Part shown: positions 1 to 64,000 of the stretch, piece after piece
Layout of the letters: each line of letters begins with the position of its first letter
How positions within the stretch are numbered: the stretch's first letter is position 1
Assembly (NCBI GenBank): GCA_051294375.1
Contig: CM119263.1
Span: 9,912,432-9,976,431, forward strand
Length of the DNA: 64,000 nucleotides
DNA from: Paraspadella gotoi
Lineage: Eukaryota > Animalia > Chaetognatha
Reading direction: 5' to 3'
Notes under the pieces: generated by a model
Seen by the model: the letters and a program-made list of their open reading frames with translations, nothing else
What the model was told of the DNA's origin: nothing
Database searches by the model: none
Made by a program: the position numbers and the translations under genes

Positions 1-3000
1 TGATGAAAAACTTTTTCAAGCCTTGCTACTTTTTCTCGCTTAGGCTTTATTTCTTTTGCTACAGCACAGTAACCCATAACAGCTTCGACAAATCTCAATA
101 AACCAGCTCCAGCCCGAGATATTATCTGTACTTCTTGTATAGTTGCACCCATTTCCTTCATAATACTTTTGACTGCTCTTACTTGGGAGGTGGAAATATT
201 GTCAACATCAAGTTCTTTTAGAGATGCAAGAAAACCAACATCAGCCATCATACCCTTTGCAGTTTTCCAAGAAACATCTTTAATTCCTTTTAAAACAACA
301 ATACATTCGCAAACTTGTTGAACAACTTGTGGGGGTTTGGCAAATGATCTTATTTCAGTAATATCAGATTTTTCCAAAGTATCTAGTGCTTTCCTGGCAG
401 CTTCTAAAGCAGGCAATGCTTCAGATAGAGCTTCTTCTGCAGATGCTTTTTCAACAGCAATTTCTTTATTTTGAATTTCAATTTCCTTTTGTTTTTCCTT
501 CACGACTGATTTTTTACCTTGTGCTTTCTGAGTGCCATCAGAAATTTCTTGTAAGAGCTTTTCACAAGCTTCTGTTTTTTCTGTTACTGCAACTTTTTGA
601 ATTGCAAGTTTTTCATTCATATCTTTTAACTGAATACTGGCTTCATCTAGCTTTTGTATTCCTCCGACAAGACGCTGACAGGATGCTAATATAAAATTGT
701 CTTTTTCTGTTAAAAGGCTTCTGTATGTTTTGATATAATCTAAAAAATTTTGGGGAGTGACATAATTTTGACGTCTTAACTTTTGTGCAAAAATAATGGA
801 GTATTCATTAACTAAACAATGCGTGAAAACTACATGCTCAATAATTGCTTCACGATTTTTGTCTGGAATTAATCTATCTGGAATGTAATCAGCTGACAAG
901 TATGAGGAAGCAACCGCGTAAAGTGCTTGTTCTGGCCAGGCAGAAAACCAATCTATCACACAATTGTTCACCAATCCAGGAAATGCCCGACATCTGCTTC
1001 GAAGTGTATCTCCTACAGGAGACATTGCAATTACCATATGTAAGTTACTAGAACATTTATCTACAAAGTATGACCAGATGGCTTCCTTAGTAAAGCCATA
1101 ACCAGAGTGCAGTGCCTCGTTTCTTAAGTCGGACACTATGCTTTCCTTTTCTTCATCAGCAAATAAAGCGGGTACCATTCCAGATGTAAGCATGTTATTA
1201 ATAAGTTCCAGAAAACCTTCTTCCATTACATGCTGATCACCAAATAAAAACACCGTTTTTTTGTTTTCAATCCCAATTTGATTATATAACGTTTTTAAAT
1301 CTTCTCGTAAGTTTGTTTCATTATAACCTCTGCACAGCTGAATTTCAAAGATTTCACACTCAGCAGAAAAGGCAGCAACTCTTGTTAAACATCTTTTACC
1401 AGACCCACCAACACCCACAAGAAGAGCATTGCCATGATCTAGCCTAAGTAGTCTATGAATTCTCGTCATATGTTCTAAAGCATCATCAAACAAAACTAAA
1501 TCAATTGGGCTCATATGTTCATTATATTCTTCAACGATTTCTTGAAATAAAGCTTTTGCTGCTTCATAATCTTGAATATCTTCATAAATCCGAGGTTCTG
1601 AGTCTTCGAGGGCACTTCTAAAATCACCAAAAACAATAGGATCTTGCAAAATGTAATCAATATGGTCCTTGAACGATGTTGATACAAGGTTTTTAACAAT
1701 CTCATTAACTACCTGTTTATCTTGCTCATTAATTAAACGATCAGAAAAAACCCTTAAACATTCATTTCGCCAAACCCGAACAAAATGCTCGGGATAATCA
1801 ATTCTGTCGGGTACGGTTATACACATACCATGTATTACACGAGACAGGTCTCTAAGATTAAAAACATAGTGGAATTTAGATGGAGTTGGAGGAAGATCAA
1901 TAATTATTTGTTTGTATAAGTTCATCATAAGCTCCACCAATTTTGGCACAATATCTTGAACACCACGTGAAAATCGTAAACAATGTCCCTGTAAAATAGA
2001 ACTAAAAATGTGCATCAAAGACTCATCTGAAGCGGCTGTAACATTGAATAAAGAAAAAAAAGATAAAAATCGACTATCCACTTCATTTCTCCCACCACCA
2101 GCTTTACCCATGGCTGCTAAAATATCATAATCTTTAATATTCTTCCAACTTAAATCTTTACCACGTCCATACATGCCTCCTTTTTCTAAAAATAATTTAA
2201 GAAGAGCAATAGGTTGCTGAGTACCATATTTATCCATTTGCGGCATATTCATATCATCCATAAAAATCACTAAACGACGACCCGCTGGAGGACCATAAGT
2301 ATCTTTAGTTCTTTTTTCTACATTTGCTTCAAGATGACGTTGAACATCCATTGAGGTCGTTCTGGAGGAAAAATTCATATTTAACTGAAGAGAAGAATCA
2401 GCATCTAATGTTTTTAAATATGATAAAACTGATGCTGTCTTTGATGTTCCCGTTTCTCCAACCAAAACAACTGGTTTTGTTATTCTTAACATTAATTGTA
2501 ACAGCCATGTTGAACGTTCTGTATCTGCTGTAGGTACCAAAATATCATTAAATTTAATACCAGAATTGTGATGATATTGCGGGAGTAGATCATGCCACAG
2601 TCTCCATTTTTTATCCAATTCATCAAAATGATAATCATACATGGTCTTTGAAAGAGGAAGCGTTCCTCCACATCCATCAGGACCTGCAAGCATGCTGTCA
2701 TCAGGAATGGTTGACATTGATGCTAATCTTTTTGCATAACTGTCAAATTTGGGTCGTGATTCTTCAATCAAACTACCACCAAGAGACCAAAATAGTGCCT
2801 GAATGAAATAACATTCTAATACCTCTGGTTCTGAACATTCTTTCTGAAGCTGTGCATCAAGCATGCTGCACAGTTGTTTTACCATTTGAAGAGGGGTGAG
2901 AGGGCAAATAGTTTTCAGCTTTGCCACTTGTTTTGTTTCCAAAATACCTTCATGTATGTAACAAATTAAGTGGTCGATATATTTTTCATACAGATTTTCT

Positions 3001-6000
3001 AAACCTTCCTGTTCTTCTAATTTTTTGTCTTTAATCCATCTTTTCCAATAAGGTTTATGTCCTAGGTTTTTAGGATCAATATAGACCATGCCACATCTAG
3101 AAACTGTCGCTGGAGAAGCATACTGTAAATCAGCCACTTCAAAGAGAATTGCGCAATGAGACTGAAGTCTTATCCTCTCTCCATTAGCAAGTGTTAATAA
3201 TTTATTATCATCCATCACTGAATTCATATTTTCTACCCAAAGAGCATCAACATCGCCATCAAACAGAATGTACTTTTTTTCTTTTTTTTCTGTTGGTCTA
3301 TTAATTTCTCGGAATAGATTTGAAAGTAAACCATCGGTCCAATCGCGTGTATTAGGATCAAGCACCCCATATAGCTCTACGACTGAGCAGGATTTGGGAT
3401 TTAATGTATAAAGTTTGGTGTTTATACCTAGCTTAGTTTGTCCAGAACACAGTGCATGGATGACAATTGATTTCCCACCACCTGTAGGACCCACGCACAT
3501 CACTGTATGACGTGTCATCATGGTTTCATACAACTGAATGACCTTATCTGCCTGATTTGAGATGGCAATCATCTTTTGTTCAGCCAAGTAATCTTCAACT
3601 GCATCATTGAAGTTTGCGTAGCGAACGCGAGGGCAATCTAACCCGGGAAAAAGGTCTGTAATGAGACCAAGGAATAAAGGGACATCTTCAAAAACAAACT
3701 TGGGCAAATTCATATCTCTTAAAGCTCTCATCAAAACAATATCTTCTGTAAGCTCAGGAGAGCCTCTCTTAAGATTTCCCGCCATAACTAAAACTGATTT
3801 TAAAGCACGAAGACCAAAATCATAGTGATGTTGCTTTGATAACTGTTCCCGAGATAACTTATAAAGCACAGTCATTTTTTTGGCTAAAACTTTAGCTTGA
3901 CTAAATCCTTCTGAAAATAACATTATTTCACAGATTTGCTGCATATCTGGCACAATACAAACAACTGGCCTAAATAAAGCTTTAACACTTTCAGGGAGTT
4001 CAGTACGACCCGCATAACCTGGATTCATTGTGATTATAATTCCAACCCTCCTATCTAAAGCAATTTCTTGTCCCTCAAACTGAAACCGTTTAGCATTTAA
4101 TGATAAAGCATACTGTATAGTTTTCAATTGGGCAGAAATAACAGATAATACAGAAGCATCTATTCGATTGAACTCATCAAAGCATCCCCACGCTCCACAT
4201 TGAGCTAAACCAGACAAATTTTTACCAATTGATTTAAAATCCATTCCCTCACCACAATTAGTAACTATGCAAAGTAGTCCAAGCGCTTTTGCTAAATCCT
4301 TTGTAGTTTCTGTTTTACCAGTCCCAGCTGGACCTGCTGGCGCTCCTCCTAAATGCATGGACATCGCCTGAGTCAAAGTTAAATAGATTCGATCTGTTAA
4401 TGGGGTTATTACTAATCTTCCATTCAAACCCATGTATTCATAGCCATAATAAAAAGCTCCAGTACATTGTTTTACAACTAAATCATCTGAATTTTGTTCC
4501 CAATAAAACCGTAATTGACTCTCCCAATCAAACTCGCGTGAATCCATAATGCTATCCCGAACAAACCCATCAATAATGTCTCTACAATGTACATCAATAA
4601 TAAGAACAGTGTTTATTTTAGTTCTATCATTTGTTTTCATGCGAGGATTTCTAACTCCTTCAACTAATTCCTCTATTTGACCATGCAACTTTTTGGCATA
4701 ATGCTTCATTGCAAGTTTATGCTCACCACCTTTTTTAACTTTTTCAAACACATCTTCTACCTCAGCTGTCCACCAAACTTGATTTGCAGCTAAAACTACC
4801 ATACCCTGATAGTCGAACATCCATTCATATCTTGCTTTTGCATGACAATAAAAAAATATAGATTCTTTAGTAATAAGCCGATTTGTTCTTCTCATTTCTT
4901 GTAAAACTTCTGTCATCCATTCTTCAACTCTTCCTTCAGCAGGGATTGAAAATCTAAACGCCATTTGTTCTCCCTCAGATGAATTCATTGCTCTGACAAG
5001 CATTTCATGATTAGCTCCTTTTTGAAAAGTTAGACTAGAGATATTGTCATACATTTTTATCATATGTTCCTGAACACAGCCAGGATCAGCAGAACCTAAC
5101 ACGCTTAACAGTTCATCATCTGAAATAAAAAAAAACCTAGGAAAAGCATTCCTTTTAGAATCAAGATAATCATTTAAAGACTTTTGGCATTTTTCTAACC
5201 CAATAGATAAGTTTTCTAAATCAGATAATCTGTTAGGAACATGGCAAGCTTCTTTAATATTTGGCCTTTTATTAGTTTCAACCAGTATTTTTTTATATGT
5301 TTTATCAATCATATCAAATTTTTTTGCTTCTTCAGGAAGCTGAGAACGAATGTCACCACCCACAAAGATACTTTCCAAATACATCCACTTCCTCTGAACT
5401 ATCATCCAAACTTCTATCACTTCAGCAATAAGTGATAAGCTTTTTTCCCAATTTTGTACAGTGTTTAAAAATGGACCAATAAAGCGTGAAGCAGACATGC
5501 TTTGTAAATTCATCACATTATCATCCAGGATTTGAAGGATATCATCAACAGAACCTAAAATGTATCCGCGTTCCTTTTTGCCTTTCATGTAGCGTTGTAC
5601 ATTGAATTTCATGTTGTCCCAGGTTTCTTGAATTTCTTTCACACCACTCTCTATTGATAACTCTTTATAAGCTGATGTGACAATTTCAACAATAGTTTCT
5701 TTGTGATTATGAAGATTCATAGCAAAAAGGTTGGCAAGGGTGAATGTTTCTGGGTTCATGTCGAAATCTTGTCCAGTTTTTTCCATGAGCTCCTTCCAAT
5801 GCCTTTCTCGTAAGGCTTTGTTCTTGAGATCAAGGAATAATGGGATGGATGATTTAAACTCTTGCATCTTTTCTTCAAGTACCATTGCTGAAGATAAGCT
5901 CTTAACCTCATGTGGAAGTAAGCGCAAACGCTTCAAAAATGAATCTATACCATCTTGTAAATGCTGAACATCAAGATTAGCCCATAAAGCTTCTGCCCAT

Positions 6001-9000
6001 TCTGCTCTTGCCTTTTTTTGTTCTTCATACAAGGCATAAATTTGTGTTAAACCATTCATATCTTTTTGTACCTGCAGTAAGTCGGGGTAGAGAGTAATGG
6101 GCAGGTCAAAGAGTTTTTCAGCATCAGCAAGATCTTTTTGTACATTTTCATATTTTGTAAGCTCATTCCGATAAGACTTCATTTGATCCATCCCTTTCTC
6201 CAAATCTTGAGCAACAGCACCAGGGCCTTCAGAGCAAAAGCGATTATAAAATTGGGTCAGCTCCTCCCCGAATTCTCTTATTTGTTGCAGGGTAATAGCA
6301 GCAAATTTTTTTTTTACATCTAACAAAGAAGAATCAACCACTTTGGAATCAAAAAAAAGCTTTTCCCATTCTTCATAAATAGAATTTTGCAATGCTATTT
6401 CTTCATCTAATACTGTTAAGTTGAACATAAGTAGTACTCTGTATCGCTCTTGAATGTCTAAATATTGAAATTCAACATTTAAAGTCATTTCTTTTATATC
6501 AGCAATTGTCTTTAGCACAAACTTTAAATCACTAAGGGTTTCAGGCGATTTAGAAAGATCTTCACGTTTTCCATCAATTTCCACTTTAAGAGCATATAGA
6601 TTAGTTCGAGCAGAATCATTTAATAGCTTTCCCAAAATTTGTATCCAGCCTTTAGCATGATCTCTCACAGAATCTGCTAGAGGTCCCATGTGAAGTTTGA
6701 TCATATCTTGATCTTTTGACATCGGTAATTTTTTTATTTCTTCAATAGTTCGACAATAAAATTGAAGTTGTTCATCAAACATGACAACGGTAGGGTTCTT
6801 TGCAAACCATCTATCTAAAACAGCAGATTTATCTACTTTCCAAATTTTTCTATAACGTTTCCACTTGTGTAAGTATTGCTGTAAATTAAACAACATTTTT
6901 TGGTATGTATTTTGAGTAATGTTAAAATAATTTATTGTATCAGAATTCTGAGCAATGTCAGAAAAAAATGTGAAAGTTACTAAATTATCTTCTCCATCAA
7001 CTTTTTGGGGTAGCGTTTCCAAACAAGTTCCAGTCATCCACCGAATAAATATTTTGGTACCTTCTATACAGTCACGAACACATTGCAAAAACAATTTGTC
7101 CAACTCATTTGCAGGTGGATGCAACACAACATCTGGAGCAGCCAAAAGGGTTTCCACTTGAAAAAGTTGATTACTCCCAGCCATGTCTTTGTTAAAACGT
7201 TTCAGATTACTACTAATAAGTCTTGTTAATGTCTTAAAAACTTTTGCTTCCCAGTAGGAGTAATAATTCATCATTTTTTGTGACTTACCAGTATTAGTTA
7301 AAAATACCAAACCTTCCATCTTTGTCAGCAATGGCCCAATCGCACGATATCTTTGGGCTATCACTTCAAAGTCTTTGGCTCTTTCCTTTTCAATAAATTC
7401 AAAAAATTCTTTTGCACTGGGTAAAATGGTGCCAAATTTCAAAGGAGGATACTTGAATAAATCAGTATCTTCAATCATTCTTAATCTTAAATTTATATCT
7501 TTTGCATTTTTCTGTATTTGGTTTACTAAGGATTCAAATTTAGCAATAGCCTGCTGGCACTTACCAATGAAATCAGTAATACCCAGAGAATTCCAGTTAA
7601 ATCGTTTTGAACCAGGCCGAATTACGCGACGTAATTCTTCAATGTGTTCTTGTAGTAAATCTAATTCTGCTTCTTCGAGCAAGCCTAGAATTGTGTGATA
7701 TCTGCTTAGCATGAGATTGAGACCATCAACATGTTTTATGTATTTTTCCTCTTGCAAAGCCACATTTCTTGCTAGCTCAGGTACTGCAAATCCCAAATGT
7801 TCCATATACTTAGCTTCAATTATTATTCGATTTAATTCTGGAGCAAAATTTACAACATACTTAACTTCTCTTTGTGTTCCCTGGACATCATATTCTAAGG
7901 GTTTATTGTTATCAACATTGCTAAATGTCAACATTTCATCTTGCTTTATCAACAAGTTTCGCTTTAAAAGACTAGGTAGAGTAGATTCTACTTCCTCTTG
8001 CCATTGTATGAATTTCTGCTCCTCAAAGTCTCGCATTCTTCTACCAACAACCAAGTAATTGCTTCTTGCTTCCAAAGCTTGTTCACTTTTGATCATATCA
8101 TCCATGGCTTGAAAACTAATTATTGTATGCTTAATTCTGAAAAACAATGAACGGCACCAAAATATTGATCCTGCCACTGGTGGGTGGTTTTTGTAGAGTG
8201 GAGGAGACTCTTGAAATTCGGTAAAAATAGCATCCATTTTTTCCACCTCTTTACCATATTGCAACAATATGTCATTAAATTTCATCATCATTTGATTATT
8301 TATTGACTCTCTTGATTTAATATGTTTGAAATTCAATAACATTTCGAAGGCTCCTTCAGCTGAGCGTAGTTTTTTAAAAGATTCATCTATAAAGTTCTTA
8401 GCCTCAATTTCAATACACTGTACTTCCCTGTTGAAAGCATCCATCCTAGCCCGCCAAGCCAATGATTTATGACTGATAAATGGATCAAAGGTGACCTTCT
8501 CGATGAGCAAAACTAAAGCATCAACTCGCTTTAAAACAGCTTCAATCCTTTCCGGATCTCCAGTTACGGCTTTTAACTCTGGCCCAAAAATATTATGAAA
8601 TTCTTCCAAAACTTGAGCAACATTATAAAAATCTTGGCAAATTAAAGACATGTAATCAGTTAATTCAAACAATCTTTTACGGTCAAACTCCCATCTAGAG
8701 TCTCTTCCTGAAGCTTCAATTCGAGCCCTTACCTCGAAATATGATTCGCTCCAAAGATCAAGCACTTTCTTTGCCTCACTAGTTTTTCTTTTAACTTCAT
8801 GAGGAGGATCTTCATACAAAGTTCTGACATTAATAACTCTGGCAACTCTTTCAGCAAGTTCCCACGCAATTCTCTCCATCAGGGGCACCATTCTTTCATC
8901 TCGGTTATAATGTCTGGATATAATCCACACCATTCTCAGAGCATTCATCATCGAAGGAATAGTTTCTAAAACCACATGAAAATTGGCACCAAAAGTAATA

Positions 9001-9388
9001 TTTTTAAAATGGCGTTCAAGTGTTGAAAGAAATCGAACATTATCTTTTGCTTCTGTATGAAAGTTACTAAGCTCCGCTCGATGATATTCAAAATTTTGTA
9101 CTACAACTGAATCAGCTTTCTGTAGTACTAGTAAATACTTCCTTACAATTTCTGTTTTTAATTGTTCCAGCAAAGCACTTAAAGCAGCATTTCGCTCACG
9201 CCAAAACTCAATTTCAGCAAGGGGGCCCTTTCCTTGAGGAGTCTTGTTTAACTGCAATTCTAAAGCAGATGCAACTTGCTTACCCCAATCACTAACCACA
9301 GCTTCAAGTGTTTCAATAAGTTCACTGTTACGAACATTATCAGTCATGTGATCACTTATTGGCAGCTCCGGAACATGAAGTCGAACGC
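1..9388 (-). CDS. DNAH10: Axonemal dynein heavy chain 10, exon 8: giant exon encoding tail, linker, AAA1-AAA4 and start of stalk; continues past window start
   Basis: Same reading frame checked at 9386, 4349, 2459 and 269. P-loops [10 protein letters not shown] (~4310-4335), GPTGGGKS (~3470-3490), GETGTSKT (~2440-2460), GVGGSGK (~1395-1415). Acceptor ttttttAG at 9389-9390 joins upstream IEGG to VRLHVPELP. The ORF track lists no stop-terminated ORF in this frame, consistent with it being open to the window edge. Confidence 0.95.
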
Positions 9389-9525
9389 CTAAAAAATGAG
9401 TATATTTTTTCATTTATATTTAAGAGTAAGGAAATTGTTTTAGTTTTTAATTTTATTAGAAATAAGAAGATATGTTTCTACACGCCTTCTTCAGCGCAAA
9501 ACAGATTGTTAAATTTACAAAAGAT

Positions 9526-9692
9526 GTCATTCGCCTCTCAACCCAAAGGTCCAGGGTTCTAGCGCGGTGGTCGCCTAGCAGTTAAGAGGGACGGGGCGCT
9601 TAACCCGCCTGTAACACGGTGTTACAGCCTGATCCAAAGCTGCTTATATTAAACGGTTCTGTCACTAACTCAACAATTATAACTATCTCGTC
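9526..9692 (+). mobile_element. TRIM family A LTR fragment
   Basis: Near-identical to the 3' two-thirds of the family A LTR, with a deletion in the ribozyme P4/P5 region. Confidence 0.8.
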
Positions 9693-9847
9693 ACGTGGAA
9701 CAAAACGGTATAAATTAAAGATTAGAAATGTTTATCAAACAATTCATTAAAATTTAAATGACTGACATTTTTGGTGTCATAATAAAATAACCCCGGGCTA
9801 TAAACGTTTGTAATTCATGTAAAAAAAGCTGTAAACTCATTGAATAC

Positions 9848-10100
9848 CTCCTTCAATCTGCTGTATTGTTCTAGATACAGAGGCCGAAAATTTTTGCATG
9901 TTGACAGTAAATTCGTCTCGTAACATCGCCGCTTTGTTTCGAGATTCAGTGGGTAATGATTTGTCTTCACCACCTGACGCTTGTGATGCAGTGTCTTCGG
10001 ATTGAGAAGGCGAAACTGGGCGCGTCATATCTTTGGTACTTCCCGGAATATGTTTTTCGAACGTTAAATTAGGCTGTAACTGATCCATCAAATCATTTTT
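9848..10100 (-). CDS. DNAH10: DNAH10 exon 7
   Basis: KNDLMDQ...RDEFTVNMQKFSASVSRTIQQIEG resembles the DNAH10 RDEFxxNxQKF...RTxQQxEG segment; cAG acceptor at 10101-10102, GT donor at 9846-9847; phases 0/1 fit neighbours. Confidence 0.9.
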
Positions 10101-10386
10101 CTGTAGGCATTTATAAGATGAAATGAAATTAAAAAGCTTAGGCATTTCCTACAATAATATTCCCAGTGTTATGTTACTAATAAGTTTAAAGTTTATTTAG
10201 TATTAATTTAACATTGTAAATTTTTATAGTTTTCCTTCTTCCATCCATACATCTACCCTTGGTTCCTTGCTTATTGTCTACTTACAATGAATATTTGTAT
10301 CTGAGATTGGAAATTGTGTTCTCAAAATGTGGTTACTGTTTCTGCTTTATTACATGGTTCTAAGAATACAACGTTATAGTTAAGGT

Positions 10387-11111
10387 AGGAGTCTACGTCG
10401 TTCTTAAAAATCGAGAAAGACTTTTTTTTCAATGGCGATTTTCGTTAAAATCTGACTACCAAATAATGTCAACGCCCCTGGGAAAAATTCAGGTAAAAAA
10501 TAGATTTAAAAACACTCGATTCCGATCCTGTTACATCTGAAGGGCTCACATTTTTTTTCTCTTGACAAATAACCATCATTTTGACATCAAACCATCAGAT
10601 TCAAATGGACTGATCCGCTCGGGAAAATATTTTTGAGGCGATTTTTCTAAATAAAATAAAGGGATTTCTCAACTTCAATACAATGTCAATGCATTTAACA
10701 TATGTTGTGATTTTACAATACACTTCGAATTCAGGAATCCGATAGCCATATTTCTGAAGGGCTCTCAAAATTTTTTTTTACATTTTATTTGGTGATTTTG
10801 ATATGATACGATCATGGGAAATTGAATTAGTCCATTTTGGTGAAATTTTTATTAAAAGTAAAAGTAAAAAAGGAGCTAACGATCGGAATTCTAAGAGTTT
10901 TCAACCGGGAGTCAGATTCGGGAAAAATCTTCTAAGGCGAAAATCTTCCAAAGAAGGGGTAAATTTTCCGAAGATTTTGGTTAATATTTTCTATATTTAT
11001 GGTAGGATTTTTTTGAAACTTAATATTAACAATATTGCCATAATTCTACCTTGGCCGGTATAAGAATATATTAAAAAAACCTCTGGCTTTGTTTGTCAGA
11101 GCTTAGTCCTA
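10387..11111. repeat. ~720-bp interspersed repeat, second copy at ~25385-26104
   Basis: Two highly similar colinear copies (gagtctacgtcgttct ... cagagcttagtccta); class not determined. Confidence 0.8.
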
Positions 11112-13883
11112 AATAATTTCCATCTCTTTTGATCTCAGTGATTAGTATGAAGTTTTTGTTATTTAAAAAAATGGTTTGCTATGGTTATCTCATTCTTATT
11201 ATTATCTAGTTCAGTTAAATTTCAACAAGTTAAAAATATGGTAAGACATGATTACCTCGGAGATTATCAATCTAATCAAACTACCTAATTTGAGATGTAA
11301 GTATGAATGAATTTTTATGGTACCAACAACTTTTAAAGATCAAATTCCTCCTTTTAATTTTTGTGACTTTTATTTACACAAAGCTTTTCAGGCAAGACGC
11401 CACATTATCTGATACAATTTTTAGTCTAAAAATATCCGATAATTTACTTTGTCGGTCCGCCCCCTAAATCTTGTCGGGCATTCACTTATATCATGTCAGA
11501 ACATTGAATTATGATAAATTATGCAAAAAAAACCAAAAAAAAAAAAACGATGTCCTCCGTCCGTCTGTCCCACCTTAGCAAAAAATAATTACTCGTGATT
11601 GGATGGATGGATTGGAATGAAATTTTGTATGTGGGTAGGGAAGTGTGTGATTGAGCTGGATATGAAGTTTCGATGGAATCGTCCGAGTGGAAATGAGTTT
11701 AAATGGAAAAAAAATATATATTTGACTATTTGAACACCAATGGGATGGGGGATGGGGCGATTTTGTATTTGGGTAGAAACGTGTGTGATTAAACTGGAAA
11801 TCAAGTTTTGATGGAATCGTTTGAGTGAAAATGAGTTTAAATTGAAAAAACAAAGAACCTGTTTAACTAATTGATTATGTTTCTTTTTTTAAATTTTAAA
11901 TGTAAATGCAAGATGTATTAAATAATCAAATAATGAATCAGTTAATTAATCTATTAGTGAATTAATTAATCAATAATTAATTAATCAGTCAATTAATCAA
12001 TCAAACCAAACATTTCGGATCAAATTAATTAATTGCCTAATTAAATAATTAACTGAAATAAATAATTATTAATTAATTAATAATTAATTAGCTTGAATTA
12101 ATTATTAATTAATTAATTAATTACCGATAATGATCGTGGGCAGATCCGACATTGTTTGCTCAAACTTGTTTCCTTTCATACCGTTTCCCTGATTCTTTTT
12201 CCTCATCTCTTTTCTTCTCTGTGTTTCTATTTTTATCTTCCTCTTTCCTCCCCTACTTTTCATGTCATAACTTACCTTTTCTACGACCCTACCTTTCTCT
12301 ACCACTATTTGACCTTCCTTATTCTTATCTCTCGCCTTCTTTCCTTCTCTTTCTTTCCCCCTTTTTTTCTCATCTCTTTTTCTTTCCATTTTCCCTTCTT
12401 TTTCCGCCTTTCCTTTATCTCCCTATTTTTTTCCTTTGCCTCCTCCCTTCTTCTTTTCTTGTTCTCCTTTTTCTGTTCCCTCCCACTACTTTTCTGCATT
12501 TACATTGAGCCAAATCAAAGAAATTCCTTAATATTCATTATAAGAAAACAAATTTACGGTATCTCATGATTTTATTTCAATTTTGGTTGCCAAGCAGATT
12601 TAGTAAATCGACAGATTTTACGGAAAATTGGTTTAAAAGGATGCGGTTTTTTTTTTTATTAACGTCAGTAAGTTCCTTAACTGTTAAAACTATAAAATAA
12701 ATTTAAAATCTTATCTTTATTAAAAATAAATGCAAGTCACAAAAAGTCACAAATTAATTGTCGTCTTTAAAAATTATTTATGGCTAAACAAGAGTTTTTT
12801 TTTGATAATTTTGTAGGTGTTAAAAGCTTATTCTGTGGGCTATATTTTCTGTTAGAGCTAATTTAAACTATTTTTGTTTAATAAATTATAATAAAAACTA
12901 AAACAGACTTTTTGACTTGTCAACTTTAAAATTAATTCTTAAGTGAACTATGAATGATATAAGGAAAATATTTTACTCAAGGGTGAAGAAGATAAGGAAG
13001 AAAGGAATTCTAAAATAAAAAAATTTTTCTCAACTTTCCTTGGCATTCAAATTTGAAGACGAAAGTGAAAATGGACAAAAATGGACATGATCTTTTTTCC
13101 TAAAAGTGGCGAAAATGTTACTCTTATATGATTAGAAATAGCTGGAGATGGTTTTAACCAATCCGTATTTTGGCCTAATTTATATTATAGTGCAAATTAA
13201 ATTAATTTTGTTAATAAGTAACTCAACAATACTGGAAAAAGTAGTTTTTTTTCTGAATGCGAGGATTGTAAGCAGAGGCCCAGGTACTCTGGGAATGAAT
13301 AAAAGAGACTGTGAAAGAGTCTTGAAAGCTTGGAGGGACCTGCTATGTCATTATCTTGTAAGAGTGATGGAGGCCTTAAACCACCAAAGTCAGTCCAAAG
13401 TCAAGGGCAAGATAGCTTATTTATTTAATGAATGGATAATTTTTATATTGGTTGTACCAATTTCAAATAAAATAAAATATATAAAAAACAATTAGTGAAT
13501 CAGGTTTTTTCCATTTGAACTCATTTCCACTCATACGATTCCAATCCATACAACCAATCACGAGTAATTGGAGTTTTTGCTAAAGGAGGGACGGACAGAC
13601 TGTTGGACGGACGGACTTTAATTGCATAATTTATCATAATTTGATGTTCTAACTTCATTTAAATGATTTACCGACAAGGTTGAGGGGGTGGACCGACGGA
13701 CCGACAAAGTGAATTATAGAGCCGGAATCTGCTGTAAACAAATCTGGCTAAAAATAAATAGCTAAAAAGCAAATTTATGCTTATTATTAAATTGTGATTT
13801 ACTATTTTAAATCATTTTTTCTTGGGCTTTTTCATAATACCCAAATAAATAAAATGAAAAAATGAATGTCCGATAATACAAAC

Positions 13884-14032
13884 CTGGGCGTGATGGGAGA
13901 ATAGTGGCATAAAGACGTTGCAAAGAAGCTGTTCCATCATTAGCAAACAATGGCCGTTCAAAACGCCGTAGTCTAAATATGCTGGCATTGCTTGATTAGC
14001 TTCTTGTACAGTTGGAAATGTTGGAATAATTC
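13884..14032 (-). CDS. DNAH10: DNAH10 exon 6
   Basis: GIIPTFPTVQEANQAMPAYLDYGVLNGHCLLMMEQLLCNVFMPLFSHHAQ, similar to the DNAH10 N-terminal MPxxLEYGxxN...VFLP segment; AG/GT boundaries, phases 1/0. Confidence 0.88.
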
Positions 14033-14123
14033 CTTTTAAAAAGTAATAAATATTAGAACTTTTTCGTCAAAGTAATTTCCTTCTATTTTTATACTGTCTT
14101 TTCCTTCGCCAAAATACGATATA

Positions 14124-14657
14124 CATGGTGACAATTTTACAAGCGCCGTTAGAAATATGCTGTCATTTGCAAACCAGTGGTTATTTCATTAATTTTAAAA
14201 ATTAGTTGAGTAGAAAATACTAAAACTATTTATGTGTTAAAATTTTATATTGATCAGTTAAGATATGCCTTGACAATGAGTGCAGAAAGTTGGCTTGTCA
14301 AATCGGGTTTCATTTTCCAACTCACTTTTATTAAATTTTTTTTTTCAACTTTTAGCACATTTTTAAACAAAGTATTTATTAAAATATTAACAATATTAAT
14401 ATCCTCAGAAAGCCCTTAAAAATATAAAGAGATTAATATACTTACGAATGCTCTAACATAAAAAGTAAGCTGCTCAGCCTTTGTTGAGTGTCAAAAGTGA
14501 ATTATTTAAAATTTTAAATCTTTTTTCAAAATATATGACCTGTTTAAATTATTATAACAAAAAATATTATTATTTATATAAGTATCATGAAAGAGCCTGA
14601 GAAAAATAGATTTAAGATAACCAAATTTCTACCGGCGTTTGTAAAATTGTCACCATG
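14124..14657. mobile_element. Tc1/mariner-type MITE
   Basis: TIR catggtgacaattttacaagcgccg / cggcgtttgtaaaattgtcaccatg flanked by TA; related partial copy at ~54280-54865. Confidence 0.85.
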
Positions 14658-15015
14658 TATGTAGTCTCTAGATTAACTTTTCATTTTTCTTTTTTTTTCC
14701 AAATGAACATTTGACAATTATAGATCGTAGAGAGATGGAAAATATTAAACATGAGAACCTGAAAGACAGAGCAGGCCTACGAATCTACTCACCACAGAAC
14801 CGTTTTGCAAGTCAGTTAACCTGACTCAGGTAAACAATTTCATATCATTGAGTTACCTAACTACACTACATAAAAAAGTTCTTACTCTGTCTCAAATACG
14901 CGAATATATCTAGGTGGACTGTAAAAAAAAATCTATGGTAAATGAACCTCTTTTAAAGAGCAATCGGTCGGTGCACAAAAAATTTAAATCGGTAGAGCCA
15001 GTGAAATATAGCAAC

Positions 15016-15252
15016 TGTGGAAGACGATGCCGCGAGCAGTTTAGCGTCCGTTGCACACAAGGTCCCGAACTTCGGATCGGGCTGTAGTCCGACACTACAG
15101 GTGGGTTAGACGCCCCGTCCCGCTTTTACTTGTGTGAATCAGCAGGGCGCGAACCCGAGTCCTTTGGGTTGGGAGGACATCGTGCTACCTCCGGCGCCAT
15201 AGGTGCTGCTGATTCTCGGACGAGTAGCAGGGTATGAAATACTACCGCTACA
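15016..15252 (-). mobile_element. Solo LTR, family D (diverged relative of family A)
   Basis: TG...CA termini, CAAC TSD, tRNA-like A/B boxes (TGGCGCCGGAGG, GGTTCGCGCCC), twister-like fold at 15054-15136. Confidence 0.85.
15054..15136 (-). ncRNA. Twister-like ribozyme in family D solo LTR
   Basis: Same layout as family A with compensatory changes in P3, P4, P5 and T2 (AC:GT); predicted cleavage 15108/15107. Confidence 0.75.
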
Positions 15253-16405
15253 CAACACTTTAAAATAAAAGTTTTGTAATGAAAATTTAAATCGTTTTAT
15301 TAAAATAATAATTATAATAATAAGAATTTAAGAGAACGCAAAAATTGACCAAGCAAAATACATTTTTTTACTTTTAAAAGAATTTTTAAAATTTTTAAAA
15401 AAATATTTTGGGTTATTTTACCGACCGGGGTTAGGGAGGGGTGAGGGTTAAGGGTGGTTTCAGGTTAGGGGTAGTTAGGGTGAAGAGGGTTTAGGTTTAG
15501 GGTAATTCGGTAATATTTTTTTTTAAATGTTTTTTTTTTAAAAATAAGTATTTTTAAGTAGTTTTTCAAAAGCCGCCAAAACCGCGGTCGGCGAAAGTAA
15601 AATTTAGGCGCTCTACATTCTCCAGCATGCTTTGGAGGCTGTTGTAATGGTTGTGTAATGTGTATGTAGCAAGCCTTGGAAATTGATGTGACATACTTTA
15701 ACTAATAAATCTGAGTGGACGGTAAAACCATTTATACTTTTGAGGAAATCAATGATCTCGTCAAAGCTATGTCAGAAATCATTCAAGCGAGGGTAGCGCA
15801 AAGGGTGTTGGAACTATTTTGTTGGAATTGCGGCAAACATCTTTTTTTTAGGCCCACCCATATTATGCCAGATATAAATTAAGCTACGATGATTTTGAAA
15901 ATCTTTTGGCACAGGATAGGGAAGGGTGTGGTTAGTAGAGCGTAGTGAAAGTTACGTACGGAAATTCTAAGTCAATTTGAACAACATACCATCAGTGAAC
16001 ATTAATTTGTAAAAAAAATTAATTTTAAGTTTTTTAATTTTCGCAGTAGGCTATATTTATATATAGTACTATCCTTATAAAATCGAAAAATTTCAAAATA
16101 GGCTTTTCTTAATTTTAATTGCAGATTTGAATTCCTCATCAAAAGTTGATAAAAGAAAATATAAATCATTTTTAAAAATTCTTTCATTAAGTGGGTTAAA
16201 AATTAAAAAAACTATATTAAATATATAAAAAATTAATTTTCAGTTTAAAATATAGCTTTTTTTAAATTTTGACCCACTTAATGAAGGAATTTTTCAAAAA
16301 GAGTTATATTTTTTTTCATCAACTTTTTATGACGAATCCAAATCTGAAAAAAAATCTTAGAAAAAACTGTTTTGAAATTTTAACATTTATTGGATTAGTA
16401 CTAGT

Positions 16406-17938
16406 GGCAGTGATTTCTATCGAGGAATTCAGCAAAAAAACCACTTTTTGCAATATTGCTAGAATATTACCTACAAAATTAATTAAATTTGAACCCGAAG
16501 ACAAAGTGGGCTAGACAACGGATTAATTGAAATCATCTGCAGCATTTTCTAATCAAGAATCAATATCATTTTTGCTACTTTTAATAAAAAAAATTATGTC
16601 CATTTTTGTCCATTTTGACTTTTGTCTTGAGATTTGAATGACAAGATGGTTTGAGAAAATTTTTTTATTTCGGTTTTCGGGTCCTTTTTATCTTCCTTAC
16701 CTCTGAGTCAGTTGATATTCAATTGAAAAAATATTGTTTGCCTTTGAATTAATTTTAAAATTGACTAGTCAAAAACTCACATTTTTAGTTTTTATATTAC
16801 ATTTGTTAAACAAAAATAGTTAGATTTACTTACAATTCTAGGCAAATATTCCTATTCAACTGAGCTTCCAACGCCTAAAAAATTATGGCAAAATATTCAA
16901 TACTTTGGCTGTAAAAGAAATTTTAAGCCGACTTTTAATTTGTGAGGTTTTGTGAGGTGCATTTTTTTTAAACTAAAACTCGTTTTTAACTAATTTTATA
17001 GTTTCATCAGATGAGAAACACACTAATGTTCAAGTTTTTAAAAAAAAACCGCATTTCTTTTGTCATAGGGAGCTTCAGGACATTTTTTTCTCCCAATCGA
17101 CACGTTTTTGCGGAAAAAATTTCCGCAAAAATCTGTCGATTTTTTAAATCTGCTAGGCAACCAAACTTCCGCTAAAATCTTGCACTACCCTCTTTTTTTT
17201 CTTACAATACATTTGAAAGATTTGAAAAATTAATGAGAAGGAGAAAAAGATAAGAGAAGCAAAGTATGGGTGAAAAAAAAATGGGAAGGGAGAGGGAGAA
17301 CAAGTGGAAAAAAAATATTATATGAGGAGAAGAGGGAGAACGAGAATGATTAAGAGAAAAAAAAAAGAAAGAAGGAAGAAAGAGAATCAGAGAGGGAGAG
17401 AAAAGCAGAGATAGAGCGGAAGGGAAATAAAGGTAAAGGAAGAAAGAATGGATGACACAGATAATTATGAGGAGAGAAAAGTAAGAGAAAGGGAGGAAGA
17501 CAGAGAGAAAGAGAGAGGGACAGAGAGAAAGTCAAAAGAGAAAAGTAAATAAGAAAAGGAGTAGAAAAAAAGGAAAAAAGTTTTATACTATAGCATGCCG
17601 TTTTTTTGCCTAAGCAGTACTTTATCTAAAATACGTGACAGATCTTACGTGCAATTTAATCTCTAAAAGTTGGTCTAACCATGAAAAATCGTTTTTAATG
17701 TCTTCTTAATTAAGGATGATACCGTATTTGGAATGATCGTCGTAAAAGAATCATGTCTTACCGTATTTTGAAAGCATAGAAATTCACCCAGTGACTTCTA
17801 TGTTATAAAGAGAAGATAACTATAACCAACCGTTTTTTTAAATAAAGGGTGTTTCATATTTATCAGTGGGAAAAAAGAAATAATAGTTAGTAAAGTTCCA
17901 AATTCATCGTTGAAAATACCCAAATAGAAATCACTGCC
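16406..17938. mobile_element. TIR DNA element nested in the Kolobok-like MITE
   Basis: TIR ggcagtgatttctat / atagaaatcactgcc; TAGT duplicated relative to the uninterrupted copy (agtactagtataaat at ~50246). Confidence 0.8.
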
Positions 17939-18274
17939 TAGTATAAATATGGCCTACTGCGTAAATTGTAAAATTTATTATAAATTTTTTTTTATACATA
18001 AATGTTCATTAGTATAATGTTGTTCGTTCTCACTTTTAGAATTTTAATAAAGTTAAATTTAGAAATTTTACTACGCCTTAGTGGTTAGTAACCACGCCCT
18101 TCCCTATCCACATACAAAATTTTAAGTTAATCAAACAAGCCAATCGCGAGTAATTTGAGTTAAGCAGATCCCGACTCTATAATTCACTTTGTCGGTCCGT
18201 CGGTCCACCCCCCCCAATCTTGACGGGCATTCACTTAGATCATGTCAGAACATCAAATTATGATAAATTATGCA

Positions 18275-18907
18275 TGGTTTAATCCTTTCTTTTCATTGCG
18301 GTTTGGAATTTAGTGAAAACATTTTTTTAATTTTCATTACAAAACAACGATTATTTGCTTTTAACAAAGCATACATGTTTCGGCTCTAGTGCAAGCCTTT
18401 ACCAGCACTTTTTTACATTGTGAAATATGTGAGTGAAAAATCAATAAAGAAGAGAGAGAGAGAGAGCTCTTTCTTAATTCGATTTTTCTTTATCTTTCAC
18501 TTATCTATCCCTCACCTTCTATTCAATATCTATTTTCAAATTTACTTTACTAAAACAATTTTTAGGCAATTTATTTATTTCAAAAGTGTTAACAGTCAAG
18601 TTTTCATTGTTGTACATTGTTCAAATGCTCCCTCTCTCTCTTTGACCAAATTTCACTTCTTTTCACAACTTACTCAATCTGGCCTAATCTCAAATCTGTC
18701 CTCATCTCTAACCACTGTCCTTTATCAATCCTTTGTTGGAAACTTTAAATTTTTCTTTTTCTCTCTCTTTATTGATTTTTCACTCACATATTTTACAATG
18801 TAAAAAAGCGCTGATGAAGGCTTGCACTAGAGCCAAAACATGTCTGCTTTATGTTAAATACAAAAAATCGTTTTGTAACAAAAATTAAAAAAATTGTTTT
18901 CTCTAAA
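18275..18907. mobile_element. Penelope-like remnant with inverted ends, each holding a degenerate hammerhead ribozyme
   Basis: ~150-bp inverted repeats (~18306-18460 / ~18760-18907); CTGATGA-a-GGC..GCC-(G/A)AAA-CATGTC; 13-bp TSD gataaattatgca. Confidence 0.65.
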
Positions 18908-21239
18908 GATAAATTATGCAAAAAAAATTATATCCGTCCATCCGTTCGTCCCCCCTTAGAAAAAAACTCCAATTACTCGTGATTGGGTGGTTGGATTGGA
19001 ATGAAATTTTGTGTGTAGGAAAGTGTGTGATGAATGTGCATACAAAGTTTCGATGGAATCGTTTGAGCGGAAATGAGTTTAAATGGAAAAAACATAAGTC
19101 GCATTTACTAAAATGTTTTTACTTATTTTAACCCATAATTACTCGAATTAATCATAATTGAATTAATAGATAGAGATGAAATTTTGTTTGCGGGTAGGAA
19201 AGTGTGTGAAGAATCTGGAAATAAGTTTAAATGGAAAAAACATAAATCACATTTACCTGAATCTTTATTATTTATGATTACTTATAAATGTTTTAATTAA
19301 TTAATTAATTATCGTAGGCAGATCCGACATCGTTTGCTCAAACTTTTTTTCCAATAATTTTCGAGGTTCTGAGAAGATACAAGATTTTGGGGTGTAACCG
19401 ACGGACCAATAAACTGACTTCAAGTAGGGGTAGCCCCACTCAATGAGGTGAGACAAAAATTTAGAATGATGACATGCTCAAACGAAAATTTATATATTTT
19501 CAAGTATACTTTCAATGGACAAAACATTTCTTATATGGCTCGAAACCCAAATAATTATTTTTTTAATATTTATTAAGATAGGAAAGCCAAAAATTTTTTT
19601 GGATAATTTTTTAAATTTTAAGACCAGATTCAGATAGCTCATAAAAAGTGGTCTACACAGTAGAGATCCTGATTATTATTATTATTAAGAAAGAAAAGAA
19701 AATCGCCGGTCGAATTATTGAAAAACCAATGCCCGCTAAGAAATTGTTTTGCTCCCTCTGTTCAAACGCCGGTCGCAAAACGTTACCTTATTTTTTTTTA
19801 ACCGTATTTACTTTACAAATGTAAACCAAATGAATTCCACTTTGTACAATTAGCCAATTCGATTTCATACGCTTTTCTGATTTCAATAATTTCAATAATT
19901 CAACCATTTTTATCTCGACCACCTCCACTACACAAAGTATAATTCTTTTTTAAATATTTTCATGGTGAGTCAAAAATAAGAACAAGTTTGAGCAAACAAT
20001 GTCGATCTGCCTACGATAATTAATAATTAATCGATTAATTAATTAATAAATTTATAATATGTAATATTAATTTTAAATTTATATTCAACTTATCATCATC
20101 ATGATGTCCTAAAATTGGTTAGGACAGTTATTAAATATGTTTTGTTTACATTTTATCAAAACAAACAAATATCCCTATTTTATTATGTCTCCTTCTCTCT
20201 CTCTCTCACTCACTCTCTCTCTCTCTCTCTTTTTATGCAATTGCGACGATCTTTATGCTTTTAAGAATTTTTAACTTGCATCATTTTTTCACATTAATTA
20301 ATTAATTAATAAAACATTTATTAGTAAATCATTAATATTAAAGATTCAAGTAAATGTGACTTATGTTTTTTCCATCTAAACTCATTTCCACTGGCACAAT
20401 TCCGTCAAAACTTTATATAATTATTATATATTAATAAATATTTAAAAGCTTCAGTGCAACAATCCAATGAACTAATTCAAAGATTACATTGAAAATCGAT
20501 TTAGTAGTAAAAGGAAAAAAAAAAATTTAAAGAGAACTAGAAGTTATAAAAATGTTCAATTTTGGCCCGCCTTACTAGATATTAGCCGGAACAGGTTGAA
20601 AACTAGAAGTTCTCTCAAATAAATAATGGTTAAGCGACTATAAATTATATGAAAATGAAATAATTTTAAAATTTTGCTTATCAATTTTTTTTATAGATTC
20701 TGATAGAGCTTTAAAAGTTAGATAAAGGTTATTAATACAACTTTTAAAATTTGTTGTTTTATTAATGAAAAATTTAAAAAAAAATAAAATTCAGCCAATA
20801 ATGATGATGATGATGATTTTTTAAGGTTTTTTATTTTAACCAATTTATTGTCAAAATTTGAAAAAAAATTATAAAATTTAACTTTTTAAGCTCTACAAGA
20901 ACCCGTTCTTAAAAAAATCAAATTTAAAAAAAAAAATTTTGTCATTTATTATATATTAATAAATATTTAAAAGCTTCAGTGCAACAACCCAATGAACAAT
21001 TCAAAAAGTTACATTGAAAACGATTAGAGTAGTAGAAGGAAAAAAGAAATTTTTTTGGGAGAACTAGAAGTTATAAAAGTGTTCAATTTGCCCCGCCTTA
21101 CTAGATATATTGCATGTGATTAAGCAATGTTATCGAATAATAATTTTACCAATTTTATGTATTTTGTAAGTATTTTAAGTATTTTTATTAAGTGAGTAAA
21201 TTAACAACTTTTATTCGCTAATTTTATCTCGGACTCTCT

Positions 21240-21760
21240 TCTCTCTGCAATTGCAACGATCATTATGCTCATTTTTCTGCTCTCTCTCTCTCTTCTTTCT
21301 TTGCAATTGCGATCATCCTTATGCTCATTTTTCTGCTCTCTTTCTCCTCTCTCTTTTCTCTCTCTCTCTTTGCAATTGCGACGATCTTATGCTCATTTTT
21401 CTGCTCTCTCTCTCTTTTGCAATGCAACGATCATTATGCTCATTTTTCTGTCTCTCTCTCTCTCTCTTTCTTCTTTGCAATTGCGATCATCCTTATGCTC
21501 ATTTTTCTGCTCTATCTCTTCTCTCTCTTCTCTCTTCCAATTGCGACGATCTTATGCTCATTTCTGCTTCTCTCTTTGCAATTGCAACGATCATTATGCT
21601 CATTTTTCTGCTCTCATCTCTCTCTCTCTTCTTCTGCAATTGCGATCATAACTTATGCTCATTTTTCTGCTCTCTTCTCTCTCTCTTGCAATTGCGACGA
21701 TCCTTATGCTCATTTTTCTGCTCTTCTCTCGTCCTCTCTCTCTCTTTGCAATTGCGAATC
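21240..21760. repeat. ~45-bp minisatellite (ctctttgcaattgcgacgatccttatgctcatttttctg plus variable CT run)
   Basis: About a dozen tandem units inside the DINE-like element. Confidence 0.9.
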
Positions 21761-22479
21761 CTTATTCTTTAGGATTTTTTTAACTTGCATCATTTTTCTT
21801 CTTGCATCATTTTTCAACCTGCATATTTTTTTTAAATTGCATCATTTTTTCACATTAATATAATTAATTAAAAACATTTATTAGTAACATAATAAATAAA
21901 GATTCAAGTAAATGTGACTTATGTTTTTTCCATTTAAACTCATTTCCACTCGTACATTTCCACCGAAACTTTATATCAAGCATCGATACACATTTTTCTA
22001 CCCACACAAAAATTTGAACTCAATAAGTAAAAAATATTAGTAAATGCGACTTATGTTTTTCTCACTTACTCCTTTCCATTCCACACGATTCCGTCGAAAC
22101 TTTATATCCAGCTTAATCACACACTTTCCTACCCAAACAAAATTTCATTCATCAATCCAACCACAATCACTGTATTGGAGCTTTTTGCTAGTGGGACGGA
22201 TGGACGGATTGATGACTGATTAATTAAATTATGATTAATTAATTGACTAATTGATTAATTAACTGATTAATTATTTGATTTATTAATACATCCTGCATAT
22301 ACATTTAATATAAAAGGAAAAAGAATCATAATCAATTAGTGAACAGGTTTTTTTTCCATTTAAACTCATTTCCATCCAAAAGATTCCATCGAAACTTGGT
22401 TTCCTGTTCAATCACACACTTTTCCTACTCACATGTACAAAATTCAGGTCAATCGATAATTAAGTGTGAATAAGCTAAC

Positions 22480-22860
22480 TTGTCAACTTGCATAATTTAA
22501 TCAACTGCATAATTTGGTCAACAAGACATAATTTGGTTAACTGACATAATTTTGTCTATGACATAATGGTAACTGACATAATTTGGTCAACTGACATAAT
22601 TTGATCAATTAAGATAATTTGTCAACCGGCATAATTTGGTCAATTGGCATAATTTTATCAACTGGCCTAATTGGTCAACTGGCATAATTTGGTCAACATG
22701 TCATAAGAACAGGCATATTTGGTCAACAGCATAATTTGGTCAACTTGCAGAACTTGATCAACTTGCAGAACTTGATCACTGCAGAATTTGTCAACGGCAT
22801 AATTTGGTCAACTTAAGAATTTGGTCAACTGGCATATTTTGCAATTGCATAATTGGCAAT
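22480..22860. repeat. 18-bp minisatellite (actggcataatttggtca)
   Basis: Tandem units; the reverse-complement array is at ~43140-43390. Confidence 0.9.
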
Positions 22861-23938
22861 CAATCAATCAATCTAGAGGAGATAATAAATAATATAAAAA
22901 TTCAAATAAATGTGCCTTTGTTTTCTAATTTGAACCTCTTTCCACTCCTATGACCATCAAAAAAATTTATATCCAGCTTTATCACATACTTTCCTACCCA
23001 CACACAAAATTCAATTTCGATTTATCTATCCAATTTTTAATAAACATAATAATTATGAGTAATTTAATAAAAATATTCAAAGTAAAATATGACTTTTGTT
23101 TTTTCCATTTATCTCATTTCACTCGCACGATTCCATAAACTTATATCCAGATCAATACACACTTCCAACCATCATACAAAATTTCAGTCAAGTGCCCTAT
23201 CCACTCATGAGCAATTGGCGTTCAAATAGTGAAATATATTTGTTTTTTTCCATTTAAACCCATTTCCACTCGCACGATCACATCGAAACTTCATATCCAT
23301 CTCGATCACACAGTTTCCTACCCACACACAAAATTTCATACCAATCCATCCATCCAATCACGAGTAATTGGAGTTTTTTGGCAAGGTGGGACGGACGGAC
23401 AGACAGACAGACAGACGGACATCATTTTTTTTGCATAATTTATCATAATTCGATGTTCTGACATGATATAAGTGTGTGCCCGATAATATTGAGGGGGCAG
23501 ACCGACGGACCGACAAAGTGAGTTATAGAGTCGGGATCTGCTGATAAGCAGATCCGTCTAAAAACCATAAAAAATCATCATCTTTTGATGATTTTATCAG
23601 TTTTCTATATTTTCACTTAGAAAACGTAAACATTTTTAAAAGCTGTAACTATATTTCTTGTTTATCTTTTTATGCTCTCTCGGAATCCATCCAAAAATTT
23701 GAGATTTAAAAAAAAGATTTATGTGAAAAAAAAAGTAATATTTAATGTATTAATCAAGACGTATAATGTAAAATTTTTTTTAAAATGATTGCCTAAATAT
23801 ATAGTCAAGACAACTCAAAAACTTTGCTAATAGTCGAAATTTTATATTATCCCCGGAGTTGGTCCCTACTTCAAGAGCCGGAATTAGTTATAGGCAGATC
23901 CGGCTAAAAATGCACTTTTTCTATTTCAAAGTACTAAC

Positions 23939-24149
23939 CAGTTTTATTTCTTAAAAAGTAAATGCATCGTCGTCCTGAAAGATGATCCGGTACTTGCCCT
24001 CGGCACAAATAAAGTCGAGTTTTTAAATATATTTCTTTGATTTTTCTAATTTCGTATTTCGGATTGGGTTCGCTGTGGGACATCGATCCTTTCGTCTTCC
24101 TTCCTTTTTTTTTTTCCTCGTGTTTTTCAACCGAGACCGCACTTTCGAC
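23939..24149 (-). CDS. DNAH10: DNAH10 exon 5
   Basis: VESAVSVEKHEEKKKG...VPDHLSGRRCIYFLRNKT; YFLRN matches DNAH10 FFLRN; AG/GT boundaries, phases 0/1. Confidence 0.82.
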
Positions 24150-24516
24150 CTATTTCAATGGTTTCGTTAATAATACAGTCCTGTGCAAAATAAAGAGGAC
24201 ACCCAAAAACATAAAAATAAATCCAGTTAGATTCTGATAAAATGAAAGATATTATATGTGAATAATATTTATTGAAAAAGGAACTATTGGTATAAATTTG
24301 GTTAATCCTGACTATCCGTTACGAAGCACTGATTTTTTTTTAAAAAGTAATTACTTAGTTACAACTACTAAGTACTCAAACAGAATGTTTGATAAAAAAA
24401 TTTAAGTATTTTTAACCTCTTGTGTTTAAAGTGCTGTAGCTCTGGAATGACAGGACCGATTTTTTTTTAAAGTTGAGTTTTTAAGATTTCCTCTTTCAAA
24501 AGTCCTTATTTCCCAT

Positions 24517-25172
24517 TGAAGAGACAGTAATTATTGTTATGTGTTAATGACAGAACCGTTCAATATAAGCAGTCCCTGAGCTTTGGATCAGGTTGTAACA
24601 CCGTGTTACAGGCGGGTTAAGCGCCCCGTCCCTCTTAACTGCTAGGCGGCCACCGGGCTAGAACCCCGGACCTTTGGGTTAGGAGGCGATTGACTTGCCT
24701 CTGGCACCAATGGCTGCTGATGAACGGTTGGTGGATTTTAGTCCACCATACATCCTCCCCTCCCGTAGGGAGAAGTCTGTTGCGTCTCTTCAGTGTATTG
24801 TTGTTGTTGGTGGAATGTTCGTCACCAAGTTGAGGCATGTTGCCTGATGTGTTGTTGTCGGAAAGTGCATCGCCAGGTTGAGGGATGTCGCCTGAAAGTG
24901 TTGTTGCTGCTGTTGTGTTTGGAAGTCAGGCTCACCAATGAAGAGACAGTAATTATTGTTATGTGTTAATGACAGAACCGTTCAATATAAGCAGTCACTG
25001 AGCTTCGGATCAGGCTGTAACACCGTGTTACAGGCGGGTTAAGCGCCCCGTCCCTCTTAATTGCTAGGTGACCACCGGGCTAGAACCCCGGACCTTTGGG
25101 TTGGGAGGCGATTGACTTGCCTCCGGCACCAATGGCTGCTAATGAACGGTTGGTGGATTTTAGTCCACCATA
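24517..25172 (-). mobile_element. Complete TRIM, family A (LTR contains tRNA-like head plus twister-like ribozyme)
   Basis: Two 234-bp direct repeats (24517-24750, 24939-25172), 188-bp internal part, PBS TGGTGAGCCTGAC, PPT GGGAGGGGAGGA, CCAT TSD on both sides. Confidence 0.92.
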
Positions 25173-26461
25173 CCATTCAGAATTTAAAAAAAAAATTAAA
25201 AGACAATGCCCATAAATTAAGGCTAAAAAGTATCTTCGGTTTTTGGCAGATCTTCAAAAATGTTTTTTTGAAGCAAATCAAATGACAAATTTTTTGGAAA
25301 ATTTGTCTTTTAGGAGCGATAGCTCTTGAATGCTTGGACCGATTTTCGTTTAATTTATACATAAATTTTCCATTTAAAAATTAAGAGTCTACGTCGTTCT
25401 TAGAAATCGAGGAAGACTTTTTCAATGGAGATTTTCGTTAAAATCTGACTACCAAATAATGTCAACGCCCCTGGGAAAAATTCAGGTAAAAAATAGATGT
25501 AAAAACACTCGATTCCGATCCTGTTGCATCTGAAGGGCTCGCATTTTTTTTCTCTCGACAAATAACCATCATTTTGACATCAAACCATCAGATTCAAATG
25601 GACTGGTCCGCTCGGGAAAATATTTTCAATGCAATTTTTATATATAAAATAAAGGGATTTCTCAACTTCAATACAATGTCAACGCATTTAACATATGTTG
25701 TGATTTTACAATAAACTTCAAATTCAGGAATCCAATAGCCATATGTCTGAAGGGCTCTCAAAATTTTTCTTTACATTTTATTTGGTTATTTTGATATGAT
25801 ACGATCATGGAAAAGTGCATTAGTCCATTTTGGTGAAATTTTTATTTAAAGTAAAAGTAAAAGAGCAGCTAACGATCGGAATTCTAAGAGTTTTCAACCG
25901 GGAGTCAGATTCAGTAAAAATCTTCTATGGCGAAAATCTTCCAAAGAAGGGGTGGATTTTCCGAAGATTTTGGTTGATATTTTCTATATTTATGGTAGGA
26001 TTTTTTTGAAACTTAATATTAACAATATTGCCATCATTCTACCTTGGCCGGTATAAGAATATATTAAAAAAACCTCTGGCTTTGTTCGTCAGAGCTTAGT
26101 CCTATAAAAATCTACATTTATCATTCATTTTTTTTCATAATATGTGCTTAAAACGAGCGCTACTAAATGTTTGAAGAGTCCTTTTTTTTTTGCGCAGGAC
26201 TAACTTAGTAGGAACGAAATTTGAAAATATTAAAGATTGATTAATTGATTGAAGATTAATCGTCGAAAGGAGATAACACCACTCTGATACACGAACAAGA
26301 ACCGGCAACTTCATGGTGTTACCTCGGAGTGACTTTCTTGAAAGGATGCATTTCCCACATACGCATACTCAAGTATGAAATACATACTGATGAAGACTCA
26401 AAAAACTAGAGTCAAAACTTGAACGTTTTTTGAAATAGAAAAAAGTTTTTTGTAAACAAAT

Positions 26462-26827
26462 TGAAGAGACAGCAATTATTGTGTTAGTGGCAGAACCGTT
26501 CAATATAAGCTCTCCCTGAGCTTCGGATCAGGCTGTAAAACCGTGTTACAGGCGGGTTAAGCGCCCCGTCCCTCTTAACTGCGAGGCGACCACCGGGCTA
26601 GCACCCCGGACCTTTGGGTTGGGAGGCGAATGACTTGCCTCTGGCACCTATGGCCGCTGATGAACGGTTGGTGGATTTTAGTCCACCCTACATCCCCCCC
26701 CTCCCGTAGTCTGTTGCGTCTCTTCAGTTAATTGTTGTTGTTGGTGGAAAGTTCGTCACAAAGTTGAGTCATGTCGCCTAATGTGTTGTTGGCAGTAAGT
26801 GCTGTAGGTGGATTTTAGTCCACCATA
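26462..26827 (-). mobile_element. TRIM family A copy, 5' LTR mostly deleted
   Basis: Intact 3' LTR, PPT and part of the internal region; both outer termini kept; AAAT TSD. Confidence 0.85.
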
Positions 26828-27125
26828 AAATAAACTTTGTTTAGTCTCGAAATATATACTTAAAATCAGCATCTGATAAGTATTAACTGAAATAATTAAA
26901 ACAAAAAATTAGCCACAGTCTTTCTGATCACGACGATTCAAGTGACTGCCTTTATACGAGATCAGATGACTGTACCCAAGTTTGAAATATGTACATAACA
27001 ATCGTTTAATGATCCCTAACCTATAAATATAAAACAATTTATAACCATAGCGAATAACTAGTTTTAGAGTTATGGTGAATCAACTTCTTGCGACGTTTCT
27101 GAATAAAAATGAAGCAGTGGCAAAC

Positions 27126-27214
27126 CTGGTCATCTCCACCTTCAACTCTGAGTCGGTCATGTTCGGCCAAAGTTTCCAAATTTCCGGCTGACAAATCGAT
27201 CCCCGCGCGGGAAA
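27126..27214 (-). CDS. DNAH10: DNAH10 exon 4 (variable region)
   Basis: VSRAGIDLSAGNLETLAEHDRLRVEGGDDQ; GC-elevated unique sequence with AG/GT ends whose phases (1/0) bridge exons 3 and 5. No recognisable conserved motif. Confidence 0.65.
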
Positions 27215-27803
27215 CTTGGAAAAAGATTTTGTACAAGTTTTGATCAAATTAAAAGGGTGCTGTAAAACTATGATAGCCAACTATCGTCCCAAAGGTGTAT
27301 TCATTAACTTTTACATATCATGAGAAACTTAAAAGTTTTTTACTTTAATTTTTCGATTATTCTCGATATTTTTAATTAAGTTATGTTTAAAAAAATTATG
27401 TAGAAAAATTTGGATTGACGACAAATTTTGATACTAAAAAAATCATATTTCAGAAAAATGAAGAAAATAAAAATAAAAATAAAAAAATAAATAAAGAATA
27501 ATAAATAAAAAACAGTAAAATAACTTATTTTCGAGTTTAATTTTTAGCAAGTGCTAAGTCTTTATTGAAGGTACTTTTGTTTTACTTTTAGCCCTCATAA
27601 GCGAGAAGTTTGATCGAATGCGACCTCTCTAAACACTGTCAACATTCCCAGACAAAAGACAAAGTGAAACTTGAATCAGACTGATGAAGTGAAGTAAAGA
27701 CTAAATTGAAGTAAAATGAAGTAAAGTAAAATAAAATAATAAAGTAAATATATATTAAAAAAATATTATTCTGATTGATATTTAGAATATTTGTGGAAAA
27801 AAT

Positions 27804-29048
27804 GGCATTCATGGAGATCAATGCCCTCTGGAGGCCTATGGAAAAACGATGAGCAAGGTTTTTTTAAAGAATTAACAGAAAAAAGAAAAGGAACGAAATA
27901 AATTATGGTTAAAAATAAATTAAAAATAAGTTAACTAGAAAAATAAATCAAGGTTAAAAATAAGTTAGGGGTAAGTTAAGGTTAGGTTTAGGGGTAAGTT
28001 AGGGTTAGGGGTAAGTTAGGGTTAAGGGTAAGCTTGAAGATGCTGTCGGATCAGCGTCATGGAGAAAAGATTTCGCCTCAACGCTCATTGGCGGATCAAG
28101 CGAAAACTAACGAATCAGAGATCGACAAGAAATAGCACAGACTAAAAGAGTTTACATTTTATGAAAATTGAAACGTTTTTTGATGATTGCTTGTGAAATA
28201 CTTAATGTACAATTACGATTGTTGTATTATTAGAATCTACAAAATTGTACCTTTAATTCGATATGTATTTTCACAATGTTTATTGCATTTATCAATTCAT
28301 AAACATTCTATTTGTATGTTTAAAATAACAAACGGATCCGGTGTTAGGGTGAAATTATCAAGTGCTTTCGATCAGGTCCGATCGCGATATACATAAACAT
28401 TGTATTTTGTCAATTGTCGCTGGTTATTATTTTTCGATAATAAACTTTACCTCTACATTAAAAAGTGCTCCTTTAAGCTAGAAATAAAGTTAAGGGTAGA
28501 GGTAAGTTTGGTTAAGGGTAAATTAGAATTAAATTTAAAATTAAGTTTTAGCTTAAGCATACAATAATTTAATTTTTCAAAAAATCATATTTAAATATTA
28601 ATAAATTTATTACAATGAGCATTTAATAATTCGGAGAGAAAGAGATCAAGGTTAAAATTGCCTCTCTTTCTATCTTTTAAAGTTAGTATCCAAACATTTA
28701 TTAAAACTATTAAAACTGGCTGATGAAGGTTCAAAAACAACCAAAACATATCCGAATTATTAAATGATCGTGGTTATCACAAATAAAAACTTTTGTAAAT
28801 ATCTATCGAAAGCAATAAAAAAATATTACATTTACATTTTTTATTACATTTACAATTACTAATATTTAAAAAATATTTTTTAAAGAATTAAAAAAAATTC
28901 CTTAGTTCGTGAAGCTTAAAAACGTTTTTAATATCATCGTTGTTACTGTCTTAAATTTTTTTTTCTGTAAAAAAACGATCTTTATTTTTTCCTTTTTTCT
29001 TTTCGTTTTCCCATACGCCTCCAGAGCGTATTCAACTCCGGGATCGCC
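27804..29048. mobile_element. Non-autonomous TIR element with telomere-like tracts; reverse copy at ~41083-43978 (interrupted)
   Basis: Imperfect ~45-bp TIRs (ggcattcatggagatcaatgccctctggaggc / ggcgatcccggagttgaatacgctctggaggc); internal degenerate TTAGGG runs. Confidence 0.65.
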
Positions 29049-29129
29049 AAAAAAATCCACGAAAATTTCGGATGTAAAATGTAAAAATGGCGATAATAAA
29101 AGTTTTTAGGGGGGAAAAATTAATCAGAG

Positions 29130-29705
29130 AGAGAGAGAGAGAAGCCAAATCGTTTTCAGACGAATCAGCAGCGGCGGCAGCAGCAGCAGCAGCAGCACAC
29201 AGAAAAAAAAAAGAAATCAAAAGGCAGCAGCAGAAGCAGCAGAAGAAAAAGAAAGAGCCCCTGCAGAGCCAGCTGCAAATGAAGAAATCAAAAAGCAGAA
29301 GCAGCAGGAGAAAAGAGAGAAAAAGAATAAACCCCTGCAGAGCCAGCTGCAGACTCGTTTTTTTTCCTTTTGTATATGAATCAGTGACTAGGGAAAAGAG
29401 AGAGGGAGAGAGACATGTAATTAAAAGAAAAAAGAGAGAGAGAAAAATATAAAAAATAAAGAGAAAATTGTGTTGTTTTGATAAAACGTAAACAAAACAT
29501 TTAATAACTGTCCAGACTCAATTTTAAGCACATCGATGATGAGAAGCTGTATATAAATTTTCAGCTTCATACACCCAAATTTACATCATTAAAAAAAGCG
29601 ATCTATAATTTGGAACGCCGACGACAACGCCGACGTCGCCACTTATGCGCAGAAGCGTTACAATATAAAATAATCACTGATGCGAAGAGATTGCGACGAT
29701 AAAAA
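29130..29705 (+). repeat. Interspersed repeat with (GA)n/(GCA)n tracts and terminal hairpin; copies at ~37740-38150, ~54885-55045, ~63040-63486
   Basis: Shared colinear sequence ending in a tcgtcgcaa-acgcaaagcga-ttgcgacga-type stem-loop; probably a second DINE-like family. Confidence 0.65.
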
Positions 29706-29888
29706 CATCAGTGATTATTTTGATGTATTATAAAATAAAATTCAATAATTATTTGCCATTGAAATCTAATGGTAAATTCTATTCTAAGTTTTGATTCACT
29801 ACCCTGTACTTGTGCGCTTATTCATGATAATGAACTTAAGTTTTTAGATTTGGTAGAGGAACAGTAAACTTTTATTAAGGGATATTAC

Positions 29889-30080
29889 CATTGGGACGCT
29901 GTAATTCTTGTTTGAAGAACTTACTATCAGCTTTATCGAGAAATTTGTCAAGGATCGTCTCGGTGAAAACGTCACCACCGTCGTCCGCGGGCTGGCGCGT
30001 GATTTCCACTTTAATAAAAACGGCCCGCTCCATTTCGCTAGTCTCGTCCCAAAAGTAAATTCCGCTACTTCCATCTGAAT
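29889..30080 (-). CDS. DNAH10: DNAH10 exon 3
   Basis: DSDGSSGIYFWDETSEMERAVFIKVE...QRPN; ttccAG acceptor, GTaata donor, phases 1/1. Confidence 0.8.
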
Positions 30081-30925
30081 CTGGAAGATTATCTATTTGG
30101 GCATTAATTGTCATCGAGCGACGAACATTCCCCCACACAACTCAAGTATATCCTTTAACTTTTAATACTAAAACAAAAAAATGTTAATTTTTAGAGGGAT
30201 CTGCTTACAGCAGATCTCAGCTCTATAATCCACTTTGTCGGTCCCACCCCAAAATCTTGCCGGTAAGTCACCTACATCTCAGAATATCGAATTGTGATAA
30301 ATTATGCATTATTAAGATAATCCTTTCTTTTCGTGGAGTTTTGATGTTTCGCGAACACAAAGTTTAAGTTTTTTTTTTTAATAGTTTTGCTAATAAAAAA
30401 AATCGTTGATGTTCAAACTTAAACTTTGTTTTCGCTAAAGATAAATTATGCAAAAAAATTCAAAGCTAACGGGGGACGGATGGACGCACAGAAACTTGAT
30501 TTCCAGCTCAATCATACACTTTCCTACCCACATACAAAATTTTAAGTAAATCGCCCTATCCACTCATGAGTAGTTAGTGTTCAAAGCTAAGGGGGGACGG
30601 ACCGACATAATGAAATATAAAAATTAAAAAATAAAAATTATCTTATGATAATCTTTTAAAAATTTGTTGTGATTTTTGCCCTTTGTGTACATAGACAATT
30701 TTTATTAGCTTTTTTAAAAAACTCATATTTATTAATATTAAAAACCTTTTTCTACATTAAAATTGTTATCAGAAAAGTAAAAGTTAAATTTAAGAACATG
30801 CTTAAATCTAACTTCTGCCCTACCCTATTGACAGATTCAATTATAATATAAATAAAATAAAACTCGATACAAATTTTTGTATATCCAACGATTCTCAATG
30901 AAAAACCTTTGAACAATACTTTTAC

Positions 30926-31033
30926 CGTCGGGTGGCGACGTTTCATTAAAGAAATTTGTCAGCTCTCGATCATTTGATCCATTGTTATATTGAAGAAATT
31001 CTTCAAATATTTGATAATCTTCAATTTCTAAAC
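30926..31033 (-). CDS. DNAH10: DNAH10 exon 2
   Basis: GLEIEDYQIFEEFLQYNNGSNDRELTNFFNETSPPD, similar to DNAH10 IxDxQxFExxLxxxxG...FxN; AG/GT boundaries, phases 1/1. Confidence 0.85.
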
Positions 31034-31152
31034 CTTTAAATTTAATTAATGGAAAGAATGTTAGCAAAGCCGAGAAACAATTCACTATGAGATAAACTTA
31101 TTGCGTTTCAAAAAATCTGAATGGTTGATGCCACAAATTTAAACAGTTTCAC

Positions 31153-31198
31153 CTTGAAAAACTCTCTCCTTGATCCATTCCAACCGGCTGTCATCCAT
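31153..31198 (-). CDS. DNAH10: DNAH10 first coding exon
   Basis: ATG at 31198: MDDSRLEWIKERVFQ(G), matching the DNAH10 start MDDxRxxWxxxRV; GTgaaa donor. Confidence 0.88.
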
Positions 31199-32604
31199 AT
31201 TATGTTTGTGACCATATGCAGTTCGTAGGTCAATTATTTATATACACAACTATATTCAAATAAAAGCAGCAATGCAAAAATCAAAATTATCTAGAAGGTA
31301 TAATTTAACTAATCATAAATGACAAATCAGATAAACAAGATCGGTTCATCCAATGTGTTACGCAGCAGAGACTTTATTTTCACGTGTATTTCTCGTGACA
31401 TGACATGATATGACGCGACATGACATGACTACAATAACTTTCTAAGCCTGTGTATTTATGACACAAACTTCTTCGGAATTTCTTCTTTTATTCTTTATAG
31501 TTTTAGGATTTCCTGAAGGCGACGCAAGCAGTCACTAAAATTTGAGGATTTTTCCCTTCTTAACAAATGAGCAACCAAATATAAGCAAGTTATAAGCATT
31601 TTTAATGTAAGTGGGACAGACCAACGGACAGACATATCGACCGAAATACCGACCGAAAAGTGACATTTGAACCGCGAGTACTTGAGGTGCAACGAAAAAT
31701 GAATCCTACAATATTTTTATGATTTACAACAAAATTGCAAATAAGAAAATGGTTTAAAATAAGTTTTAGTTGGATCCAACCTTTGATTGTTGCTATTGTT
31801 TTGGTAATTGTGGTTGTGATAATAGTTGTGGTTATTGTGATTGCTGAAGGAGTAGTAGTTATTTTGAATGTTATGGTTATAGTAGTTATTACAGATGTAT
31901 TATATATTATAATACCTTTATGCTTTATAAAAATTGATATTCTGACCTGACTAACTTAAGTAAATTAAGTAAATTACAAACAAAACATTTAGGGCGGTCC
32001 AAAAGGTTGATAAAGTCAAGTTTAGAGTCGGGTCTCTTATAACCCGATCTGAAAACAAACTGAAAATATATTACAACAACAAATATAGGGGGCAACCGAC
32101 TTGTAGGAAAAAATTTAAAGTATATTAATACCCCCAAAAAATAATCATATGAATTTAAAAAAAAAGATCAATAGTCCAAGATCAATCCATCTATTATCAT
32201 GTATCATTGATAATAATGATCATAAATATATGATAACAATGTGATCAACATGAAATTAAAAAAATCTTAAAGGTATAGTGATCTCACCAGACGTTACTAT
32301 CAAAGAAAATTAATGAAAAAATCCGGAAAACAAATGATTGATGCGATGACAAATTATTAATGTAATAGTAATTGATAGATTGATGTAATAGTAATTGATT
32401 GATTGATGTAATAGTAATCGATTGATTGATGTAATAATAATTGATTGATGTAATAGTAATTGATAGATTGATATAATAATAATTGATTGATTCATGTAAT
32501 ACTAATTGATTATTTATTGATACGATGATAACCAAATGATTGCTGCGATGATAACCAAATGATTGATGCGATGATAAACAATGATGGATGCGATNNNNNN
32601 NNNN

Positions 32605-33178
32605 TGTCAACAAATTTGAAGAAACTGGAAACCTTGGACGAGCTGTTGGAAGCAAGCGGCTTTGCATGTCCACGAAGAGCAAGGACGATAACTTGGAAAG
32701 TTTCGCAATTCAAGACCGTAAGGCTTCTGCAAGCCAGTTGAGAAAAAATAGAGAGAAGAATTGTTGCCAGTCATTTAACCGTAAATGGGCGGCTTTTCAT
32801 AGAGGATAGAGCTGGATACAAAACCAAAGCCCCCTAAAAATTTCATGAGGAAAACAGGATGGAGGTGCTCGAAGGATAACCTGGAAACTCGCCTAACTGC
32901 AACATCATTAAAAATGTCTGGTCAAAGATGAAAAGGGACATTTTCCAGTACAATGCAATGACAGTCGATAAAATCAAGAAAATTTTAAAACACATTTGGG
33001 GGAGCTGATCCCATCATATTTGCCAAACCTCTACAACTCTGTCTCATGGAAACGGTGTTGGAAACAAATAGTGGTCTGACAATATATTAACTGAGTGCTA
33101 AAAAGTATTATTTTCTTTCAAATAACGAAATAAAATGTATTTATCATAACTATTAAACTTTTTTTGAGCAGATCTGTA
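32605..33178 (+). pseudogene. Decayed Tc1-family transposase
   Basis: KFEETGNL..DRKASASQL (HTH-linker-like) and *PGNSPNCNIIKNVWSKMKR resembling the Tc1 motif WPxxSPDLNPIENVW; stops and frameshifts; ends ...ctg|ta; abuts the N gap. Confidence 0.75.
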
Positions 33179-34842
33179 TAATTAAAAGAGAAAGAAAATA
33201 AAATTTATTTTTAAATTATTTGTTTTCTGAAAAGTTAGTTAACTATATTTATTAATAATTATGAGTAAAAATTAGGTTAAAGTTAAAAATAATAATTTTA
33301 AAATTTTGATCCCGGATTCGCATTTCTTTCAAAATTTAGAAAAACTAAAAACAAAAATTATTGTTTTTAACTATCTTAATAAAAGAATTTGTTAAAATAG
33401 ATTTTACTTTCTATGTTAACTTTTTGCATGAAATTCAAATCCGTTTTAAACTTTAAAATTTTTATTTTTTTACTTGAACCTATTTTTTACTACTAATAAT
33501 TAATAAAAATAACTAGCTGTTAATAAAATATAAAATTTTTAAATAAACTTACCAAATATATATATATATATTATATATATATTATATAAGCTAAATATGA
33601 CTTTTTTAAATACAAGAGTTTTATGCAAAAGAAAATGAGTTGTCTAAAAAAAGTTTCCTTCTTTTTTATCTTTTTTATATCTACACTTTTTATTTACAAT
33701 AATTTCCGGTTCTTATTTATTACTTTTTGTGTTAAACCATTACTATTAAAAATCTTTGCCTTTTCTCAGACTCATGTCAAATGGTTATTACATCATCTCC
33801 ATTAAGATAGATTCAAGGATGAATCTTAATTCATATGTCAAAAAAAGAGCGGTATTAAAAATATATTGATGCTGTAAATGCTCCAGAATATTCTTTTTAT
33901 ATTGTAAAGTATCAATAAAAGTTATAAAGCTCCAGGTAAGCTTTCTGTTAGCAAAGTTAACATTTTTTACTGCTTGCCAAGGAACATTCTTTGCCCTAAA
34001 TCTGATAAAAAATATTTCAGAGATATAATATTAACAATAATGTAAGTTGTCTTCTTGATTAAAAAGAGGTGAAAACAGTAGGAAACAACCTCTTTTGGAA
34101 GTAATTGTATGTATTAAATAATTTTATGCTGTTGAGAAAATTTTTTTATTAAGTCCTAGGGAAGTGATATTACATATTAAAACCTATTTACCGGCCAAAA
34201 AATATATTTGACAATAAAATTAACTGACCTTTCCAAACTGGTATTACTCTGACACCTAATTTCAGGAAAAATTTTTTGCAAAAATCTGTCGACTTTACTA
34301 ACTCTGCTAAGCAACAAAAATATAAAAAAAATGGCGAGTTTCCGAATTATTAGGAGCATAAACTAAAGAATAAACAATACAGAAAAAAATAAAAAATAAA
34401 AGTTGATTTTGGAATTTTGGGGAGGAGAGGGAGAGAGGGGGAAAAAGGATTGAGGGAAAGAAAGACAGAGAAAAAAAGATGAGAATAAGGAATAAAGATA
34501 AAAACAAAGGGAGAAAGAAAGAAAGGGATAAAGAAAAACAAAGTGAGAAAAAAAGGAGAAAGAAAGAAAGGAAAAAGGGAAGAAAGAGAGAGTAAGAAGA
34601 GAAATTATAAATCAGAACCAAAAAGAGAAGATAATGCTTAGATTTAAATAAAAAAAATCTTAAAAGCATAAGGATCGTCGCAATCGCATAAGAAAAATCT
34701 GGATTGACAACAAATTTTGAAAAATTAAATTTGAGAAAAGAAAATTAATTTATAAACAGAAAGAAAAATTCTATTTTGCGATTGTCAATTAAAAAAAATA
34801 ATAAAGTAGCAAGAAAAATTAAAGTTACAGTTACTGAAAAAA

Positions 34843-37615
34843 AACAAGTTTGAGCAAACAATATCGGATCTGCCTACGATAATTAATTAATTAATCGATT
34901 AATTAATTAATTTTAATATGTAATAATTAATTTTAAATTTATATTCAACTTATGATCATCGATGTCCTTAGGACAGTTATTAAATATGTTTTGTTTACAT
35001 TTCATCAAACAAACAAATATCCTATATTTTATTTTATGTCTCCTTCTCTCTCTCTCTCTCTCTCTCTTTTTATGCAATTGCGACGATCTTTATGCTTTTA
35101 AGATTTTTTTAACTTGCATCATTTTTTACATTAATTAATTAATTAATTAAAACATTTATTAGTAATCATTAATATTAAATATTCAAGTAAATGTGACTTA
35201 TGAAATTGGTACAACCAATATAAAAATTATCCATTCATTTAATAAATAAGCTATCTTGCCCTATGTTTTTTCCATCTAAACTCATTTCCACTGGCACAAT
35301 TCTATCAAAACTTTATATAATTATTATATATTAATAAATATTTAAAAGCTTCAGTGCAACAACCCAATGAACTAATTCAAAAAGTTACTTAATAAATCAT
35401 TAGTAGTAAAAGGGAAAAAAAATTTTTAAAAGAACTAGAAGTTATAAAAAGTGTTCAATTTTGGCCCGCCTTACAAGATATTAGGCCGGAACAGGTTGAA
35501 AACTATGAAGTTCTCTCAATAAATAATGGTTAAGCGACTATTAAATAATATGAAAATGAAATAATTTTAAAACTTTTTTATAGATTCTGATAGAGCTTTA
35601 AAAGTTAGATAAAGGTATTAATACAACTTTTTAATTTTTTTTGTTTTATTAATTAAAAATTAAAAAAAAAATAAATTCAGCCAATAATTATAATGATGAT
35701 GATTTTTTAAGGTTTTTTCTATTTTTAACCAATTTATTGTCAAAATTTGAAAAAATTATAATACTAACTTTCATTTAACTTTTTAAGCTCTACAAGAACC
35801 CGTTCTTAAAAAAATAACAATTTTAAAATTTTTTTTTGTCATTTGTTATATATTAATAAATATTTAAAAGCTTCAGTGCAACAACCCAATGAACTAATTC
35901 AAAAGTTACATTGAAAATCGATTTAGTAGTAGAAGGAAAAAAAAAATTTTTTTGAGAGAACTAGAAGTTATAAAAAGTGTTCAATTTTGGCCCGCGTTAC
36001 TAGATATATTGCATGTGATTAAACAATGTTATCGGAATAATAATTTTATAATTTTATGTATTTTGTAAGTATTTTAAGTATTTTTATTCAGTGAGTAAAA
36101 TAATTTTTTATTCGCTAATTTTTATCTCGGACTCTCTCTCTTTCTCACTCTCTCTCTCTCTCTCTTTGCAATTGCAACGATCCTTATGCTCATTTTTCTG
36201 CTTCTTTTCTCTCTCTCTCTCTCTTTGCAATTTCGACGATCCTTATGCTCATTTTTCTGCTCTCTCTTGCATAATTTTTGAAACATTTATTAGTAATCAT
36301 AAATAATAAAGATTCAAGTAAATGTGACTAATGTTTTTTCCATTTAAACTCATTTCCACTGGCACAATTCCATCCAAACTTTATATCTAGCTTCTTTAAA
36401 CACTTTCCTACCCGCTCACAAAATTTCATCTCAATCTATTAAGGGTTAAAATAAGTAGAAAGATTCAAGTAAATGTGACTCATATTTTTTTCATTTAAAC
36501 TCATTTCCACTCGTACGTTTCCACCGAAACTTATATCAAGCATCGTTACACATTTTTCTACCCACACAAAAAATTTTAACTAAATCTATCCATCCAATTA
36601 GATTAATTAGAGTACTTATGGGTTAAAATAAAAAATATTTTAGTAAATGCGACTTATGTTTTTTTCCATTTAAAATCATTTCCACTCATACGATTCCGTC
36701 GAAACTTTATATCCAGCTTTATCACACACTTTCCTATCCACACACAAAATTTCATTCCAATCCAACCAGCCAAACACGAGTTATTTGAGCTTTTTGCTAA
36801 GGTGGACGGATGGACGGATTGATTGACTGATTAATTAATTATTGATTAATTAATTAACTAATTGATTAATTAACTGATTAATTATTTGATTTATTAATAC
36901 ATCCTGCATATACATTTAATATAAAAGGAAAAAGAATCATAATCAATTAGTGAAACCGGTTTTTTGTTTTTTTCCATTTAAACTCATTTCCTCTCAAAAG
37001 ATTCCATCGAAACTTGGTTTCCTGTTCAATCACACACTTTTCTACTCACACACAAAATTCAATTTCGATTTATCTATCAAATTTTAATAAACATAATAAT
37101 TATGAGTAAATTTAAGTAAAAATACTTCAAGTAAATATGACTTTTGTTTTTTCCATTTTAACTCATTTCCACTCGCACGATTCCATCGAAACTTTATATC
37201 CAGCTCAATCACACACTTTCCTACCATCATACAAAATTTCAAGTCAATTGCCCTATCCACTCATGAGCAATAGGCGTTCAAAAAGTGAAATATATTTTTG
37301 TTTTTTCCATTTAAACCAATTTCCACCTCGCACCGATTCCCTCAAAACTTCATATCCATCTCAATCACAGTTTCCTACCAATACACAAAATTTCATACCA
37401 ATCCATCCATCCAATCACGAGTAATTGGAGTTTTTTGCTAAGGTGGGACGGACGGACAGACAGACAGACAGACGGACATCGTTTTTTTTTTGCATAATTA
37501 ATCATAATTCGATATTCTGACATGATATAAGTGTGTGCCCGACAATATTGAGGGGGCGGACCGACAAAGTGAGTTATAGAGTCGGGATCTGCTGATAAGC
37601 AGATCCGACTAAAAA
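34843..37615 (+). mobile_element. Second long copy of the DINE/Helentron-like element
   Basis: Same termini and internal order as 19981-23564, with fewer satellite units. Confidence 0.75.
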
Positions 37616-38689
37616 ATTCATTGTCAAATAAACTGATAAAGAGAGAAAGAAAGAATTTTTGAATTGAATTGTATTAAAGAAACGGGCTTTGGGCTACAAT
37701 TGTTCCCTAAAAGCTACATCAATTTACAGAAATTTAAAGAGAGAGAAGCCAAATCGTTTTCGGACGAATCAGCACCGGCAGCAGCAGAGTCAGCCAGAAA
37801 AAAATAAAAAATTAAAAAGGCAGCAGCAGAAGCAGCAGGAGAAAAGAGAGAAATCAGCAGAAGCAGCTGCAGACTCGTTTTTTTTTTCTGATGCGACTGG
37901 GGAAAAGAGAGAGAGCTACATATACTTAAAAAGAGAGAGAGAAGGAGACATAAAAATAAAAGAAATTTGTTTTTGATAAAACGTAAACAAAACATATTTA
38001 ATAACTGTCCTCACCCAATTTCAAGGACCTCGATGATGAGAAGCTGTATATAAATTTTCAGCTTCATGCACCTAAATTTAATCATCAAAAAGGCAATTGA
38101 TAAGTTGGAACAACGACGACGACAACGCCACTTATGCGCAAAAGCGTTACAAAATCATTGATGCTCATTTAGACGTAAGTGTCCATTTCTGCCCACGAAA
38201 AGCTTAAACAATTTCCAATTTTTAAGCCAATAGTTGAAATAGATTCTTCAACTCAATTAGTTCAAAAACTCTGAAATAACTTTTGTCGTAGCGAATTTTG
38301 ACCCTCTTATCATCAATATTTTGAAAAAAGAACTATATTTTTGTGTTTTTATAACCTATCCAAATCAGCTTTTAAAAAGACATAATTTTTAAAACAATTT
38401 TGACATTTCTTATCTATAAATAAATTTAAGAAAATTAATTACTAGTGCAACGAGTCCATTGAAATTGTTTTAAAAAATGTATAAAGTTTCATTTGGGAAG
38501 TTTCCCAAATAAAACTTCTGACCCTCCCAATTGACATACCTTAAATTTGCCCTACCTATAGTAGCGACATTTTTCTAGGTATATCACCATAAAATATTTT
38601 GTCAACAATGTCTTTACTATGTGAAAAACTTTATAAGTGTTCCGAATTACCCCGTACAACCTTACTAGTTTCAAAATAATTATAATAAC

Positions 38690-40120
38690 TCAATATTTTA
38701 ATACTTCAGAATCGAAATATTTATGAGGCTCTGCAACGGAGTTTTGATCCGGTTTTTCTGCCAATATTCCTTCAAGTAAAGGATCTGCATTCGATTCAGG
38801 CCCTCCTTCAAGTGGAGAATCTAGTTTTGAAGTTTTTGCTTCGCATGAGAAAAAACCAACATCACTGATGTCATTAGGCTGAGGAATCAAGCCTGTTTTT
38901 GTTTTTTTTCCACTTAAAGATTCCGTCGAAGGTGCCGAGTCGTCTAAAGGAGAACAATTCGCGAAATACGGCTCTACGTTGGGTCCAGAATCCAATGTAG
39001 GAACAGGAGCACCTTCAAGTGAAGTCTTTCTTTCAATTTGACAATTTCGATTGGTTTCTTCTAAATCGATTGAATGGTCTTTTATCGTTGTTGGCTTCGC
39101 ATCAATTTTTAATTCAAGCTCTTTGTCCAGTAATAATAAACTGGATTTTGAAACGAGCTCGGTTTCTTTCTTGAGAGGAGAATTTTTATTAACCTCCGAA
39201 ATTTCCTCGTATTGAGAATCCAGTTTGGATTCCGTACTGACATATGCAGCATTCATTGTAGTTACCATAATTGATTTGTTTTCGGAATCCATAAAAAAAT
39301 TTTCCTTCATATTAAAAACTTCTGGGACTTCAAAGTTTTGTAATTCAAATTTAGTTTTTACTTCTTTAAAAGAATCATCAGTTCCAGGACAATTTAAAAT
39401 GTCGTTTAAATTAGTTGGAGATGACATCGCAAGTGACTGAGCGTTCACCTTAGATTCTGTTACTTCTAATAAAATATCTAATGCAGGGGTTAGCACAAAA
39501 TCTGATGCAATATCTTTCTTGGATTCTTCGTCACAAAAAAAATTTAAATGGGAGTCTGAGGAATCCATGCTTTTCGATTTGGGATTCTGAAAAACTTCAG
39601 ATTGATTAGTAGCTTCAGAAGCCAACTCTGCAGCTTCTTTGAAGCTTCGGTCCCGCCTGAGAGAAGAATCATTCTTACAATCTAGTTTACTAATTATATT
39701 GCTTTCTGTTTCATACACCAAATTAACTCCCAGTAAGTGATCAGCCCCCCCAGATTGAGATTGTATGTTGCCTGGAGCTCGCTTATGCAAGTCATTTAAT
39801 ACCAACTCTGGTTTCTCTATAATTTTTACCATTGCCTCATCAGAAATAACCGCGCAGTGGGAAATGTGCTTAGGTTCTTCAGTCAAATTCAAATTTTCTT
39901 CCTTTAAACACGATTGTATTGTATCTTCTGAAAGCGGGACGTCCTCGAAGTCTACAGGGACTGCTGCCAAAATAGTTTCTTCTGAAATTTGAGAATCGGA
40001 CATCTCGATTTTCATTGAATCCACGCTCGCGTCGCCCGATATTTGCTGAGGGCAGCTTTCTTCAACGAAAGTTGGAGGTGAAGTTTCCTTCATCATATCT
40101 TCAGTTTCATTTTTAGCCAC
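38690..40120 (-). CDS. DPY30-domain (DYDC1/2-like) protein, exon 2: long acidic low-complexity tail
   Basis: 476-codon open frame starting directly after tttttAG (40121-40122), in phase with exon 1; E/S/D/K-rich; TGA at 38690-38692. A donor just before the stop cannot be excluded. Confidence 0.8.
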   Translation of the reverse strand: MAKNETEDMMKETSPPTFVEESCPQQISGDASVDSMKIEMSDSQISEETILAAVPVDFEDVPLSEDTIQSCLKEENLNLTEEPKHISHCAVISDEAMVKIIEKPELVLNDLHKRAPGNIQSQSGGADHLLGVNLVYETESNIISKLDCKNDSSLRRDRSFKEAAELASEATNQSEVFQNPKSKSMDSSDSHLNFFCDEESKKDIASDFVLTPALDILLEVTESKVNAQSLAMSSPTNLNDILNCPGTDDSFKEVKTKFELQNFEVPEVFNMKENFFMDSENKSIMVTTMNAAYVSTESKLDSQYEEISEVNKNSPLKKETELVSKSSLLLLDKELELKIDAKPTTIKDHSIDLEETNRNCQIERKTSLEGAPVPTLDSGPNVEPYFANCSPLDDSAPSTESLSGKKTKTGLIPQPNDISDVGFFSCEAKTSKLDSPLEGGPESNADPLLEGILAEKPDQNSVAEPHKYFDSEVLKY

Positions 40121-40267
40121 CTAAAAACAGAAATACGGTAATACAGTAAGTACCTTTAAATTTTTAGAAAGTTAATGGACAAAGGTAAAACTATGCACTT
40201 TCAGCTAAATAAGAGATTTTCGAAAGTAGAAAGACGAAAAACTGCACCATAAATTGGCATAGTTTTA

Positions 40268-40431
40268 CTTTCAGATCGGGCTGTAACACCATGTTCTTGG
40301 CGGTTTAAGCACCCCATCCTTCTTAACTGCTAGGCAGCCACCGGACAAGAAGACCGGACCTGTGGGTTTGCGAAGCGAATGACTTGCCCCCTGTATCAAT
40401 AGACGCTGGTTGGTGATTTTAGTTCACCATA
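40268..40431 (-). mobile_element. Degenerate TRIM family A LTR fragment in the DYDC-like intron
   Basis: Colinear with the family A LTR (ctgtaacacc...tcttaactgctagg...gaatgacttgcc...caccata) with many substitutions. Confidence 0.7.
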
Positions 40432-40463
40432 ATAGAAAAATTCGACAGCTTAAAAGTTCAAAC

Positions 40464-40595
40464 CTTGGTGTTTTTCCACTTTAAAATGTTGTGAGCCAAA
40501 TATTCGATAGGATCGGATGGCCTTTTCATCGCCAATTCCGACAAAGCGAATCTTAGACAATCAGCCAGTTCCATGCGAAGAAAATCCGTATCCAT
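40464..40595 (-). CDS. DPY30-domain (DYDC1/2-like) protein, exon 1
   Basis: MDTDFLRMELADCLRFALSELAMKRPSDPIEYLAHNILKWKNTK contains the Dpy-30 motif RPxDPIEYLA at the extreme N-terminus, as in DYDC proteins; GT donor, phase 0. Confidence 0.88.
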
Positions 40596-40829
40596 TTGTA
40601 TCTCGATTTGGTATTTTTAACGGAGGAGAAAAATCAACTAAGCAGTAAAGTACTGAAATTAAAACAAAACTTCAGGAATTTTCTATATAAAATTTAATTA
40701 TGATAATCTTTAAAAAAAATAATTTCTACTCCATGTTTGCTCTCAAATAAAGCTGAATAAAAAAATATATTTAAAAAACACGAACGAAAAAATGTAACTC
40801 CCAGCATAATTTTCTAAGCGCGTTTGCTT

Positions 40830-40843
40830 GCTGCCAAGGTAAC
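40830..40843. promoter_or_regulatory. Candidate RFX X-box upstream of the DYDC-like gene
   Basis: GCTGCCAAGGTAAC, one mismatch to GTNRCCNNRGYAAC, ~235 bp upstream of the ATG of a predicted ciliary gene. Confidence 0.5.
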
Positions 40844-42417
40844 GGATTAACAATCTCGGAAAACAGAAGACGCGACGCTATTGGTCAATTGTTTCCTTTG
40901 ATTCGTGCGGCGCAAATAGAAATTTTCCTAAAAACCTATATTAATAACCTATATTTAAATTTTTGACCCGCCTAACTGAAATAGTTAACTCAAAGAGCTC
41001 CTGCTCAAACGAAAATTTTTAAAAAAAAATTGTATAGACAAACAAAAATTTAACATGACTCTAAACCCGATATACTAATTTAGGCGATCCCGGAGTTGAA
41101 TACGCTCTGGAGGCTTAGGGGAAAACGAAAAAAAAAAAATCGTTTTTTTACAGAAAAAAAAAATCGTTTTTTTACAGAAAAAAAAAATTTAAAACCGTAA
41201 CAACAATGATATTAAAAACGTTTTTAAGCTTCAAGAATCAAGACCTAAGGATTTCTTTTTAATTCTTTAAAAAATGTTTTTTAAATATTAGTAATTATAA
41301 TATTTTTTATTGCCTTTAATAAATATTTAAAAAATAAGTTTTTATTTTTGATAACTACGATCATTTAATAATTCGGATATGTTTTGGTTATTGTTTTTTG
41401 AACCTTCATCAGCCAGTTTTAAAAGTTTTAATAAATATTTGGATACTAACTTTGAAAGAGAAAGAGAGGCAATTTTAACTTAAATATCTTTTTCTCTCTC
41501 CGAATTATTAAATGATCATTGTAATCATAAATAAAAACTTTGTTACTTTATAAATATTATTATTATATTTTTTTACAAATTTATTAATATTTAAATATTA
41601 TTTTTTAAAAAGTTAAATTATTGTATGCTTAAGCCGAAACTTAATTTTAAATTTAACTCTAATTTACCCCTTACTTACCCCTAACCCAAATTTACCCTGA
41701 ACCCAACTTACCCTTAATCCAAACTTACTTCTACCCTTAACTTACCCCTAACTTACCCTTACCCCTAACCCTAACTTACCCTTAAACCTAACCCTAACTT
41801 AACCTTAACTTAGTTTTATAATTAACTTACTTATTCTTAATTTATTCTTAACGATAATTTATTGTAACCTTAATTTTTACCCAAATATATATTGTTTGTA
41901 CCAATTTCATATAACAAAAATAAAAAATATTAAAAAAAAAATTATGATATTTGAATTCCTTTTTTTTTACCCCAAAACGTTATCCTCTTCCATTCCATTT
42001 CGTTCCTCTTTTTTTTTCCGTTAATTTTTTAAGAAAAACCTTGCTCTTCGTTTTCCCTTAGGTCTCCAGAGCAGAGATGCAGACACGATCCGGGAGGCGG
42101 ACTAAAAACGCGCGGAAGCGCATGTTTTTTTAGGTGACGAACTCGGATTAGAGATAAAAATTAGGAGCAAATAACGTTGCGCATTTGCCTCTTGTACTTT
42201 TGTTTTTATAAGCGAAAATCAAAAGGTTTTTGCCAAATTATAACCTTTTTAATGTTCCAAAAATTGTTTTTTTTTTTCAAATTTAGATATTGCTAATTTC
42301 TGAAGCGTTTATCAGCTGCCATTTGTTTTTTATTAATATATTTCATATTCAAAAACAAAATATTTCTGGTTCTGTTTATATTTATTTTATATATTTTTAT
42401 ATCTTTTTTTTAATACA

Positions 42418-43444
42418 TTTTAGTCGGATCTGCTTATCAGCAGATTCCGACTCTATAATTCACTTTGTCGGTCCGTCGGTCCCACCCAAAAATATTGTCG
42501 GTAAATCATTATTATCATGATATTATTATTATTATTATTATTATGATAAATTATGCAAAATGTCCGTCCATCCATCTGTCCATCCCCCCTTAGCAAAAAA
42601 CTCCAATTATTCGTGATTGGATAGATGGATTGGTATGAAATTTTGTGTGTGGGTAAGAAACTGTGTGATTGAGATGGATATGAAGTTTCGATGGAATCGT
42701 GCAAGTAGAAATTGGTTTAAATGGAAAAAACAAAAAAATCTATTTTATTATTTGAACGCCAATTGCTCAATGCTCATGAGTGGATAGGGCAATTGACTTA
42801 AAATTTTGTATGATGGTAGGAAAGTGTGTGATTGAGCTGGATATAAAGTTTCGGTGGAATCGTGCTAGTGGAAATGAGTTAAAATGGAAAAAACAAAAGT
42901 CATTTTTACTTGAAGTATTTTTACTTAAATTTATTCATAATTATTATTTTTATTAAAAATTAGTAAGATAAATTGAAATTGAATTTTGTGTATGGGTAGG
43001 AAAGTATAAGATAAAGCTGGATATAAATTTTTTGATGGAATCGTAGGAGTGGAAAAGAGTTCAAATTAAAAAACCAAAAGATATATTTATTTGAATTTTT
43101 TAAAGTTTATCTTTCTCTATCTCTCTCTGATTGATTGATTGATTGACCAAATTATGCCAATTGATAAAAATATGCCAGTTGACCAAATTCTGCATATTGA
43201 CCAAATTATGCCTGTTGTCCAAATTATGCTAGTTAACCAAATTATTCCGGTTAACCAAATTATTTTAATTGACCAAATTATGTCAGTTGAACAAATTATA
43301 TCAGTTAAACAAATTAAATCAGTTGACCAAATTATGTCAGTTAACCAAATTATATCAGTTAACCAAATTATGCAAGTTGACCAAATTAGCTCATTACCAC
43401 TTAATTATCATAAGCAGATCCAATATTGTTTGCTCAAATTTGTT
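42418..43444 (-). mobile_element. Shorter DINE/Helentron-like copy (others at ~11420-12170, ~18162-19345, ~55570-57472)
   Basis: Same terminal hairpin and gcagatcc...tgtttgctcaaa end, in reverse orientation. Confidence 0.7.
43140..43390. repeat. 18-bp minisatellite (tgaccaaattatgccagt)
   Basis: Tandem units; explains the spurious periodic ORFs 43139-43453 and 43269-43472. Confidence 0.9.
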
Positions 43445-44108
43445 TTATTTTAAACAAAAGATAATTAATTAGTTAATTTATTCTTATATATATTTAATTA
43501 AATAATTTATTCATAATTTTATTCTATTCTATTTATTTATTAATTTTATTCATTTTATTAATCAAATAATTTTTTTATCTTTTATCATTTTTTAAACTTG
43601 CACCTTTTTTGATTTTCATTATTATTTTAACTGGCATCATTTTTTCAACTAGTATTATTTTTTTAACATGCATTATTTTTTTATTTACATTATTTTACAA
43701 CTTGAATCATTTTTTTAACTTCCATTATTTTTTTAACCTATATAATTTTTTAAATTGCATTATTTTTTTTAATCTGAATTTAAAAAAAAAATATCAAATG
43801 CAAAATTATAAATACGAGGTGTTAAAGAGGCGAACACGGAGGCGATCCGGGCTAAAAAAATGAGAGGCGAACGCAAAACCGGGGGAGAGGGGGTCTGGGA
43901 AGGCGGGGAATGGAAGCGGGCGAAATTCAGCGCCTCCAGCATCCCTGCTCCAGAGGGCATTGATCTCCAGGAATGCCCTAATTTATTAGATAGGAAAGGC
44001 TAAGAATTGATTCAGGAAGCTTGCAAAAAGTTATCTACAATTACAAGTACAAAAAGTATAATTCTTTGGTCACATTTACTGAAGTTTTTTTAACTTATAT
44101 TAACTCAA

Positions 44109-44260
44109 TGTAAAGTCCTGACGACCACTTATTATTCAATACGGCCCGTTCGGTCAGCGGGGCCCGTCGTCTGCTGTCCGTCGGCTGCGGAAAGAAGCTG
44201 CATGTAAACAAAAGACTTTAATATATGTACAAAGAGTGTACAAATTGGCTCTCTCTTACA
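44109..44260. mobile_element. Possible short solo LTR
   Basis: TGTAA...TTACA termini, imperfect flank duplication TCAA/TCCA, GC-rich hairpin inside; single copy. Confidence 0.35.
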
Positions 44261-45524
44261 TCCATCCCAAAACGTGAATGAAAAATGTTTAAAGTACGGA
44301 CTACCATCTACAACTCAGATGCTCTTTTATATATGTATTATGTAGGAGATATCGACGTTCGTCTCTTTCTCTCTTTTGCGGTCATTCCGGATTCTACGTT
44401 GAAACGGGACTCCTCCAAAATAACAGTTTATTCGTGGACGCACTATAAGAGCTTAGTAGGGTGGATGACGGAAAATATCACAGGGCCTCGCTATCGAGCC
44501 AGAACGACTTTCTTGTACAAGTCTGTATACATTTCGTGGATTTTATTATTTACTTGTTTATATATTTAATATTTATGCAAAATTATAATTCTCAGTGATC
44601 ATGGTCCCAAAAAGATTTAACTTTTTCTTTTTATGTTTTCCATTGGAATTTAAAAGAGTTATAGAGAACATTTTTCCTTTTTGCTATTAATTTTTTTAAA
44701 TAACTACTTTAATAATACAGTATTTTTTTAAAAAAAATTATTAACTTTTTCTTTATATTGATATCATATCATTTAGAAGAATTTCTTTTTTCAATTACTG
44801 AAAGACAATAATAATAGCAATAATAATTCTGGACAGTATTATTAAAACAAATGGAAAGAGGATTAAGGACATGCTCAATTTCTCATGGCATAACATGGCC
44901 GAGCAAGTAAGCATATGTTCTTAAAATGCTGAAGAAACATAAAAAAGCGAGAGAGAGAGAAAGATTGAGAGAAAGAGTCAGAGCGATAGAGCAAAACCAA
45001 AAGTGAAAGAGATGCGATTATGTAGTCTGTGTGTAGATCCAATAAAAATTGACAGTATAATAGAAATAACTTTGTTTTTAATGAGAGTTCTGAGTAAGAT
45101 TATGGTATGTGTTTTTCAAATACATAAGTGGGATAGACCAACAGACGGACTGACCCAACATTTTGATTGATTTGCTACTTTTGTAAAAAAAATTAAAATT
45201 TATTTAAAAAAATTAAATTTCTCTTATTTTTCTATTTAAAAATGTTTTCACTAACTTGAATCCCTTGAGACTAGATTTCTAACTTAATGAAGTCTCCTTT
45301 TAACCACAGACAAAATTTCAACTCAATTGATTCATCCAAACAAGTAATTGGACTTGAAAGCTAAAGATGGAAGGACGAACGGACAGTCTGATGTACAGAC
45401 AAATTTAATTCTCTTATATTAAACAACAGCTTAATTTGAGGAAGGTCTGATGGCGTTATTTTTTAAGAAATTTATATTATTATTATATTAATCTTATTTT
45501 TAGTTCAAATTCTATGGGAATTTA

Positions 45525-46210
45525 TGTGGATAAGGCGCTAAGTGGGCTGAAGAAGACTATCCATAACTTCTATAACCCCCTCTAGCAGACATGGAAGGGT
45601 CCAGGGCTTGGAACCAGGCTTGAGGGTTTGCCACGCCCCCAAGGCGGCTTAGGGACATCCTCAAACTTCCCGCAGGGTAGGTACCGGGTTGGGATTGAAC
45701 CGGGACCTAGTGGTCATGAGCTGATGGCTTTACTCAATGAGCCACCGGGTCACAACTGAAAGAGTCATGCTTATAGGCGGGTGAACCTAGGAAATGCCGA
45801 CTACATGCCCCCCCAGATTGTAACCCACCCTGCACTGCTTCCAGTGGAGGGAGGGGAGCAATCTTCAGCACGTCCATGGGCCTGGAATCAGAAGGTTGGA
45901 ATACGCTCGACAGGATGGGCTCACCAGTGTGGATAAGGCGCTAAGTGGGCTGAAGATGACTATCCATAACTTCTATAACCCCCTTTAGTAGCCATGGAAC
46001 GGGTCCTGGGCTTGGAACCAGGCTTGAGGGTTTGCCACGCCCCAAGGCGGCTTACGGCCGTCCTCACTCTTCCCGCACGGTAGGTACGCGGTTGGGATTG
46101 AACCCGGTACCTTGTGGTCATGAGCTGATGGCTTTACTCAATGAGCCACCGGGTCACAACTGAAAGAGTCATGCTTATAGGGGTGTGAACCTAGGCAATG
46201 CCCGACTACA
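45525..46210 (-). mobile_element. Complete TRIM, family B
   Basis: LTRs 45525-45805 and 45928-46210 (TG...CA), 122-bp internal part, PBS TGGTGAGCCCATC, G-run PPT, TTTA TSD; tRNA-like head (TGGCTCATTGAG ... GGTTCAATCCC). Confidence 0.92.
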
Positions 46211-49117
46211 TTTATGTATTTAACAGTATCTTGAGAGCTTTAAGAGATTTTGCATCAATTTTGCTAAATAAGATTTAGGAAGTAATGGCCAAGGAAAAGA
46301 AACTAAAAAAAAAAAATCAATATTAACTTTTTTTTCGACTGCATATTTTTTTCTATGAGACTACATTGCGTCCTATCTGCTGTGTCCATAGCTTAGATCG
46401 TGGAGCTCTTAAAATAGAAATATATAGCTTACTCTTTATGATGCAAGAGATAGACCAGCCATTTGTCTTTCATAAAATATAGCCTTGAATACGATTCTGC
46501 ATTTATTAAAAAAAGAAGAAAAGTATCGATTTCAATGAAGTGTTTTATACTTAAAACCAAGTTGGTTTTCTACAAGAATAAACAACAAAACATAATTATA
46601 GAATTATCTGCAAGTTCATCCGGGTCACTAATGCATTGGTCACTTAAACATGTGCATTGAGGCGATTGAAAAAAAACAAATGCAATTAATAAACCTAATA
46701 TAAACGATTGAGTCATATAGATTATGCACTAAAAACAATTATAATTGTAGTGTAATTTCGCCTTTAAATATAAAAGATAATAGAAATACATTTACTTTGA
46801 TTTAAAAACAAATATCTTTCCTGCAAACGCCCTAATGTCCATGCTCATTGAAACTATTAACATCTACAAGATAATAACATCAACAACCAATCATTGATGA
46901 GATCAATGATGTTAAAACAAGCAGAAATACACAAGATATCATAAAACTGGAGAAAGATTATATTATTTAAAACGGAAAGTATTTACAATAGGAAGAAAAG
47001 ATTATTACTACTAAGGTGCAAAGTCGCTTTTCAAACTGTACAATTAACGAGTTTATATAAAACATGATGCCGCCAATCATTCATTATTTTCAGAACTTAA
47101 AAATATAAAATTATAATTAAGAATTAGAAAATAAAAAAATTAGAGGAAAAAAGAAATAGCCCAAGGGTGCCCACTCTTTTTATCAATTACATTTTTCTGT
47201 CGTATTAGTACTAAAAACATATTAAATATGATCACGTTAATCAAGGTTTCAGTTGTTAACCGTTTCGATGATCCAAATTAAAAGGACTGCAAAAGAGATT
47301 GTTAAAAAATCCGTAAACAAAATTGGAGTTTCAATTTGTTCGTGTAAGTTTTTGATTTCAAATAAAATAAATCTCAAAAATTTCTGCACGAGAGTTGTTA
47401 ACAAGTAATCTGTACGCCATCATTTTCTCTTCTATTTCCATGTATTTACCTGAAATAAGTTCGTCAAAAGAGAATAAAACAAATGGGCTAGAAATGAGGT
47501 CATATTTTTATTTTAAGGTGATGTGAACTGGTCGACTGGCCTTTAACAAAAAAGTTTACTCATATAATAATATAAATAAACAAATTTTTTTCGGCCTAGG
47601 GTGACCGTTTTCTTTCCCAGTTGCTATAGTGTACAACACTTGTAGAACCGGCGAATAAAAAAATTGTTAAAAAAAATATTTAACCCAAGGAAAATTCTAA
47701 GGAAAAGTATTAAAAGAGTTGATAAGAAGGTAAGAATAGATACTTAATGATATTAGACAAGCTATTAAAGCAAAAATAATATACTTTTCTTCATTCATAA
47801 CTTGGGGTTTAAGACAAATTAGGACAAATTAAGACAAATTTCATCCTAATTTAGTATACTACTCTTACTTACCACCTCACCATAGCCCTATGTGAATTTT
47901 TTTTTTTTGGGGGGGTGATTACATAAAAACTTTAGAAACTTTAAGAAAGTAAAATAAAACGATTTTCCATGAATGTTTTTTTACTAACAAATGTTCAGAA
48001 AATTTGATAAAAAATAATAATGCACTCGTTTCTCGCACAAATAAATTCTTTTTAATTGAGTCAAGAGTACTCGCGGAGCAACTTTATAAGTCACTTTATG
48101 GTCGGTCGTCCGGTCGATCTGTCTTGTTTATTTTTTAAATTTTAAATTTTTAACTAGGATGATACTACATTAGGTTCATATTTAGTAGGAAGGTAAGGTA
48201 CCATAAGACCTTTATGTATTTGTACCATACACTTAGAAAAATGATGTTATGACCAAAGATTCAATATCATTCCAGTTAATAATGTTTAGCTGACTGGTAA
48301 AGCAAATGTGATAGGTGATCCAAAAATAAATACAGCATCGTTCATGTAATTCTTGGTAATTTTAGTTAGTACTTTAACAATAAGTAATTAACTATGAGAT
48401 ACTTGTTGTACATAAGTTTCGTACTCATATACTTAATCATCGGGAATTGCGTCCATGAAAAACTAATTTTGTCGAAACACCATGAACTTACCGATTATTG
48501 TTTATTTAATGTAATTGTATCAAATTATATATCATTATTTATACCAGGCTTCATATACACAGTAATATATATTATATATATGGTCTTTCGTAAATTTAAT
48601 AAACATATATGGAAATAAAAAAATTGTTCTCTTCATCTATTAATTTATCATGAAAACAAAGAAAAATTGCCTTTTAAACTTACAAAGTCTGTAAAAGCCC
48701 GTTATAAATAAATTGAATCAATAAATGATCGTAAAAACCCTCCGGTCAAATATCATATTTCGTAAAATAATTGAAAATAATTGGAAAACAATTGATTCTA
48801 TAAAAATACTTATATCTCTTTTCTAACTATAAACTTGAAAAATCTCTTGTGAGGTGAAACTGAAAGGGAAAGTTAGTCAAATAGGAAGAACAAAGTGTCT
48901 GAACTGTAAAGAACAACCCGAGTTTTAATAAATGTTATAGTAATTTTTAGCTATTTAAACCTTTGAAAAAAAAATAGGGGAATCTGTATTTATAAATGTA
49001 TAAGGCAAGCGTTGTTTCTATTCAAAATCAGAAATCAGTCTCTAAAGTCCAGCTACGTATTGGTGACTGGATAAGGAACTAAAACACAATGTCCAGTTTT
49101 AATTAGGCGACTTGGCA

Positions 49118-49235
49118 TCAATCGTTTAAATTGGATAACTGCGATGATTGGCTTATTTTTCGCTCACGCGCTTTTCGTTCTTCGTAAGTTTTTTCATCCC
49201 TTGGTTTGCCCGTCCCGAAAATGGAACTTTGTGCA
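49118..49235 (-). CDS. EIF4H: eIF4H exon 6 (last coding exon)
   Basis: SAQSSIFGTGKPRDEK...LND*, matching the eIF4H C-terminal SxIFGxxxPRxE motif; phase-2 acceptor. Confidence 0.88.
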
Positions 49236-49368
49236 CTAAAAAAAAAGTAAATTAAATTGAGATGTACATATAAAACTGTATAACTATTATCATTTATCAA
49301 ACGAGTTCACGTCAAAGACCACATATTGTAAATCGCTTTAGAGCTTTACTATACGGAAAAATATATAC

Positions 49369-49604
49369 TGTGGAGGTATATTCACACCGCCTCACATCCA
49401 CCATCGTTAAGCCAATCCCATTGGCTCAGAGGGGGAACACACCATCCCAAGCGTTGTGTTCCATCCACAGTCCTAACGTCTTCCCTGTGTTGGCAAAGCG
49501 AGACCGTCCTCGGGTAACCGCGCCAGGGGTGCCACTGAGGGTCGGAAGCCCCTAAAACCAACAGTGAGATGCCCCATCCCAATGGGCAGCCCGGCTGTGC
49601 CAAA
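49369..49604 (+). mobile_element. Solo LTR, TRIM family C
   Basis: Colinear with 56777-57032; imperfect TSD ATAC/GTAC. Confidence 0.85.
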
Positions 49605-50803
49605 GTACCCAATAAATTGTACAATTTTTTTCAGGTATTCCCAAAATTTATCTTGGCTAAATTTTACTTTCGCCGACCGCGGTTATGGCAGTTTTTGAAA
49701 AACCATTTAAAAATACTTATTTAAAAAAAAATTTAAAAAAATATTACCAAATTACCCTAAACTCTTTTAACCCTAACCACTAAGGCGTAGTGAAAGTTAC
49801 ATACGAAAATTCTAAAAGTCAATTATGAACAACATACTATCAGTGAACATTAATTTGTAAAAAAGATTAATTTTATGCTTTTTAATTTTCGCAGTAGGCT
49901 ATATTTATATATAGTACTATCCTTATAAAATCGAAAAATTTCAAAATAAGCTCATCTTAATTTTGATTGCAGATTTGAATTCCTCGTCAAAAGTTGATAA
50001 AAGAAAATATAAATCATTTTTAAAAATTCTTTCATTAAGTGGGTTAAAAATTAAAAAAACTATATTTAATATATAAAAAGTTAATTTTCAGCTTAAAATA
50101 TAGCTTTTTCTAATTTTTGACCCACTTAATGAAGGAATTTTTCAAAAAGAGTTATATTTCTTTTTATCAACTTTTTATGACGAATCCAAATCTGCAAAAA
50201 AATCTTAGAAAAAAACTGTTTTGAAATTTTAACATTTATTGATTTAGTACTAGTATAAATATGGCCTACTGTGTAAATTGTAAAATTTATTATAAATTTT
50301 TTTATTACATAAATGTTTATTAATATAATGTTGTTTGTTCCTCACTTTTAGAATTTTAATTAAAGTTAAATTTAGAAATTTTACTACGCCTTACTAACCA
50401 CCCCATAATCACTCCTAACCCTAACCCCTCCCTAACCCCGGTCGGCGAAAGTAGATTTAACCCATTATCTACTGTTAGTATTTTTCATTTGCTCTTTTGT
50501 ATGCACCTCACGGTTCCTTTTTACATCGATTTAATCGGCATGGAGTGCACAAGAATGAGATGTACCTACTATATCTTTTCACTTGCATTTCTTTACACAA
50601 AATTTTTTTCATTTTTCAAGCCTAATTTCCCAGAATTCGAAAACAAAATAGCACTTCTGATTTATTTTAAATGATCAAGTGATTAATTATAAATTATAAT
50701 TTATATAATATTATTTAACCGCAATAACAGTTGAGGTCAATCCCATACATACGCCTGCATTGGTTACTACGTACATGACTATTCTCTCTAATTTTAAACC
50801 AAC

Positions 50804-51450
50804 CTGATGTCTCCGTTGTCGTCTTTAGGGGCCGATCGTGGGAGTAGCTTTAACTTGGGTCTGGCCGCGGCCTCTTCCGCCGTAGGTTCTCGTAAATCGT
50901 CGAAGTTTGCTCCCCTGCCGCTCTCCCTTCTCGGTCTACCCCCAGATCCCCGACTGAAACCCCCACCACTTCCTCCGGATTCCCTCCTAGCTCGGTTTTC
51001 CCCCGTAGGCCCGCGTCCGCCAAAATTTCCCCGAGTTCCGCCCCCACGATAGTTTTCCCTGCTTCCGTAGCCGCCTCCTCCGAAACCTCTGCTACCGCCG
51101 AAATCGTCTCTGATCGATGGCATGTCTCTCCCCTGCGAGCCACCACGATCTTCGAATCCCACAGGGGGGCCGCCAGGCGGAGATCGGTAGTCTCTGTCGC
51201 CAACCATAGGGGGACCACCAACGGCACCGCGTCCGCCGCCTATACCACGGCTACCGCCGCGGCCGGCCACCCCGGGACCTCGCTGATCCTTACGTCCTTC
51301 GGCAACGTCGACGCGGATGTTCTTGTCTTCGAAGAGTGCGCCGTCGAAAGAGAGGGCATCTTTCAAAGATTCTCGAGTATCGAACTCCACGTAACAAAAT
51401 CCCTTGAACTTGTCCGTATCACGATCTCGCACCAGCCGGACGTTTTTAAC
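50804..51450 (-). CDS. EIF4H: eIF4H exon 5: RRM second half, RGG-rich region, [10 protein letters not shown] motif
   Basis: [23 protein letters not shown] (RNP1) ... [10 protein letters not shown] ... [12 protein letters not shown]; ctgcAG acceptor, GTtggt donor. Confidence 0.95.
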
Positions 51451-52004
51451 CTGCAGAAAAACATTCGGATTTAACTTCCTTGAGGGGTATTGAAGACGTG
51501 AAGAAATAGAGGGAAAATAATGGTATATTTCGCGAAGAGTAGAAACGAGAGAATGTATCGCAAGACAAAATATACTGACGGGCGGGAGGAGGAGGAAAGA
51601 AGAGGAAGAGGAGAATTGGACGGCAGGCTAAATCCTCCTCTGACTTCAAATTTTAATTAAAATTGAATGAGAACAAGTTTGAGCAAACAATGCCTCATCT
51701 GTTCACGATAATTTAGCGGTAAATAGCTAATCAGATAATGAACTAATTATTCAAATAATTATTTAATAATTAATAACTATTATAATTTCTAATATTTAAT
51801 GAGTTAAGCATCAGCAGAAGATTAATTAATTAATCATCCGATCGATTACATTATTCAATTACAGTAATTAAGGGTTACCTTTACTTTCACCGACCGGGGT
51901 GAGGGAGGGGTGAGGGAGGGATTAGGGTGAAGAGTGGTTTAAGTGTAGTTTAGGGTTAGGGGTAGTTAAGGGTGGTTAAGGGTTATATCTTTTAAAATTT
52001 TTTG

Positions 52005-52181
52005 CTACGCCCCCAAGGCGGCTTAGGGACATCCTCAAACTTCCCGCAGGGTAGGTACCGGGTTGGGATTGAACCCGGTACCTAGTGGTCATGAGCTGAT
52101 GGCTTTACTCAATGAGCCACCGGGTCACGACTGAAGGTGTCATGCTTAGAGGCGGGGTGAACTTTGCTATGCCCGACTACC
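52005..52181 (-). mobile_element. TRIM family B LTR fragment
   Basis: Near-identical to 45630-45805; truncated inside ribozyme P3. Confidence 0.8.
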
Positions 52182-53510
52182 ATATCATTAATATAATGAT
52201 TTATTAATAACTGTGGAATTGAACTCGGTTCTTCCCATTCACGGTCGATCCCCGACATCTCGTAACCAATTCGGATTGATATAAATGATATTAATTTCAC
52301 TTATATTAGAGCCAAACTTCGTCAATGGGGTGGGTCAGAAGTTTGATTTGGGAACCTTTCCAAATGAAACTTCATACATTTCTGAGAAAACTTTCAATGG
52401 AGCAAAATTTTCTAAAATGGCAAGAAGCATTAGTAATTAATTTTTTAATATTTATTTATAGATAGGAAATGTCAAAAAATTTTTTTGGAATTTTTTATTT
52501 TTAAAAGCAGATTCAAATAGCTTATGAAAAGTTATCTACACAAAGTATAATTCTTTTTTAAATATTTTGATGATAAGTGGGTTAAAATTGAGAAAAACCT
52601 TAAAAAATCATCATTATCATCCAATAATTTTAGCAGTTTTTACTAATTTTTAGTAATAAAACATCAAAATTTTAAAAATTGTAATTATATTTTTTGATTA
52701 ACTTTTTAAGCTCTATCAGAATCAATTAAAAAAACCTAAAATATCCCAAAAAAATTTTTAACATTATATACGATATAATAATATTAATTAGCGAATTACT
52801 CATGGTTCGGAACATTTTTGCAAAAAAATATTTTAACACAATAATTAATACCAATAATGGATTAGTTTAATGCTGTTCCCATTAAAATTTGAATTTGGTC
52901 GGCTACCGCTACTTATATAAACCCTTATATAAATTCTCTCTATATACAAATTGACCTTTTGTTATTATCAAACAAAAGAGCATTTTTATTTGAATTAACC
53001 AGCTGATTCCATTAAACATAATTCCATTGTTATTTCATCAAGCTTAGAAAGCACTTTAAATTGTTTAGAGGAAAAATTAACAGACTCACATACTTGTTAT
53101 CAATTTTCCCTTTTTCTTGTTAATGTTTATTTTAATTGCAATCGTTTAATTAATTAATTAATTATTGTTATTGTATTGATATAGATATTTTGATTGCTTG
53201 CTGGTATAAGCATTTGATTATTTTATTAAGGTACCATTTTACAAGCGAACCAAGCAAGTTGGTTTAATAAACTTTTTATCCAAGCAAAAATAAACAATCT
53301 CAACGCCACGAGCGCCAACGCGAGCGACATCGCCACTTCCGGTTGACGCTCCTGTGGTAACATCTACATAACTACAATAACCACTATGCATAATTCTTCA
53401 ATTAATCAATTATCTAATTACTTTCGCTTTTATTTATATTTTACTCCTTGCCCATTCGCGAGTGACCCCAATTAATCTTTACTATACTTTTAATATTTAA
53501 TAAACATTAA

Positions 53511-54116
53511 GGCGTAATAAAATTTCTAAATTTTACTTTAATTAAAATTCTAAAAGTGAGGAACGAACAACATTATATTAATGAACATTTATGTAATAAA
53601 AAAATTCATAATAAATTTTACAATTTACGCAGTAGGCCATATTTATACTAGTACTAAACCAATAAATGTTAAAATTTCAAAACAGTTTTTTCTAAGATTT
53701 TTTTGCAGATTTGGATTCGTCATAAAAAGTTGATAAAAAGAAATATAACTCTTTTTGAAAAATTCCTTCATTAAGTGGGTCAAAAATTAGAAAAAGCTAT
53801 ATTTTAAGCTGAAAATTAATTTTTTATATATTAAATATAGTTTTTTCAATTTTTAACCCACTTAATGAAAGAATTTTTAAAAATGATTTATATTTTCTTT
53901 TATCAACTTTTGACGAGGAATTCAAATCTGCAATCAAAATTAAGAAAAGCTCATTTTGAAATTTTTTGATTTTATAAGGATAGTACTATATATAAATATA
54001 CCCTACTGCGAAAATTAAAAAACATAAAATTAATTTTTTTTATAAATTAATGTTCACTGATGGTATGTTGTTCATAATTGACTTTTAGAATTTTCGTATG
54101 TAACTTTCACTACGCC
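53511..54116. mobile_element. TTAA-flanked GG...CC MITE (Kolobok-like termini); other copies at 49784-50390 and ~15939-18077
   Basis: ttaa|ggcgtaataaaattt ... aactttcactacgcc|ttaa; three ~600-bp colinear copies, one interrupted. Confidence 0.75.
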
Positions 54117-55828
54117 TTAATAAACATAATACATAAGTACTAAGTAACCATTAGTAAAAGAACTACTGGACGTTTTTTGTGTATAAGTTTCATTTCATAT
54201 TTATTTATTTAATATTCTAAGTAGAATTTTTTGTTTAACGTAGTAAAATTAAGAGTTCAATTAAGAGTTCAATTTAGAGTATCAAAAGTGAATTATTTAA
54301 AATTTTAAATCTTTTTTCAAAATATATGACCTGTTTAAATTATTATAACAAAAATATTATTATTTATATAAGTATCATGAAAGAGCCTGAGAAAAAAAGA
54401 TTTAAGATAGCCAATCACAATTTGATAAAAATTATAAATTTATTCTCCAGCTATTGATTTTTAAAAAGATGTCTCATTTTTGAATATCCCAATTAAATTA
54501 AAGCTGGGCCAGTTAAATTTTATACTACAGTATTCGTAAGTATAAAATTCTCTTCATATTTTTAAGGGCTTTCTGAGGATATTAATATTGTTAATATTTT
54601 AATAAATACTTTGTTTAAAAAAATGCTAAAAGTTCAAATAAAAATTGAATTTAAAAACAGTGAGTTGGAAAATGAAACCCGATTTAACAAGCCAACTTTC
54701 TCCACTCATTGTCAAAGCATATCTAACTTAACTGATCAATATAAAATTTTAACACATAAATAGTTTTAGTATTTTCTACTCAACTAAATTTTAAAATCAG
54801 TGAAACAACCACTGGTTTGAAAATGACAGCGTATTTCTACCGGCGCTTGTAAAATTGTCACTATGTAAGCATGTTTTTTATTACATCGATGATGAGAAGC
54901 TGTATATAAATTTTCAGCATCATACACCCAAATTTAATCATAAAAAAAGCGATCTATAATTTGGAACGCCGACGACGCCTACGCCACTTATGCCCAAAAG
55001 CGTTACTAGATCGTCGCAAACGCAAAGCGATTGCGACGATAAAAAAAATCGCCGGCCGAATTCTTTAAAAATTCTAATGCCCGCTAAGAAATTATTTTGC
55101 TGCCTCTGTTCAAACGCCGGTCGCAAAACGTTACCTTATTAAATAAGTTATTTGAAAGTATTTTTAGAATTATTTACTTTACAAATGTAAACCAAATTTT
55201 CTCTCTCTAGCCGTATAAAAACGAATGCACATTGTACAATTAGCCAATTCGATTCCATGCGCTTTTTTAATTGTAATAAATCGATTCATCTCATTTTCAT
55301 TTTATTCGCCATTTTTATCTCGACCACCTCTACACTGAATAATTAATGTTTAAAGCTAGACAGGACGGACATCATTTTTTATGCATAATTTGAAATTTTA
55401 AAATAATTCAAATGTTATTATGAAAAAAGTCTTTCAACAAGTTTGAGCAAAATTTTGAGCAAAAATTGAAGATGACAACTCCAGCAACGATTAATGGATT
55501 GAATAATTAATTAATTAATTGAATAATTAATTGAATAATTAATGCAGCTTGCATTTACATTTAATATATAACAAGTTTGAGCAAACAATGCCGGATCTGC
55601 CCACGATCATTAGCGGTGATTAATTAATAAATTAGTTAAAACATTAATTAATAAATTGTTTGCACAAACTTGTTTTTCGGTCTTTTCGTCTGGTCACTGA
55701 CCAGGACAAAAGCAACTACGATGATGGCGATGATGAATTTATTGATTAATTATTTAATAAAATTATTATTTAATTATTTTATTGATTGGTAAATCAACTG
55801 ATTGATTAATAAGTTAATTGGTTGATAG

Positions 55829-56287
55829 TATGGTGGACCAAAATCCACCAACGTTCATCAGCGGCCATTGGTGCCGGAGGCAAGTCATTCGCCTCCCAAC
55901 CCAAAGGTCCGGGGTTCTAGCCCGGTGGTCGCCTAGCAATTAAGAGGGACGGGGCGCTTAACCCGCCTGTAACGCGGTGTTACAGCCTGATCCGAAGCTC
56001 AGGGACTGCTTATATTGAACGGTTCTGTCACTAACACAACAATAATTACTGTCTCTTTATTGGTGAGCCCGACTTCCGAACACAACAGCAACAACAACAC
56101 TTTCAGGCGACATGCCTCAACCTGGCGATGCACTTTCCTTCAACAATACATCAGGCGACATGCCTCAACTTGGTGACGAACTTTCCACCAACAACAAGAA
56201 TTCACTGAAGAGACGCAACAGATATCTCCTTATCTGCTTATATTGAACGGTTCTGTCACTAACACAACAATAATTACTGTCTCTTCA
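55829..56287 (+). mobile_element. TRIM family A copy, 3' LTR mostly deleted
   Basis: Full 5' LTR 55829-56059, PBS TGGTGAGCCCGAC at 56061, internal region, last ~55 bp of 3' LTR; ATAG TSD. Confidence 0.88.
55935..56010 (+). ncRNA. Twister-like ribozyme (P5 permutation) in family A LTR
   Basis: AGCAATT-AA-GAGG-GA-CGGG-GCGCT-TAA-CCC-GC-CTGTAAC/GTTACAG-CCTGA-TCCG-AAGC-TCAGG-GACTGCT; pseudoknots T1 TCCG:CGGG and T2 GC:GC; predicted cleavage 55959/55960. Confidence 0.75.
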
Positions 56288-56326
56288 ATAGATTAATTAA
56301 TTGAATAATTATTTTAATTAATGTAG

Positions 56327-57032
56327 TGTGGCGGTATATTCACACCGCCTCACGTCCACTCATGCCTTCAGCCAAATCCATTGGCTCAGAGGGGAACACA
56401 CCATCCCAGGCGTAGTGTTCCATCCACAGTCCTAACGACTTCCTCTGCATTGGCAAAGCGAGACCGTCCTAGGGTAACCGCGCAGTGACTGAAGCCGTCA
56501 CTGAGGGTCGGAAGCCCCCAAAGCCAACAGTGAGATGCCCCATCCCAATGGGCATCACAGGCAACCCGGCTGTTGCCATAAGTGGTGAGCCCTACTATCG
56601 AACACGCAACCTTCTCAGGGTACGCTATGACAAACGCCTATGCCCCTGGGGTACGCTACGACAAACGCCTATGCCCCCACAACTCGCGCTCTCTCTCTCT
56701 CTCCCACTATGGTAACAGTCTTGTCAGACACCTCTCAGGCTTGAGGAACCTGAGTGATGTCTTGACCCGGGGATCCTGTGGCGGTATATTCACACCGCCT
56801 CACGTCCACCATCCTTCAGCCAAATCCATTGGCTCAGAGGGGGAACACACCATCCCAGGCGTAGTGTTCCATCCACAGTCCTAACGACTTCCCTCTGCGT
56901 TGGCAAAGCGAGACCGTCCTAGGGTAACCGCGCCAGTGACTGGAGCCGTCACTGAGGGTCGGAAGCCCCCAAAGCCAACAGTGAGATGCCCCATCCCAAT
57001 GGGCATCACAGGCAACTCCGGCTGTTGCCATA
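56327..57032 (+). mobile_element. Complete TRIM, family C
   Basis: LTRs 56327-56580 and 56777-57032, 196-bp internal part, PBS TGGTGAGCCCTAC at 56583, GTAG TSD. Confidence 0.92.
56899..56979 (+). ncRNA. Twister-like ribozyme in family C LTR (other copies at ~56449-56528 and ~49489-49562)
   Basis: GTTGGC-AAA-GCGA-GA-CCGT-CCTAGGG-TAA-CCGC-GC-CAGTGAC/GTCACTG-AGGG-TCGG-AAGC-CCCC-AAA-GCCAAC; predicted cleavage 56925/56926. Confidence 0.7.
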
Positions 57033-57900
57033 GTAGCTTGCATTTAAAACAAAAAAACAATCAAATAGTGAAACAGGTTTTTTGTTTTTTCCATTTAAAC
57101 TTATTCCATCGAAACTTGATTTCCTGCTTAATCACACACCTTCCTACTTACATTAAAAATTTCAATCAATCGCACGATCCATTTATGAGTAATTAGCGTT
57201 CAAAGCTAAGGGGGGATGGACAGACGGACGGATGAACATTTTTTGGGGCATAATTTTCTATAATTTGATGTTCTGAAATGATATAAGTGACTTACCAACT
57301 TATTTCCACTCGCATAATTCCATCGAAACTTTATACCCAGCTAAATGACACACTTTCCTACCCACACACAAAATTTCATTCCAAGTTTTTTGCTAAGGAC
57401 AGACATCGATTTTTTTTTTTTTTTTGCATAATTAGTCATAATTTGATCTGCTGTAAGCAGATCCAGCTAAAAATAACGATAATACTGATATTGCCTGAAA
57501 GTCATTATTAAGAAAAAATTTCTAGAAATTAAATTCAAAATATCGTATAATAAAGGGTGAGAACTTCGACATCGTGGTCTTGGAAAAAAGATTAAGCAAC
57601 ACAGTTCAGCACAATATGTTAACTGACAATAACATTGGGACACACTGTAAATTTGCTGCACATCTTTTAATTCTGGTTGATTTTATTTAAAAATAATTTA
57701 TATTATTTTATGTGTAAAATATTTTGTCAGTATTCCTGATTATTGATGAATGATAAATCCGTTTAAATTTTTTACGATTCTATCAAGCGAGAAAGAGTTT
57801 TTGCCTCTTGAATCTTTTTGCTTTCACGATCTTGTTAGTCCTGCGATGATATTATATAGATAGCAGTGAATGACAAAATACAGTACTTTTGTTTCCTTAC

Positions 57901-57959
57901 CTTAAGATCTCGAAACATTTCGTCAATGTCTCCCTGAACTATTCCATTTGGTAGATTGC
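57901..57959 (-). CDS. EIF4H: eIF4H exon 4
   Basis: GNLPNGIVQGDIDEMFRDLK, matching eIF4H GNLPxxxVQGDIDxxFxDL; AG/GTaagg boundaries. Confidence 0.92.
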
Positions 57960-58790
57960 CTAAATTAAAAAAAATTAGTAAAGTTTCTTACTCATAAATC
58001 AGAGGGGCCTCGGCTCCACATTCAAGCTAAATATTTCTTAGGCTCCAGCTTCGCCTACGATGTTTTACTAATTATTTTACAAAATAAAATTTTTGAATAA
58101 TACTGATGTAAAATATCGTCAAGGCGCAAGTATAAATAATTATCTCAAATATTTATGAAAAATTGTAAGATTACTTGTTTTACTACTGTATATTAAACTT
58201 TAAAATTTTATATTAAAATTAAAAAATAAATGTAAAAATTTTATAAATTTCAGTATATATTAGATTTAATTATATTTTTTTATAATATAATTGGGAGAGG
58301 GATGTTAGTGTTGTCTTCTGGAAATAGAAGGAGCATCTGTACAACACAAAGTTAAATGTTACTTTCTGCCCTAGTTTTCTAATTAGTTATTAGACATCAT
58401 TCTTGTTAACAAGTCATTTATTGAAAATTTCAAAATATTTAAAAGTCTGAACAGAAAGGGGTGGAGAGGATAATTTGTTATGGGATTAAGGTTATTTATT
58501 GTTGAGGGTTAAGACTACAAAGTAGAATTGTATGTTTTGATAGGGATACATACCGGGGAAATCGGTTTATGAACATTTTGGATTTATAATTTTTTTTTTT
58601 AAATTTATTTTATATTATATATATAGTCATAATTATAATTTTTCAATATTAAATAAATTAATATTAAATTTTATTAATGAGGAACCGAAGCCTACCTTAT
58701 TTTATTTTGATATCAACATCACCACTATGTAAAAATTGTTTTAGGCTCCACCTCCAGCCAAAAAATGTCCGGTCAGATACAAAAACCTAC

Positions 58791-58847
58791 CGACGAATGC
58801 TGTAAAAGGTGGATCAGAAGGAATAGGCTTTGCTTGTCGTGCTCCAC
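58791..58847 (-). CDS. EIF4H: eIF4H exon 3
   Basis: GGARQAKPIPSDPPFTAFV, matching eIF4H PxxPPxTAxVG (start of RNP2); AG/GTaggt boundaries. Confidence 0.92.
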
Positions 58848-58907
58848 CTGAAATTTGAAAAACAGGAATGTTTCGATTTCAAAGCGTTGTTCGATGACGT
58901 TAGCATA

Positions 58908-59705
58908 CAGGGAGGTCCAGCTCTTTTGGGACTAAATTAAAAAAATCGTTTGGACGCGTAAATGAAAAAACAATGCTATGAAAAATGATACCAAAACTAC
59001 CCATGTAAAAAATTGTCCTGACAACACCATCTCCAAGTATCCAGAGAAGGTGGTGTATGCTTTTACGACCGCGCCCATTGGGAATGCTGCCATTCCTCCT
59101 ACTAATACTATTGCCGCTTTTAAAAAGTTAACAGTTCGATAAGGGAAGTAGGGGGCAGTTAGCTTCTATATCCTACATTTTCATTAAACGGGGGGATTGA
59201 AGTCAGAAAAACTGCGCGGTCAAATGTTAGGAATCTTGATTTTCGTCAAAATTTCCTAAAATTTTGTAAAGGAACGGCGCGAAAAAATATAATATGAAAT
59301 TGGTACAACCAATATAAAAATTATCCATTCATTTAATAAATAAGCTATCTTGTCCCTTACTTTGGACAGGCTTTGGTGGTTTAAGGCCTCCATCACACTT
59401 ACAAGATAATAACATAGCAGGTTTCTGCAAGCTTTCAATCAAGACTCTCTCACAGTCTTATTTATTCACTCCCAGTGAACCTGGCTTCCCTATCAATGAA
59501 GTGGTATAATATTTCAAAGAATGTTTCAATTATATGAAAAGACCACTCCCTTAATATGTTATGCAATTGAATTTGAATTTTTTAGACGTTTTTGATATCG
59601 ATCGAATGAGAAATTAGTCTAGTTTCCAATTATAGTTTCGCTATCCTCAATCGTTTTTGTACTGTAGGCACTTAAAGTTAGTCCCATTAGAGCTGGACCT
59701 CCCTG
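58908..59705. mobile_element. Tc1/mariner-type MITE in eIF4H intron 2
   Basis: 28-bp TIR cagggaggtccagctcttttgggactaa (2 mismatches), TA on both sides. Confidence 0.85.
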
Positions 59706-60685
59706 TAGGATCAGGAAATTATTAATACGTAATTTTTTTACGTTAAATAAGAATTTACTTTTACCTCGACAACAAAGTTATAAAAGATTTAATTTTAAAG
59801 CTTTTAAGAGGAAAGGTCATTCAGCATAACAATACGTAATCATTGATGTGTTAGAGCTAATATATCGAGAAATACATTATAGTCATCAGTAATCACAAAA
59901 AAATAAGTTCTTATTTATATGTAAACATTCTGTTTTCAATCATTTTTTTTAAATGGGTAAATAACAAAATTGTTAAGTTAAATGGGTAAGCACATTTTTT
60001 AAAGATTTGTTTTTCAATCTGGTTGTTAAAAAATTCTAGGTAAGAAGTGAAAACACGGTATGGGATAGTTTAGAAGGGGAGAATTAAACAATTAATCTCG
60101 TTACTCTGTTGGTTTTCCAGTCATGAACAAAATCTTCAGTTAAATAGATGGTAAAGAAATTCGAGCTACAATGAATCTTCACTGAATTTGAAGAGTTGCA
60201 CCTAAAGGACTGCAATAATATTGAAATAAAAATTTGATTAGCAATCTTAAAAACATTTGTAAAAATGTAATAGAGAGACATTTTGATAAACGCGTTCCAG
60301 TTAGAAAGAATTCAGGGTTAAAGTTTAAAAACGTTTCATTTTCAAGGATACAAGTTGAAATTTAAAAATGTCTCTCTATTACATTTTTCTAATTCAGTAA
60401 TAAAAAATTCATAAAAAATATCAGATGGATTGGCCTTTTCGTTTGACCTGCAACTCTTCAGATAGGTTTCTTTTATTTTATATTATAATTAAAACCGATA
60501 TAAAATGGGGTAGAATGCATCAAATGCTTAAAGTGAATACATTTTCGGAATCGCCAAGAGCTCAGCTTTCTGAATTTGTACTCCATTTTAACCTATTTTG
60601 AAGTTGAATTGAATGACCCTTTTTCTTTAAAACACAATCGCATAAATAAAAGTTCAACGATAGTTAACGTTTAACATAAAATTAC

Positions 60686-60758
60686 CATCGTATCCTCGAC
60701 CTCCGCCATTGTAACTCCTTCCGCCTTTGCCATTAAAATTTCCGCCTCGTCCGCCCCG
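60686..60758 (-). CDS. EIF4H: eIF4H exon 2
   Basis: RGGRGGNFNGKGGRSYNGGGRGYD; AG/GTaatt boundaries, phases 0/1. Confidence 0.8.
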
Positions 60759-60824
60759 CTAAAGGGAAAATTTTTCATAATAGCATTCTTATTGAAAGAT
60801 TTTGAAAGAGGGAACTTGTCTTAC

Positions 60825-60872
60825 GTCGTTATAGGAATTATATGTATCCCTTCCGTAGTAACCATCAGCCAT
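60825..60872 (-). CDS. EIF4H: eIF4H exon 1
   Basis: ATG at 60872: MADGYYGRDTYNSYND, GTaaga donor; the six exons join into a 333-aa protein. Confidence 0.8.
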
Positions 60873-61983
60873 CGTAGCTGAGAGAAGTGGAATCACTCAG
60901 CCAGGGAAGCTGAAACCTTTGCAAATTGAAGATCTCCGATGACAGCGACTTGAGCGATGCGAGTTGCGGAGATAAGAAAAATTAACAGAAAACAGTTTTC
61001 AAATTCGTCTTATTAACGTCTGTAAAGAGTAGTTAATCAGCTGAATCAACGACCAGTAAGCGGTTCACAGTTTTAAGTGAGACCGCTCGCGGAAAAATAT
61101 TTTTTTCTAAAACGAAAAACGAGGGCAGCGAGATAAACGTTTTTGATAAATCAAAAACAAGTTCCATATCGACAGTTCATAACAACAGAATTCATAAATT
61201 ATACACATCAATTCCATAAGTAAATAACATTTAAAAAATAATACGCACTGTTGGTTACGCTGATTGCTGAGAGGCGCAAATAAAAGGAAACCAACAGAAA
61301 GTTTTGAAAAGAAGTTTAACCCAGTTTAATTTGATCAAGAAAATTCTATCAAATTTTAATTAGTTAATCTAATAATATATCATCAATATCAAAATGATTT
61401 AGATTATATTTACATAAACTTTAGGAATAACCTTTAATCTTATACGGATTTAATCGGAACTTCGCTTCTCCCAAACAAGGCAAAATTCAACATCATATAT
61501 GGGAATAGAGCGACGTCTAGCAAGGCCACCGGCCGCTGTACTTGAAACTGGACAATAATTTTCTCACCGACATGAAAAAAAGTTTATGTAGCTGAAAAAA
61601 TTGTATTAAAAAAGGGATGACCTGATAAATTGTAAATGTACAACACAAACTAAATATAGAGTATCACAAATCCAAGTTTTCCACACCCTCAAAATAAAGA
61701 CTAATACTGTTCTTTGGTTTATATATACTATAGCATAATAAAAATTCAAATATAAACTAACTGACGATTATTACAAAATTTTAAAATGCTTAGCTCCAAA
61801 TTTCGAATCAATCTGTAATAAGCGAATGTATGATTCGTCGCTCTTAAACTGTTCCCTAAATAATTTTCCTCCAAAACTGATGACTGACACTGCATATACT
61901 TGATAACAATTTTTTTTTGTTAATATTTGGCATTTTATAACCTTCCGCGTTTAATTTGGCTGTTCCGTATTTTTGTTCTTACG

Positions 61984-62093
61984 CTAACGTTTATAAGGAT
62001 GATAAGCCTGAACTATATGAGGTCCACTTGCAAACGGAGAGCTTCCTGGTTGCAACTTCATAGCTGCTACTGCTGCAGACGTAGCCATGTTTG
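61984..62093 (-). CDS. Last exon of an unidentified protein ending in a PY-NLS-like motif
   Basis: TNMATSAAVAAMKLQPGSSPFASGPHIVQAYHPYKR*; aacAG acceptor, phase fits upstream exon. Confidence 0.7.
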
Positions 62094-62206
62094 CTGTTAT
62101 AGAAAAATGAACTTTAGATTAAAAATCCTTTAAAAAATAAAACCTAACAACCCATTTTCAAGTCATTTTAAGTCACCTATCCTTGAGAAACACCGAAAAT
62201 ACTTAC

Positions 62207-62354
62207 TTGAATGAGAAGAAATAGGTAATTGCATAGTGGTAGCTGATGAAACGTTCGGTTGTAAAGTGGGCGCACCCGATTGAGGTGGTGTTGTAATTTG
62301 GATCTGTTGGATCTGTTGGTATTGTTGAATTTGCTGTCCGATAACCATTGGAAC
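62207..62354 (-). CDS. Penultimate exon of the same gene (Q/P/S/T-rich)
   Basis: VPMVIGQQIQQYQQIQQIQITTPPQSGAPTLQPNVSSATTMQLPISSHS; GTAAGT donor at 62201-62206. Confidence 0.7.
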
Positions 62355-64000
62355 CTTCATTAACAAAAATACACAAATATACAGCAAAATTCCATTTTGA
62401 ACAAAACAAAAATGATAAAAAGTGGGAAGGACTGGGAAAACGTTGAAGAAATATTTTTTTAATATTAAATAATATGACAATAGGAAAAAACTTTCATGTT
62501 TCTAATACACGTAACTAAATGACTATAAAATTTATGTATAACAAACGTATTATGCTTGATCACTTTTTAGCAAAGTTTTAGCTCAAACAACCCGACATTA
62601 TAAGAAATAGGCCACATTTACTTACAATCACGTGACCATAGTTTTGGGTGAACTTAATAGAGGCAACATGACCGAAGTTATAAACCCTTGAAACATAAGT
62701 GGGACAGACCGATGGACACTGGACACAGTGAACAGACATACCGACCAACCGACCGAAAAGTGACTTATAGAAAATTAATTTATAAACAGAAAGAAAAATT
62801 CTAATTTGCGATTGTTAATTAAAAAAAATAATGAAGTACCGAGGAAAATTAAAGTTACAGTTTCTGGAAAAAAAAGGAAAAACAATAAAATTTTTCATTG
62901 TCAAAAAAAAACAACTAATCAGCAGAGGCAGCCCCTGAGAAAAAAAAAAAGAAATAAAAACCCGATTTTGCGATTCAAAATGATAACATGCAGAAATGCG
63001 ATGCCTAACTTTACGAGTTCAATCCTATTTCAATTTTTTCAAAGAGAGAGAGAGAGAGAGAAAAAAAAAAAAGAAATCAAAAGGCAGCAGCAGAAGCAGC
63101 AGGAGAAAAGAGAGAAAAAGAATAAGCCCCTGCAGAGCCAGCTGCAGACTCGTTTTTTTCCCCTATGAATCAGTGACGAGGGAAAAGAGAGAGAGAGAGA
63201 GAGGGAGAGAGACATATAATTAGAACAGAAAAGAGAGAGAGAAAGAAATATAAAAATAAAAGAGAAAATTAGTTTGTTTTGATAAAATGTAAACAAAACA
63301 TATTTAATAACTGTCCTGACTCAATTTTAAGCACATTGATGATGAGAAACTATATAAATTTTCAGCTTCATACACCCAAATTTAATGATAAAAAAGACGA
63401 TCTATAATTTGGAACACCGAAGACAACAACTACGACGACGACGCCACTTTTATCGTCGCAAACGCAAAGCGATTGCGACGATAAAAATGTTTTTTTCCCT
63501 ATGATCACTTCCTGTTCATCACTTCCCAATCTACTTTTCCTGATGTTGATTCCAAATTATTAATGCTATGTTATCGATACAATGATAACGATACAATAAT
63601 GCGATAATAATAAATACGATAATAATCAATCATTGATGTGATGATAATCGATCATTAATCAATGATACAATGTTGGATGAATGCGACAAGAAAATTCATG
63701 AATTAATAAAGAGAGAGAGAAACATAACAAGATCATAACCAATTAAAATTTATCAATCAATGATTTAACCAAATTAACATTTAATCAATCAGAGATAGAG
63801 AAAAACTTTTAAAAATTTAAATAAATGTTTTTTTGGTTTTCTAATTAAAACTCTTTGCCAATCCTATGATTCCATAAAAACTTTATATGCAGCTTAATCA
63901 TATACCTTCCTACCCTCACAGAAAATTCCATTTCAATTTATCTATTCAATTTTTAATAAATTTAAACAAAATTTCATTCCAATCCATCCATCCATCCAAT

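Follow-up and report, generated by a model that had tools for sequence, protein, structure and literature searches.

Short non-coding LTR elements of a chaetognath with predicted twister ribozymes behind a tRNA-derived head

The window analysed here (the whole 64-kb stretch of Paraspadella gotoi DNA) contains four families of LTR element, designated A, F, G and H, whose LTRs hold a motif resembling the type-P5 twister ribozyme. From comparison of the families, this motif is very probably a twister fold kept under selection, and self-cleavage by some of the copies is likely. The elements themselves are, on balance, probably non-coding animal LTR retrozymes with an RNA polymerase III head that would release monomers of 403-450 nt. 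As twister-bearing LTR elements of an animal, they would appear to be of the LTR retrozyme and Helenus kinds with a different ribozyme, a combination of which no description was found in the literature that could be searched.

Element anatomy and abundance

An earlier reading made from the DNA letters alone (below, the sequence-only reading) had described a non-coding 656-bp element with two 234-bp LTRs, a primer-binding site (PBS), a polypurine tract (PPT) and a 4-bp TSD, and all of these parts were found (family A; Table 1). The two LTRs are identical at 225 of 234 positions; of the nine differences, one affects pseudoknot T1 and another the base of P3. The internal region is 188 nt long, with the TGG PBS at its start and the PPT at its end, and the element termini are TA...CA rather than TG...CA. 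Four more family A copies or fragments (B, C, D and E) lie in the window. The full elements of families A, G and H (656, 706 and 686 bp, respectively) share the features of a TRIM: two LTRs, a length below 1 kb, no coding capacity, a PBS and PPT, and a short TSD. Six exact 4-bp TSDs were found over the four families, and one further family G copy has a TSD with a 1-nt mismatch. LTR identity between families is 46-65% in pairwise comparison. A hairpin at the 5' end of the LTR is predicted by folding in families F and G as well as in A.

All three family A TSDs begin with AT (25173-25176, 55825-55828 and 26828-26831), and TG precedes the terminal TA only at the PPT junction. The AT start and the TA...CA ends may point to preferred target sites or to an atypical processing of the ends.

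The PBS of copy B matches a tRNA-Trp PBS (PMC10886601 Fig. S2) at 12 of 13 nt and that of the 656-bp copy matches it at 11 of 13. The first 10 nt are common to copy B and families G and H, and the 656-bp copy shares the first nine. Because of the match in copy B, tRNA-Trp is the inferred primer of these elements.

Repeat abundance was assessed by aligning contigs from four of the nine listed runs to the family A element. The element is covered two to three orders of magnitude more deeply than its flanks, a ratio that is not a copy number. Loose contig ends stack at 24515-17, 24750, 24939 and 25172, and the flanks beyond them are heterogeneous and AT-rich, which indicates that the element boundaries are real. 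The element is thus highly repeated, and its LTR, PBS, PPT and TSD anatomy supports the classification as a TRIM that the sequence-only reading had made. Family F is also highly repeated in contigs from four runs. Among the matches listed for family A and F contigs, loose ends do not pile up at the predicted U^A cleavage sites.

The window contains other dispersed repeat families (10386-11123 and 25382-26117; 49781-50393, 53508-54119 and 15929-16405; 19975-21411 and 34837-36267). Some of the other dispersed repeats have inverted-repeat self-matches (MITE-like), and AT-rich short repeats are numerous. Visual inspection of five other GC-rich islands of the window revealed no additional obvious element. 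An eIF4H-like RRM reading frame lies at 50797-51627 (minus strand; best relatives 61%), with named matches spread over many animal phyla, which marks the host as an animal that lacks a close annotated relative. A 476-aa acidic open frame at 38693-40120 (minus strand) has no Pfam match and probably represents a large host-gene exon.

Table 1. Positions of the elements and of their predicted parts in the window
Feature	Position	Strand	Remarks
Family A TRIM, full element	24517..25172	-	656 bp; termini TA...CA
Left TSD	25173..25176	-	ATGG
Right TSD	24513..24516	-	ATGG
5' LTR	24939..25172	-	234 nt
3' LTR	24517..24750	-	234 nt; 9 differences from 5' LTR
Hairpin at LTR 5' end	25151..25170	-	7 bp; predicted fold
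tRNA-derived head, 5' LTR	25068..25139	-	72 nt
A-box-like sequence	25131-25120	-	44 nt from B box
B-box-like sequence	25087-25077	-	
Primer-binding site	24925..24937	-	
Polypurine tract	24751..24764	-	
Predicted type-P5 twister, 5' LTR	24990..25066	-	U^AA at 25041/25040
P2'	25056-53	-	5' LTR twister
GA	25052-51	-	5' LTR twister
Palindromic linker	25047-42	-	5' LTR twister
L4	25009-02	-	5' LTR twister
Predicted twister, 3' LTR	24568..24644	-	U^A 24619/24618; one T1 mismatch
Predicted monomer	24619..25040	-	422 nt between the two U^A sites; inferred product
Family A copy B	55829..56287	+	5' LTR intact, 3' LTR mostly deleted; TSD ATAG
Family A copy C	26462..26827	-	5' LTR mostly deleted; TSD ATTT
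Family A LTR fragment D	9526..9693	+	P4 3' strand deleted
Family A LTR fragment E	40270..40431	-	decayed
Family F solo LTR	15016..15252	-	237 nt; TG...CA; TSD GTTG; twister U^A 15108/15107
Family G full TRIM	56327..57032	+	LTRs ~254 nt; TSD GTAG; same PBS as A
Family G twisters, both LTRs	U^A 56475/56476 and 56925/56926	+	450-nt spacing
Family G solo-LTR-like copy	49369..49600	+	twister U^A 49515/49516
Family H full TRIM	45525..46210	-	LTRs ~283 nt; TG...CA; TSD TAAA; same PBS as A
Family H LTR fragment	52001..52180	-	truncated before P4

Predicted twister ribozymes

Type-P5 twister ribozymes reportedly go back to the work of Roth et al. in 2014. The predicted twister of family A reads P5a, P2', GA, T1', linker, U^AA, P2, T2, P3, P4, L4, P4' and P5b, which is the order that the sequence-only reading had set out, with the same two U^A sites 422 nt apart. 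This order corresponds, after circular permutation, to the table of Schistosoma mansoni twister elements in PMC8501958. P2 is paired as proposed, although it consists of 3 bp plus a bulge and the original description is corrected to that extent: its 5' strand has 3 nt in family A, leaving the bulge, and 4 nt in the seven S. mansoni twisters tabulated in PMC8501958. The loop TCCA that had been noticed in the 3' LTR of the 656-bp element, a T1 mismatch, was confirmed. It is not private to this LTR, as it also occurs in copy D and is common in the reads (contigs, among the 40 of 163 variant rows listed).

Rfam cmsearch, proposed with the sequence-only reading as a check, went against it in family A, which gave no match to the twister models at E<=10. 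At this threshold neither a twister nor a tRNA match was obtained for family A, family F or copy B, and at the gathering threshold the whole 64-kb window gave no match to any Rfam family. Pseudoknot-free folding of the family A ribozyme region is not better than that of shuffled sequences (z -0.04 and 0.28), and the MFE fold differs from the twister fold. Considered alone, the family A twister is only suggestive. Folding of the circular monomers is not uniformly unusual either (z -2.5, -3.8 and -0.9).

Families G and H come closer to the models. The top Rfam match of family H is Twister-P5, aligned over model positions 1-58 of 58 (16.6 bits, E-value: 0.82, cutoff 37.6), and both G LTRs have partial matches to the twister-P1 model (about 15 bits, E-values: 4.1 and 7.1). 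All of these scores are far under the cutoffs (16.6 versus 37.6; 15.3 versus 67.2; none for A and F), and the gathering threshold for the type-P5 twister is reached by none of the families.

Family G was spotted by eye; its P2 strand has 4 nt and its T1 is inverted. Family H was found blind by the second of the two descriptors described below. In its full element the twister is intact in the 5' LTR (U^A 46054/46053) and weakened in the 3' LTR, with a spacing of 403 nt. The weakened variant, which has a mismatched P2 and a non-palindromic linker, is present in two of the three H copies, and so a ribozyme that is apparently weakened has still been copied. The differences between the 5' and 3' LTRs of family H are clustered at and near the ribozyme, where the 3' LTR agrees with the fragment at 52180-52001 (minus strand). 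The element at 46210-45525 is possibly a recombinant of two subfamilies, one of them with a weakened ribozyme.

Covariation and statistical support

The argument for a twister comes from comparison between families. Cross-family pairs were tabulated by coordinates because MAFFT misaligned family G. All 11 tabulated copies retain GA, UAA and the loop AA. T1 occurs as CCG:CGG (A and F), CGG:CCG (G) and UCC:GGA (H), all complementary, and T2 occurs in two complementary versions across the 11 copies. P3, P4 and P5 vary in sequence among the families yet still pair. Compared with A, F differs at both positions of four of the 20 named pairs (in T2, where G-C is replaced by A-U, twice in P3 and once in P4) and breaks none, and the P5 of F keeps its pairing with another sequence; all four double changes stem from this single comparison. 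At neither of the T2 positions does F have a variant row at a 3% threshold in four runs, so its letters there are family traits.

The two pseudoknots drawn to the P4 loop in the sequence-only reading are in this way conserved across four LTR families, with covariation in both. Its assignment to the P5 type is supported by this covariation, by the recurrence in four families and by the full-length, sub-threshold Twister-P5 alignment of family H. T1, T2, P2 and P4 are present with covariation, as in type-P5 twisters; P2 is shortened or mismatched, and T1 is mismatched in the family A 3' LTR (A3) and in copy D. Among some 2600 natural twisters tested, imperfections of P1 and P2, including deletions and bulges, were tolerated, whereas the pseudoknots and catalytic bases were sensitive (PMC11662667). 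The same pattern of loose and strict parts is kept here, which supports the twister reading.

Two descriptors were run against the window and against shuffled sequence. The first has six matches, two of which are AT-rich chance matches outside the LTRs, and is passed by five of 20000 shuffled LTRs. The second, composed after families A, F and G had been seen, has eight matches in 64 kb, all inside these LTRs, against a mean of 0.02 over 100 shuffled windows and 0 of 20000 shuffled LTRs. It misses five of the 13 LTR-derived copies: A3 and D (T1 mismatch), E (decayed), the H 3' LTR (H3; poor P2) and the truncated 52-kb fragment.

In viral contigs, two twister-element patterns gave no match. In metagenome contigs 39 loci were obtained, of which 38 failed the pairing filter. 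The single locus with P4, T1 and T2 all paired (L029:61-105, minus strand; 3-nt P2 strand) was dropped because it has no LTR or P3 context and because, on a rough estimate, about one such match is expected in ten scans.

The P1 linker

The place of the P1 helix, between T1' and U-1, is taken by a linker that is a 6-8-nt palindrome. The sequence-only reading had named a 'mini-P1' here; the sequence is present, as a palindrome that forms no stable hairpin alone rather than as a hairpin stem. The linker is self-complementary in eight of 11 copies, comprising those of A and F, both LTRs of the full G element and the H 5' LTR; the exceptions are H3, the matching 52-kb fragment and the G solo copy. 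Self-duplex energies of -6 to -11 kcal/mol were obtained for 10 of the 11 linkers, and none forms a stable hairpin by itself. The chance estimate for a palindromic linker in three independent families is about 0.002. Homodimer cofolding gave a swapped P1/P5 arrangement for F only (one of four), and because cofolding favours dimers for any hairpin, this result carries little weight.

The tRNA-derived head

Upstream of the ribozyme, the LTR contains a tRNA-derived head. The sequence-only reading had described it as a tRNA-like cloverleaf with A and B boxes. The boxes and two of the stems, an acceptor-like stem and a T-arm-like hairpin, are retained in family A; the cloverleaf was overstated, as the D and anticodon arms are degenerate by sequence and neither ARAGORN at default settings (0 genes) nor Rfam recognises a tRNA. 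A relaxed ARAGORN threshold gave 292 calls, all of them noise, which were set aside. Rather than a cloverleaf, the head is the degenerate remnant of a promoter like that of Helenus.

Measured against the A- and B-box consensus, families A, F and H show 0-1 mismatch in the B box and 1-2 in the A box, and the distance between the boxes is exactly 44 nt, the usual A-to-B spacing of tRNA. Between 53 and 89 of 3000 shuffles pass the same test. The B box of family H is canonical; family G has a perfect A box and no good B box, and so does not pass. The heads of A, F and H align almost without gaps. No T4 run occurs on the sense strand of A, F, G or H, which fits RNA polymerase III read-through, an absence that is not significant (3274 of 10000 shuffles likewise have none).

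The MFE fold of the family A head is a three-way junction. This alternative to the cloverleaf is shared by the heads of A and F (55861-55933, plus strand, and 15207-15140, minus strand), and from these models a role in packaging or stability is possible.

Comparison with known elements

Plant LTR retrozymes are also non-coding, with a ribozyme in each of two LTRs, a PBS, a PPT, 4-bp TSDs, solo LTRs and a predicted monomer that spans the interval between the two cleavage sites (PMC4918200). Families A, G and H likewise combine a ribozyme motif in both LTRs with a PBS, a PPT and a 4-bp TSD. The plant elements carry a type III hammerhead and a tRNA-Met PBS, and their monomers of 600-1000 nt form circles (PMC4918200). 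The elements described here differ from them in the animal host, the twister-like motif in place of a hammerhead, the tRNA-derived head with A and B boxes, the Trp-like PBS and the predicted monomer of 403-450 nt.

The second relative is Helenus/TRIMp3 (Kojima 2024, PMC10886601), whose tRNA-derived LTR sequence with A and B boxes is matched by A, F and H, but not by G with its poor B box, and whose animal-type 4-bp TSD is also found here. Transcription of Helenus by RNA polymerase III is unvalidated in PMC10886601 itself. In the supplement as consulted, most animal Helenus LTRs have the tRNA-like part near the LTR 3' end and no twister that could be seen by eye, and six family A and F motifs searched there did not reveal these families; the word 'twister' does not occur in the accessible text of the paper. 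By eye, the LTRs of Helenus-2_SyJa and Helenus-2_SyUm from the gall wasp Synergus (PMC10886601 DataS1) contain a complete type III hammerhead core that follows the B box, together with a tRNA-Trp PBS. These two families have the same layout as the present elements with another ribozyme, a point unremarked in the available part of PMC10886601.

With type-P5 twisters (Rfam RF02684) and the T-variants of RTE elements (PMC8501958), the predicted ribozymes share UAA, GA, T1 and T2 to an 8-nt L4, P2, P3 and P4, and families A and F have the P3 base sequence of the S. mansoni twisters. They differ from both in their location in LTRs, the 3-nt P2 5' strand with a 3' bulge (A, F and H), the 6-8-nt palindrome for P1, the presence of both P3 and P5, and scores under the Rfam cutoffs. 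Schistosoma Sm-alpha SINE-like elements and animal non-LTR retrozymes also join an RNA polymerase III/tRNA head to a self-cleaving ribozyme, with palindromic-stem dimeric cleavage in some hammerheads and RtcB-type circularisation (PMC6765202, PMC7229834). Unlike the present elements, they are tandemly arranged non-LTR repeats that lack a PBS and PPT and carry hammerheads of type I.

A 2026 preprint recognises two types of retrozyme, LTR in plants and non-LTR in animals, and, in the part available, does not use the word 'twister' (bioRxiv 10.64898/2026.07.22.740005). RTE twisters and insect type III hammerheads are mentioned as unpublished work in PMC7761336. The accessible portions of PMC12859917 and PMC10085705 contain nothing on a twister and LTR combination. 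The sequence-only reading knew of no description combining such elements with twisters, and a literature search likewise found no description of twisters in LTRs, with most subscription journals, Repbase and Dfam outside its reach.

Proposed cycle and alternatives

The cycle envisaged for these elements takes cleavage, the 422-nt RNA of family A, circularisation and reverse transcription from plant LTR retrozymes by analogy, and would run as follows. RNA polymerase III would start at the head of the 5' LTR and read through. The two predicted ribozymes, one in each LTR, would cut out the monomer of 403-450 nt. Its 2',3'-cyclic phosphate and 5'-OH ends would be joined by a host ligase, by analogy with RtcB, which circularises animal retrozyme monomers in vitro (PMC7229834). 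A tRNA would prime at the PBS, and copying would proceed round the circle. A Gypsy-type partner would carry out reverse transcription and integrate the product with a 4-bp TSD. The PBS is presumably linked to the CsRn1 clade of Gypsy. No autonomous partner was found in the window, with no reverse transcriptase or integrase among the 22 of 32 ORFs scanned. A circular template is proposed because double cleavage leaves no R repeat, an argument made in PMC4918200.

It is unlikely that the twisters are active but only trim linear RNA, so that the 5' LTR would be partly cleaved and an uncut 3' LTR would provide an R of about 100 nt for the usual strand transfer, with no circle. Twisters at RTE 5' ends do process linear retrotransposon RNA (PMC8501958), and the weakened 3' LTR ribozymes of the 656-bp A copy and of H would suit such a course. 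Both LTRs are, however, copied from one template, which would make their ribozymes equal at the outset, and joint cleavage of the two sites would be promoted by the palindromic P1. The loss of R by double cleavage, on which the case for plant retrozyme circles was built (PMC4918200), also argues for the circle.

That the twister is a passenger or structural relic from a captured SINE, RTE or Penelope fragment, serving in packaging or dimerisation or present by mere descent, with no cleavage, appears quite improbable. Capture is made plausible by the P3 base and by the linker preceding P2', which are similar to those of S. mansoni RTE twisters (PMC8501958); the sub-threshold Rfam scores, the shortened P2 of A, F and H and the weakened variant in two H copies also speak for this alternative. 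The catalytic G, UAA and loop AA are nevertheless invariant over families only 46-65% identical, and both pseudoknots change compensatorily, a combination difficult to account for unless the catalytic fold is under selection. Although described animal retrozymes are tied to Penelope-like elements (bioRxiv 10.64898/2026.07.22.740005), it is very improbable that these are non-LTR retrozymes or pseudo-LTR derivatives moved by such elements with an incidental LTR look, as the LTR anatomy (PBS, PPT, six exact 4-bp TSDs in four families, TG...CA in F and H, and solo LTRs) largely excludes this and non-LTR retrozymes have no LTR, PBS or PPT and longer TSDs (PMC7229834).

Within the LTR retrozyme reading, the palindromic P1 linker may, tentatively, allow the two LTR ribozymes to fold as a domain-swapped dimer. 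P1 is reported to be dispensable in natural twisters (PMC11662667), and some hammerheads cleave as dimers via short palindromic stems (PMC6765202; PMC7229834). In the dimer both LTRs would contribute one half to each site, and the monomer ends would be left held by P5, P2 and T1. The circle, with only one linker and one ribozyme, would resist recutting. A broader proposal, that the elements belong to an unrecognised class of animal LTR retrozymes driven by RNA polymerase III, with a Trp-type PBS, an interchangeable ribozyme and twisters that cleave only as a domain-swapped dimer, is doubtful as a whole. The interchange would be between the twisters here and the type III hammerhead of the published gall-wasp Helenus families. 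If true, the LTR twister pair would be the first natural dimeric twister, and the dimer would act as a built-in switch by which the two-LTR transcript is cut and the circle is spared.

Implications

LTR retrozymes have been described chiefly from plants, with type III hammerheads, and the retrozymes of animals as non-LTR repeats (bioRxiv 10.64898/2026.07.22.740005; PMC7229834). Eukaryotic twisters have a single assigned role, the 5' processing of RTE elements (PMC8501958). If the motifs described here cleave, twisters would gain a second role and LTR retrozymes would extend to animals, and the model of circle-templated reverse transcription would become testable with another ribozyme class. 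The arrangement would also suggest how a TRIM driven by RNA polymerase III obtains defined RNA ends without an R repeat. Because the motifs score under the Rfam cutoffs, repeat libraries may contain many such elements that have escaped notice, a possibility to which the Synergus hammerheads also point.

Follow-up and report, generated by a model that had tools for sequence, protein, structure and literature searches.

According to the available text of Kojima (2024, PMC10886601), Helenus (TRIMp3) is a TRIM shorter than 1 kb without coding capacity, which has a PBS, a PPT and, in each LTR, tRNA-like A and B boxes; animal Helenus elements make a 4-bp target site duplication (TSD), and most of the LTRs end a few tens of bases past the B box, often in T-rich sequence. 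The TRIMs of the window, that is, the whole stretch of 64,000 nucleotides analysed here, fall into four families (A, B, C and D) that likewise have a 4-bp TSD, and the PBS shared by families A, B and C is close to the tRNA-Trp type of Helenus. Family B, the subject of this study, shows every Helenus feature examined, namely LTRs, size, A and B boxes, PBS, PPT and 4-bp TSD. It differs from most Helenus LTRs in the stretch after the B box, which is about 165 nt long, holds a twister-type motif and is without T4 runs. The word 'twister' has no occurrence in the available text of PMC10886601, and in the Helenus consensus file, where line breaks can hide motifs, five of the twister L4 motifs searched have no match and a sixth has two, both unrelated.

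It has been reported that the LTR retrozymes of plants (Cervera et al. 2016, PMC4918200, available text) carry a ribozyme in both LTRs, have a PBS, a PPT and a 4-bp TSD, and lack an ORF. Family B shares these features, with the ribozyme motif in both of its LTRs, and likewise a unit-length RNA without terminal repeat is predicted for it. The plant elements are 1-1.5 kb long, contain type III hammerheads and are described, in the available parts of PMC4918200 and PMC7761336, without an internal Pol III promoter, whereas the present element is from an animal, combines a twister with a tRNA-like head and has circles that are only predicted. At family level the features of an LTR retrozyme are present except for the hammerhead, of which the Rfam searches gave no match in the family B element; in this copy, the motif of the 3′ LTR is crippled.

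Type-P5 twisters (Rfam RF02684; PMC5408937, available text) have the same block order, together with G-A, UAA, GC, L4, T1, T2, P3, P4 and P5; the window motifs differ from them in that P1 is a loop-less palindrome of 6-8 nt, P2 is bulged and the score is far below the Rfam threshold. A palindromic helix at the cleavage site, by which two copies complete each other, is also known from the minimal type I hammerheads that act as dimers in Penelope-like elements and in animal retrozymes (PMC4209133 and PMC6765202, in their available parts), which belong to another ribozyme class and another element class, and for which the dimer is experimental whereas here it is predicted. In Schistosoma mansoni, the T-variant twisters of Perere-3 likewise lie in an animal retrotransposon; in the available text of PMC8501958 they are of type P1, single, and situated at the 5′ end of a non-LTR element, and their P1 is completed by target DNA. 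In the literature searched, with subscription journals and the original twister paper mostly outside it, there was no twister-bearing TRIM, no twister LTR retrozyme and no natural dimeric twister. The combination of a Helenus-type TRIM, a twister-type retrozyme and a predicted dimer-dependent P1 is real and apparently undescribed.

Table 1. Positions of the family B element, its parts and related copies in the window.
Feature	Position	Strand	Remark
Full TRIM element, family B	45525-46210	-	686 bp, TG...CA ends
Upstream TSD	46211-46214	-	TAAA, 4 bp
Downstream TSD	45521-45524	-	TAAA, 4 bp
5′ LTR	45928-46210	-	283 bp
3′ LTR	45525-45805	-	281 bp
tRNA-like head, 5′ LTR	46094-46148	-	A box, CAT-containing loop, B box
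A box, 5′ LTR	46148-46137	-	
CTCATGA loop, 5′ LTR	46124-46118	-	
B box, 5′ LTR	46104-46094	-	
tRNA-like head, 3′ LTR	45691-45744	-	
A box, 3′ LTR	45744-45733	-	
CTCATGA loop, 3′ LTR	45720-45714	-	
B box, 3′ LTR	45701-45691	-	
Internal non-coding region	45806-45927	-	122 bp; PBS at start, PPT at end
Primer-binding site TGGTGAGCCC	45917-45926	-	likely tRNA-Trp
G-rich polypurine tract (G-run)	45814-45808	-	closes the internal region
Type-P5 twister fold, 5′ LTR	45999-46076	-	
P5, 5′ LTR	46076-72/46003-45999	-	
P2, 5′ LTR	46069,67,66 with 46049,50,51	-	46068 bulged
G-A, 5′ LTR	46065-64	-	
T1, 5′ LTR	46063-61/46016-14	-	
P1 segment CGGCCG, 5′ LTR	46055-46060	-	loop-less, self-complementary; predicted dimer interface
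U^A site, 5′ LTR	46054/46053	-	
T2, 5′ LTR	46048-47/46011-10	-	
P3, 5′ LTR	46046-40/46029-23	-	
P4, 5′ LTR	46022-18/46009-05	-	5 bp
U^A site, 3′ LTR	45651/45650	-	
Predicted monomer between the U^A sites	45651-46053	-	403 nt
Crippled twister of 3′ LTR ('weak P2')	45595-45673	-	minority letters in P2, P1, P4
Competing hairpin in 3′ LTR	45666-45618	-	19 bp
Truncated family B LTR	52001-52180	-	all five crippling letters of the 3′ LTR
Family A TRIM	55830-56290	+	TSD ATAG, P1 GGCGCT, U^A 55959
Family A TRIM, two LTRs	24515-25175	-	TSD ATGG; U^A sites at 25041 and about 24619, spaced by 422 nt
Family C TRIM	56327-57033	+	TSD GTAG; P1 of both LTRs TCCTAGGG; U^A sites at 56475 and 56925, spaced by 450 nt
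Family D solo LTR	15017-15252	-	approximate limits; TSD GTTG, P1 GGCGTC, U^A 15108

The family B element and the other families

The element at 46210-45525 is a real TRIM of the Helenus type. The earlier note had placed TRIM family B at this locus, and at these limits TAAA is duplicated on both sides (Table 1). Its two LTRs differ at 22 of 284 alignment columns, and no ORF of at least 100 aa overlaps the element in the ORF check of the window. The PBS TGGTGAGCCC is common to families A, B and C and, judging by its letters, is likely of the tRNA-Trp type; that of family A has 12 of the 13 letters of the tRNA-Trp type in Fig. S2 of Kojima (PMC10886601, available part). A joint from 46211 to 45809, considered as a tandem array, was rejected, being an ordinary PPT-LTR junction. 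Family B is abundant, with 7153, 2269 and 531 contigs matched in three runs of the same organism, where the last run (X9) is possibly RNA and was not counted as evidence of expression, and where summed contig depth was not taken as copy number; small shares in three biofilm metagenome runs were left out.

The tRNA-like segment proposed before, with its A box, CTCATGA loop and B box, was located motif by motif on the minus strand. The family B heads have a TGGCT A box and a GGTTC B box, the 3′ half of the A box making two departures from the consensus, and ARAGORN called no functional tRNA in them. There are no T4 runs inside any of the four elements checked, and the first one downstream of family B is at 45315. 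This absence is weak evidence, because families B and C lack T4 runs on the other strand too.

Family D, near 15.1 kb, was revealed by the phage-based covariance model described below and apparently stands outside families A-C of the earlier work; it has compensatory changes in T2 (AC:GU) and in P4. At T1 and T2, families A and D have the same letters as three phage loci, the real-looking ones among the 121 matches listed in a loose viral scan. Further decayed or partial copies of family A lie at 40270-40434, 9526-9693 and 26460-26802; the twister of the copy at 26559 looks intact, and the other partial copies do not pass the descriptor. In a solo LTR of family C at 49363-49600 (+), the P1 palindrome is altered by a single change in its middle, the self-duplex having -6.1 as against -11.0 kcal/mol.

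The twister-type fold and its P2

The LTR motif of family B has the conserved G-A, U^AA, GC and L4 nucleotides in the P5 order, and its sequence supports a twister-type fold for which self-cleavage is predicted. The strict descriptor, consisting only of GA, T1 pairing, UAA, GC, P4 and the L4 loop, has seven matches in the window, every one of them inside a TRIM LTR, where a shuffled window gives 0.1 on average (30 shuffles); the relaxed descriptor gives nine distinct sites, of which eight lie within TRIM LTRs and the ninth is an A+T-rich chance site, and a shuffle gives 1.3. In Rfam there is no match at gathering score for the family B ribozyme, the Twister-P5 model giving 16.6 bits (E=1.2) on the 5′ LTR against a gathering score of 37.6 bits. 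A covariance model was built from eight phage/metagenome twisters, none taken from the window, and returned 12 matches at E up to 5, ten of which are TRIM twister sites. Its top match is the 5′ LTR of family B (21.9 bits, E=0.004), and the 3′ LTR has 14.3 bits; a low-complexity false match ranks second, and nine of the ten true matches have E above 0.05. Descriptor and covariance model both support the previous claim of a twister-type fold after the tRNA-like head, and the 403 nt between the U^A sites agree with the monomer length predicted then. The stability of this monomer is ordinary (z=-0.75).

Covariation was counted in seven of the ten cores, those of families A, B and D; family C was omitted because MAFFT misaligned it. 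Of 160 cells 95% pair, and 12 of the 23 pairs change on both sides, including two of the three pairs of T1 and one of the two pairs of T2. Such pairing was reached in none of 500 shuffles, and slid registers pair at 24-48%. This is support and not proof, because the structure was read from the same sequences and only three lineages are involved; all of the covariation comes from a single genome and from three or four lineages in it.

Some details of the fold differ from those drawn in the earlier note. Its ribozyme string, with TTT before GAGGA and with TGTCCC, is present on the minus strand, but in the 3′ LTR only, and the 5′ LTR differs from it at five positions. T1, described as a third compensatory version (TTCC:GGA), does pair through GGA, but is a 3-bp UCC:GGA helix, which is not unusual since it is common in phage twisters. 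The pairing GGAAG/CTTCC proposed for P5 gives way to that of Table 1, which is better, with pair probabilities of 0.93-1.0.

P2 consists of 3 bp plus one bulged base in family A, in the 5′ LTR of family B and in family D, and of two of the three pairs in the 3′ LTR; a P2 of four Watson-Crick pairs is absent from all of these. With other letters, the P2 of families A and D pairs at 3/3 positions with the bulge and at 2/3 without it. An alternative register, with a C49-type bulge in the 5′ strand, was rejected, because it would consume T2 and misfits family A. The previous statement that P2 pairs poorly holds for the 3′ LTR, but not for the family majority and the 5′ LTR, which keep the bulged 3-bp P2; that is to say, the majority letters of the family do not give the consensus without P2 pairing that would have spoken against the ribozyme. 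In the 5′ LTR core, where variant reading was judged sound for 46021-46069 only, 16 positions vary at 1% or more. Five of them reach 4% or more in run X1, three in the P3 loop and the others at 46068 and at 46051, where the variant turns a G.U into an A-U pair in P2, so that four of the five common variants fall in the P3 loop or the bulge (P=0.004, with 10 of the 49 positions free). Between P4 and P5, family B has an insertion of one base at 4-10%.

For comparison, 25 well-formed phage/metagenome P5 cores were chosen from 98 loci by complete P2, T1 and P4. Ten of them have a 3-nt 5′ strand of P2, all unbulged, and none of the retained cores has a bulged P2. The P2 probability is 0 in the monomer fold of family B, in contrast to 0.60-1.0 in all ten phage cores with 3-bp P2 and cis P1. 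In the available text of PMC5408937, P2 is given as 4 bp, and an altered length may disturb the active site. As far as the sequences tell, the family architecture of a 3-bp bulged P2 and a loop-less palindromic P1 is a real structural variant, and it is called a twister variant because the core and both pseudoknots are kept while the 4-bp P2 and the cis P1 fail. Type-P5 twisters with a covarying 3-bp P2 were also observed in the phage/metagenome loci L043, L045, L046, L048, L051, L053, L054 (two), L093, L098, L182, L204 and L205; three of these twisters have T1 CCG:CGG with T2 AC:GU, and the two of L054 are in tandem.

The palindromic P1 and the weak 3′ LTR copy

In the window families the P1 segment, at 6 or 8 nt, is too short to hold a loop, and it is fully self-complementary in each of them (CGGCCG in B, GGCGCT in A, GGCGTC in D and TCCTAGGG in C), the exceptions being the weak B lineage and the solo C LTR with one change. 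The self-complementary background in these elements is 3.5% of 6-mers and 1.5% of 8-mers, and among even-length chance linkers 1 of 25 is self-complementary. In all 25 phage/metagenome P5 cores the P1 segment is 14-30 nt long (median 23), mostly a clear hairpin. The central P1 pair covaries across the families (G-C, C-G or U-A), and it is made of adjacent bases, for which no pairing in cis is possible. The CGGCCG self-duplex has -10.7 kcal/mol, against +4.1 for a forced cis hairpin; over all families the self-duplexes range from -8.3 to -11.0 and the forced cis hairpins from +3.6 to +5.6 kcal/mol. In family B, P1 does not form as a cis hairpin, while a trans 6-bp self-duplex is possible and is lost in the 3′ LTR.

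The strand-swapped dimer is nested and beats two twister-shaped monomers by 10-16 kcal/mol, where dimer energies are used as dimer-minus-monomer differences only. Free co-folding, in which pseudoknots are unscored, gives the swapped dimer for D only, and leads B and A to other, more stable dimers. A second self-complementary stretch at 46046-46032 (-), formed by the P3 5′ strand and loop of B, dominates the co-folding of B, where it may act as a further contact of the dimer or form a competing fold. In dimeric hammerheads, a short palindromic helix III permits cleavage of the dimer and spares monomeric circles (PMC4209133, available part). The palindromic P1 with its covarying central pair in four families, set against the P1 of the phage cores, predicts strand-swapped dimeric cleavage for the window twisters. 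As to twisters without P1, they are stated to cut at a near wild-type rate in the available text of PMC5408937, and their cleavage is termed inefficient in that of PMC8501958; since P1 is reported to be dispensable in the former, twister monomers may cut. A metagenome scan for short-P1 twisters yielded 44 loci, which were for the most part chance matches, with a few ordinary twisters among them, and which served as the null; by eye no related TRIM was among them, and the scan found no relatives of the window twister TRIMs in other organisms.

In the 3′ LTR of family B, five changes break the P1 palindrome and one P2 pair, and a sixth makes a P4 mismatch. The run X1 depth that differs from the 3′ LTR is 96% at 45664, 73% at 45665, 89% at 45655, 81% at 45652, 55% at 45657 and 76% at 45603 (among the 40 of 159 rows listed). 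On the readable 5′ LTR core (46021-46069), no variant at 1% was present at the three 3′-LTR transversion positions in any of four runs, and in public runs the weak letters account for less than about 1% of the depth of the family. The fold of the 3′ LTR contains no twister helix above 0.01 probability; the competing hairpin pairs at 19/19 positions with the 3′ LTR letters against 15/19 with the 5′ LTR letters, and 0.9% of 20,000 random five-change sets fold equally well, in a test picked after the fold was seen; the hairpin may be a selected off-switch or a product of chance. The weak version is a small sub-lineage, because the fragment at 52001-52180 shares the five letters with the 3′ LTR, although the two are unlike at 16 of 181 columns. 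The weak letters may have reached one LTR of 46210-45525 by conversion or template switching. From its predicted fold, the weak 3′ LTR version, a rare variant, probably cannot fold as a twister and is probably dead, and the insertion would then fail at its 3′ cleavage site. The former choice between a decayed ribozyme and a structural variant thus comes out as both, decayed in the 3′ LTR copy and a structural variant at family level.

Proposed cycle, rival readings and surroundings

The TRIM anatomy, the twister nucleotides, the covarying helices, the palindromic P1 of four families and the rarity of the weak letters are direct observations. We consider it fairly likely that family B is a tRNA-headed mini LTR retrotransposon with a conserved type-P5 twister fold in each LTR, which would cleave as a strand-swapped dimer and release an RNA of 403 nt to be circularised and reverse-transcribed, the weak 3′ copy being rare and probably inactive. 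By analogy with plant retrozymes (PMC4918200, available part), Pol III would start at the 5′ tRNA-like head and read through both LTRs, after which the palindromic P1s of two twisters, either in the two LTRs of one transcript or in two transcripts, would pair, so that each active site would be built from two copies. Both U^A sites would then be cut, and the piece of 403 nt (422 in A, 450 in C), without terminal repeat, would be closed into a circle by a host ligase. A Gypsy reverse transcriptase, primed at the PBS, would copy around the circle and rebuild the LTR-internal-LTR DNA; the circle, carrying one palindrome only, would resist re-cutting. A wider reading, which we hold tentatively and which falls a little short of probable, is that this animal lineage has a radiation of Pol III-driven LTR retrozymes with an obligate dimeric twister, whose palindromic P1 joins the two LTR ribozymes of one transcript, so that the unit-length RNA is cut out and a cleavage-proof circle is left.

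The twisters might instead be active as ordinary monomers with a minimal P1 of 1-2 bp, in which case the palindromes would be remnants of a shrunken hairpin and the retrozyme-like cycle would be unchanged. The near wild-type activity after P1 deletion (PMC5408937, available text) is consistent with this, and the 5′ LTR monomer folds P5 at 0.93-1.0, P4 at 0.80-0.89 and P3 at up to 0.65; we nevertheless regard it as rather unlikely, since the central P1 pair covaries though its adjacent bases cannot pair in cis, the cis hairpins have to be forced at the positive energies given above, and the monomer of B does not form the P2 that all ten phage cores form. It is also improbable that the twister only trims a linear Pol III transcript, by removal of the tRNA-like leader or end definition, while the element moves as a standard TRIM whose RNA keeps its terminal repeat and forms no circle. 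End processing is the role of twisters that stand at the start of non-LTR elements (PMC8501958, available text), and the circle here is a prediction only, but cuts at the same site in both LTRs leave no terminal repeat, which is the argument for circles in plant retrozymes (PMC4918200, available part).

Very improbable, in our estimation, is a motif that is a catalytically dead relic throughout, carried by recent amplification, with the weak-P2 lineage as a sign that activity is unneeded. The weak letters occur in two separate window insertions, so that the weak-P2 lineage was copied at least once, and P2 is imperfect in all families; against this, the catalytic letters are invariant, both pseudoknots covary among diverged families, the common variants avoid the core, and less than about 1% of depth belongs to the weak lineage.

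LTR retrozymes are known mainly from plants, with hammerheads, Helenus has been described without a ribozyme, and no natural dimeric twister came up in the literature searched; family B would join all three. If the wider reading above is true, LTR retrozymes would be on record for the first time from animals and for the first time with a twister, and the double hammerhead would have its counterpart among twisters. Family B allows a direct test of whether one ribozyme class can replace another in the retrozyme cycle, and it bears on the regulation of twisters by dimerisation, as in hammerheads, and on the question whether LTR elements driven by Pol III give rise to circular RNAs in animals. The four natural families and the one natural, probably dead variant in the window are ready-made assay pairs, and since the class is missed by Rfam, more may hide in invertebrate genomes.

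As for the rest of the window, a probable multi-exon coding region lies at about 300-10150 (-), whose short peptides presumably recall a dynein heavy chain. At 38690-40120 (-) there is an acidic open frame of 476 aa, and at 50794-51627 (-) an eIF4H-like exon, the named matches of which are all metazoan, marking the window as animal DNA, and the closest relatives of which are unnamed proteins with 58-61% identity. Dense non-coding interspersed repeats are present in many copies over 11400-63900; inside them are tandem arrays with units of 18, 23 and 59 nt as well as runs of GACGGACAGACA/ATTA, and we take the interspersed repeats to resemble Helitron- or MITE-type elements. An assembly gap of 10 N is situated at 32595-32604, within a 23-nt tandem array.

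Follow-up and report, generated by a model that had tools for sequence, protein, structure and literature searches.

How do short, non-coding retrotransposons that appear to cleave their own RNA come to be transcribed? The question is raised by the element at 55829–56287 (plus strand) of the 64 kb window, the whole stretch of DNA analyzed here, in whose LTR a tRNA-like segment lies directly in front of a predicted twister ribozyme. The first-pass annotation had proposed that a Pol III-type promoter sits immediately 5′ of the ribozyme in every family of such elements, and that the promoter copy in the 3′ LTR is kept within the self-cleaved monomer and so regenerated in each new insertion.

LTR families in the window

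Repeats abound in the AT-rich animal DNA of the window, and comparison of its 64 kb with themselves reveals four families of GC-rich, LTR-like repeats (A–D). Families A and D can be aligned with each other (72% over 141 nt), and families B and C have no BLAST similarity to A, D or each other. Three elements are complete, with two LTRs each: A2 (24517–25172, minus strand, 656 bp, duplication ATGG, LTRs identical at 225 of 234 positions), B1 (45525–46210, minus, 686 bp, duplication TAAA), and C1 (56327–57032, plus, 706 bp, duplication GTAG as read from the sequence). No open reading frame of 120 amino acids was found across these three. The elements are thus non-coding and 0.66–0.71 kb in length, and they possess a primer site, a purine tract, and 4-bp target duplications. 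A primer site starting TGGTGAGCC lies immediately 3′ of the 5′ LTR in A2, B1, and C1, and a site starting TGG follows all four intact 5′ LTRs. This site, which resembles that of Helenus-2_SyJa, is presumably of the Trp type. The purine tract preceding the 3′ LTR is clear in A and B and weak in C, and the target duplication is exact in six of the seven elements checked, with the family C solo LTR (49369–49603, plus) matching at three of four letters.

The element at 55829–56287, A1, is a defective member of family A flanked by the duplication ATAG. Its 5′ LTR (55829–56059) is made up of a 5′ hairpin, the tRNA-like head, the predicted twister, and a tail, and it is followed by a primer-binding site at 56061–56073 that begins TGGTGAGCCC, the first 10 nt of which are common to A1, B1, and C1. 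The purine tract and the first ~177 nt of the 3′ LTR are missing, such that only the last 54 nt of that LTR (56234–56287) remain, with neither head nor ribozyme. Family A also includes A3 (26462–26827, minus, duplication ATTT), in which the 5′ LTR and primer site are mostly deleted and the boxes are decayed (18/23 in the profile described below), an LTR fragment that has no A box (9526–9693, plus), and a decayed LTR fragment (40270–40434, minus). The remaining copies are a family B LTR fragment with a head (52001–52180, minus; 20/23) and a family D solo LTR (15016–15252, minus, duplication GTTG) that is multi-copy in other runs. The summed contig depths of the LTRs are thousands of times the single-contig depths, and many different flanks occur at the LTR ends; as summed contig depth is not a copy number, the LTRs are read only as highly repeated.

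Several minor features of the LTRs were also observed. The family A LTRs start with TA rather than TG after the target duplication (3/3: 55829, 25172, 26827), and the C1 LTR ends in TA rather than CA (56580, 57032). The P1 linker is among the places where the two B1 LTRs diverge (18 positions and 5 gap bases in all), suggesting that B1 is an old copy or a recombinant of two subfamilies. The first 40–50 nt of the LTR form a hairpin in all four families, upstream of the likely Pol III start and with unrelated sequences, and short tandem duplications (48 and 31 nt) are found in the interiors of A and C (56103–56194, 24802–24906, 56618–56677). Loose contig ends at 15067 and 15125 (runs X1 and X5; 10–12 contigs each) join the B box and twister core of family D to different flanks, which are mutually complementary at the location of P5. 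These are signs of a fifth family related to D, provided that both loose ends belong to one family. Single family D contigs also lack the twister core between the two P5 strands (joints within 15041–15125).

The tRNA-derived head

The A box of A1, TGGTGCCGGAGG, is located at 55869–55880 and has C in place of A14, and the B box, GGTTCTAGCCC, is located at 55913–55923 and has T in place of R57. Both of the family A boxes quoted in the first-pass annotation are therefore present. Taken alone, such a box pair would be modest evidence for a promoter. In shuffled sequences, 71, 59, and 40 of 1000 were as good as families A, B, and D, respectively, at free spacing, and 10, 6, and 9 of 1000 when the spacing of a tRNA (A-box start to G53 = 45) was imposed. 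A strict count of mismatches to the textbook A box fails to separate family A from shuffles (81–94 of 500 as good) and was replaced by the spacing test and by a profile.

The main test was a rigid profile that allowed no gaps, built on 23 textbook invariant positions of tRNA and run over both strands of the 64 kb window. All six sites scoring at least 20/23 are LTR heads of A (55869, plus; 25131 and 24709, minus), B (46148 and 52119, minus), and D (15199, minus), and each is in the sense orientation of its ribozyme. The best site outside these LTRs scores 19/23. A seventh head, in the 3′ LTR of B1, scores 21 after a one-base shift. None of 2000 composition-matched nulls reached the observed score in any of the three families. 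This result is decisive: the LTR heads of families A, B, and D are degenerate tRNA genes that keep the exact register of a tRNA. The head of A1 spans 55862–55933 (plus) and retains 20 of the 23 invariant positions in register, with CCC at the anticodon position and no cloverleaf. In B1 (minus strand) the A box is at 46148 and is followed by a perfect B box at 46104, with CAT at the anticodon position. The family D head (21/23, minus) has its A box at 15199 and B box at 15155.

The heads depart from the consensus at defined positions. Family A lacks A14 and R57 and family D lacks A14 and A58, departures that are seen in most copies and not in this window alone. Among the variants listed for A and D in contigs of other runs, no majority variant restores A14, R57, or A58. 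A functional tRNA gene was considered and rejected, as ARAGORN reports 0 genes and the stems in standard register have 1–4 pairs each. The A heads are called as tRNA only at a threshold that yields 7 other calls as well, and Rfam gives no tRNA or 5S match in families A–D at E up to 10. Rfam matches to Plastid-ycf2 lie on the strand opposite the family B head and probably reflect its likeness to tRNA.

Comparison of A and D indicates that the boxes are selectively conserved, to judge from the alignment. Identity is 10/12 in the A box, 9/11 in the B box, and 47/63 in the twister core (75–83%), as opposed to 19/54, 3/11, 2/5, 6/18, and 19/62 (27–40%) in the other segments (leader, spacers, and tail). 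A 16-nt block between the boxes (55892–55907, plus) is identical in A and D and is predicted to pair with both boxes in the RNA. This block is more conserved than the boxes themselves, and selection could consequently act on the head RNA rather than on a promoter. The heads of A, C, and D are all predicted to fold as two-hairpin junctions.

Self-priming was considered and rejected, as the 3′ end of the head is by eye not complementary to the primer site. Run X8, presumably RNA, mostly follows X1 at ~1–2% of its depth over elements, unrelated repeats, and flank alike, and is not taken as a measure of expression. In the family D head, a variant (15156 C>A, within 15139–15182) accounts for ~80% of the depth in X8, from 2 contigs only, and for <1% in X1 and X5, and could represent a strain difference or an abundant RNA.

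Family C is distinct. Its profile score is 13/23, which 1982 of 2000 nulls reach, and yet its box pair, a perfect A box with a one-mismatch B box, is matched by only 1–6 of 1000 shuffles. In C1 the A boxes are at 56382 and 56830 and the B-box-like G53 positions at 56417 and 56866 (plus), leaving an inter-box gap of 23–24 nt as compared to the usual 32–33. The pair in family C thus exceeds chance, although the head is not in tRNA register. Read on the strand that does not carry the ribozyme (56853–56885 and 56404–56436, minus), the family C head may resemble 5S rRNA in its C-box region, and Rfam returns no 5S match in this family. A 5S rRNA promoter region within the LTR is a feature of the TRIM groups Cassandra and Ajax. 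If the likeness is real, the B box of C may be a by-product of an inverted 5S fragment. The claim that the promoter occurs in every family accordingly holds for the box pair, which is found in A, B, C, and D, and must be narrowed to three of the four families (A, B, and D) for a tRNA-derived head. On balance, what the first-pass annotation saw is upheld for A, B, and D and, weakly, for C.

The predicted twister ribozyme

A predicted type-P5 twister occupies 55935–56010 (plus) in A1, with the predicted cut between U55959 and A55960. Each LTR of A2 (cuts predicted at U25041 and U24619, minus), B1 (U46054 and U45651, minus), and C1 (U56475 and U56925, plus) likewise holds a predicted twister, and the family D solo LTR would be cut at U15108 (minus). 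The predicted cut falls 36 nt (A) or 40 nt (B) past the B box, which bears out the earlier statement that a promoter-type head lies just 5′ of the ribozyme.

Support for the twister is found in its pairing. A twister descriptor was tried on 12 LTR copies and matched 10, in eight of which T1 (3/3) and T2 (2/2) are fully paired. T1 achieves its three pairs via three different sequences (CCG/CGG, TCC/GGA, CGG/CCG), T2 is altered on both sides in family D (AC/GT), and P3, P4, and P5 remain paired despite sequence differences from family to family. A one-base bulge or mismatch is present in P2, and a T1 pair is broken in two twisters (the A2 3′ LTR and the fragment at 9526). In run X1, the letter that prevails at 55939 (99% of depth) would make P5 fully paired. 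A looser pattern, derived from these same copies, gives 6 matches in the window and 0 in 100 shuffles. By comparison, Rfam Twister-P5 scores 16.6 bits against a threshold of 37.6 (E 0.85), in family B only; a partial twister-P1 match is seen in C (E 7.6), there is no twister match in A or D, and none in the window reaches the gathering score. The pairing pattern is thus much stronger support for the predicted twister than the Rfam scores. A hammerhead core is absent from the elements.

Relatives were also sought in viral and metagenome contigs. The exact A/D twister motif has 0 matches there, and a B box followed by the twister pattern has 0 viral matches and 11 metagenome matches, none passing the pairing checks; for pattern matches elsewhere these checks were passed by 0/11 metagenome and 0/104 viral matches. 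With matches either absent or failing, no relative was recovered from these contigs outside this organism group.

In the predicted twister, P1 is reduced to a 6–8-nt linker that can form 2 bp in C and 0–1 bp in the other three families. Twisters are reported to tolerate a missing P1 and bulges in P2 given intact pseudoknots and catalytic residues (PMC11662667; PMC8501958), and in vitro cleavage is efficient in natural twisters that lack a good P1 (PMC11662667). In A1 the linker GGCGCT (55953–55958, plus) is self-complementary at 6/6 positions, and full self-complementarity is seen in 9 of 12 copies: all five from A, the one from D, the two LTRs of C1, and a single B copy out of three. The remaining B copies have 2/6 and the C solo LTR 6/8. 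The chance of two inner pairs is ~0.12 per independent family, or 0.002–0.017 overall depending on whether B and D are included. As P1 is mostly a short palindrome, the ribozymes of the two LTRs may work as a pair, a hypothesis with a parallel in hammerheads with palindromic tetraloops, which cleave better as dimers (PMC7229834, PMC6765202). No dimeric twister of this kind was found among the papers listed by a single literature search.

Transcription, replication, and relatives

The reading favored here, at a probability of about 60%, is that these are non-coding mini LTR retrotransposons in which a tRNA-derived head is followed by a predicted twister within the LTR, and which are likely transcribed by Pol III from the head and likely replicate via a ribozyme-cut, circularized monomer. 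First, TFIIIC would bind the A and B boxes and Pol III would start just upstream of the 5′ LTR A box. With no internal terminator, Pol III would then cross both LTRs and stop at the first T-run of the flanking DNA. Such read-through needs the absence of sense-strand TTTT, and TTTT occurs on the sense strand of 0/5 elements; this offers weak support for read-through, as shuffles lack TTTT in 12–92% of cases. Next, cleavage by both twisters would drop the ~100-nt 5′ head and the 3′ tail to leave a 400–450-nt unit without a terminal repeat. The ribozyme would fix both RNA ends in this way, rendering an exact start site and terminator unnecessary. Since a cut monomer without a terminal repeat requires circularization or an end-to-end jump for LTR synthesis, as in the retrozyme model (PMC4918200), a host ligase such as RtcB, which is described as ligating animal retrozyme RNA into circles in vitro, would close it. 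Finally, a Gypsy-type partner would prime at the primer site, copy across the junction, and rebuild two LTRs, each with head and ribozyme. The predicted fold of the head RNA as a non-tRNA junction would keep tRNA-processing nucleases off the circle.

The geometry of the elements is consistent with this scheme. The stretch between the predicted cuts equals one LTR plus the interior (422 nt in A2, 403 nt in B1, and 450 nt in C1); it starts just past the 5′ head and ends just past the 3′ head, and so contains one promoter copy. The suggestion that the 3′-LTR promoter is kept inside the monomer therefore fits the predicted cuts, and needs to be completed by the circularization step, which it omitted; regeneration of a promoter from the 3′ LTR is common to every LTR element and is not special here. 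Families B and C are unrelated to A or D by BLAST, yet have the same head-then-ribozyme order. A three-LTR tandem, as expected from copying round a circle, is not found among the five two-ended elements in the window, nor does the 64 kb contain a further primer-site match that could mark a Gypsy partner. Overall, the Pol III interpretation appears plausible, geometrically sound, and partly precedented.

Other explanations can account for parts of these data. The elements could be true twister retrozymes transcribed by Pol II, from their own upstream signal or by read-through, with the head a captured-SINE relic kept for an RNA fold used, for example, in packaging or reverse-transcriptase recognition. 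The single retrozyme promoter that has been mapped resembles a Pol II promoter (PMC12029980), and it has been proposed for retrozymes that their ribozymes make usable RNA out of any read-through transcript (PMC7761336). The consensus departures at A14, R57, and A58, the fully conserved 16-mer predicted to pair with both boxes, and the two-hairpin junctions of the A, C, and D heads are all in keeping with such a relic. Against this reading, A, B, and D have lost their cloverleaf stems yet retain a box spacing of exactly 45 nt, family B has a perfect B box, C retains both boxes in an otherwise unrelated head, and only ~40 nt of LTR is available upstream of the head. Transcription by Pol II is considered unlikely. 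A chance resemblance of GC-rich, structured LTR sequence to the boxes is scarcely credible: 4–7% of shuffles match A, B, and D as well at free spacing, and C fails the tRNA profile, but the full profile (0/2000 nulls) refutes chance for A, B, and D, the heads occur on the sense strand only, and the boxes are selectively conserved.

A different possibility accepts transcription by Pol III and places the elements with Helenus or Cassandra, transposing from an uncut, terminally redundant RNA while a slow twister mainly trims or destroys solo- and 3′-LTR transcripts. An uncut transcript would have a long terminal repeat, running from the head to the LTR end, most Helenus families transpose without any ribozyme (PMC10886601), P1 is nearly absent, and the window contains no tandem arrays. 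Against this stand the compensatory conservation of all twister pairings across four families and the efficient in vitro cleavage of natural twisters lacking a good P1 (PMC11662667), which together make transposition from uncut RNA improbable.

The Pol III-transcribed, ribozyme-cut elements favored here have counterparts in two described groups. Helenus elements (TRIMp3; Kojima 2024, PMC10886601) are likewise short and non-coding with an A/B-box tRNA-like head in the LTR, and share the 3′-end tRNA primer site, the purine tract, the 4-bp duplications (animal type), and the occurrence of several families per genome. The 656, 686, and 706 bp elements are within the Helenus size range (311–1263 bp), the family D B-box variant is also found in published Helenus LTRs (sturgeon), and Pol III use is putative in both (PMC10886601). 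Families A, B, and D fit Helenus on every feature compared here. Most of the published Helenus LTRs inspected end soon after the head, often with a T-run, whereas 130–180 nt containing the twister and no T-run follow the head in the present elements. In the available text of PMC10886601, "twister" occurs 0 times and "ribozyme" only in a reference title. In its supplement (DataS1), inspection by eye of the gall wasp LTRs of Helenus-2_SyJa and Helenus-2_SyUm places a type III hammerhead core immediately after the head. The hammerhead loops are complementary, a T-run is absent, and the primer site differs from that of the present elements by one letter. This candidate hammerhead, apparently unreported, would occupy the same position as the twister here; no ribozyme was seen by eye in the other Helenus LTRs inspected (PMC10886601).

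Plant LTR retrozymes (Cervera 2016, PMC4918200; PMC7761336; PMC12029980) provide the second comparison, having one self-cleaving ribozyme per LTR, as predicted here. They share the monomer without a terminal repeat, the 4-bp duplications, the primer site, and the purine tract, and a circle intermediate and Gypsy partner have been proposed for them as modeled here (PMC4918200). In contrast to the present elements, they use a type III hammerhead, a tRNA-Met primer, and RNAs of 600–1000 nt (as compared to monomers of 403–450 nt and a primer site apparently not of the tRNA-Met type), and have no tRNA-like head. Retrozymes are described as lacking evident promoters (PMC7761336), and a 2026 preprint places LTR retrozymes primarily in plants, with no mention of twister in the text available (10.64898/2026.07.22.740005). 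By our interpretation, the chaetognath elements would be built like Helenus and would work like a retrozyme.

Precedents also exist outside LTR elements. The schistosome Sm-alpha repeats have a tRNA-derived Pol III promoter upstream of a self-cleaving ribozyme (PMC6765202, PMC2770079), and a promoter at the 3′ end of the cut monomer, the same logic as here, has already been described for them (PMC6765202). They differ in being non-LTR tandem repeats with a hammerhead, and single inserted copies are said to lose their promoter and their capacity to propagate (PMC6765202), a limit that the LTR frame would remove by returning two promoter copies per insertion. The twister of Perere-3 likewise trims retroelement RNA (PMC8501958); it is of type P1 and located at the 5′ end of a coding LINE, unlike the permuted (P5) twister with minimal P1 found inside the LTR here. 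The engineered, synthetic Tornado system uses flanking twisters and RtcB to obtain circles from Pol III or Pol II transcripts (10.1101/2023.07.11.548538).

The components are thus known separately: tRNA-headed LTRs in Helenus, ribozyme LTRs in plant retrozymes, and a Pol III head before a hammerhead in Sm-alpha. A literature search outside Repbase and most subscription journals turned up neither an LTR element bearing a twister nor an LTR retrozyme with a Pol III head. Two groups that have been described separately, mini LTR elements with a tRNA head and LTR elements with a ribozyme, would meet here in a single animal element. The present elements would also offer a direct answer to two questions: how retrozymes come to be transcribed, and how a Pol III promoter in both LTRs can give usable transposition RNA without a terminator. 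For eukaryotic twister ribozymes, they would provide a concrete function within LTR elements. At 400–450 nt the units lend themselves to in vitro assays, and a naturally occurring cassette that combines Pol III, twister, and circle formation would be of practical interest for circular RNA expression. More tentatively, there may be an animal class of self-transcribing LTR retrozymes with a shared primer type, in which a Pol III head is combined with an interchangeable ribozyme per LTR (twister here, hammerhead in gall-wasp Helenus-2) and the twisters form a domain-swapped pair by annealing of their palindromic P1 linkers; this extended proposal is possible but doubtful. Were the paired model true, cutting would be favored only in full two-LTR transcripts and the monomer ends would be held together for ligation, so that the elements would parallel, in nature, both the Tornado circle system and double hammerheads.

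Two further features of the window were observed. An intronless eIF4H-like frame (50794–51627, minus), whose named relatives, sought with 50797–51519, are distant and spread across many animal phyla, sits between the arms of a 613-bp inverted repeat (49781–50393, 53508–54119) and is possibly a retrocopy or a captured gene in a DNA transposon. At 1–10000 (minus), exon-like coding stretches (e.g., near 8500–8700 and 1000–1200) have, by eye, the look of a large motor-protein gene.

Follow-up and report, generated by a model that had tools for sequence, protein, structure and literature searches.

The window, that is, the whole stretch of 64 kb of Paraspadella gotoi DNA analysed here, is AT-rich (22–40% GC in most of its 1-kb bins), dense in repeats, and contains 10 N. 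A long, GC-rich exon on the minus strand (50804–51450), with AG and GT at its borders, codes for a protein with an RRM. The named homologues of this protein are eIF4H of animals, which places the host among the animals, but not near any of the named matches (the best matches of the protein search overall being 61% and 58%), and the spliced form is present in the contigs of a sequencing run denoted X1. An acidic open frame of 476 aa on the same strand (38690–40120) has no Pfam match, and probably represents a large exon belonging to the host. The window also includes an 18-bp tandem array (43107–43412), an AT-rich dispersed repeat of approximately 88–150 bp, found in at least 13 copies between positions 21937 and 63936, and short LTR elements and solo LTRs of four families, referred to here as A–D.

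The element of family C is a non-coding miniature LTR element (TRIM) of 706 bp on the plus strand (56327–57032), flanked by the target site duplications (TSDs) GTAG on the left (56323–56326) and on the right (57033–57036). Its 5' LTR (56327–56580, 254 bp, with TG...TA ends) and its 3' LTR (56777–57032, 256 bp) are 96.9% alike, differing by six one-base indels and two transitions, and enclose an internal region of 196 bp (56581–56776). The PBS-like segment (56583–56603) starts with TGG, 2 nt past the 5' LTR, and includes TGGTGAGCC, which is common to families A and B. The polypurine tract GGGGA (56769–56773), 3 nt ahead of the 3' LTR, is weak, being a run of only five purines, much shorter than the tracts of families A and B. 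The interior also contains a 31-bp tandem duplication (56618–56677) and a CT run (56689–56703), and a TATA-like word is found at 56785 in the 3' LTR. The GC content of the element is 57%, and its longest ATG frames, of 85 and 65 aa, suggest that it encodes no mobilisation protein. By the definition given in PMC10886601 (less than 1 kb, two LTRs, a TSD, and a PBS-like site), this element is a TRIM, with a weak polypurine tract. An autonomous partner, sought as a gag-pol-sized open reading frame, and a tRNA gene were not found within the 64-kb window.

A solo LTR of the same family lies at 49369–49604 on the plus strand (89.5% identity over 229 bp), with the flanks ATAC/GTAC. The complete element begins 39 bp downstream of a family A copy (55829–56287, plus strand), which is bordered by ATAG duplications and is missing both its PPT end and approximately 179 nt from the start of the 3' LTR, the second ribozyme included. 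The LTR ends are non-canonical in family A (TA...CA) and family C (TG...TA), and are TG...CA in families B and D, with 4-bp duplications in all of them.

The core of the twister ribozyme is defined by a UAA with a GA opposite, a four-pair P2, a T1 in which three Watson–Crick pairs are joined by an A·A, a T2 that pairs GC with GC, and, closing L4, an invariant G–C and U·A (PMC8501958, PMC5408937). Each LTR of family C contains a fold of this type, on the plus strand, which, on the evidence of the sequence, is almost certainly real. In the 3' LTR (56899–56979), where all the pairs were checked against the sequence, the fold is composed of P5 (56899–56904/56974–56979), P2 (56908–56910/56929–56931), the GA that is catalytic in twister (56912–56913), T1 (56914–56916/56960–56962), the P1 segment (56917–56924), the UAA (56925–56927), T2 (56932–56933/56965–56966, GC:GC), P3 (56934–56954), and P4 (56956–56958/56967–56969). 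The invariant G–C and the U·A that close L4 are present (L4 region, 56958–56967), as are A56913 and A56963 for the A·A. In the 5' LTR, the fold spans 56449–56528, with five pairs and an A·C in P5, three pairs and a C·A in P2, six pairs in P3, three in P4, three in T1, and two in T2. Twister chemistry would place cleavage at U56475/A56476 in the 5' LTR and at U56925/A56926 in the 3' LTR. These predicted sites and their spacing of 450 nt, together with the limits of the element, the motif string, and its identity as a TRIM with two LTRs, had been proposed in an earlier, sequence-only reading, and all were recovered.

Some details of this reading require adjustment. The P5 helix described as GTTGGC/GCCAAC is a perfect 6-bp helix in the 3' LTR, but the 5' LTR has ATTGGC, which leaves an A·C at the end. 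The mismatch reported in P2 is real: the four-nucleotide spacing is kept, but with only three pairs and a C·A (C56928·A56911) beside the active site, in all three copies in the window. The mismatch reported in T1, by contrast, disappears, because the U of L4, which pairs with the A of L4, had been counted as a T1 base; T1 has three pairs, CCG/CGG, all of them Watson–Crick (C–G, C–G, and G–C). P4 in the 3' LTR comprises the invariant G–C and two further G–C pairs, followed by an outer A·C, a position that is A–U in the solo LTR and in approximately 5% of the X1 depth. The P1 segment could form a hairpin of U·G and C–G around a 4-nt loop, yet is predicted to be unpaired; the P1 of twister is dispensable in vitro (PMC5408937).

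The Rfam models recognize little of this fold. Within a 121-nt stretch, the sole match is that of twister-P1 to the 3' half of the 3'-LTR fold, at 15.3 bits (gathering threshold, 67.2) and an E-value of 0.66, and the twister models found no match over the whole 64-kb window at E-values of up to 1, and none at the gathering level. The twister P5 and P3 models did not match family C, and the twister search was also negative in families A and D; family B has a partial twister-P5 match (E = 0.12), and the twister E-values overall range from 0.12 to 2.5. Only the 3' half is seen as twister-P1 because the strand ends of this fold lie inside the 6-bp P5, between P4 and P2, and P3 is retained. The type-P5 twister (RF02684; PMC5408937) shares with family C the termini in P5, the UAA, the GA, T1, T2, and the L4 signature, whereas family C keeps a P3 of 6–7 bp, where RF02684 shows an internal loop over the 58 positions that matched, and also differs in the C·A of P2, a palindromic P1, and the lack of a gathering-level Rfam match. 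Because P2 departs from the four pairs of the definition and the score is below the Rfam threshold, the fold is referred to here as a twister-type variant, outside any Rfam family. Searches for hammerheads recovered neither CUGANGA nor GAAA on either strand of the element, and no Rfam hammerhead match; the other Rfam ribozymes were looked for and were not found.

The same type of core is found mid-LTR in the other three families. The family A element (24517–25172, minus strand, 656 bp, TSD ATGG) has the same core, a 6-nt palindromic P1, and a predicted monomer of 422 nt. The family B element (45525–46210, minus strand, TSD TAAA) has a predicted monomer of 403 nt, and its LTRs differ: in one of them P1 is palindromic and P2 is paired, whereas the other lacks the palindrome and has a broken P2. 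Family D is represented by a solo LTR (15016–15252, minus strand, TG...CA ends, TSD GTTG), in which T2 is AC:GU. A family B fragment at 52001–52180 (minus strand) also has neither a palindromic P1 nor a paired P2. The P2 is in fact atypical in all four families, because in A, B, and D a strand of 3 nt faces four bases, which can be read as three pairs around a bulge, and C has the C·A. This recurrence of the core contrasts with the lack of significant similarity of families B and C to family A: BLAST found no significant match of family C to A or B, the best match to A being 20 nt on the opposite strand (E = 0.034), as expected from the earlier description of little primary similarity, and no significant similarity between B and A.

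A descriptor of the fold matches the real LTR, and none of 5000 dinucleotide shuffles of this LTR. In the window, a stricter descriptor recovers seven sites, as against 0–1 in each of 20 block shuffles, and a looser one recovers 12 (eight in the GC-rich LTRs of the four families, and four in AT-rich sequence), whereas 30 shuffles gave 3.0 on average. Comparing one copy per family from A to D, six of the eight columns of T1, T2, and P4 have changed on both sides, including all three T1 pairs, and T2, from GC:GC to AC:GU in family D. The descriptor itself demands pairing in these columns, but not the double changes, and the pairs were counted by coordinate, with no covariance model, because the MAFFT alignment of family C with the other three families was wrong. 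The T1 pairs of family C, in particular, are flipped on both sides in relation to both family A and the Rfam twister-P1 consensus. That the four families share a twister-type core through compensatory change is thus supported at the level of the sequence, in agreement with the sequence-only reading.

The predicted twister-type ribozyme of family C is probably active, to judge by its sequence. It is nevertheless conceivable, albeit improbable, that the element is a mobile TRIM that has inherited the twister fold, its own ribozyme being weak or dead, and that it moves as an ordinary TRIM. This alternative would account for the C·A in P2 and the A·C in P4, and for the absence of an Rfam match at the gathering level; the review of twister structure (PMC5408937) gives P2 as four Watson–Crick pairs, and considers that an altered number of pairs is perhaps not tolerated. 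It is also consistent with the folding of the isolated 3'-LTR ribozyme, where the nested minimum free energy (MFE) structure is a competing fold that lies 9.1 kcal/mol below the twister-compatible one (P2 probability 0.02, P4 0.01, with the pseudoknots uncounted). Against it, the catalytic and pseudoknot positions are intact in all three copies of family C, including the solo LTR, which has diverged by approximately 10%, and in which P3 is remodelled and shortened, the outer A–U of P4 is restored, and the P1 centre is UC. In addition, the Rfam twister-P1 consensus writes the inner P2 pair in lower case, that is, as weakly conserved, and the T1 pairs of family C are flipped on both sides, as noted above.

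The X1 contigs extend this picture beyond the window. A contig of 1628 nt matches 50804–51452 with 0 differences and ends at splice sites, so that X1 probably derives from the RNA of this species or of one very close to it. It holds many contigs of the family C element, but also includes non-exonic sequence (53284–53460), and all of the runs consist of assembled contigs, from which the level, the strand, and the ends of an RNA cannot be read. Six contigs enter the family C LTR at 56776/7 from unlike flanks, which points to further family C insertions with the same boundary. The two differences listed at 5% or more inside 56899–56979 affect a loop base of P3 and the outer base of P4 (A·C to A–U), and one low-depth contig alters a base of the P3 stem in the 5' copy (56487). 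Family C is young, so that this invariance of the core has little power. The high summed depth of X1 was rejected as a sign of expression or copy number, given the contig format and the non-exonic sequence, and two candidates for traces of a circle were rejected because other genomic copies fit equally well, that is, the X1 joints that “go back” by 355–440 nt, and an X2 contig in which alleles of the 3'-LTR type run into the PBS.

Two further contigs have structures of their own. In X1, a contig with a depth of 141.7 contains the starts of two family C LTRs (56326/56776 and 49367) in head-to-head orientation, one on each strand, which represents either an inverted pair in the genome or an artefact of fold-back. 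In X2, which is from another study and another organism code, a 276-nt contig is approximately 97% like the LTR–PBS junction (56392–56645), and then continues into an unlike interior. Scans of metagenome and viral contigs for exact patterns returned 0 matches, these collections being poor sources of animal repeats.

Cleavage at both of the predicted sites would release a monomer, or a circle, of 450 nt (56476–56925, plus strand), which the sequence-only reading had described as highly structured. This description holds in terms of folding energy, with z-scores of −3.24 for the linear form and −2.98 for the circular form, but only 58% of the bases are paired, below the value of over 70% quoted in PMC4918200 for the putative retrozyme RNAs of metazoans, and the interior is unremarkable (z = +1.29), given that 89 of its 100 shuffles fold equally well. 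The folding signal of the monomer comes from the LTR part only. The LTR itself folds better than its shuffles (z = −3.58), and the chain of hairpins in the 3' LTR has a z-score of −4.03 upstream of the ribozyme and of −2.57 downstream. The hairpin arms AGCCAA/TTGGCT, GGAACAC/GTGTTCC, and GATGCCC/GGGCATC, listed in the earlier reading, are present in both LTRs, but CAGAGGG/CCCTCTG is perfect only in the 3' LTR, the 5' LTR having TCCTCTG, with a G·U. Between the two ends of the monomer, P5 (1.0), P3 (0.99), and P2 (0.76) are predicted to form.

Taken together, these features favour, with moderate confidence, a reading in which family C is a non-coding TRIM with a twister-type fold in each LTR, which propagates like a plant retrozyme through the predicted 450-nt circle. 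A transcript that extends across both LTRs would be cut at 56475/6 and 56925/6 by the acid–base chemistry of the G and the A, releasing the 450-nt monomer, which would have no terminal redundancy or R region. The P5-open permutation would hold the ends of the monomer together through P5 and P2, ready for a host ligase of the RtcB type; ligation by RtcB has been reported in the axolotl (PMC7229834). A tRNA would then prime at the PBS, with a reverse transcriptase and integrase of the Ty3/gypsy type supplied in trans, and copying around the circle would rebuild two LTRs, which would be inserted with a 4-bp TSD. Copying of this kind, primed by a tRNA and followed by Gypsy-type integration, has been proposed for the plant retrozymes (PMC7761336, PMC4918200), and both these retrozymes and the animal Helenus elements make 4-bp TSDs that have been ascribed to Gypsy partners (PMC10886601, PMC4918200).

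The principal alternative to this passage through a circle accepts that the ribozyme cuts, and supposes that replication follows the linear route of an ordinary TRIM, with the cutting serving in the formation of 5' or 3' ends, or in the release from host read-through. Twisters do set the 5' ends of RTE-type elements in Schistosoma (PMC8501958), the interior of family C is unstructured, and the TATA-like word at 56785 means that the LTR may carry its own promoter. The cuts would, however, fall at the same offset in both LTRs (149 of 256) and remove the terminal redundancy that is needed for strand transfer, an argument that was made for the plant retrozymes (PMC4918200), and the P5-open permutation, as modelled, would tether both ends of the monomer, so that the linear route is considered quite improbable. 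That the fold merely matches by chance, in an LTR rich in hairpins and in GC, would agree with the three or so false sites that loose descriptors return per shuffled window and with the poor Rfam E-values, but is highly improbable in the face of the 5000 LTR shuffles with no match and of a core that recurs in four families with changes on both sides in most of its columns.

The plant LTR retrozymes (PMC4918200) are the closest known counterpart of the route through a circle that is preferred here. They share with family C the lack of coding capacity, a ribozyme motif in each of the two LTRs, the PBS, the 4-bp TSD, the existence of solo LTRs, a GC content above 55%, and a monomer (predicted, in family C) without an R region; they have a PPT, of which family C has at most the weak run of five purines. 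They differ in their type III hammerhead, where family C has a twister-type fold and an animal host, and are larger, with LTRs of 300–400 bp, compared with 255 in family C, and monomers of 600–1000 nt, compared with the predicted 450. In the predicted monomer of family C, unlike those of the plants, the ribozyme is not buried in a long blocking arm, and abundant circular monomeric RNA characterizes the LTR retrozymes, whereas the circle of family C is a prediction from sequence. The metazoan non-LTR retrozymes (PMC7229834, bioRxiv 10.64898/2026.07.22.740005) share the animal host, a small unit delimited by ribozymes, and a weak palindromic helix, which in the axolotl works better as a dimer, but are tandem repeats with type I hammerheads, described explicitly as being without LTRs, PBS, or PPT, whereas LTRs, 4-bp TSDs, and a PBS-like site are all present in family C.

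Other animal retroelements resemble family C in one respect or another. In Schistosoma mansoni, the non-LTR element Perere-3 carries twister T-variants (PMC8501958), which are also twisters in an animal retroelement, but are of the P1 type and occur singly, at its 5' end, whereas family C has two, placed mid-LTR in an LTR element. The animal TRIM Helenus (PMC10886601) shares the length of less than 1 kb, the two LTRs, the PBS, the 4-bp TSD, and a proposed mobilisation of the Gypsy type, but the TRIMs of this kind have promoters derived from tRNA or 5S, with no ribozyme in the available part of that description.

As characterized in the available text of these sources, the retrozymes with LTRs belong to plants and use type III hammerheads, and those of animals lack LTRs. 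The element of family C likely works like an LTR retrozyme, while standing outside that hammerhead-defined family. Neither an LTR element with a twister inside its LTRs nor an animal LTR retrozyme was found in the literature covered, which included PMC6154101, PMC6765202, bioRxiv 2022.07.19.500677, and PMC7761336, in the parts available, and did not extend to the subscription journals, Repbase, or the supplementary twister lists, which may hold cases. If this reading is correct, the retrozyme design would have arisen or spread outside the plants, independently of the class of ribozyme, and the twister would have a second natural role in retroelements, as a natural counterpart of the engineered circularisation by tandem twisters. 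Given that the motifs escape Rfam, similar elements may sit unnoticed among the annotated animal TRIMs.

The P1 segment, whose palindromic nature the sequence-only reading had missed, offers a possible answer to the question of how such a circle escapes recutting itself. In the 5' LTR (56467–56474, plus strand), it is self-complementary at all eight positions, with G·U ends, and self-complementarity throughout the segment is found in 8 of 10 copies, spanning all four families (the exceptions being the solo family C LTR and the copy B45, with the B52 row left out of the count). The two central bases are unable to close a hairpin, but would pair in a duplex, although the chance of this is 0.34 for two random bases, so that the agreement of three or four families is no more than suggestive. 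When the whole element is modelled, a double core in which the LTRs swap strands through an 8-bp P1 duplex has a predicted energy of −244.1 kcal/mol, compared with −237.1 for two cis cores with P1 free and −233.3 with P1 hairpins, and lies 11.4 kcal/mol above the MFE of the precursor (−255.5). In the stretch 56440–56990, the corresponding values are −186.5 for the swapped core and −176.1 and −172.3 kcal/mol for the cis cores, and the swapped double core of family C is thus predicted to be 7–14 kcal/mol more stable than two separate cores. In unconstrained folds, the P1 duplex between the LTRs has a probability of 0.33 and 0.64 in family C, and of 0 in families A and B; the advantage of the swapped core in family A is 3.3 kcal/mol. 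The axolotl hammerheads, which have a weak palindromic helix, cleave far better as dimers (PMC7229834). It is plausible, though at somewhat less than even confidence, that the P1 segments of the two LTRs pair together, as in these models, such that cutting would be more efficient in a two-LTR precursor than in a solo LTR or in the circle once formed. The broader proposal, that at least four animal families of LTR-type retrozymes use the twister as a P1-swapped double ribozyme, with only two-LTR transcripts being cut, and the solo LTRs and the 450-nt circle being spared, is more speculative, and is regarded as rather unlikely.

The primer binding sites provide a further observation. The PBS segments at 56583, 56061, 24937 (minus strand), and 45926 (minus strand), which belong to three unrelated families, all share TGGTGAGCC, and in three of these four copies a CGA(A/G)C box lies approximately 16–21 nt into the segment, where it could extend the pairing to the T-loop of the tRNA.
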